DNA from: an uncultured virus (IMG/VR IMGVR_UViG_3300002138_000152) | Taxonomy: Duplodnaviria > Heunggongvirae > Uroviricota > Caudoviricetes | Length of the DNA: 20,000 nt | Virus record (IMG/VR): IMGVR_UViG_3300002138_000152 | Direction: 5' to 3' (one strand) | Part shown: piece after piece, positions 1-20,000 of the stretch | Layout of the letters: every line of letters begins with the position of its first letter | How positions within the stretch are numbered: position 1 is the first letter of the stretch | The notes under the pieces: generated by a model | What the model was told of the DNA's origin: nothing | Seen by the model: only the letters and a program-made list of their open reading frames with translations | The model's database searches: none | Program-made: the position numbers and the translations under genes

Positions 1-1
1 T

Positions 2-202
2 TCTAAGCCACACACTACATTTTTTAGCACAATGCATGAAACAAGTAACAGTTTACGTTCGGAGTTCATACATGTAGGCGATAATACATGTACGGATATA
101 TGTGGAGCACATAACTATGGTATGCGCGCTTACGAATTGTCTAAAGTATATAACACAACACTAACTTATTTTTATAATGATTTAAAATCCGGTCAATTAT
201 AA
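2..202 (+). CDS. HAD-superfamily hydrolase, C-terminal part (5' truncated by window edge)
   Basis: Frame +2 reads SKPHTTFF...FIHVGDNTCTDICGAHNYGMRAY...SGQL*, matching HAD motifs III/IV (KP...HVGDN...D..GA...G). Not in the ORF track. Confidence 0.8.
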   Translation, partial: SKPHTTFFSTMHETSNSLRSEFIHVGDNTCTDICGAHNYGMRAYELSKVYNTTLTYFYNDLKSGQL

Positions 203-210
203 AAATATAA

Positions 211-247
211 ATAAAAAAGAAAGGGACCTTAAGGTCCCTTTTTTTAT
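211..247. terminator. Bidirectional intrinsic terminator between convergent genes
   Basis: Perfect palindrome AAGGGACCTTAAGGTCCCTT (221-240) flanked by an A-tract and a T-tract. Confidence 0.85.
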
Positions 248-253
248 TTCATA

Positions 254-319
254 TTTTTTGCTATTATGCTACGTTTTTTTTGCTATTATGCTACGTTTTT
301 TTTGCTATTATGCTACGTT
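254..319. repeat. Three tandem copies of a 22-bp unit (T6-8 GCTATTATGCTACG) overlapping the stop codon of ORF 308..886
   Basis: GCTATTATGCTACG occurs at 260, 282 and 304 (period 22). Confidence 0.9.
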
Positions 320-886
320 GTATGTAACAGTAAATGGTGTTGCAGTTACTGAATCAGCTTTATCAGCTACTGTATAATTAAAAGCATAAGCATCAGCAAT
401 AACTGTATCAGCTACAGTCATTGTACCAGCACCAGCATTAAATGTAAATCCAGCTGGTAAAGCTGTTAAATTAGCAAAAACAACTTTAGCTACAGTAGTA
501 ACAATACCATTACGTAATATATGTGTTGCAAGATCATCAACTAATTCAACACCAAGTGTTACAGGAACAATTGCATCCATTGCTGTTACAATTGGATATC
601 TATCATCGTCTGTTCCAACATTGTTATAAATATAAAGATTAATATCATTTGATGGAGCAATGTTAGTACTAATTACAGAAGCGCCAGGTTGTGTTGATGG
701 ATCTCCGGTTGGATTAATTGTTTGATTAACAATTGTTTTAGCGTCCAAATCAATTACATATTGTGTACGACGATTTGTAACAGGATTAACTTTACTTGTG
801 TAAAATATTTTTCCAATAGTAAGACCAGTAGCTGGTACAATTATTCTATCGTAGTAGGCTACTAGATATTTCAATTTTGTTATCAT
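308..886 (-). CDS. Hypothetical protein, possibly virion-associated, with an Ig-like C-terminal segment
   Basis: 192-aa ORF rich in T/V/A/N. The C-terminal LPAGFTFNAGAGTMTV...YAFNYTVAD resembles putative-Ig/cadherin-like beta-sandwich repeats. Confidence 0.6.
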   Translation of the reverse strand: MITKLKYLVAYYDRIIVPATGLTIGKIFYTSKVNPVTNRRTQYVIDLDAKTIVNQTINPTGDPSTQPGASVISTNIAPSNDINLYIYNNVGTDDDRYPIVTAMDAIVPVTLGVELVDDLATHILRNGIVTTVAKVVFANLTALPAGFTFNAGAGTMTVADTVIADAYAFNYTVADKADSVTATPFTVTYNVA

Positions 887-947
887 ATTGTGCAGATAGT
901 GCTTTTTTTTATATATTGTTTATTATGTTTAAAATAATGTTTAAAAT

Positions 948-979
948 GAAAATGCCTTGGATTAATCCAAGGCATTTTC
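948..979. terminator. 32-bp perfect palindrome, probable terminator of the minus-strand operon
   Basis: GAAAATGCCTTGGATT|AATCCAAGGCATTTTC. Confidence 0.7.
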
Positions 980-1044
980 TACAAAACAAATAATCCGAAT
1001 AAAAACAACTCGAATGTTTTTTAAATTAACAATTGTTAATTCAA

Positions 1045-1110
1045 TTATTTTTTTTGTGAGTAATGGTAAATACCTATTCCAATTACTGCTCCGATAATTA
1101 ATGTAATCAT
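1045..1110 (-). CDS. Putative 21-aa single-transmembrane microprotein
   Basis: MITLIIGAVIGIGIYHYSQKK*: ATG after an A-rich leader, hydrophobic Gly-rich helix followed by KK, co-oriented just downstream of the RNA ligase. Confidence 0.5.
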   Translation of the reverse strand: MITLIIGAVIGIGIYHYSQKK

Positions 1111-1136
1111 GTTTATATTTTATTTATTGTTAATAA

Positions 1137-2339
1137 TTAAACGCCAATCGTTAGGCGTTCTTGTTCAAAGTAAAATTTCTTTGCAATTTCCGAAATATAT
1201 TTTGCAACATCTTTAAGTTCAAATCCAGCATCTGAAATTACATCAGATTCTTCTTTTACAACATCATTGATAACTGCTTTAAGATAATCACCAAGACGTT
1301 TGCGATCAAGTAATCCACCGTTAATAATATCAAATGTTTCAGTTAGCATTTGCTCAAGTCTCCAAAATGGTGTCAATTTGTCAGCAAGATCTATAAGTGT
1401 GCGAACTTTTTCATCATCAACTGTATTAAGTGTTTTCGGTTTAGAACCACTTGCGTGTTTCTCACCTTTTGATTTGAAAATGTAACGTTCACCACGAAAC
1501 ATTCCAGTAAATACAAGACCCTCACCCACAGTACCATCAAGTCCAAAAGTTTTTGATACTGGACATTCATCTTCAACAGCAATAGTTTTTTCAATAATTA
1601 TATTCTGCATGAGTTCTGGATGTGCCATATCAATAAACATTGTAATGGTTGGATAATCAAGAATGTTATAGATTCTACCTTCATGTTTTCTTACATTTTC
1701 ATAATTTAACCATGTAGCAGATTCTTTTGGATCGTCTTCATTTACAACTTTTACACCGAAAATAAAAAAAGCTTTGTTAGAAATCTGTGATATACCAACA
1801 TTTTTTTGAATCCCTGGACCAACCCATTCACCATACATAGCAATTGAATGAGTTGTAAGATCAATATCATTATTTTTTGCAAGTTGTGTAAGTGATGTAG
1901 TAAACCATTCACGTTCACTATTTGCAAAAAATGCAAATCCTGCATTATCTGAAATACCTATTCTTTTTACTGATGATATAATACGGTTTAAAAAAGTATC
2001 ATCATTTTTTAATTTATCAACACCAAGTCTGATACCATCTTCAATTGTAAATGATCTTTTTGTATCGTTTGTAAATTTTACTTCAAAGATTTCACTTGAT
2101 CCTGGTGTAATAATATTTTTTCGTGCTTGAAACCATAATCCATCATTTTCATTGAAACATACACCAGCATTTGTTCCATGTAATTTTACAGTTCCAGTAA
2201 ATTCAATTACTGGCATCTGAATAGATGGATCGTAAGTTGGATCACCATTTACATCAGGCCCAGTATAAGATGCTCTTGATTTTATTGTGTGAACAATAGA
2301 TCTAAATTGTTCAATTGATGTAAATGCTATATGTTTCAT
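1137..2339 (-). CDS. Rnl2-family ATP-dependent RNA ligase
   Basis: Motif I KLHGTN, GEWVGPGIQK, FFIFGV, GEGLV and FKSK, plus a helical C-terminal domain as in T4 Rnl2-like ligases. Confidence 0.85.
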   Translation of the reverse strand: MKHIAFTSIEQFRSIVHTIKSRASYTGPDVNGDPTYDPSIQMPVIEFTGTVKLHGTNAGVCFNENDGLWFQARKNIITPGSSEIFEVKFTNDTKRSFTIEDGIRLGVDKLKNDDTFLNRIISSVKRIGISDNAGFAFFANSEREWFTTSLTQLAKNNDIDLTTHSIAMYGEWVGPGIQKNVGISQISNKAFFIFGVKVVNEDDPKESATWLNYENVRKHEGRIYNILDYPTITMFIDMAHPELMQNIIIEKTIAVEDECPVSKTFGLDGTVGEGLVFTGMFRGERYIFKSKGEKHASGSKPKTLNTVDDEKVRTLIDLADKLTPFWRLEQMLTETFDIINGGLLDRKRLGDYLKAVINDVVKEESDVISDAGFELKDVAKYISEIAKKFYFEQERLTIGV

Positions 2340-2377
2340 TGTTTAATTTTTTTGTTGTATTATTTTTTTAGAAATAG

Positions 2378-2860
2378 TTATTCACCACCACCGCCGTCGC
2401 CACCAGAATCGCCACCGCCATCAAAGTCTCCACCATCTGTATCACCATTGTCATAATCACCGCCATCGTAATCACCCGCATCAACATCAAAATTATCTAT
2501 GTCCGCTGAAATATCATTTTGCATATCAATTGATAGATTATCAATATCTACTGACGATGCATCTAAAGATTCAACACCGGCACCAGATAATTCCACTGGC
2601 ATTGTTTCACTTGTCGACCATGATACAGATGAAAAATCTGATACAGGTGTTGGAGAAGAATAATAGTAATAATTACCATTTGATTGTGTAATCATGTACC
2701 AATAAATAAAATCATCTACCGCTGCTGTAGAGTCATTTGATGTTCTATATGATTCAACTCTAATGGTCTGATCATTATTCTTGTTTGTTCCTAAGTTTGT
2801 ACAAGAATTTAATGTGATTACAAATAATGTAATCGTAAGTAATTGAAATATTTTTTTCAT
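2378..2860 (-). CDS. Predicted lipoprotein with an acidic Gly/Asp-rich low-complexity tail
   Basis: MKKIFQLLTITLFVITLNS-C lipobox; C-terminal DGGD-type repeats. Confidence 0.7.
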   Translation of the reverse strand: MKKIFQLLTITLFVITLNSCTNLGTNKNNDQTIRVESYRTSNDSTAAVDDFIYWYMITQSNGNYYYYSSPTPVSDFSSVSWSTSETMPVELSGAGVESLDASSVDIDNLSIDMQNDISADIDNFDVDAGDYDGGDYDNGDTDGGDFDGGGDSGGDGGGGE

Positions 2861-2872
2861 AATTTAATGTGT

Positions 2873-3448
2873 TTAGTGTTTGTTAATAACTTCTGCTTGT
2901 TCTTGTGTTGATGGATGTGTATGTACGTGTGCCTGTTCAATATTATGTTCTAATACTTCACATTTAACATGAATGTGTTCTATAACCATAAGTACTAATG
3001 CACCAAGTAAAAACATTCCATGTATCCACATCTGTTTTGATAAATCTTCCCATGTGATTTTTTCAGCATTGATAAAAGATTGTAATAAATGAATAGAGCT
3101 TACACCAACAAGAGAAGTAGCCATTTTTACTTTTAATAATCCAGAGCTTGATTTTTCAGCTGTTTCTTGATGGTCTTTAGTAATAAATGATGTATATGAA
3201 CCAGAAATAATCATTTTGATAAGGTTTGCTATCATAACAATATCAACTAGTTCCAAAATTATGAGCATTCCATCTTCTTTTGTAAATGTCATAGCATGTG
3301 AAACCATGTGAACAACATCTTTTGAGAACCAAAATAGATAAATACATTGTGCTATAATAAGCCCAAAGTAGAATGGAACAAGTAACCATTTACTTCCAAA
3401 AAGTGTTTTTTCAACACTTGTTTTTAATCGTTTTGTAAATTTAAACAT
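2873..3448 (-). CDS. yqhA: YqhA/UPF0114-family membrane protein
   Basis: SKWLLVPFYFGL, LELVDIVMIANL..MIISGSY..F and LKVKMATSLVGVSSIHLL..F are characteristic of UPF0114. Confidence 0.85.
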   Translation of the reverse strand: MFKFTKRLKTSVEKTLFGSKWLLVPFYFGLIIAQCIYLFWFSKDVVHMVSHAMTFTKEDGMLIILELVDIVMIANLIKMIISGSYTSFITKDHQETAEKSSSGLLKVKMATSLVGVSSIHLLQSFINAEKITWEDLSKQMWIHGMFLLGALVLMVIEHIHVKCEVLEHNIEQAHVHTHPSTQEQAEVINKH

Positions 3449-3456
3449 TTTTGATT

Positions 3457-4020
3457 TTATTTATGAATTATTCCTGTGAAATACATTGATAAGTAATCTG
3501 CAAGGCTTACGCGATCAGCTATACCCATAGCCTCAAAAGACCAATTATTGTTGATTTTTATTAAACGCCCAAAGAGTACACCTGTCTCAATTGCGAAGTT
3601 TTCGTCTAAATTATAATTAGTATCAACTTGTCCTGCGGTATTTATTATACGAATATAAGCGTCTTTAATCATACCAAAATTTTGACTACGCTCAACACCT
3701 TCATGAATAGTTACAACTATGATCATTTCAACAATGTCTGGTGTAACTTTTGCAAGATCTATTGTAAGTGTTTCATCATCACAGTCTTCAGATTTATCAC
3801 CATCTTGACAATCTCCACTATGTAATACGGTATTACATGGTGATTTAGTATTACCATAAAATACAAAATGTTCTTCTGTTGGAATAACTTTGTTTGTATT
3901 TAACATGAAAATGCTTACATCAAGATCAAATTTAGAACCGACTGGGCTTTTCCAACCTAATCCAATAGTAAATTGTTGATCTTTTACTGGTGTAGTGTCT
4001 CCTTTTTTTATATTAATCAT
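3457..4020 (-). CDS. terD: TerD-family stress protein
   Basis: IGLGW, FDLDVS, FVFYGN, HSGD..DG...DDE, VVTIHE...QNFG...AYIRI, W.F.A.G. Confidence 0.9.
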   Translation of the reverse strand: MINIKKGDTTPVKDQQFTIGLGWKSPVGSKFDLDVSIFMLNTNKVIPTEEHFVFYGNTKSPCNTVLHSGDCQDGDKSEDCDDETLTIDLAKVTPDIVEMIIVVTIHEGVERSQNFGMIKDAYIRIINTAGQVDTNYNLDENFAIETGVLFGRLIKINNNWSFEAMGIADRVSLADYLSMYFTGIIHK

Positions 4021-4072
4021 TTGTTTTGTATTTTGTTATGCAATTATACAATTTAATTTCTATCGATAGAAA

Positions 4073-5194
4073 TTAGCGTACCAATGTTTCTAATTTAAGA
4101 ACAGCATCCATCATAGATCGTTCAAGATCAGTACTTTGTGGAATATTTAAAATATCAATATTTTCAATTTTATGAATAAATTGATTTAAACTTTCTGTAG
4201 TCTCTTCATCAAAAACTTTACAGTAATTATCTTTGGTATCCAATTCTAGTAGTTTATTTTTTATTGTAAACTTTTCTTTTATTTTTTGATCTAATTCAGT
4301 AAATTCGTTTTTAATATAACTAATAAGTTTACTTTCATGTACAATTTTGAATGCATTAATATTTGGTATAAACACAAAGAATTTATTAGTGTTCTTAATA
4401 CAAAAAAGTTCACAATATGCAGAAGCCGAAACAAATGATGCTTGATAATTGACATTAAAAAGATTCTGTATTAATGGCGCCATTAATTTACGTTCTACAT
4501 GATAATCTTCATATGAATAATATTGTGATTTATCGTCTACATCAGCATTACATGCTTCCATAAATATTTCAGACGGAATATTATAACATAGTTCACGTTT
4601 AATTTGTGATTGAAAATTATTAAATGAACCAGTTTTTTTGAAACGAAAATCATTAAAATTATCAATCAAGCAATTATAAATTGAATTTAATTGAATTGAT
4701 ACACCCATATTATAAAACGATTTTATTTGATCAAATTTCTTCGGGTCATTAATCGTGATAGAATCAATTATAAGTGATATACGTGATAATTCATCTGTAT
4801 AGTGTTTACGATGCCCTATCATCACATTCATATACGATTCACTAGTCTTTTTCTTAGCACGAAGCAAATTAAGTAAGTAATCAGTATAATACATATGAAA
4901 TTGATCAAGCTTAGTAATTAATAATTCATTATTATTCTCAAAAGCATCGTGTATAAGTTGTATTTGTGAATAAATACGATCAATAATAGATGAATTATAG
5001 TACTGTTTAAAAATAAATAGTTTTGATACTTTTTGTTTTGAATCGGTTAAGTATTTACTACGTTGTATCTTTTCACGTTCGATTGGAGTAATTTCAGGCA
5101 CTTTTTGTTGTGCTTCAGGTAATGCGCGTGTACGTGTATTGTGTTCCCAACGCATAAAGTATTTTCTGAAAAATTCCATAAATTTTTTGGACAT
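4073..5194 (-). CDS. Hypothetical protein with a possible XpaC-like N-terminal region (TelA partner)
   Basis: 373-aa ORF adjacent to telA. LDQFHMYYTDYLLNLL resembles the XpaC 'F..YYL.....L' helix. Family call is tentative. Confidence 0.45.
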   Translation of the reverse strand: MSKKFMEFFRKYFMRWEHNTRTRALPEAQQKVPEITPIEREKIQRSKYLTDSKQKVSKLFIFKQYYNSSIIDRIYSQIQLIHDAFENNNELLITKLDQFHMYYTDYLLNLLRAKKKTSESYMNVMIGHRKHYTDELSRISLIIDSITINDPKKFDQIKSFYNMGVSIQLNSIYNCLIDNFNDFRFKKTGSFNNFQSQIKRELCYNIPSEIFMEACNADVDDKSQYYSYEDYHVERKLMAPLIQNLFNVNYQASFVSASAYCELFCIKNTNKFFVFIPNINAFKIVHESKLISYIKNEFTELDQKIKEKFTIKNKLLELDTKDNYCKVFDEETTESLNQFIHKIENIDILNIPQSTDLERSMMDAVLKLETLVR

Positions 5195-5226
5195 TGTTTA
5201 ACAGATTATTTGTTTATTTTGTATTA

Positions 5227-5234
5227 CAAATATA
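5227..5234 (-). promoter_or_regulatory. Bacteroidota-type -7 promoter box (TATATTTG)
   Basis: Matches TAnnTTTG about 33 nt upstream of the ATG at 5194. TATAATTG variants occur at 4041-4048 and 7376-7383 (minus strand), upstream of terD and the PRTase. Confidence 0.55.
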
Positions 5235-5247
5235 CAAAACAAATATG

Positions 5248-5290
5248 AAAAAAAGAAAGGCTAAACAATTTGTTTAGCCTTTCTTTTTTT
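5248..5290 (-). terminator. Intrinsic terminator downstream of telA
   Basis: 21-bp inverted repeat AAAAAAAGAAAGGCTAAACAA-T-TTGTTTAGCCTTTCTTTTTTT. Confidence 0.85.
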
Positions 5291-5301
5291 TCATGTATTT
5301 A

Positions 5302-6465
5302 TTATTTACTTACAGACTCGATTTGAAGAACTGTTTTCTCCATGTTTGTTTCAAGTTGTTGCAATTCTTTATCAGCATTACGACGTGCTTGTTCACCTTC
5401 TGACTTGATTTGTTTAATATCATTCAATGTAGCAACAAGATTGTTGTGTACTGTACGAAGTGTTTCAATTTCAACAATACCCTTTTCATTTTGACGAGCA
5501 ATTTCAACACTGTTAGTTTTTAACAATTCTGAGTTATTAACCAACATTTTATTAGTTGATTCATTGACATATTGTTGAATAAGAACCATTTTGTTTTGGC
5601 GAATGAGTGCTACAGCAATTGCTACCGATTGTTTCCAAATTGGCATTGTTGTCAATACTGTTTGTTGAATCTTCTCAGCCATCATTGTGTTATTATTCAT
5701 AACCAACTTGATTTGTGGAAGAGACTGCAATGTAATGAAACGTGTAGTTGCCATATCATGTAATCGACGATCAAGACCTGTTACAAAATCACGTTTTTCA
5801 GCAATTTCATAATCTTCATAATTATCAGCATTTGAAACCATTTCGTTAAGTTCATCGTCATGTTGTTCTTTTGAAAGATGACCAATAATTAACAACTCAT
5901 CAAGAGCGTGTACTTGTTTCACATTATCTTCAAAAAGCTTAGATAATTTCACATTATCATCAGTAATAGAAAGACGACCGAGTTCAAGTTTACGAATAAT
6001 AGTATCAACATTTCCTGAAACATCATCAAATTGATTCATGATTTTTTTAGCATTGAAAACTAAGCTACTAACTCCAGGAATTTTCATTAACATACGACGA
6101 AGTGGAGAAACTTTTGATGGATCAATATCAATTCGTTCCATTTTTCCAATAAGATCTGTAATAGTCCCACCAATTTCACCAGCATCAAATGCTTTAACAT
6201 TCTGTAAAAATGCAGTAGATGAAGCTGAAAGATTTTTCTGAACTTCAATACCATAATTCATAATTGCTGCTGGATCTTTTGTTGAAAGAGCTGTTGCTTT
6301 TTCAAGATACATTTCACGTTGTTCAGGTGTAAGTGCAGCAATTTTAATATTCCCTGTTGTCTTATCCTGTTGAAGAATGGACACATTCGCTTTTTTAGTT
6401 GTTGATTTAGATGTTTCAACTACTTCAGCATATGGTGTTACTTCTGTTTTTTTTTTGGTTCCCAT
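5302..6465 (-). CDS. telA: TelA/KlaA toxic anion resistance family protein
   Basis: IMNYG.EVQ, AGEIGGTITDL, LDRRLHDM...R....QSLPQIKLV..NN..MAEKIQ.....TMPIWK, IVEIETL; coiled-coil character. Confidence 0.9.
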   Translation of the reverse strand: MGTKKKTEVTPYAEVVETSKSTTKKANVSILQQDKTTGNIKIAALTPEQREMYLEKATALSTKDPAAIMNYGIEVQKNLSASSTAFLQNVKAFDAGEIGGTITDLIGKMERIDIDPSKVSPLRRMLMKIPGVSSLVFNAKKIMNQFDDVSGNVDTIIRKLELGRLSITDDNVKLSKLFEDNVKQVHALDELLIIGHLSKEQHDDELNEMVSNADNYEDYEIAEKRDFVTGLDRRLHDMATTRFITLQSLPQIKLVMNNNTMMAEKIQQTVLTTMPIWKQSVAIAVALIRQNKMVLIQQYVNESTNKMLVNNSELLKTNSVEIARQNEKGIVEIETLRTVHNNLVATLNDIKQIKSEGEQARRNADKELQQLETNMEKTVLQIESVSK

Positions 6466-6481
6466 GTTTTTTGGATATTTG

Positions 6482-7345
6482 TTATGTTGTTTGTAATTCT
6501 AAAATTAAAGCATTTTTTTTCGCAGCATCACGCATGATACTGAAATTTTTACTATAAGCTGGATTTTTGTAATAACCTTCACCAAGCGACATGCGGTAAA
6601 TAGTTTTTACTAAATTAAGATTAATTGATTGCATCAAATATTCGACATCAGATGCTGATTTCCATCCAAGAATCATTTTTGCTGTGCGAACGATAACTTG
6701 ATAATCACTATCATTTTCAATCAATGTTTTAAGGTCAGACAATTTTTCAATGAATGCTGAATTTAAATATGATTCAATAGTTGGATCTTCTTCTGGATTT
6801 AAAAGTTCTGCATAATAAACACACATACAGTTTGATTTGTCAACACCGTATGATGTTACCATTTCTTCAATTTTTTTCTGATGTGTACCAGTGATGAAGA
6901 TGTCATCAATAAAGATAATGAACTTGTCTTTACAGTATTCAGCATCAAATGTAAAACAGTCTTGCTCAAGAAGTTTTACACGTTTTTTTAATGACACTTT
7001 ACCGTAATCTGCAATGTATGGTAAATGACGATTGATTTTAGTGCGATGAATAAAATTACCATTCATCTCTGAAATTAATTCATTAAGACGACTAATAAAC
7101 TCATCAGTAATTAGTGATGCTGCATTACGCATATATTGATATGCTGATTCAGTTACAACAAGTTGTTTACTGTACAATAATTCGTAATATTTATTGTAGA
7201 ATGCTTCAGCTAGTTCTCGTCCGAACTGTTTACCAACAGTTCCACTTCCGTATTTTAAACGTGAATAATCTTCAATTGAAAATCGAATAGATTCTCTATT
7301 AGAAAATTGATGCAAAGAAAAGCGGTCTATTGAAAGATCGTGCAT
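6482..7345 (-). CDS. Ter-associated phosphoribosyltransferase (ComF-like/PRTase_3 type)
   Basis: PRPP-binding loop FIDDIFITGTH, YSRLKYG...FG.ELA and DPTIESYLN; lies next to telA/terD. Confidence 0.75.
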   Translation of the reverse strand: MHDLSIDRFSLHQFSNRESIRFSIEDYSRLKYGSGTVGKQFGRELAEAFYNKYYELLYSKQLVVTESAYQYMRNAASLITDEFISRLNELISEMNGNFIHRTKINRHLPYIADYGKVSLKKRVKLLEQDCFTFDAEYCKDKFIIFIDDIFITGTHQKKIEEMVTSYGVDKSNCMCVYYAELLNPEEDPTIESYLNSAFIEKLSDLKTLIENDSDYQVIVRTAKMILGWKSASDVEYLMQSINLNLVKTIYRMSLGEGYYKNPAYSKNFSIMRDAAKKNALILELQTT

Positions 7346-7419
7346 TTTTATGTTTTAATTAATTGTTTTGTATAGCAATTATACAAGCATAAAAATAAAT
7401 ACAAAAATTTGTATAAAAA

Positions 7420-8103
7420 TTAAAATTTAATGCGACTGTAAAATTTTAATGCTTTTTCTTGATCCATAGGAGAATCGATTAATACATATGTTTCATTTGT
7501 TGATTGTTTTGTATATTGAAATCCAATGAAATTAGAATATTCAGTACTTTTATAATCCATTGTAATAAAAATCTCATCAAGAGGTAAATATTCATTATAC
7601 AGAACATTTACATTATGAAATTTTCTAATCATTCCAATTAAATTTTGATGATTTTCTTCAGTGGTTGGTGAGATATAAATAATTGGATCCATTGATTGAT
7701 TTATTTTATGAAATAATTTATAAATCTCTCTACGTACAGTATTAACAACTTCAAGGTCGGCTGATGATACCAATAAACGATCAGTCGTATATGGTGATGG
7801 ATAATTGTGCTGCTGCATCGTATATGTTGGAAAAGTACTTACACCTTGAATGCGTATAAATTCTTTGATGTTATTTGTTAGAAAAGAAGCAATAAAATTA
7901 TTCCAATTAAAATTTGTATCTATTTTTATACCATTATTAATAATGTCAAATTCTTTTTCAATAAATTTTATTTCTAATGAACCCATTCCATTAATAAATT
8001 TTTGATCTATTGTTTGATTAATTGTTAATTCGGGTTCTTTCATATAAACCATCTTCATTCTATCGTATTCAGATACAAGTATTTTTATAAATTGCTTTTC
8101 CAT
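7420..8103 (-). CDS. Hypothetical protein
   Basis: 227-aa ORF co-oriented with its neighbours; no motif recognised. Confidence 0.6.
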   Translation of the reverse strand: MEKQFIKILVSEYDRMKMVYMKEPELTINQTIDQKFINGMGSLEIKFIEKEFDIINNGIKIDTNFNWNNFIASFLTNNIKEFIRIQGVSTFPTYTMQQHNYPSPYTTDRLLVSSADLEVVNTVRREIYKLFHKINQSMDPIIYISPTTEENHQNLIGMIRKFHNVNVLYNEYLPLDEIFITMDYKSTEYSNFIGFQYTKQSTNETYVLIDSPMDQEKALKFYSRIKF

Positions 8104-8119
8104 TATAAAGTAAATTTTG

Positions 8120-8152
8120 AACGGGTTACTCCATTTCTGATAGTAACCCGTT
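8120..8152. terminator. Stem-loop downstream of the recombinase (terminator or processing site)
   Basis: AACGGGTTACT / AGTAACCCGTT 11-bp stem with an 11-nt loop. No clear U-tract on the minus strand. Confidence 0.45.
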
Positions 8153-8173
8153 GTTTATTATGTGGTTAGTAAT

Positions 8174-9424
8174 TTATTCGTCATCATCTTCAAAATCAGA
8201 ACCAGCTCCGAAGAATAAAGCATTTGCATCCGTTGAATCCATATCATTGACAAAGATTTCATCATCATCTAATGCATCAATGTCACCTTTAGCTTCTTCT
8301 AAACGTCGTTCAATTTCTTCCATTTCTGTGATTGACTGATAACGGAAGTATTCGTTGATAATTGGTTGAAGTGCATCAAGAACATCTTTTGTGAATACTT
8401 TTGGTGTAAACAATTCAGCTCCTGCAATATGTTTTCCAAGGTGACGAATAAACCAACGATTTCCACCAGCTACAAAACGATCACCAACCATTTTACCTTT
8501 ACATATACCGACTTTTTCGAAGTTTTCTGCAATACACCAAGTATCAAGTCCAATGTATGGATTACATCCTGATTTGAATGAGATTTCAAATTTGACTTTC
8601 TTCGGTTTTGCCATACGGTTTTTCATCATCTTGGCTGTTACAACAAGACCTGATTGTCCAAGATCAAGGTCATCAAGTTCTCCAGTTTTCAATTTCGCTT
8701 TCGTAAGGAATGCGATAGAAGATGCTGAATAGAATAGACCTTCTCCACCTTTCATTTTGTCTTGTGGATACATATCCATTGTTTGATATGTGTGGTTTGT
8801 ACAAACCATTGGAATACCTAAGTAACCAAGATCTGAGTTAATGATACGGAAAAGTGAAGCTAAAGCTTTAGCTTTCGTAAAGTCAGCTTTTTCTTTTCCT
8901 GATTTAGCATCTTCAACTTCTTTACGTGAACCAAGTTGTCCAACTGAATCTAAGAAGATGATAAATTTTTGAACTTCTTTACCATTTGCTTTCTCTTCTT
9001 TCAAACCGTCAAGCATTTGTGTCAACCAAACTTTAACATCCTCAATAATGTTTGTTCGCATTAACATGAATTTATCTTCACTAATATCAATTCCATATCC
9101 TGGAAGTTGATCAAGTTCAATAGCATATTCTGTATCGATGTAAATTACACCGTAACCTTTTGCTTGTGCTTGTTTTGCAATTGAGTAACACAAGAATGAT
9201 TTACCAGTTCCTGATGGAGCTGCAAATACTGATATTCTATTGTCTGGTACACCGCCGTAAATATCTGCTGAAAATGCTGCATTTAATACATAGATACCTG
9301 TTCCAATTGTACCGCGCTGTTTTGATGTTTTTTCTGTCTCACGAATAACTGGCATCTTCTTAGTGATGCTGTCTGTAAGACCTGCAATGTCTTTAAAACT
9401 GAATTTTGCTTTTTCCTTTGCCAT
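8174..9424 (-). CDS. uvsX: Phage RecA/UvsX-like recombinase
   Basis: Walker A AAPSGTGKS, YIDTE, Walker B IFLDSVG, TNHTY, MKGGEG..YSAS and KNR; acidic tail. Confidence 0.9.
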   Translation of the reverse strand: MAKEKAKFSFKDIAGLTDSITKKMPVIRETEKTSKQRGTIGTGIYVLNAAFSADIYGGVPDNRISVFAAPSGTGKSFLCYSIAKQAQAKGYGVIYIDTEYAIELDQLPGYGIDISEDKFMLMRTNIIEDVKVWLTQMLDGLKEEKANGKEVQKFIIFLDSVGQLGSRKEVEDAKSGKEKADFTKAKALASLFRIINSDLGYLGIPMVCTNHTYQTMDMYPQDKMKGGEGLFYSASSIAFLTKAKLKTGELDDLDLGQSGLVVTAKMMKNRMAKPKKVKFEISFKSGCNPYIGLDTWCIAENFEKVGICKGKMVGDRFVAGGNRWFIRHLGKHIAGAELFTPKVFTKDVLDALQPIINEYFRYQSITEMEEIERRLEEAKGDIDALDDDEIFVNDMDSTDANALFFGAGSDFEDDDE

Positions 9425-9489
9425 TGAATTCCTTTAATTTTTATAACATTTATACTCAGTTTATTTTTTTTTGTTTGAAACTTCCACTG

Positions 9490-9497
9490 TATATTTG
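9490..9497 (+). promoter_or_regulatory. Bacteroidota-type -7 promoter box of the rightward operon
   Basis: TATATTTG in the divergent intergenic region with TTTG upstream. The same box occurs at 16688-16695, with variants at 14281-14288 and 17993-18000. Confidence 0.55.
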
Positions 9498-9512
9498 TGA
9501 AAACAATTGCAA

Positions 9513-9701
9513 ATGGACATAGCCAAGTACCTCAAGAAGGGCGGTGTAATAGTTAAATCTGTTACCCAGGACAAGATAACGGTGGAATACGAGGGATCAG
9601 CTGAACACACATTTGATGTGAATGATATTGAAAAATATTTGTTCATCTGTTTATTGGATTACATTAAGGAAGAAATCGTAGAAAAGGAGACACATGAATA
9701 A
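9513..9701 (+). CDS. Small hypothetical protein
   Basis: ATG at 9513 (MDIAKYLKKGG...); overlaps the start of the sigma-factor gene. Confidence 0.6.
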   Translation: MDIAKYLKKGGVIVKSVTQDKITVEYEGSAEHTFDVNDIEKYLFICLLDYIKEEIVEKETHE

Positions 9702-10251
9702 GCAGGTCAACCAAACACTAGAAAGACCTTTACAACAAACTACTCACGAAATACACAAAAATAAATACACATACAACGATCTACTTACATATGTTCCAGA
9801 TCTGAAACGATTTGTAAAGTCTAAGATTAAAACTGATTGGTGGCAAGATGTGGTTCAAGATACGCTCACGTATCTGTTTATCAAGTTTAAATCAATTCTA
9901 ATAGACAATATAAAAGGATTGGTGATAAACACCGCCACAATGTTTATACGCAAACACAATGAGCGTATGATTAAAGATAGATTAACCGAAGAATTGGTGC
10001 CTGAGAAGTCATATTCACAGAAGCCAACTGTTCAATACCATAAGTTTGAAGTATTTGGTTACAATACAGCAATCATCACAGATCGCTTGTTAGAAAATTT
10101 ACGGACGGTATCGTCCAACTTCATGGAACCATTCAACATGCAATTGAATGACATGAGTATAAAAGAGATAGCCACTGAACTATCGATACCAGAAAACACA
10201 GTGAAAACACGAATAAACAGGTGCAAGAAATACCTGAAAGAAGGATTATAA
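9694..10251 (+). CDS. ECF-like sigma-70 family RNA polymerase sigma factor
   Basis: Region 2-like LKRFV...DVVQDT and region 4 HTH MSIKEIATELSIPENTVKTRINRCKKYL. Confidence 0.85.
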   Translation: MNKQVNQTLERPLQQTTHEIHKNKYTYNDLLTYVPDLKRFVKSKIKTDWWQDVVQDTLTYLFIKFKSILIDNIKGLVINTATMFIRKHNERMIKDRLTEELVPEKSYSQKPTVQYHKFEVFGYNTAIITDRLLENLRTVSSNFMEPFNMQLNDMSIKEIATELSIPENTVKTRINRCKKYLKEGL

Positions 10252-10252
10252 T

Positions 10253-11119
10253 ATGAGTAAGAAACAAGAATTAAAAGATGCGTTAGGGCAGCGCATGAAG
10301 GCTTACGAGGAAGAAACTAGAACTTTCCTTGAACCAAAGAAACCAACAATCATGCGATTAGATGGAAAAGCTTTTCATACTTATACCCAACAGTTTAAAA
10401 AACCATTTGATCCAGTACTGATCAATACAATGGATCAAACAGCGATTTATCTTTGTAGTAAAATTCAAGGTGCACAATTTGCTTTTGTTCAAAGTGATGA
10501 AATTACAATTTTTCTTTCTGATGAAATGAGTGATGAAGCACAACTATGGTATGATGGAAATGTTCAAAAAATGACTTCTATATCAGCATCAATGGCTGCG
10601 GCAAAATTTAATCATTTACGTTTTTTAGATACACTTCTTTCTATAACTGGAGTTGATGAAAGAACAATGGGTGCAAGATATAATCATATTGAGCGTGAAG
10701 ATATTTTAGTTCCTATGGCACTTGCTGAATTTGATTCACGTGTATTTCAGGTTCCTGATTATCAAGAAGTTGTAAATAATTTTCTTTGGAGACAAGAGGA
10801 TTGTCGCAAAAATAGCATCTCATCGGTCGCTCAAAACATTTTTTCACCAAAACAATTGGACAAGAAAAACAGTGATGTTAAACTAGTAATGTGTGCTGAA
10901 GCTGGTGATCCATGGGAAGCGTATGATCCTAAATTAAAATGGGGTAGATTTATTCAAAAAGAAACATATATCACGGACATACCATACATGCGTGATGGTG
11001 TTCAACACATTGCTGAGAATGTAACACGAACACGTTGGGTGTCAACAGAATGTCCACTTTTCCGTGAAGATAAAGAATTTATTCTTTCACGTCTTAATTC
11101 AATTAAACAAAAGAAATAA
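10253..11119 (+). CDS. thg1: Thg1-like tRNA(His) guanylyltransferase / 3'-5' RNA polymerase
   Basis: RMKAYE, IMRLDGKAFHTYT, KPFD, QSDEITI, QKM.SISAS, FDSRVF, WRQEDC.KNSIS. Confidence 0.92.
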   Translation: MSKKQELKDALGQRMKAYEEETRTFLEPKKPTIMRLDGKAFHTYTQQFKKPFDPVLINTMDQTAIYLCSKIQGAQFAFVQSDEITIFLSDEMSDEAQLWYDGNVQKMTSISASMAAAKFNHLRFLDTLLSITGVDERTMGARYNHIEREDILVPMALAEFDSRVFQVPDYQEVVNNFLWRQEDCRKNSISSVAQNIFSPKQLDKKNSDVKLVMCAEAGDPWEAYDPKLKWGRFIQKETYITDIPYMRDGVQHIAENVTRTRWVSTECPLFREDKEFILSRLNSIKQKK

Positions 11120-11121
11120 TC

Positions 11122-11334
11122 ATGGCAAAACCTGTAGGAGATAGAATTGGTATTAAGCTTGGAGACAGCATTGTTTATGATGTAAGTGACATCCGTGCAA
11201 TGTGGTATAACAATGCAACTGGTGAATTAAATGCACGAATGAAATCTGACTTCATTACAAAAAAAATAATGTCAAAAGAAGTGTATGATCAAATTTACGA
11301 AAAGTACCTAACAACGTTCAAAATTATATTATAA
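11122..11334 (+). CDS. Hypothetical protein
   Basis: 70-aa ORF tightly packed in the operon. Confidence 0.6.
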   Translation: MAKPVGDRIGIKLGDSIVYDVSDIRAMWYNNATGELNARMKSDFITKKIMSKEVYDQIYEKYLTTFKIIL

Positions 11335-11795
11335 TGAAATACGACTTTATATCACATACAGATGAGCATATTAAAGGATTCAAAGAAGATTACGCTTTTT
11401 TGAGTAATATGCAATCATGTGTTATTCAGTGGCAAGGATTACTTTTCACTTCTACTGAAGCTGCTTACCAGGCAAGTAAATCAAAACAACTTAGTGTAGC
11501 AAAACAGTTTCAGACATTAAACGGATTAGAAGCAAAAAAACATTCGAAAACAATTTATGTTCGAAAGGATTGGAATGAAATACGTGTATCGATTATGGCA
11601 CAATTAGTATTTCAAAAATTCTTTAATGATTTGGAACTCAGACAACAATTGTTAGATACTGGAGATCGTTATATTGAAGAAACAAACAATTGGAAGGACA
11701 TTTTTTGGGGAGTTTGTAATGGAGTAGGAGAAAATCAACTTGGTAAAATACTAATGGCTACACGTGAATATTTTAAAGTATACGAAAATGAGTAA
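11334..11795 (+). CDS. NADAR (YbiA-like) family protein
   Basis: FLSN, F.STEAAYQASK, R.DW...R..IM......KF, LL.TGDR.IEE.N.W.D.FWG, GEN.LGKILM..R. Confidence 0.9.
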   Translation: MKYDFISHTDEHIKGFKEDYAFLSNMQSCVIQWQGLLFTSTEAAYQASKSKQLSVAKQFQTLNGLEAKKHSKTIYVRKDWNEIRVSIMAQLVFQKFFNDLELRQQLLDTGDRYIEETNNWKDIFWGVCNGVGENQLGKILMATREYFKVYENE

Positions 11796-12042
11796 AATTG
11801 AACAGAATATAGACACACAGAAAGTTACATTGAAAGGTGTTGTTGAATACTTAGAATGTCTTTCAATGAAAGTTGGTGAAACTATAACTGAATATGACTG
11901 GAGAGAGTGTAGAGCTTTAATTTATGCATTAGAACAGACCTTTCAAGATACACATGATATAAAAACTATGCGTGATGAGGTATACGCATCTTTTAAACCA
12001 AATACAATAACAGAAATCAAATCATTTCAAGATAATTTATAA
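11788..12042 (+). CDS. Hypothetical protein
   Basis: ATG at 11788 overlaps the NADAR stop; 84 aa. Confidence 0.6.
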   Translation: MSKIEQNIDTQKVTLKGVVEYLECLSMKVGETITEYDWRECRALIYALEQTFQDTHDIKTMRDEVYASFKPNTITEIKSFQDNL

Positions 12043-12048
12043 AACAAT

Positions 12049-12375
12049 ATGGAAACAATAGAAGAAAAAAGAGCAATTTATCACCCTAACACCGTTATCA
12101 TTGATAACGATGGTGATGCACATAATCTTGGGCATATAGTGTCTATTAAAAAATTGACCGGTAATGAAATTAGTGGAACAATTGCCTTAGTGCTAATTAC
12201 TGCTGAAGATCATCAAATCTTGATTCAGGTATGTACTGCTGAAACTGTTGAAAACTACGATGAGTTATTTATGAAAATGACAAAAATTCGTCTTGACATC
12301 ATCGAGAAATGGTCAAAGCGTTTTGATGGTGAAGTTTTTTATCCATTCAAAACAATCAATCTTAAGAAAAAGTGA
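12049..12375 (+). CDS. Hypothetical protein
   Basis: 108-aa ORF in the operon. Confidence 0.6.
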   Translation: METIEEKRAIYHPNTVIIDNDGDAHNLGHIVSIKKLTGNEISGTIALVLITAEDHQILIQVCTAETVENYDELFMKMTKIRLDIIEKWSKRFDGEVFYPFKTINLKKK

Positions 12376-12638
12376 GTCGTTTAATAAATCAAGAACGTGT
12401 ATTAATAGTATCTCAAAAAAATCGTGTCTTATATTTTGATGTCTGTAATATATCAGGATTGAAAATAGAATCACATTATGGTCAACATGGTGAGGTCTAT
12501 ATTATGTATGACAAAGGAACTTACAGTTATAATCATACAAAAGGCTGTGAATTTTTATTCAAGTATTTGAATGAGATCATAATTGATCTCAAAATCGGAA
12601 AGAAAACATCGGCTATCGTTGAAATCGATAAGCTATAA
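12372..12638 (+). CDS. Hypothetical protein
   Basis: GTGA overlap with the previous stop; 88 aa. Confidence 0.55.
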   Translation: MSRLINQERVLIVSQKNRVLYFDVCNISGLKIESHYGQHGEVYIMYDKGTYSYNHTKGCEFLFKYLNEIIIDLKIGKKTSAIVEIDKL

Positions 12639-12650
12639 TATATATAAATT

Positions 12651-13052
12651 ATGGAAGTAGGATTATTTGGCACTTGTAACAATTCACAATGGCGTGAAGC
12701 GCTCATTCCGTTACTAGAGTGCGAGTATTTCAATCCGGTTGTTGAAGACTGGAATGAAGAAGCTCAGAAAATGGAAATTGAAAAACGTGAAACATGTGAT
12801 TTCATTCTTTACACAATAACACCAAAGATGACAGGTGTGTATTCAATTGCTGAGGCTGTTTTTGATGCTTGTACGCGACCACAGAAGATCTTATTTTGTG
12901 TATTGAATGAAGACGATTACAACGAGTTTACAGAACACCAGATCAAGTCTATGGACATGACAAAGAAACTCATTAGTGAGTGTGGTGTGCGAACATTTAG
13001 TGATCTTCCATCAGTTGCAGCATTTTTAAATTATGTTAACGAAACTGTTTAA
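12651..13052 (+). CDS. Nucleoside 2-deoxyribosyltransferase-like protein
   Basis: LFGTCNNSQWR..LIP.L...YFNPVVEDW...E...RE.CD..LY.ITPKMTGVYSIAE. Confidence 0.75.
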   Translation: MEVGLFGTCNNSQWREALIPLLECEYFNPVVEDWNEEAQKMEIEKRETCDFILYTITPKMTGVYSIAEAVFDACTRPQKILFCVLNEDDYNEFTEHQIKSMDMTKKLISECGVRTFSDLPSVAAFLNYVNETV

Positions 13053-13437
13053 GAAGCTTTTCTTGATCAAAGAAATCAAGAGTAAACTTGGCGTACTTCA
13101 CTTCAGACGATGGAGATTGGTATCAACACCAATCTTCAGTGTTTATATTCATAACATATATCGTGCTGATGAAGACAAGTACATGCATGATCATCCTTGG
13201 AATTACTGGGCAATGATATTAAAAGGTGGATACATTGAACAAGTAAAAAACGGCTTCAATACAAAACTTCCTGGTTCTTTTGGATTTAAAAAGGCTGAAA
13301 ATTGTCATAAAATTCATCACATAATTAAACCTACAACTACTCTATTTATTACATTCAGACGTCGTAGGGATTGGGGTTATCATACCGAAAATGGTTGGAT
13401 TCAACACACATTTTATCGTCAACAAAAACATAATTAG
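13033..13437 (+). CDS. Cupin-like phage protein
   Basis: IH.I.RADED..MHDHPW......LKGGY.E ... H.I ... TLFIT.....WG motif common in phage cupin-like proteins. Confidence 0.65.
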   Translation: MLTKLFKKLFLIKEIKSKLGVLHFRRWRLVSTPIFSVYIHNIYRADEDKYMHDHPWNYWAMILKGGYIEQVKNGFNTKLPGSFGFKKAENCHKIHHIIKPTTTLFITFRRRRDWGYHTENGWIQHTFYRQQKHN

Positions 13438-13438
13438 A

Positions 13439-13723
13439 ATGGCAAAAAATGAAAAAATAAATAATGAAATATCTTTCACAATTTATAAAACTGTATATGT
13501 GATTGATTTTGATAATATCTCTTGGATGTATGTCGGTGTTTACTTGGGTGATGGCAAATATGGTTATTCAACAATTAAATACATGTTAAACAATAATAAA
13601 GATTCTTCAATTATAAAATTTAAAACAGAAGAGCAAGCTAACTTAATAGTAAAAATGTTTGAAGATTATTGTAAATTAAAATACAATTACTGTGATGAAC
13701 TTTGTGTAATAGGAAAATCATGA
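13439..13723 (+). CDS. Hypothetical protein (paralog of the next ORF)
   Basis: ATG at 13439. Shares VIDF..I...Y and I.FK.EE.A......FE.....KY with 13720..13989. Confidence 0.6.
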   Translation: MAKNEKINNEISFTIYKTVYVIDFDNISWMYVGVYLGDGKYGYSTIKYMLNNNKDSSIIKFKTEEQANLIVKMFEDYCKLKYNYCDELCVIGKS

Positions 13724-13989
13724 AAAAAATATCTGAAATTTATGTTTTTAAAGACGATGATACATTTAAGGTTATTGATTTTAATACAATTAGATTCTGT
13801 TATTTGCGTGAATCTAAAATAGATTATCGTACAACATGCAAAAAATATGTTGAAATTCAAGATAATCTATCTAATACTGTCAATATAAGGTTTAAAGATG
13901 AAGAGTCAGCTACAGCTTTTATGAATGCATTTGAAGAATTTGCACGCTATAAGTATGATATGAGAGATAATTCATTTCAAAAAATTTAA
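13720..13989 (+). CDS. Hypothetical protein (paralog of the previous ORF)
   Basis: ATGA overlap with the previous stop; shared motifs as above. Confidence 0.6.
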   Translation: MKKISEIYVFKDDDTFKVIDFNTIRFCYLRESKIDYRTTCKKYVEIQDNLSNTVNIRFKDEESATAFMNAFEEFARYKYDMRDNSFQKI

Positions 13990-14061
13990 ACATTCTATTT
14001 ATTCTTGTGTATAACTTTCAGAATCGGTTACCGGTTCATTAAAAAGAATCATAAGAATAAA

Positions 14062-14232
14062 ATGAGTACAACTGAAATCTACGCAGAATTGTCTAAGCTA
14101 TGGGCTGAATTTGACGCTGCACACAACGGAACCAAAAAACGCAATCGTGCAGATGCTCGTAAAGCATTAGGTGAGATGAAAAAATTAATCACTCCATACC
14201 GTCAAGCATCTGTTGAAGAAACAAAAGCGTAA
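14062..14232 (+). CDS. Hc1-like (histone H1-like) small basic protein
   Basis: 56 aa. G.K.....ARKALGEMKKL...YR..S.E resembles the short Bacteroidota/phage Hc1-family proteins. Confidence 0.65.
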   Translation: MSTTEIYAELSKLWAEFDAAHNGTKKRNRADARKALGEMKKLITPYRQASVEETKA

Positions 14233-14333
14233 AAAAATTAAAAAAAACGCAAAATATTTTTTTATTTGAAAAATGATGCGTATTATTGCATCATAATCAA
14301 AAAGGGAAACAAAATTTACAATATATAAATCAA

Positions 14334-14408
14334 ATGAAGAAATTTACAAACATAGCAACATCTGAGTATCGTAACGATGCTGTCGAACCCGATCAAAACT
14401 TGGGCTGA
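14334..14408 (+). CDS. Putative attenuator leader peptide 1 (MKKFTNIATSEYRNDAVEPDQNLG)
   Basis: 24-codon ORF. Consecutive GAA CCC GAT CAA (E-P-D-Q, 14385-14396) match the downstream tRNA specificities, and the 3' end overlaps the antiterminator strand. Confidence 0.65.
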   Translation: MKKFTNIATSEYRNDAVEPDQNLG

Positions 14409-14479
14409 TATTGTTATGCATTGATTTATCATATTAAAGTATAACTTTGAGGCCCGAATTTAAGATTCGGGCTTTTTTT
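14400..14479 (+). terminator. Attenuator 1: intrinsic terminator with an overlapping antiterminator
   Basis: Terminator AGGCCCGAAT-ttaag-ATTCGGGCTT plus T-tract (14450-14479). Alternative pairings are TTGGGCT (14400-14406) with GGCCCGA (14451-14457) and GTTATGC (14413-14419) with GTATAAC (14439-14445). Confidence 0.75.
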
Positions 14480-14483
14480 ATTT

Positions 14484-14556
14484 CGTGCTGTAGATCAGTT
14501 GGTAGATTGGGGAGTTTGGGACTCTCAGGCCGCAAGTTCGAGTCTTGCCAGTGCGA
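14484..14556 (+). tRNA. tRNA-Pro(TGG)
   Basis: Cloverleaf: CGTGCTG/CAGTGCG acceptor, GGGAG-ttTGGga-CTCTC, GCAAG-TTCGAGT-CTTGC, C1-G72 and A73. No encoded CCA. Confidence 0.85.
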
Positions 14557-14564
14557 CGAAATAA

Positions 14565-14635
14565 CGAGAGTGTGGTGTAATGGTAGCACATGGTGTTTGG
14601 GTCACTAGAGAACGGTTCGAGTCCGGCACTTTCGA
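14565..14635 (+). tRNA. tRNA-Pro(TGG), atypical (8-bp acceptor, short T-stem)
   Basis: CGAGAGTG/CACTTTCG, TGGTG-ttTGGgt-CACTA, CGG-TTCGAGT-CCG. Confidence 0.65.
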
Positions 14636-14644
14636 CAATTGAAA

Positions 14645-14720
14645 CGAGATTTTACAGTAAGGCGGAAAACTGGTAACATAGTGGCTATGTGTAAGGTTGG
14701 TTCGAATCCAACAATTTCGA
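14645..14720 (+). tRNA. tRNA-Pro(TGG)-like RNA with an aberrant anticodon arm
   Basis: CGAGATT/AATTTCG acceptor and perfect T arm GTTGG-TTCGAAT-CCAAC. The anticodon arm ACATAG-TGG-CTATGT lacks U33. Confidence 0.5.
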
Positions 14721-14749
14721 CAAAAAGAAAACGTTCTTTAAATTAAAAT

Positions 14750-14823
14750 GTTCCGTTAGTGAAGTTGGTTAACACGTCTCACTTTCCATGAGAAGATCAT
14801 CGGTTCGAATCCGATACGGAATA
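14750..14823 (+). tRNA. tRNA-Glu(TTC), with unusual C37
   Basis: GTTCCGT/ACGGAAT, TCTCA-ctTTCca-TGAGA, ATCGG-TTCGAAT-CCGAT. Confidence 0.75.
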
Positions 14824-14908
14824 CTACGGTCAAAGTGATGTAGATCAGTCTAACTGATTGAAAGTATAGTACAATACTAGGTTTATTCCCATCATTCCCT
14901 GACCATAA

Positions 14909-14980
14909 CGCCCGTTGGTCAAGTGGTTAAGACGCATCCCTTTCACGGATGAGTCACGAGTTCGATTCTCGTACGGGTGA
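14909..14980 (+). tRNA. tRNA-Glu(TTC)
   Basis: CGCCCGT/ACGGGTG, CATCC-ctTTCac-GGATG, ACGAG-TTCGATT-CTCGT. Confidence 0.88.
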
Positions 14981-14981
14981 C

Positions 14982-15668
14982 ATGAAGCAATGTGAAAATT
15001 GTAATAATAATCACAACGGTGATTATGGAAGTGGTAGATTCTGCTCAAGCAAATGTGCTAGAGGTTTCTCTACCAAAGATAAACGTTCTTTGATAAATGA
15101 AAAGGTGAGTAAAAAATTATCTTTTGTTCCTGTTCTTATTAAAAATTGTGCTCAATGTAATATTGTTTTTGATACAAAAAATGTAAAACAACTTTATTGT
15201 TCAAAATCGTGTGGTGCTAGTGCGACATCAAAAGGTTGGACAAATCATTCTAAAATTGATTGGAGTAGTATACATAGAGAAGCATATAAAAATGGAAACA
15301 ATTATGTTGCTGGTGGTACATGTAAATGGATTGAAATAACTACTAGTAACGGTTTAATTAAAGTTCAAGGTTCATATGAAGTTAGAGTTGTTAAAATTCT
15401 TGAGCAATGGAAAATAAAGGGTAAAATAATTAATTGGCAATACTCACCAACAAGATTTAAATACTATGATGAAAATCATATTGAACGAACATATTTAATA
15501 GATTTTCTTGTTATTGAAAATAATAAAATGTGGTATTTAGAAGTTAAAGGTTATACACAAGCTAAAGATTTATTAAAATGGAAAGCTGTTAACGATCTTA
15601 AACATCATCTTGTTGTTTGGCACCTTGATCAAATTAAAGAAAATGAAAAACACACCTTGGAGGTCTAA
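14982..15668 (+). CDS. Free-standing homing-endonuclease-like protein (Cys zinc-finger repeats plus a TnsA-like PD-(D/E)XK domain)
   Basis: Likely start is ATG 14982, because the track start lies inside tRNA-Glu. CENC...FCSSKCA and CAQC...YCSKSC, then GSYE...YLIDFLV...YLEVKGY...KW. Confidence 0.75.
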   Translation: MKQCENCNNNHNGDYGSGRFCSSKCARGFSTKDKRSLINEKVSKKLSFVPVLIKNCAQCNIVFDTKNVKQLYCSKSCGASATSKGWTNHSKIDWSSIHREAYKNGNNYVAGGTCKWIEITTSNGLIKVQGSYEVRVVKILEQWKIKGKIINWQYSPTRFKYYDENHIERTYLIDFLVIENNKMWYLEVKGYTQAKDLLKWKAVNDLKHHLVVWHLDQIKENEKHTLEV

Positions 15669-15728
15669 TGGTTAGGACATCCGCCTGTCACGCGGAAATT
15701 CAAGCGGGTTCGACTCCCGTTCGGGGTG
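15654..15728 (+). tRNA. tRNA-Asp(GTC)
   Basis: TCCGC-ctGTCac-GCGGA, GCGGG-TTCGACT-CCCGT, G73. The 5' end overlaps the last codons of the endonuclease ORF. Confidence 0.8.
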
Positions 15729-15736
15729 CAATAAAA

Positions 15737-15801
15737 CAAGGGATAGTGTATGGTAACATACATGACTGTCTATGTTGGGTTCGAGTTCAACATGTGGTGC
15801 A
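15737..15801 (+). pseudogene. Degenerate tRNA-Asp(GTC)-like remnant
   Basis: D-arm-like GTGT-atggta-ACAT, loop CTGTCTA and GGTTCGAG T-loop are present, but the 3' anticodon strand and acceptor pairing are lost. Boundaries approximate. Confidence 0.45.
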
Positions 15802-15831
15802 AAAGACAGAAAAGTCTATAAAATGAAATTT

Positions 15832-15904
15832 AGTCTCGGCGTATAATGGCTGGTACATCCGACTGTCTATCGGAGTTTAGAGGGTTCGATTCCCTTCGGG
15901 ACCG
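15832..15904 (+). tRNA. tRNA-Asp(GTC)
   Basis: GTCTCG/CGGGAC acceptor (1-72 mismatch), TCCGA-ctGTCta-TCGGA, GAGGG-TTCGATT-CCCTT, G73. Confidence 0.75.
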
Positions 15905-16028
15905 CAGTAATTGGGTTGTGAATTCACAGGCTGTAACCTGTAATAGTAGCAATGTGTTACATGTGGAATGTGAGTAAAAAGTCTAAGTAGTGTTACAGCG
16001 CAAAATGACTTTCAAAGCAAGAAATATT

Positions 16029-16097
16029 TCGGTTTAGGTGTAGTGGTGCACGGCCTGCGTTGAGCAGGACGGTTCGGTTCGATTCCGACATACTGAT
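16029..16097 (+). tRNA. tRNA-Gln(TTG)-like, atypical (G33)
   Basis: U1-A72 acceptor TCGGTTT/ATACTGA, D arm GTGT-agtggt-GCAC, CCTG-cgTTGag-CAGG, TCGG-TTCGATT-CCGA. Confidence 0.55.
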
Positions 16098-16125
16098 CAA
16101 AAGAATTGATTAAAAATTAAGAAAA

Positions 16126-16221
16126 ATGAAAACAATTGCGGTAAATAATCAGGTAATGCTTATCACCACTCCAACGAGTGTTAGCTATTACTATTATCTA
16201 TACTTATTGAGGAATCGATGA
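16126..16221 (+). CDS. Putative attenuator leader peptide 2, Tyr-rich (MKTIAVNNQVMLITTPTSVSYYYYLYLLRNR)
   Basis: 31-codon ORF with TAT TAC TAT TAT CTA TAC at 16186-16203, directly upstream of a terminator and four tRNA-Tyr genes. Confidence 0.8.
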   Translation: MKTIAVNNQVMLITTPTSVSYYYYLYLLRNR

Positions 16222-16279
16222 GACCGTAATTGTATTGCACAATTTTAAGTCCTGTTGATTCATTCAGCAGGACTTTTTT
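16212..16279 (+). terminator. Attenuator 2: intrinsic terminator with an overlapping antiterminator
   Basis: Terminator AAGTCCTGTTGA-ttcat-TCAGCAGGACTT plus T-tract (16247-16279). Alternative pairing of GAATCGATGAGAC (16212-16224) with GTCCTGTTGATTC (16249-16261) gives 12/13 pairs including G-U and encloses AATTGT/ACAATT. Confidence 0.8.
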
Positions 16280-16284
16280 ATTAT

Positions 16285-16367
16285 CCGGACGTATGCAAGA
16301 GGCTAAAGCAGAATGACTGTAAATCATTTCTCTTCGGAGTTCGTAGGTTCGAATCCTACCGGCCGGA
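16285..16367 (+). tRNA. tRNA-Tyr(GTA), long variable arm, C1-G72
   Basis: AATGA-ctGTAaa-TCATT, variable arm CTC-TTCG-GAG, GTAGG-TTCGAAT-CCTAC, A73. Confidence 0.88.
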
Positions 16368-16379
16368 CAAAACATACAT

Positions 16380-16460
16380 GCCAGTATGTGCGAGTGGTTA
16401 ATGCAGCCGATCTGTAAAATCGGTCCTTTGGGTTCGTAGGTTCAAATCCTACTGCTGGCA
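16380..16460 (+). tRNA. tRNA-Tyr(GTA)
   Basis: GCCAGTA/TGCTGGC, CCGAT-ctGTAaa-ATCGG, GTAGG-TTCAAAT-CCTAC, A73. Confidence 0.9.
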
Positions 16461-16470
16461 CAATTTTAAT

Positions 16471-16540
16471 GGAAGAGAACGGGCGGAAGCCAGGTCTGTA
16501 AAACCTTTGCTAGTGAGTTCGATACCCACCTTTTCCACCA
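16471..16540 (+). tRNA. tRNA-Tyr(GTA)-like, reduced D and variable arms, encoded CCA
   Basis: GGAAGAG/CTTTTCC-A-CCA, AGGT-ctGTAaa-ACCT, imperfect T arm. Confidence 0.6.
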
Positions 16541-16547
16541 ATAACAT

Positions 16548-16661
16548 AGGGGAGTTAAAATGTTGGATTCAATGTGTTCTGTTTTAAGAACACTCACAGC
16601 AAAACTCAAATAACACAAACTGTAAATTTGTATAACGTAGGTTCGATTCCTACCTTCCCTA
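16548..16661 (+). tRNA. tRNA-Tyr(GTA)-like RNA with a greatly expanded D-arm region
   Basis: AGGGGAG/CTTCCCT, ACAAA-ctGTAaa-TTTGT, GTAGG-TTCGATT-CCTAC; about 60 nt between the acceptor and anticodon arms. Confidence 0.55.
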
Positions 16662-16702
16662 CTTTTCTGTAGTTCTTTATTTGTGTGTATATTTGATGTA
16701 TT

Positions 16703-17284
16703 ATGAGAAAAGATTCGCATTATAGACACAAGTATCATCATCAACAACAATTAATGGCTAGAAAACAATCTACAGTAATTGATTTTTCTGATACAAATTG
16801 CCTTATTGACAATATGGTAACAATGATAAATCCTACTGAACAGCTTACAGAACATACTATGGTGGAAAAAACCGTTTTTAATGATTGTGAAATTGATGAT
16901 ATTATTAATTCAAAAAAATCAAGTACAGCAATTAAAATACTTGCTACAGGATATAATAAACAAGAGAATCAACCAAGTATTAATTTGAGAAAAAAGAAAA
17001 AACTTGATAACTTTGAATTACGTAAAGATATTGTACATAATGAAAAAAATCTTACTTTAGAGTACAATATTTATTTACGAGATATAAAAATTGGTGTTAT
17101 TAAACCATATTTTATATCTGATAAAGAACATGTTTATACTAGTGATGTGCGAGTATTTTTTATATCTAAATTTCCATCTGTTATTACTAATATAAGTGAT
17201 TCAAATATCGATATGTTGTTAAAACGTCTTAAAACTAATATTGAAATGATACGTGATTTTATTCGTTTATTTGAATCTGATTAA
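16703..17284 (+). CDS. Hypothetical protein (start may be ATG 16754)
   Basis: Long ORF downstream of a TATATTTG box; no motif recognised. Confidence 0.6.
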   Translation: MRKDSHYRHKYHHQQQLMARKQSTVIDFSDTNCLIDNMVTMINPTEQLTEHTMVEKTVFNDCEIDDIINSKKSSTAIKILATGYNKQENQPSINLRKKKKLDNFELRKDIVHNEKNLTLEYNIYLRDIKIGVIKPYFISDKEHVYTSDVRVFFISKFPSVITNISDSNIDMLLKRLKTNIEMIRDFIRLFESD

Positions 17285-17367
17285 ACAAAATATTGATTTT
17301 CAATATAATATATAACAATATTATGTAATTGTGAAAAATAAAATACAATTATTAAACTTTTTAGATC

Positions 17368-17976
17368 ATGGAAATACGTGCGTATATAGTTGAGCGAGTT
17401 AAAAAAAATTCATTACCAATTGACATTGATCAGTGTCTTGATACAATTAAATCATATAGATTAGTTTATCCAGATGTTAATGATGAAAAACTTTTCTTTT
17501 ATTACATTTTAAATAGAGTTGGTAGTATTTTATCAGCGATTGATATGGAGCAAGCTGAGCATCTTGGTTGGCTTCGTGTTAGAGGACGTGATTCAATTAC
17601 ATTCTATGAATTTGAAGAAGAAGAAGATTACTATGCATGGCTTGCAGTACGTCCATTTTTTTATAAAAATATTAAAGATTACGATGATATTCGTATCTTG
17701 AATTTCCTTGATTTAAGTATCATTAATTATATTCATGACATTGAATCAAAACGTACCTATCATCTAATCAAACCAGCTACACCAAATGATGTAAAAATTA
17801 TACAAAAAACTGGATATGGTACAGATCAGATATCAAGTAAGAAATGGACATTCTTACGTCGTTTAATGAATATTCTCTTAAACAGAAAAGTAGGGCGTAA
17901 CGATAAGCAGTCTTTTATTAAATATATGGCTGCACAATTCACAAACGGTTACATATTTATTCCAGAAGCATCATAA
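17368..17976 (+). CDS. Hypothetical protein
   Basis: 202-aa ORF; no motif recognised. Confidence 0.6.
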   Translation: MEIRAYIVERVKKNSLPIDIDQCLDTIKSYRLVYPDVNDEKLFFYYILNRVGSILSAIDMEQAEHLGWLRVRGRDSITFYEFEEEEDYYAWLAVRPFFYKNIKDYDDIRILNFLDLSIINYIHDIESKRTYHLIKPATPNDVKIIQKTGYGTDQISSKKWTFLRRLMNILLNRKVGRNDKQSFIKYMAAQFTNGYIFIPEAS

Positions 17977-18004
17977 ATTAAAATATTTTTACTATATTCG
18001 TGAC

Positions 18005-18619
18005 ATGTTATTAATAGGAGACGTTCACGGTAAAGTCGATCAGTATTTTAAATTGATTGAAAACTATAATGGTAAATCTGTTCAAGTCGGTGATTTTGGA
18101 TTTAAGAAACACCATGATAAATTAATAGATAATCTGTCTATCAATAAAGACGATCACAAAATTTTATTTGGTAATCATGATTATTATCCATATGTTAATG
18201 CTCAACATAGTATTGGTGATTATGGAATGCATGAAGGTATGTTTTGTGTTCGTGGCGCAAAATCAATTGATCAACACAGACGTACTGAAGGTCTTGATTG
18301 GTTTCCTGAAGAAGAACTCACTTATCGTCAATTTGGTGAAATGATTGATATGTATGAACAATTAAAACCTGATATTGTTGTATCACATACTTGCCCAACA
18401 AGTGTAGCTCAATCTCTTTACGGTTATTATAATACAGGTAAAGCTGCTGACCGTTCGATTACATCTGATTCATTAGATGTAATGTTTGAAATACATAAAC
18501 CTAAAATATGGGTATTTGGACACCATCATAAGAGTAAAGATATTACAATAATGGACACACGTTTTATATGTCTTGAAGAATTAGAAACTGTTGAACTTAA
18601 AACACTTTTAAATGAATAA
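18005..18619 (+). CDS. Calcineurin-like metallophosphoesterase
   Basis: GDVHG, GDFG, GNHD, SH, FGHHH. Confidence 0.9.
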   Translation: MLLIGDVHGKVDQYFKLIENYNGKSVQVGDFGFKKHHDKLIDNLSINKDDHKILFGNHDYYPYVNAQHSIGDYGMHEGMFCVRGAKSIDQHRRTEGLDWFPEEELTYRQFGEMIDMYEQLKPDIVVSHTCPTSVAQSLYGYYNTGKAADRSITSDSLDVMFEIHKPKIWVFGHHHKSKDITIMDTRFICLEELETVELKTLLNE

Positions 18620-19505
18620 GCAAGAACTAATCAAATTTACAAAAAATCTTCGTGCGTTTGATGCACTATATGTGTATGCTGCCAAATTAAGACTCATTAA
18701 TGAATTTTTTACTAAAGAGAATCTTAATGCATGTGTTTTAGGATTGTCTGGCGGTGTAGATTCAAGTCTCGTATACAAAATGTTTCTTGATGCATCAAAA
18801 CAACCTGGAAGTCCTTTAAAATGTGTTATGGGTTGTTTTATGCCTATTTATTCAAATGGTATAACTGGTCAAGATAGTGCATTAATGCATGTTGGTGAAT
18901 TAATAAATGTGTGTCGTTTCTCAGATGCATTCCAATTCAGAATGATAGATCTCAGTGAAGCATCAAAAGCATATAACACCGTTGTAGTACGTGATACAAA
19001 GGATTCAAATTGGTTACAAGGCCAAATAGATTCTATTGTACGTACACCAGCTCTTTACGGAATGGCTGCAAAATTACAGCATGAAGGATTTAAATCAATA
19101 GTTATCGGTACAACAAACCGTGATGAAGGTGCATATATTGGATTTTTCGGAAAAGCAAGTGATGGTATGGTTGATCTTCAACCAATTGGTGATTTGCATA
19201 AATCAGAAGTTTACGCTCTTGCTGAACTCTGTGGAGTTCCACAATCGATCATTAATCGTAAACCTATGGGCGATGTTCATGATGCAAAAACAGATGAAGA
19301 AATGATTGGTGCACCATATGAAATATTAGAAGCTTATACAATCCTTTTAGAGCTTGGTTTGCATGATCAAATTCAAAATCTTTACTTGAATCCTGAATTT
19401 AAAACGTATATCGATAATATCGAAAAGATTCACAAACATAATGCACATAAATATAAAGTTGGATCTCCAGCTCGATACATTGACGTCATGGAACGTAATG
19501 TGTAA
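18612..19505 (+). CDS. nadE: NH3-dependent NAD+ synthetase
   Basis: PP-loop LGLSGGVDSS, R...LY, GTTNRDE...GFFGK.SDG..D.QPIGDLHKSEVY.LA, TDEE.IG..Y, HK. Confidence 0.88.
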   Translation: MNKQELIKFTKNLRAFDALYVYAAKLRLINEFFTKENLNACVLGLSGGVDSSLVYKMFLDASKQPGSPLKCVMGCFMPIYSNGITGQDSALMHVGELINVCRFSDAFQFRMIDLSEASKAYNTVVVRDTKDSNWLQGQIDSIVRTPALYGMAAKLQHEGFKSIVIGTTNRDEGAYIGFFGKASDGMVDLQPIGDLHKSEVYALAELCGVPQSIINRKPMGDVHDAKTDEEMIGAPYEILEAYTILLELGLHDQIQNLYLNPEFKTYIDNIEKIHKHNAHKYKVGSPARYIDVMERNV

Positions 19506-19540
19506 TTTTTTTACTATATTTACAGTATAAAATATTGATT

Positions 19541-20000
19541 ATGTTTTCATTCTTCAAAAAAAAACGTGTATTTGCTGAATTAGTACCACAAGTTTATTTC
19601 AGACATACTTACAATTGTAATACGTTGCAGAAAGAAGATTTTATAAACGGATTTGGAATTAATACAAATCTTCTACGTAAAGTTATTGATGCTAAAGGTA
19701 TCAAACGTATCAAACGTGAGCAATATGATAATCGTATTGGATACTACATTACTGGTGAAAAAATTAACACAAGAATTCATCCTTTGCATTCAAAACGATT
19801 ATTGAATACAAAAACGGGAAAGCGCTACGTCATTGATACAATTACTTACTGTCATTGGTATGGTGAATATGTTTCTTTAATGGTTCGCGTAGAAGGAAGT
19901 AAATCTCATAAAGAGGTATTATGGGAAAACATTTCATGTCATTATGAGGATTTTGTAAATGATATTGAAGAAAACAGAAAACTTTATACACTCATTGATG
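19541..20000 (+). CDS. Hypothetical protein (3' truncated by window edge)
   Basis: Open frame from ATG 19541 (MFSFFKKKRVFAELVPQVYFRHTYNC...) to the end of the window. Confidence 0.65.
   Translation, partial: MFSFFKKKRVFAELVPQVYFRHTYNCNTLQKEDFINGFGINTNLLRKVIDAKGIKRIKREQYDNRIGYYITGEKINTRIHPLHSKRLLNTKTGKRYVIDTITYCHWYGEYVSLMVRVEGSKSHKEVLWENISCHYEDFVNDIEENRKLYTLID

What the first reader, a model, noticed from the sequence alone, without database searches (positions are those of the whole stretch)
14334..16097. Leader peptide whose E-P-D-Q codons match the downstream Pro/Glu/Asp/Gln tRNA array
Seen in sequence: a 24-codon leader ending V-E-P-D-Q-N-L-G*. The tRNAs between this terminator and the next leader are only Pro x3, Glu x2, Asp x2 (plus a remnant) and Gln x1, exactly those four amino acids. 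A classical segment layout is visible: protector CCCGA (14388-14392)/TTGGG (14400-14404), antiterminator TTGGGCT/GGCCCGA extended by GTTATGC/GTATAAC, and terminator 14450-14479. Inference: a multi-input tRNA-depletion sensor using single codons instead of runs. Caveats: the D and Q codons lie close enough to 14400 that a stalled ribosome could also mask the antiterminator, so sensing may rest on E/P or the earlier GAG/GAT codons. CCC is not the Watson-Crick codon for TGG, and the Gln call is atypical.
Basis: partly seen in the sequence, partly recalled or inferred. Interest (0 to 1): 0.85.

Follow-up and report, generated by a model that had tools for sequence, protein, structure and literature searches.

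The report
Codon-matched attenuators gating phage tRNA genes
A giant phage puts a tiny translated test gene and a transcription stop signal in front of its tRNA genes, apparently so that a set of tRNAs is made only when the cell runs short of those same tRNAs.

Summary
The sequence features are real. There is a 24-codon ORF (14334-14408), a strong intrinsic terminator (14451-14479) that abuts tRNA-Pro, and a mutually exclusive antiterminator (-22 kcal/mol, z -5.9). Standard callers confirm Pro x2, Glu x2 and Asp x2. They do not confirm the third Pro, the Asp remnant or the Gln.

Taken alone, the codon match of this leader is weak (5 of 23 codons, P 0.03-0.3 depending on background). Relatives decide the case. 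In the window plus five huge-phage genomes, 30 leader+terminator+tRNA units show leader codons tracking the downstream tRNA species. The observed count is 336 of 806 codons against 138 +/- 16 for shuffled pairings (0 of 20000 shuffles as high). The match appears only in the ATG frame. Matching codons peak 12-35 nt upstream of the antiterminator.

The pattern replicates in 15 further viral contigs. The same architecture precedes phage AspRS and AsnRS genes and a LeuRS-like gene. A second window leader (YYYYLY) gates two tRNA-Tyr genes.

Best reading: classical ribosome-stalling attenuation applied to phage tRNA genes. In this leader D15, E18 and P19 (perhaps Y12) are well placed. D20 and Q21 are too close to the antiterminator, and Q21 is Arg in three related strains. 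Ten literature searches found no earlier description. No expression data exist.

The parts
14304..14328 (+). Promoter-like motif (GGGA ... ATATATA at 14321-14327), 6 nt before the leader ATG. The transcript may be leaderless or nearly so (inference).
   Evidence: ATATATA lies within 50 nt upstream of the ATG in 20 of 30 leaders, against 123 of 5847 background 50-nt windows. The upstream regions are aligned by eye. No transcription start data exist.
14334..14408 (+). Leader ORF, 24 codons: MKKFTNIATSEYRNDAVEPDQNLG*. Candidate sensing codons are E11 GAG 14364, Y12 TAT 14367, D15 GAT 14376, E18 GAA 14385 and P19 CCC 14388. D20 (14391) and Q21 (14394) are too close to region 2.
   Evidence: The 5' third is homologous to the Glu/Tyr leaders of two relatives. 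The ORF is kept open in related-strain contigs, with F4 synonymous, N14Y and Q21R changes.
14351..14392 (+). Region 1 (anti-antiterminator). 14351-14358 pairs with 14411-14418 and CCCGA 14388-14392 pairs with UUGGG 14400-14404, which sequesters region 2 when no ribosome is stalled.
   Evidence: MFE of 14334-14482 is -39.2 kcal/mol, z -3.6. The same pairing appears in the fold of 14334-14450.
14400..14457 (+). Antiterminator. Region 2 (14400-14419) pairs with region 3 (14440-14457). It overlaps the last two sense codons, the stop codon and the terminator's 5' arm.
   Evidence: -22.0 kcal/mol, z -5.9. The only strain change inside its stems (14457 A>G) keeps pairing as G-U.
14451..14483 (+). Intrinsic terminator: hairpin 14451-14473, then a U-tract (TTTTTTTATTT) that runs up to the first base of tRNA-Pro.
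   Evidence: In 3 related-strain contigs 14473 T>C turns a G-U into a G-C closing pair.
14484..14636 (+). Two tRNA-Pro(TGG) genes (14484-14557, 14565-14636).
   Evidence: ARAGORN; Infernal 56.0 and 38.7 bits.
14645..14721 (+). The anticodon is ambiguous and it is probably a decayed copy.
   Evidence: 20.9 bits, below the cut-off of 29. Relaxed ARAGORN calls Ala(GGC). Absent in strain X5. Alignment A2.
14750..14981 (+). Two tRNA-Glu(TTC) genes (14750-14824, 14909-14981).
   Evidence: 64.1 and 62.7 bits.
14982..15668 (+). Endonuclease-like ORF inserted in the array, between Glu and Asp. Probably a homing-type insertion and not part of the sensor.
   Evidence: Weak PHROG endonuclease hit (phrog_945, E 8e-5) and a sub-threshold TnsA-like N-terminal Pfam hit. 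A related strain (X6) has 302 other letters in place of 795 nt here.
15654..15905 (+). Two tRNA-Asp(GTC) genes (15654-15729, 15832-15905). An uncalled tRNA-like remnant lies between them (about 15738-15810).
   Evidence: 47.2 and 37.4 bits. The remnant is not called by either tool.
16029..16098 (+). Atypical Gln(TTG)-like element. Its function is doubtful.
   Evidence: Found only by ARAGORN at -ps90. No Infernal tRNA match. The T-arm is conserved but the anticodon arm is aberrant in alignment A1.
16126..16221 (+). Second leader ORF, MKTIAVNNQVMLITTPTSVSYYYYLYLLRNR*. Five Tyr codons lie at 16186-16203. It has no ATATATA motif, so it probably gates read-through from the first unit (inference).
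   Evidence: 5 of 30 codons against 1.0 expected; P 0.008 against the window's own proteins.
16203..16283 (+). Alternative structures of the second attenuator. Region 1 is 16203-16210 and region 2 is 16212-16222. The terminator is 16247-16275 plus a U-tract. The antiterminator pairs 16212-16220 with 16253-16261.
   Evidence: (-14.7 kcal/mol antiterminator; terminator within an MFE of -50.3, z -7.0).
16285..16461 (+). Two tRNA-Tyr(GTA) genes (16285-16368, 16380-16461).
   Evidence: 49.0 and 53.9 bits.

Best explanation
The window comes from a huge phage of a Bacteroidota-type host. Its tRNA array is gated by two classical ribosome-mediated (leader-peptide) transcription attenuators.

Proposed mechanism for unit 1. 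Transcription starts at a phage promoter-like ATATATA motif and the 24-codon leader is translated at once. If the ribosome runs to the stop codon (14406-14408), it covers region 2 (14400-14419). The terminator (14451-14479) then forms and RNA polymerase stops 4 nt before tRNA-Pro. If instead the ribosome stalls for want of a charged tRNA at codons 12-35 nt upstream of region 2 (D15, E18, P19, possibly Y12), it holds region 1 open and leaves region 2 free. The antiterminator forms and the Pro, Glu and Asp tRNA genes are transcribed.

A second, Tyr-specific gate (YYYYLY) controls the two tRNA-Tyr genes further down.

The result would be a negative-feedback supply circuit. A block of phage tRNAs is made when exactly those charged tRNAs are short, and shut off once they are replenished.

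What is shown and what is inferred. Shown by computation: the parts, the alternative folds, and the family-wide tracking of tRNA identity by leader codons with the right frame and position. Inferred: translation of the ORF, the direction of the switch, the promoter, and the physiological trigger.
For: 1. Anatomy in the window. ORF, terminator, antiterminator and protector are all present. There is no room for a promoter between the terminator and the first tRNA (4 nt).

2. Relatives. The closest GenBank phages by the UvsX-like protein are five 462-735 kb uncultured phages. In their tRNA arrays plus the window I examined 46 strong terminators. Thirty have an ATG ORF ending 10-60 nt upstream and at least one tRNA downstream.

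3. Codon tracking. Leader codons whose amino acid is in the downstream block number 336 of 806. Random re-pairing gives 137.9 +/- 15.9 (z 12.4, 0 of 20000 as high). Within-genome re-pairing gives 147.0 +/- 21.6 (0 of 20000). In every genome the true pairing is the single best permutation: 1/5040, 1/720, 1/5040, 1/120, 1/6, 1/2. Examples: QQQQQQQ -> Gln x4; MKTIAMIIRMRIIRPKMLG -> Arg, Ile, Met; LSLCLSLSLSL -> Leu/Ser/Cys.

4. Frame. 41.7% of codons match in the ATG frame, against 12-21% in the other five frames.

5. Position. The matching fraction is 0.65-0.79 at 12-35 nt upstream of the antiterminator 5' strand. It is <=0.22 from the start of the antiterminator strand onward (with 0.35 in the 6-11 nt bin just upstream of it) and <=0.24 beyond 48 nt. 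This is what a stalled-ribosome switch needs.

6. Codon level. 296 of 336 matching codons are readable by anticodons called in the block under simple wobble rules. ATA goes with Ile(TAT), ATT with Ile(GAT), AGA with Arg(TCT), and CGN with Arg(ACG/TCG).

7. Antiterminators. In 26 of 30 units at least 5 nt of the terminator 5' arm pair with the ORF's 3' end or stop region. Mean z is -3.4 against shuffles.

8. Replication. A Gln-unit pattern scan of viral contigs gave 80 fetched hits. Nineteen end in a tRNA and 15 of those are tRNA-Gln. The other units in those 15 contigs, which were not selected on content, give 109 of 445 against 60.0 +/- 9.3 (z 5.3, 0 of 20000). This uses 15 units after dropping 2 identical peptides from 17.

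9. aaRS genes. The same leader+terminator architecture precedes phage aaRS genes with cognate codons. KLKDD..D..D precedes aspartate-tRNA(Asn) ligase (469 bits, cut-off 353). NNRNR precedes asparagine-tRNA ligase (TIGR00457 394.5 bits, cut-off 342.6). ILLLPL precedes a LeuRS-like gene that scores below its cut-off.

10. Membership of this leader. It shares the family's N-terminal pattern (M-K-x-x-x-N-I) and promoter-like motif. It is homologous to the Glu/Tyr leaders of two relatives.

11. Strain variants. Related-strain contigs keep the ORF open and the stems intact.
Against: - There is no expression, termination or ribosome data of any kind. No RNA run is listed as holding the region.
- For this leader alone the codon match is weak. 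It gives P 0.31 (whole leader) and 0.12 (3 of 8 codons in the 12-35 nt zone) against the window's own protein composition.
- D20 and Q21 are too close to region 2. Q21 is Arg in 3 of 3 related-strain contigs. The Gln tRNA is doubtful.
- CCC is not a simple-wobble codon for anticodon UGG. Across the 30 units, 3 of 9 Pro codons are in this position. Fifteen of 28 matching Ser codons are not readable by the called Ser anticodons.
- Four of 30 units show no antiterminator by my simple test.
- The Pro/Asp leader family shows a conserved antiterminator helix (94% of cells paired) but no compensatory double changes.
- I chose the terminator and ORF thresholds after seeing the first listing. I then applied them uniformly and dropped no unit by hand.
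- Homologous units in different genomes are not independent. The within-genome permutations and the replication set address this only partly.
- tRNA blocks rest on ARAGORN calls, and these phages carry many atypical tRNAs that it misses.
Confidence: 0.75

Rival explanations
1. Relic or generic gate. Unit 1 keeps the attenuator architecture, but in this phage its codon set has decayed after array rearrangements (endonuclease insertion, pseudo-tRNAs, Tyr split off behind its own leader). It would now respond to any slowing of translation, or terminate at a fixed rate, rather than reporting Pro/Glu/Asp tRNA levels specifically.
For: The match is weak in this leader alone (5 of 23 codons; P 0.31 against window proteins). 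Only 3 of 8 codons in the sensing zone match, against 65-79% typical of the family. The array shows decay and insertion. The stop codon lies 42 nt from the stem, against about 18-34 nt in most units.
Against: E, D and P codons are retained in all related-strain contigs, while Q21 and N14 changed. The ratio of observed to expected matches (5 against 1.7) is within the family range. Relative to its Glu/Tyr-leader homologues, this leader has D and P codons and its block has Asp and Pro tRNAs.
Confidence: 0.13
2. Punctuation only. The hairpin at 14451-14479 simply ends an upstream transcript. The 24-codon ORF is a chance open frame in A/T-rich DNA, and the tRNAs are expressed by unregulated read-through or processing.
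For: Short ORFs are common in 31% G+C DNA (one search lists 92 ORFs of at least 40 aa). The single-leader statistics are weak. No expression data exist.
Against: It does not explain the family-wide, frame-specific and position-specific tracking of tRNA identity. It does not explain the strong antiterminator that overlaps the stop codon. It does not explain the shared N-terminal and promoter-like motifs or the same design in front of aaRS genes.
Confidence: 0.05
3. Ribosome-independent sensing. The leader RNA displays codons that pair directly with tRNA anticodons (T-box-like), and tRNA binding rather than ribosome stalling selects between terminator and antiterminator.
For: The controlled genes are tRNAs and aaRS genes, the classical T-box regulon type. 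Codon identity matters.
Against: No T-box or other Rfam family reaches its threshold. The codons are phased with an ATG and an in-frame stop, with no stops in frame 0 against 76 and 91 in the other two forward frames. Up to seven amino acids are represented in one leader. The leaders are only about 75-130 nt long, with no specifier-loop architecture.
Confidence: 0.03
4. The short ORFs encode small proteins with a function of their own. Their composition resembles the neighbouring tRNAs for another reason, for example selection for efficient translation by the phage's own tRNAs.
For: The conserved N-terminal pattern M-K-[TN]-[IL]-x-N-I.
Against: The peptides have no conserved body beyond the first residues. 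Homopolymer or alternating runs (QQQQQQQ, SLSLSLSL, GTGTGTGT) change with the block. Every ORF ends a fixed short distance before a terminator that its own 3' end can disrupt.
Confidence: 0.04

Closest known systems
Leader-peptide (ribosome-mediated) transcription attenuators of amino-acid operons: trpL, hisL, leuL, pheL, and the multi-amino-acid thrL and ilvL/ivbL (recalled textbook knowledge)
   Same: A short translated ORF carries regulatory codons. Three alternative pairings (1:2, 2:3, 3:4) end in an intrinsic terminator. The stop codon sits next to region 2. Multi-amino-acid sensing already exists in thrL and ilvL.
   Different: The regulated genes here are tRNA genes, so the product is the very molecule being sensed rather than the amino acid. 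The elements are in phage genomes and occur many times per genome. The codon sets hold up to seven amino acids and are rewritten in step with the block's tRNA content, down to the codon box. There is no Shine-Dalgarno sequence. No Rfam leader family matches (Trp_leader E 6.1).
Leader-peptide attenuators of aminoacyl-tRNA synthetase genes: E. coli pheST/pheM (recalled); His leader upstream of hisS paralogues in bacilli (PMC2965389, passages seen)
   Same: Translation-supply genes are controlled by cognate codons in a leader. The relatives examined here have the same design in front of AspRS and AsnRS genes and a LeuRS-like gene.
   Different: Those are cellular, single-amino-acid systems. None is described for tRNA genes: that paper has 0 occurrences of 'tRNA gene' or 'tRNA operon'.
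T-box riboswitches
   Same: They sense the tRNA charging state and choose between terminator and antiterminator. They control translation-supply genes.
   Different: A T-box binds tRNA directly through a large conserved leader with one specifier codon. Here there is no T-box match, and the codons are in an ATG-phased ORF.
tRNA arrays of large phages, including the >634 kb huge phages predicted to infect Bacteroidetes (PMC7162821, passages seen)
   Same: Large phage-borne tRNA sets. The closest relatives of the window are GenBank records of 462-735 kb; the four largest, 634-735 kb, have lengths consistent with those genomes.
   Different: That paper's main text has 0 occurrences of attenuat-, leader or terminator. 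Regulation of the arrays is not described there.

Membership tests
Ribosome-mediated leader-peptide transcription attenuator | Short ORF with a start codon at the 5' end of the regulated transcript | tested here: met
   ATG at 14334, 24 codons. An A-rich, SD-less upstream region like the window's other genes. A promoter-like ATATATA motif lies 6 nt upstream. Translation itself is not shown.
Ribosome-mediated leader-peptide transcription attenuator | Intrinsic terminator between the leader ORF and the regulated genes | tested here: met
   14451-14479, -13.8 kcal/mol, with a 7-T run. The first tRNA starts 4 nt after the U-tract.
Ribosome-mediated leader-peptide transcription attenuator | Mutually exclusive antiterminator that uses the terminator's 5' arm, and an upstream segment that can sequester it | tested here: met
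   Antiterminator -22.0 kcal/mol, z -5.9. The 1:2 pairing is present in the MFE. Family-wide, 26 of 30 units show an antiterminator.
Ribosome-mediated leader-peptide transcription attenuator | Regulatory codons cognate to the regulated function and enriched beyond chance | tested here: inconclusive
   The family level is clearly met (336 of 806 against 138 +/- 16; replication z 5.3). This leader alone gives 5 of 23, P 0.026 against leader composition and 0.31 against window proteins.
Ribosome-mediated leader-peptide transcription attenuator | Regulatory codons placed so that a stalled ribosome frees the antiterminator while a terminating ribosome blocks it | tested here: met
   D15, E18 and P19 lie 24, 15 and 12 nt from region 2, inside the family's 12-35 nt zone. 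The stop codon lies inside region 2. D20 and Q21 (9 and 6 nt) fall outside the zone.
Ribosome-mediated leader-peptide transcription attenuator | Read-through responds to supply of the cognate charged tRNA and depends on leader translation | not testable with these tools
   No RNA run is listed as holding the region. No cultured relative was found.
T-box riboswitch (Rfam RF00230, accession recalled) | Conserved Stem I / specifier loop and T-box sequence detectable by the covariance model | tested here: not met
   No T-box match at gathering score over the whole window, nor at E<=10 in 14200-16800.
Curated Rfam amino-acid operon leaders (Trp_leader and others) | Match to the family covariance model at gathering score | tested here: not met
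   Only chance-level hits: Trp_leader 16.6 bits (cut-off 41, E 6.1), trpB motif E 5.2, and rli60 26.6 bits (cut-off 60, E 1.1) on the Tyr leader.

The most novel reading that the evidence does not exclude
Huge phages carry a modular, codon-addressed homeostat for the whole translation supply. Every tRNA block and several aaRS genes sit behind their own leader. Each leader's codon set is rewritten whenever the block's content changes. This would let the phage detect, isoacceptor by isoacceptor, when the host's charged tRNAs are destroyed or exhausted, for example by anticodon-nuclease defences or by host shut-off. It would then answer by making only the replacements that are needed. On this reading it is a built-in sensor-and-repair circuit against tRNA-targeting immunity.
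Probability: 0.3. Interest if true: 0.93.

Novelty: new variant of a known kind. Interest (0 to 1): 0.86.

Why it matters
Phage tRNA genes are usually discussed as constitutive cargo, for codon-usage compensation or as replacements for tRNAs lost to host defences. If these leaders work as the sequence logic indicates, several things follow.

- Huge phages meter each group of tRNAs, and some tRNA synthetases, by direct feedback from the ribosome.
- As far as ten full-text searches show, this would be the first case of leader-peptide attenuation controlling tRNA genes.
- It would also be the most combinatorial use of the mechanism, with up to seven amino acids read by one leader.
- It gives a sequence-only way to predict which tRNAs belong to one transcription unit.
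- It offers dozens of natural codon-specific switches for Bacteroidota-type hosts.
- It gives a concrete, testable link between phage tRNA arrays and tRNA-depleting stress.

The co-variation of leader codons with tRNA content is also an unusually clean natural experiment on how attenuators evolve.

Tried and rejected
- Direct relatives of the region. Megablast and blastn of the array region against GenBank phages gave nothing, or only tRNA-sized hits.
- Neighbouring proteins. Protein-guided searches with the flanking 134-aa and 193-aa proteins found only a fragment of the same phage in viral contigs and nothing in metagenome contigs.
- Own assembly. It is not held. The nearest record, G001, overlaps only 16592-20000 and has no tRNA.
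- RNA evidence. No RNA holder is listed. The one run guessed to be RNA (X19, 'probably DNA') lays only short pieces, almost all tRNA-sized and none on the leader.
- Rfam. Nothing beyond tRNAs at gathering score. Sub-threshold leader or sRNA hits are at chance level.
- Covariation. The Pro/Asp-leader alignment A3 gives a conserved antiterminator helix but 0 pairs with double-sided changes. Column-wise pair counting on the three-sequence alignment A4 was uninformative because of indels. By eye the window's region 2 (TTGGGCT) sits at the same columns as the relatives' AGTCAGAC, and each is complementary to its own terminator arm.
- Host-type promoter. The consensus TTTG...TAnnTTTG (recalled from memory) is present upstream of 5 of 30 leaders, and I did not see it upstream of leader 1.
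- Cultured phages. blastn of a conserved Pro/Asp leader against GenBank phages found only two of the same uncultured genomes.
- Cellular genomes. The Gln-unit pattern gave 120 stretches in bacterial and archaeal genomes, and 0 end in tRNA-Gln.
- The alternative ORF 14377-14424 was set aside because it is shorter and out of the family frame.


Full report
WHAT IS IN THE WINDOW

The 24-codon ORF is at 14334-14408 and reads MKKFTNIATSEYRNDAVEPDQNLG*.

- A hairpin at 14451-14473 (-13.8 kcal/mol) with a seven-T run follows it. Three methods find the hairpin.
- The U-tract runs up to the first base of tRNA-Pro (14484).
Its energy is -22.0 kcal/mol against -8.7 +/- 2.3 for shuffles (z -5.9).
- In the full-length fold, region 2 is held instead by upstream leader sequence: 14351-14358 with 14411-14418, and CCCGA with UUGGG.

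ARAGORN and Infernal agree on Pro(TGG) x2, Glu(TTC) x2 and Asp(GTC) x2, then Tyr(GTA) x2.

- The 'third Pro' scores 20.9 bits, under the cut-off of 29. Relaxed ARAGORN reads it as Ala(GGC), and one related strain lacks it.
- The 'Asp remnant' is not called by either tool.
- The 'Gln' appears only at ARAGORN's -ps90 setting and has no Infernal tRNA match.

A second unit lies just outside the finding. ORF 16126-16221 reads MKTIAVNNQVMLITTPTSVSYYYYLYLLRNR*. A strong terminator at 16247-16275 follows it, and then the two tRNA-Tyr genes. Its folds give a textbook layout. Region 1 (16203-16210) lies just after the Tyr codons. Region 2 (16212-16222) spans the stop codon. The antiterminator pairs 16212-16220 with 16253-16261.

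CONTEXT

- The window is 31% G+C.
- Its genes have A-rich upstream regions without Shine-Dalgarno sequences.
- It encodes an RNA ligase, TerD/TelA, a UvsX-like recombinase, a sigma-like factor, a Thg1-like enzyme and NAD synthase.
- Its own assembly is not held. A 33-kb viral fragment (G001) overlaps only 16592-20000.
- The closest GenBank phages by the UvsX-like protein are uncultured phages of 462-735 kb, at about 36-51% identity.
- The lengths of the four largest (634-735 kb) are consistent with the >634 kb genomes that PMC7162821 predicts to infect Bacteroidetes (passages seen).

THE COMPARATIVE TEST

I fetched the tRNA-array regions of those five genomes. On every locus I listed ARAGORN tRNAs, hairpin+T-run terminators and short ATG ORFs.

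Short ORFs ending about 18-47 nt before a strong terminator precede tRNA blocks again and again, and their composition mirrors the block:

| Leader | Downstream tRNAs |
|---|---|
| MTTSFQQQQQQQINRTD | Gln x4 |
| MKTIAMIIRMRIIRPKMLG | Arg, Ile, Met |
| MKAMILSLCLSLSLSLQK... | Leu, Leu, Ser, Cys, Ser, Ser, Leu, Leu |
| MKTKKQQYKQYQPQYK... | Tyr, Tyr, Gln, Lys x4 |
| ...FTPAPAVAFRRGTGTGTGTCVPAGCG... | Arg, Thr, Val, Ala, Gly, Pro |
| MKAISVHIIHIWEHLLEEV... | His, Glu, Val, Trp |

I then applied fixed rules:

- terminator dG <= -10;
- the longest ATG ORF of 6-70 codons whose stop lies 10-60 nt before the stem;
- block = the tRNAs up to the next strong terminator.

I set these rules, applied them uniformly and removed no unit by hand.

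Of 46 terminators, 30 have both a leader and at least one tRNA. Ten have no such ORF, and six have an ORF but no tRNA.

- Permutation test. Leader codons whose amino acid is in the block number 336 of 806. Global re-pairing gives 137.9 +/- 15.9 (z 12.4, 0 of 20000). Re-pairing within genomes gives 147.0 +/- 21.6 (0 of 20000). In each genome the real pairing is the unique best permutation: 1/5040, 1/720, 1/5040, 1/120, 1/6, and 1/2 for the window.
- Frame. The signal exists only in the ATG frame, at 41.7% against 12-21% in the other five frames.
- Codon level. 296 of 336 matching codons are readable by the block's called anticodons. ATA goes with Ile(TAT), ATT with Ile(GAT), AGA with Arg(TCT) and CGN with Arg(ACG/TCG). 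Ser is the main exception, with 15 of 28 not readable.
- Position. Matching codons are 65-79% of all codons at 12-35 nt upstream of the antiterminator's 5' strand. They are <=22% from the start of that strand onward (35% in the 6-11 nt bin just upstream of it) and <=24% beyond 48 nt. This is where a stalled ribosome would mask region 1 but not region 2.
- Antiterminators. One involving at least 5 nt of the terminator's 5' arm and the ORF's 3' end is found in 26 of 30 units. Mean z is -3.4 against shuffles.

REPLICATION AND SPREAD

I scanned viral contigs with a pattern for a Gln-codon run, then a T-run, then a tRNA T-loop.

- The scan gave 99 stretches, of which 80 were fetched.
- Nineteen end inside a tRNA, and 15 of those are tRNA-Gln.
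- In those 15 contigs, 17 further units were not selected on content (15 after dropping identical peptides). They give 109 of 445 against 60.0 +/- 9.3 (z 5.3, 0 of 20000).
- Collapsing seven similar Pro/Asp units to one still gives z 4.0.
- The same pattern in bacterial and archaeal genomes gave 120 stretches, none ending in tRNA-Gln.

LEADERS IN FRONT OF aaRS GENES

Four of the six leader+terminator units without a tRNA were followed up.

- Three precede phage aminoacyl-tRNA synthetase genes with fitting codons.
  - MRKIIKLKDDRYLWTDCLAD precedes aspartate-tRNA(Asn) ligase (469 bits, cut-off 353).
  - MKTMTINNRNRLTDII precedes asparagine-tRNA ligase (TIGR00457, 394.5 bits against a cut-off of 342.6), followed by a weak ArgRS-like ORF.
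  - MINNNVNILLLPLT precedes a LeuRS-like ORF that scores below its cut-off.
- The fourth precedes small ORFs, an RNA-ligase-like ORF and a HisRS-like fragment.

This ties the architecture to the known logic of aaRS leader attenuators.

WHAT THIS MEANS FOR THE LEADER IN THE FINDING

Evidence that it belongs to the family:

- It has the N-terminal pattern M-K-x-x-x-N-I.
- The ATATATA motif lies 6 nt before its ATG. The motif is present in 20 of 30 leaders against 2.1% of background windows.
- Its 5' third aligns with the Glu/Tyr leaders of two relatives.

Its own codon match is modest. Five of 23 codons are D, E or P, against 1.7 expected from leader composition. That gives P 0.026 on that background but 0.31 against the window's proteins.

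Distances of its codons to region 2 (14400):

| Codon | Distance (nt) |
|---|---|
| E11 | 36 |
| Y12 | 33 |
| D15 | 24 |
| E18 | 15 |
| P19 | 12 |
| D20 | 9 |
| Q21 | 6 |

D15, E18 and P19 are well placed, and D20 and Q21 are not. Y12 is well placed too. Tyr tRNAs lie downstream behind the second gate, which has no promoter-like motif of its own. Leader 1 may therefore gate the whole array, with leader 2 adding a Tyr-specific check (inference).

Contigs of related strains in three coded runs (X1, X5, X6) cover the leader:

- The ORF stays open.
- F4 changes synonymously.
- N14 becomes Y in one strain.
- Q21 becomes R (CAA>CGA) in all three.
- 14457 A>G keeps both alternative pairings as G-U.
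- 14473 T>C turns a G-U closing pair of the terminator into G-C.

The recurrent P-Q-P-Q...D-Q-D-P-D motif of Pro/Asp leaders in relatives suggests that the window's P-D-Q is a remnant of that type, joined to a Glu/Tyr-type 5' half (inference).

MECHANISM AND RIVALS

The best-supported model is classical attenuation. Rapid translation to the stop codon blocks region 2 and the terminator forms. A stall in the sensing zone frees region 2, the antiterminator forms and the tRNA genes are transcribed. Because the products are the sensed tRNAs, the circuit is a negative feedback on supply.

The trigger is inferred. It could be codon-usage mismatch, host shut-off or tRNA-cleaving defence. The RNA ligase and Thg1-like genes in the window fit a tRNA-repair theme but prove nothing.

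Rivals and my weights for them:

- a decayed or generic gate in this particular phage (0.13);
- mere transcript punctuation with a chance ORF (0.05);
- T-box-like ribosome-free sensing (0.03);
- small proteins with their own function (0.04).

COMPARISON AND NOVELTY

It works like the trp, his, thr and ilv leaders and like aaRS leader attenuators. It meets the structural membership criteria tested here. It matches no curated Rfam leader or T-box.

What differs from the known cases:

- The targets are tRNA genes, and the elements are in phage genomes.
- One genome carries many units, and single leaders hold up to seven amino acids.
- Leader codons are rewritten in step with the tRNA content of the block.

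Ten full-text searches found no description of leader-peptide control of tRNA genes or arrays. I saw only listings and abstracts, plus passages of PMC7162821 and PMC2965389. Subscription journals and supplements were not searched.

I file it as a new variant of a known kind.

LIMITS

Everything here is computational.

- There are no transcript, ribosome or reporter data.
- tRNA blocks depend on ARAGORN calls in genomes rich in atypical tRNAs.
- Units of related genomes share ancestry.
- The antiterminator support is thermodynamic and recurrent rather than covariation-based. There were 0 compensatory pairs in the one alignable family.

Noticed in passing
window 16126-16461: A second, clearer attenuator. 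Leader MKTIAVNNQVMLITTPTSVSYYYYLYLLRNR* is followed by terminator 16247-16275 and then two tRNA-Tyr(GTA) genes. It has textbook 1:2 / 2:3 / 3:4 pairings and no promoter-like motif of its own.
   Followed up: yes
L008 7215-8641; L020 5376-7899; L021 567-2100; L003 8215-10015: In the relatives the same leader+terminator design precedes phage aminoacyl-tRNA synthetase genes with fitting codons. D-rich precedes AspRS(Asn), N/R-rich precedes AsnRS plus an ArgRS-like ORF, and L-rich precedes a LeuRS-like ORF. One case is unclear, near a HisRS-like fragment.
   Followed up: partly
window 14321-14327 and upstream of 20 of 30 leaders in relatives: A conserved ATATATA motif lies 5-35 nt before leader start codons. 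It is possibly a promoter for a phage sigma factor, and the window encodes a sigma-like protein at 9694-10251. In many units the spacing would give leaderless or near-leaderless mRNAs. Some first-in-array leaders also carry TTTG...TAnnTTTG further upstream (5 of 30).
   Followed up: partly
window 14982-15668: An endonuclease-like ORF (weak PHROG endonuclease and TnsA-like hits) is inserted between tRNA-Glu and tRNA-Asp. A related strain has unrelated, shorter sequence there. It looks like a homing-type insertion in the array.
   Followed up: partly
L030 2586-2739; L033 5280-5348; L100 (first tRNA after leader at 31): tRNAs with stop-codon anticodons (CTA, labelled 'Pyl' by ARAGORN, and TTA, labelled 'Stop') occur in relatives' arrays. 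They may be suppressor tRNAs, which hints at stop-codon recoding in some of these phages.
   Followed up: no
window 1137-2339 and 10253-11119: An RNA ligase and a Thg1-like tRNA-His guanylyltransferase are encoded near the array. tRNA-repair-type enzymes alongside regulated tRNA genes fit a response to tRNA damage, but this was not tested.
   Followed up: no
window 2873-7345: A minus-strand cluster of UPF0114, TerD, an unassigned 373-aa ORF (4073-5194), TelA and a ComF-like PRTase, i.e. tellurite-resistance-type genes, in a phage genome.
   Followed up: no
L003 4160-4215: A mini-leader MKTKRKYKR* with a hairpin but no clear T-run sits inside a Phe/His block, just before three tRNA-Lys genes. 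My terminator rule did not count it, so internal gates may be more numerous than the 30 units scored.
   Followed up: no
L027 2510-2605 versus L018 2381-2476, L003 3487-3573 and L013 2170-2253: Homologous His/Phe leaders differ in step with their blocks. K-rich versions precede Lys tRNAs. The version with only two K codons (one of them at position 2) precedes none. The version with an SSSS run precedes a block that contains a tRNA-Ser. This suggests co-evolution, but it was not tested on a tree.
   Followed up: no

Follow-up and report, generated by a model that had tools for sequence, protein, structure and literature searches.

Organization of the tRNA-Tyr locus

The window analysed here, a stretch of 20,000 nucleotides from a giant uncultured phage, carries two tRNA-Tyr(GTA) genes on its plus strand, at 16285..16368 and 16380..16461. 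Both were called by ARAGORN and both exceed the Rfam gathering score, with 49.0 and 53.9 bits, respectively. Behind them on the same strand lie two tRNA-like elements. Element 3 (~16470..16541), in which the CCA is encoded, displayed a CUGUAAA loop and a stem resembling an acceptor stem, with a fold z-score of -0.6. Element 4 (~16549..16660) displayed an acceptor stem, a T arm, and a GTA loop, with a hairpin of ~45 nt in the place of the D arm, a fold z-score of -3.0, and a partial Rfam match of 20.3 bits (16611-16653). Both elements combine GTA in an anticodon-like loop with acceptor-like stems, and both are 95-97% conserved in relatives (contigs from runs X1 and X5 in the case of element 3). 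Neither was called by ARAGORN, even at thresholds of 70%. A preliminary description of this locus had counted four GTA-anticodon tRNA or tRNA-like genes: two of them are called tRNA-Tyr, and the other two stand only as tRNA-like, as that wording had allowed.

The tRNA-Tyr block is preceded by an ORF of 31 codons with an ATG start and a TGA stop (leader ORF B, 16126..16221, plus strand, MKTIAVNNQVMLITTPTSVSYYYYLYLLRNR), which ends in YYYYLYLLRNR. The run YYYYLY, encoded by TAT TAC TAT TAT CTA TAC at 16186..16203 (plus strand), provides the putative sensor codons. No other ATG ORF of at least 8 codons has its stop at -75..+12 nt of the start of the terminator described below. The start context of leader B is A-rich and devoid of a Shine-Dalgarno sequence, as is the case for most of the 25 genes listed in the window. 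The leader begins 27 nt after a tRNA-Gln(UUG)-like element (G33; 16029..16098, plus strand), the final member of the upstream tRNA block, which was called by ARAGORN at the 90% threshold only and gave no Rfam match at E ≤ 1. Due to this short distance, the leader and its tRNA-Tyr block (unit B) are taken to have no promoter of their own.

Runs of five Tyr in six codons are rare. Among 276 small ATG ORFs in the DNA of this phage only one displayed such a run, namely ORF B itself, and none did so among 9611 small ORFs of 79 other phage loci that served as a null set. The first-stage scan covered ~250,000 windows, so a lone coincidence of this kind is expected somewhere, and the case made here rests on comparative data, not on the Tyr run alone.

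Predicted terminator and antiterminator of unit B

A predicted intrinsic terminator at 16247..16279 (plus strand) separates leader B from the tRNA-Tyr genes. It is composed of a 12-bp hairpin (16247-16275) and a run of six T (16274-16279). The hairpin has 12 pairs, five of them G-C, and a predicted energy of -18.2 kcal/mol, which confirms the strong terminator reported earlier. Only four strong sites with a hairpin and a T run occur in the 20-kb window, this one included: two of them lie 4-5 nt before tRNA blocks and after mini-ORFs of 24 and 31 codons, and the remaining two come after ordinary genes. Only 5 nt separate the T run from the first tRNA-Tyr gene, leaving no room for a promoter between them; an independent promoter 3' of the hairpin, which had been named as a finding that would speak against regulation by the leader, does not fit in this gap.

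The 5' strand of the putative antiterminator (16211..16225, plus strand) spans the stop codon of leader B (16219-16221) and pairs with 16248-16262 within the terminator, forming a duplex of -12.3 kcal/mol with 12 pairs, one internal mismatch, and three G.U pairs. The 12/13 pairing between the stop region and the 5' arm of the terminator, as first described, is thus present. Dinucleotide shuffles reached the energy of this duplex at frequencies of 0.086 and 0.03 (2000 shuffles) and 0.078 (1000 shuffles); taken alone, the antiterminator of unit B is only marginally above chance and not significant (p 0.03-0.09). The antiterminator encloses a small spacer hairpin, AAUUGU-AUUGC-ACAAUU (16228..16244, plus strand); a second unit of the window and a homologous locus, both described below, also have a spacer hairpin at this place.

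The preliminary description had proposed folding the region with ribosome-masked segments. With a ribosome placed on Y24 and the 3' arm of the terminator not yet made, the antiterminator is the predicted minimum-energy fold of the nascent RNA. Compared with the antiterminator conformer, the terminator conformer is more stable by 7.6 kcal/mol. The size of the ribosome footprint used for masking is established knowledge. In the modelled geometry, the anti-strand is masked by a ribosome at the stop codon and free as long as the ribosome occupies the sensor codons.

A second unit in the window

A similar arrangement (unit A) is found further upstream, on the plus strand. It carries a promoter-like motif, GAAAAATGATGCGTATTATTGCAT (14268..14291), which by alignment is a diverged copy of a motif of G003, a related 391-kb phage. 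The perfect form, AAAAAWTATTCWTATAATTGTA, occurs three times in the 391 kb of G003, each time before the leader of a tRNA block. A promoter motif of the Bacteroidota type, TAnnTTTG, was not enriched (27 observed vs 29.8 expected). As a caveat, one copy of it lies at 14442, directly before hairpin A.

Leader ORF A (14334..14408, MKKFTNIATSEYRNDAVEPDQNLG) has 24 codons from its ATG, followed by TGA, and reads …DAVEPDQ…, with the putative sensor codons E-P-D(-Q) at 14385..14396. It also contains one Tyr codon. A permutation of P, E, and D in three consecutive residues was found in 46 of the 9611 null ORFs, and one of P, E, D, and Q in four of them. The segment GTCGAACCCGATC of unit A is the reverse complement of a T-arm-like motif, itself prone to read 'EP'. 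The antiterminator strand A, CUUGGGCUG (14399..14407), overlaps the stop codon (14406-14408) and forms a duplex of -11.2 kcal/mol (p 0.036). Terminator A (14449..14479) is made of a 12-bp hairpin (14449-14475) and a run of seven T (14473-14479).

Downstream of this terminator lies a tRNA block for Pro, Glu, and Asp (block A, 14484..15905), identified through ARAGORN, Rfam, and ORF annotation. It holds two copies of tRNA-Pro (14484-14557 and 14565-14636), an Ala(GGC)-like element (14645-14720), two copies of tRNA-Glu (14750-14824 and 14909-14981), an endonuclease-like ORF within the array (14982-15668), and two copies of tRNA-Asp (15654-15729 and 15832-15905) around an Asp-like loop element (~15731-15806), all on the plus strand. 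Unit A has no homologue for comparison, since the Pro/Glu/Asp block of G003 has no mini-leader.

Conservation in near-identical relatives

Near-identical relatives of the phage were retrieved from two sequencing runs. Across them, the ORF, the Tyr run, the stop codon, the antiterminator, and the terminator are unchanged, and the only changes in the leader region are one synonymous codon and one Val-to-Ala codon. The leader diverged at 3 of 159 nt and the upstream region at 10 of 222 nt, a difference that is not significant (p 0.25). These relatives are assembled contigs, which show no RNA ends, and the parts of the stretch that they do not cover are not taken as evidence.

Homologous Tyr units in other phages

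As a neutral anchor, we scanned for the D arm and T loop of tRNA-Tyr without using the leader, which returned 10 loci. One of these (L109, which is G003) is syntenic with the window, as it displayed tRNAs for Pro, Glu, Asp, and Asp and then Tyr and Tyr; the other nine have no leader, and their tRNA-Tyr genes lie within arrays or after protein genes. The Thg1-like protein of G003 is 61% identical to that of the window over 114 aa. An additional locus (L088) carries a homologous tRNA-Tyr but was retrieved by a pattern that required a Tyr run, so its run does not count as independent evidence. The first tRNA-Tyr gene of the window is homologous to the first one of both G003 and L088.

The Tyr leaders of G003 (MKTTVNTYYWYYYKLFK) and L088 (MMRLMSYYYYVFDDHWN) have 17 codons each. 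That of G003 shares the N-terminus MKT..V.N with leader B, and ATGAA opens all eight leaders of the window and G003. In G003, the anti-strand AAUGAUAAGG lies over the leader stop codon and is complementary to the 5' arm of the terminator; this antiterminator has -13.9 kcal/mol (p 0.001), and the terminator is a hairpin of different sequence (-16.4 kcal/mol), with tRNA-Tyr 10 nt further on. In L088, the hairpin of the window is kept with one base pair lost on both sides and a flip from U.G to G.U. The antiterminator of L088 reaches -16.8 kcal/mol (p 0.004) vs -15.1 for the terminator and is the minimum-energy fold of the entire region.

Both homologues thus keep the ATG mini-ORF with its Tyr run, the stop spacing, the anti-strand overlapping the stop, and the tRNA-Tyr behind, which lies 9-15 nt from the terminator in these two loci. 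In the three Tyr units, the stop codon lies 25, 21, and 22 nt ahead of the terminator, and the anti-strands are located at -8..+6, -3..+19, and -13..-2 relative to the stop. Both helices differ in sequence across the homologues, and the geometry is unchanged. For a nascent RNA with the ribosome on the last codon of the run, the predicted fold is the antiterminator in all four units, that is, the three Tyr units and unit A. The energies of the antiterminator and terminator conformers in the four units are -14.4/-22.0, -13.6/-18.8, -20.7/-22.3, and -22.0/-24.4 kcal/mol, of which the last pair belongs to unit A. The preliminary description had suggested a search of related phages for conserved Tyr runs and antiterminator pairs, and had held that homologous loci devoid of the run would count against it. 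The run is present in G003/L109 and L088, and stop-overlapping antiterminator pairs were found in both, with diverged helix sequences.

Codon-matched leaders at other tRNA blocks

The design extends to tRNAs of other specificities in G003. A script blind to leaders located seven junctions between a terminator and a tRNA in this genome, six of which have an ATG mini-ORF of 17-28 codons that ends 14-26 nt before the terminator. Apart from the Tyr unit, the blocks concerned are Leu/Ile/Thr/Cys/Met, Val/Ala/Gly, Gln, Phe/Trp/Lys/His, and Ser/Arg. Among the six, each leader is the richest one in the amino acids of its own block, and the true assignment ranks first among 720 permutations. When the two units of the window take the place of the G003 Tyr unit, it ranks first among 5040, leader A being the richest in P/E/D among the seven leaders. 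Antiterminator pairing compared with shuffles gave p = 0.045, 0.151, 0.248, 0.032, 0.004, 0.001, 0.036, 0.078, and 0.004 in nine units. The Fisher-combined p is 1.3e-7 for all nine and 6.6e-4 for the five non-Tyr units of G003.

A putative ribosome-mediated attenuator of phage tRNA genes

Based on these findings, we consider it likely that positions 16126-16284 act as a ribosome-mediated transcription attenuator of the trp/his/phe type, which controls the phage's own tRNA-Tyr genes. The idea that the leader senses Tyr decoding, put forward from the Tyr run and the hairpin, gains support from the design kept in G003/L109 and L088 and from the codon-matched leaders at other blocks. The phage probably makes tRNA-Tyr only when ribosomes decode Tyr codons slowly. 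From the sequence features and their conservation, we infer leader translation, termination at the hairpin, stalling, read-through, and a feedback loop.

The process would take place as follows. Transcription would arrive from the upstream tRNA block, as unit B appears to have no promoter of its own, and a ribosome would load at the A-rich start, which offers no Shine-Dalgarno sequence, and translate the 31 codons. If the Tyr codons are read fast, the ribosome would reach the TGA and cover 16211-16225, allowing the hairpin at 16247-16275 to form, and RNA polymerase would stop at the run of six T that ends 5 nt short of tRNA-Tyr. If TAT and TAC are decoded slowly, the ribosome would stall on YYYYLY and leave 16211-16225 free to pair with the 5' arm of the terminator around the spacer hairpin. 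With the terminator blocked, the polymerase would enter the two tRNA-Tyr genes, of which that at 16285 would be the first under control, and the two tRNA-like elements. The newly made tRNA-Tyr would lift the stall, which would close a negative feedback loop.

Alternative explanations

The same attenuator might respond to host nucleases that attack tRNA-Tyr (retron Eco7/Ec78 PtuAB, Septu), with replacement tRNA-Tyr as the answer, and with elements 3 and 4 as possible resistant or decoy RNAs, an idea already raised in the preliminary description. In favour of this trigger, the block has four elements with GTA loops, two of which are non-canonical and still 95-97% conserved in relatives. The phage also encodes an RNA ligase, a Thg1-like enzyme, and a phosphoesterase, which could make up a tRNA-repair kit, and an endonuclease-like ORF sits inside its tRNA array. 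Defences that cleave tRNA-Tyr and are countered by phage tRNA-Tyr have been published, according to the abstracts (PMC11555353, PMC13096335). However, G003 gates the Leu/Ile/Thr/Cys/Met, Val/Ala/Gly, Gln, Phe/Trp/Lys/His, and Ser/Arg blocks as well, and this gating of all kinds of tRNA blocks argues for a general, demand-driven supply over a Tyr-specific defence sensor. We regard the defence trigger as rather unlikely. A broader form of this proposal, to which we give a similarly low probability, holds that a phage-wide and codon-resolved network of attenuators senses damage to host decoding. The Tyr unit would be the alarm for tRNA-Tyr cleavage of the PtuAB/Septu type, and the replacement tRNA-Tyr and the two RNAs with GTA loops would serve as nuclease-resistant substitutes or decoys. 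In such a network, the serial layout would impose a hierarchy on the response, as leader A, with its one Tyr codon, would be passed before unit B.

Meanwhile, three readings do without any sensing by a translated leader. The mini-ORF could encode a small protein or be untranslated, with an ordinary, somewhat leaky terminator that closes the upstream unit and allows constitutive read-through into tRNA-Tyr, and a Tyr run that is an AT-rich coincidence. TAT and TAC are cheap codons in DNA of 31% GC, the antiterminator of the window alone is not significant, and in phage L037 a hairpin lies 7 nt ahead of a leaderless tRNA-Tyr, where it terminates a gene of 291 aa. This explanation is very unlikely and was rejected based on the null counts (0 of 9611 ORFs with the run), on the conservation of run, ORF, spacing, and anti-strand in two homologues that have diverged in the remaining leader residues and in the helices, and on the match of all six G003 leaders to their own blocks. 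It is less probable still that the ORF is incidental and that a small non-coding RNA, stable and equipped with its own terminator, is made from 16132-16233, similar to the two small stable RNAs of the T4 tRNA cluster. The region does fold stably (-32.1 kcal/mol over 115 nt, and z -6.2 with the terminator included) with an 11-bp closing stem (16132-16142 with 16223-16233), and the three substitutions in relatives fall at unpaired positions of this fold. The 17-codon leaders of G003 and L088, however, have no such closed structure and keep instead the ORF, the Tyr run, and the switch, and no Rfam family was matched at E ≤ 1, on which grounds the small RNA was rejected. We give next to no credence to a translation-independent sensor resembling a T-box, in which the Tyr-codon run would bind the anticodon of tRNA-Tyr and stabilise the antiterminator. 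Pairing of the UAU/UAC repeats with a GUA anticodon is conceivable, and there is a terminator/antiterminator pair. On the other hand, no T-box or other riboswitch family was matched at E ≤ 1, and every unit has a frame from ATG to stop with a conserved MK start. The anti-strand is positioned where a terminating ribosome would mask it, and the leaders of G003 with several amino acids suit decoding rather than a single specifier. The absence of a family match, the ORF in every unit, and the multi-amino-acid leaders led to the rejection of this candidate.

Relation to known systems

Leader-peptide attenuators are known from enterobacterial amino-acid operons and from pheST (trpL, hisL, pheL, leuL, thrL, ilvL, and pheM). 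They normally control genes for amino-acid biosynthesis or synthetases, not tRNA genes. The proposed tRNA-Tyr attenuator resembles them in its short leader, clustered cognate codons, intrinsic terminator, and antiterminator that uses the 5' arm of the terminator, as well as in a strand that would be masked by a ribosome at the stop and freed by a stalled one. The multivalent thr and ilv leaders parallel the multi-amino-acid leaders of G003 and of unit A. Unlike the classical cases, the targets here would be tRNA-Tyr genes and tRNA-like elements instead of biosynthetic or synthetase genes, and the units are phage-borne and arranged in series, with one tRNA block behind unit A and another behind unit B. 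Unit B further differs from them in having no promoter of its own, no Shine-Dalgarno sequence, and no match to the leader families of Rfam (His_leader, Trp_leader, Thr_leader). T-boxes bind tRNA directly and do not need a ribosome. The unit described here would share with them the sensing of a specific charged-tRNA supply and the choice between terminator and antiterminator, and it differs in its ORF and in the lack of a T-box match.

A further point of comparison is the use of phage tRNAs in counter-defence, with the tRNA-Tyr of T5 acting against retron Eco7/Ec78 PtuAB and with Septu directed against the tRNA-Tyr of T6, as summarised in the abstracts of the respective studies (PMC11555353, PMC13096335). 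Common to these phages and ours are phage tRNA-Tyr as a possible replacement, several copies of it, and a homing-endonuclease-like gene nearby. The difference lies in the proposed leader-peptide control of tRNA genes, which the abstracts of both studies do not mention, and no defence system is apparent in the present case. Likewise, a literature search of titles and abstracts found no description of such control.

These findings have potential implications for the understanding of phage tRNAs. If our reading is true, the phage gauges host decoding codon by codon and supplements only the scarce tRNAs, and the logic of trp and his attenuation is applied to the translation machinery itself. It is a long-standing question why tRNA genes are found in large phages and, to our knowledge, the regulation of these genes is almost unstudied. 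Demand-driven supply would connect the tRNAs of phages with mismatched codon usage, with host shut-off, and with defences that target tRNA. In addition, the leader peptides offer a simple sequence signature by which such units could be recognised in metagenomes.

Searches for further units

In IMG/VR, neither the Thg1-like protein nor ORF193 or NAD synthase led to any match other than an identical 33-kb contig ending at 16592. For ORF193, no homologue turned up among 5.8 billion proteins. A 25-mer of tRNA-Tyr had no matches in IMG/VR, and neither had a 22-mer of the terminator in JGI metagenomes. Against isolate phages, blastn and tblastn yielded nothing beyond matches the size of a tRNA and Thg1 homologues with less than 40% identity. 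An Rfam cmscan of 14000-17000 at E ≤ 1 gave only tRNA and chance-level matches, with no leader or riboswitch family among them.

The wider set of 79 loci lies around phosphoesterase homologues of other large phages and holds 133 tRNAs, none of which has a strict hairpin and T run within 30 nt upstream, which suggests that the design is lineage-restricted; this set is of no use as a test of generality. A loose hairpin scan flagged four tRNAs in these other loci, one of them in L037, with the hairpin at the end of the 291-aa gene mentioned above. The nearest relative by phosphoesterase (79% identity) was present in Logan alone.

Finally, a pattern with YYYY at 95-125 nt before the anticodon of tRNA-Tyr had two matches in IMG/VR vs none for a control with the run reversed, although these are small numbers. 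The same pattern had 13 matches in metagenomes, mostly AT-rich chance cases. In 10 of the 15 loci with this pattern, the Tyr run lies outside of an ATG ORF. One of the YYYY-pattern loci (L093) reads MYYYYDYYYSG.

A Tyr leader unit upstream of two tRNA-Tyr genes

The plus strand of the window carries a leader ORF at 16126-16221 that reads MKTIAVNNQVMLITTPTSVSYYYYLYLLRNR up to a TGA stop codon. It is followed by an intrinsic terminator, consisting of a 12-bp hairpin at 16247-16275 (-18.2 kcal/mol) and a T6 run ending at 16279, and then by two tRNA-Tyr(GTA) genes at 16285-16368 and 16380-16461. The strand at 16211-16225, which spans the stop codon, can pair with 16248-16262 in the 5' arm of the terminator (12 pairs, three of them G.U, one mismatch, -12.3 kcal/mol). 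Taken singly, this pairing is marginal, being matched by 3-9% of dinucleotide shuffles. Meanwhile, the run of five Tyr in six codons occurred in none of 9611 small ATG ORFs from 79 loci of other phages. Just four strong hairpin plus T-run terminators are found in the 20-kb window, and two of them sit 4-5 nt before a tRNA block, which leaves too little space for a promoter downstream of the hairpin. The Tyr unit has no promoter of its own and begins 27 nt past the last tRNA-like element of the preceding block. The tRNA region of the window gave no match to an Rfam leader, T-box or other family.

All parts listed in the preliminary description (ORF, terminator, stop-region pairing, the tRNA-Tyr pair and two tRNA-like elements with GTA loops) are present in the sequence; two of its four GTA elements are tRNA-Tyr(GTA) genes, and the other two fall below tRNA calling. 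Five such sub-threshold elements were observed (14645-14720, 15731-15806, 16029-16098, 16470-16541 and 16549-16660), with the anticodon-like loops GGC, GTC, TTG (with G33), GTA and GTA, respectively. In the last of these a hairpin of about 45 nt replaces the D arm, and both GTA-loop elements show 95-97% conservation among contigs from further sequencing runs. The Pro, Glu, Asp and Tyr tRNAs (14484-16461) each occur in two copies, with equal anticodons and clearly different sequences.

A second unit in the window

Upstream, a leader ORF of 24 codons (14334-14408, plus strand; MKKFTNIATSEYRNDAVEPDQNLG, then a stop codon) precedes a hairpin at 14449-14475 with a T7 run, 4 nt before tRNA-Pro (14484). 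This tRNA opens a plus-strand block of Pro, Pro, Glu, Glu, Asp and Asp tRNAs with sub-threshold Ala(GGC)- and Gln(UUG)-like elements. P, E and D as three consecutive residues in any order occur in 46 of the 9611 null ORFs, and a permutation of P, E, D and Q in four. The segment CUUGGGCUG, overlapping the leader stop codon, pairs with the 5' arm of the terminator (-11.2 kcal/mol, p 0.036). Two caveats apply to this unit: the EPD codons fall within a stretch that reads as a T-arm-like motif on the opposite strand, and a TAnnTTTG motif, which is not enriched in the window, lies immediately 5' of the hairpin. No counterpart of this leader was found in G003, a 391-kb record of a relative phage.

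Conservation of the Tyr unit in homologous loci

Near-identical relatives (97-99%) from two sequencing runs retained the entire switch, and one of them runs on into a diverged tRNA-Tyr. The only changes in 16126-16284 were 16164 C>T, which is synonymous, and 16181-16182 TT>CA (Val19Ala). These relatives carry little information, since the difference in divergence between leader and flank was not significant (p 0.25). Searches with neighbouring proteins or exact words yielded no further relatives.

Pattern scans yielded two diverged homologous loci. A neutral scan, anchored solely on the D arm and T loop of tRNA-Tyr, returned ten loci; in nine, the tRNA lay inside arrays or behind protein genes, without a leader. 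The remaining one, in G003, is syntenic with the window (Pro, Glu, Asp, Asp, then Tyr, Tyr), and the Thg1-like proteins of the two share 61% identity over 114 aa. Its leader reads MKTTVNTYYWYYYKLFK before the stop codon, which is overlapped by AAUGAUAAGG, and its terminator (-16.4 kcal/mol) is unrelated in sequence to that of the window, with tRNA-Tyr 10 nt downstream. The other locus, L088, came from a scan requiring YYYY 95-125 nt before the tRNA-Tyr anticodon, which gave 13 metagenome loci, mostly AT-rich chance cases. Its tRNA-Tyr is homologous to that of the window, its leader reads MMRLMSYYYYVFDDHWN up to the stop codon, and an 11-bp terminator with T6 follows. Directly 5' of the stop, GAUCACUGGA pairs with the 5' arm (-16.8 kcal/mol, versus -15.1 for the terminator). 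Because the scan demanded the Tyr run, that run is not independent evidence; the ORF, terminator and antiterminator are.

The Tyr run is kept in both homologues, with this bias in L088, and the antiterminator strand keeps its position at the stop codon while both helices differ in sequence among the three units. The distance from stop to terminator is 25, 21 and 22 nt, and two of the three leaders start with MK(T). In a further locus found by Tyr-run pattern, and hence biased (JAEEGL016033622.1, reverse strand), the mini-ORF MYYYYDYYYSG has seven Tyr among its 11 residues; next come an 8-bp hairpin lacking a T run and, after it, tRNA-Tyr.

Leaders match their tRNA blocks in the relative phage

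G003 has 37 tRNA matches, and a script seeking only a hairpin plus T run identified seven terminator-to-tRNA junctions. Under a fixed rule (ATG ORF of at least 8 codons, stop at -75 to +12 nt from the terminator start), six of the seven have a mini-ORF of 17-28 codons. The leader MKTSTLILTLTIICITMLCNCSMV precedes Leu, Leu, Leu, Leu, Ile, Thr, Thr, Cys, Ile, Ile and Met tRNAs; MKNFNNILVVGQQGAAAVWKSHGPDNLC precedes Val, Ala, Gly and Gly, after which comes the Gln unit, with MKILITYSQWQQQQYLKILSDTLLN before Gln and Gln, so that the serial layout is found here too. MKKFNKHNNHNFWFNRSGSLNHFVY stands before Phe, Trp, Lys and His, MKNVTVNTSSRSASSRRRSKFLLPGLIS before Ser, Arg, Arg and Arg, and MKTTVNTYYWYYYKLFK before Tyr and Tyr. 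The start of the Gln leader, after the preceding tRNA, was picked by eye, and its Q run is in frame with any start. The seventh junction (Pro/Glu/Asp) has no mini-leader and is preceded by a Thg1-like ORF of 146 aa; another sub-block, led by a promoter, lacks both a leader and a terminator.

When the six leaders are compared, the amino acids of each block are most abundant in the leader that precedes it, and none of the other assignments among 720 permutations scores as well as the true one. The same holds among 5040 permutations when the two window units replace the G003 Tyr unit. In each of the nine units examined, the best partner of the terminator 5' arm maps to the final 25 nt of the leader ORF or overlaps its stop. 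Against shuffles, the p-values range from 0.001 to 0.248. Fisher's method combines all nine to 1.3e-7, and gives 6.6e-4 for the five G003 units other than Tyr, which are independent of the original finding.

A 22-nt promoter-like motif, AAAAAWTATTCWTATAATTGTA, has perfect copies at only three sites in the 391 kb of G003 (27138-27159 and 45904-45925, minus strand; 302444-302465, plus strand), each 43-49 nt before the ATG of a tRNA-block leader. A diverged copy lies at 14268-14291 of the window, at a similar distance from the upstream leader. These sites appear to form a promoter class reserved for tRNA units. Doubled tRNAs were likewise observed in G003: Leu(taa), Thr(tgt), Ile(gat), Gln(ttg) and Tyr.

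Proposed mechanism and alternative readings

Supported by the two diverged homologues and the leader-block match in G003, the Tyr unit is probably a ribosome-mediated leader-peptide attenuator, as originally proposed. From translation onward, we infer each step of the model. A ribosome at a stop codon shields about 15 nt on the 5' side of its A site and about 12 nt on the 3' side; it would cover the antiterminator strand in all three Tyr units, allowing the terminator to form. With the A site on the last YYYY codon, the RNA would be free from 11 nt downstream onward. When the nascent RNA downstream of a stalled ribosome was folded as it stands before the 3' arm exists, the antiterminator was the minimum-energy structure in the window Tyr unit (-14.4 kcal/mol), the G003 Tyr unit (-13.6), L088 (-20.7) and the upstream window unit (-22.0), enclosing a small spacer hairpin in all four. 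After synthesis of the 3' arm, the terminator conformers are favoured by 1.6-7.6 kcal/mol, an order resembling that of the trp attenuator. Since the Tyr unit lacks its own promoter and begins 27 nt after the upstream block, polymerases passing the first terminator would transcribe that block and then meet the second. The tRNA produced would relieve the stall, creating negative feedback.

A structural small RNA might account for the large closed fold of the window leader (-32.1 kcal/mol); this fold is not kept in the other Tyr units, which argues against such a reading. An extension of the attenuator to a sensor of tRNA-Tyr nuclease defences is unlikely; two reports (PMC11555353, PMC13096335) describe defences of this kind that phage tRNA-Tyr evades. 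The gating of many unrelated tRNA sets in G003 favours a general, demand-driven tRNA supply. The attenuator proposed here is classical in mechanism; what is new is its target (tRNA genes), its carrier (a phage) and its arrangement in series, block by block, with codons matched to each block. At the level of titles and abstracts, the literature yielded no account of tRNA genes controlled by leader-peptide attenuation.

The phage and its tRNA region

The window (31% GC) encodes an RNA ligase, a Thg1-like enzyme, TerD/TelA, a UvsX-like recombinase, a sigma factor, NADAR, a metallophosphoesterase and an NAD synthase, a gene set that is, by its predicted content, that of a large phage. The sole near-identical record is a 33-kb IMG/VR contig with a CheckV completeness of 8%, and we infer a full genome size of several hundred kb. 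Of the 25 listed gene starts, the majority show an A-rich run instead of a Shine-Dalgarno sequence, which fits a putative Bacteroidota-type host. Sequencing runs containing parts of the window are mostly freshwater metagenomes. Around the tRNA region, the RNA ligase (1137-2339, minus strand), Thg1-like 3'-5' polymerase (10253-11119, plus strand) and metallophosphoesterase (18005-18619, plus strand) possibly form a tRNA-repair set. In G003, the 146-aa Thg1-like ORF directly adjoins tRNA-Pro. Between tRNA-Glu and tRNA-Asp of the window, the latter overlapped by 15 nt, lies a plus-strand ORF (14982-15668) whose Cys pairs resemble a zinc finger and which weakly matches TnsA/endonuclease, probably a homing-type endonuclease within the array.

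An unrelated 332-kb phage (locus G002:C1:139000-158000) has three mini-ORFs (149901-149963, 150067-150111 and 153705-153752) with a strong AAGGAGA Shine-Dalgarno sequence; their stop codons lie 9-21 nt into the following tRNA gene, and there is no terminator. MEGEYYYYYRNMRR extends into tRNA-Tyr, of which two copies follow, MKRFSTGKESDFTKPRQLNR into tRNA-Phe and MKRKRKVRKQTYTCL into tRNA-Lys. Codon-matched control may operate here without a terminator, for instance through a ribosome that disturbs the folding or processing of the tRNA.
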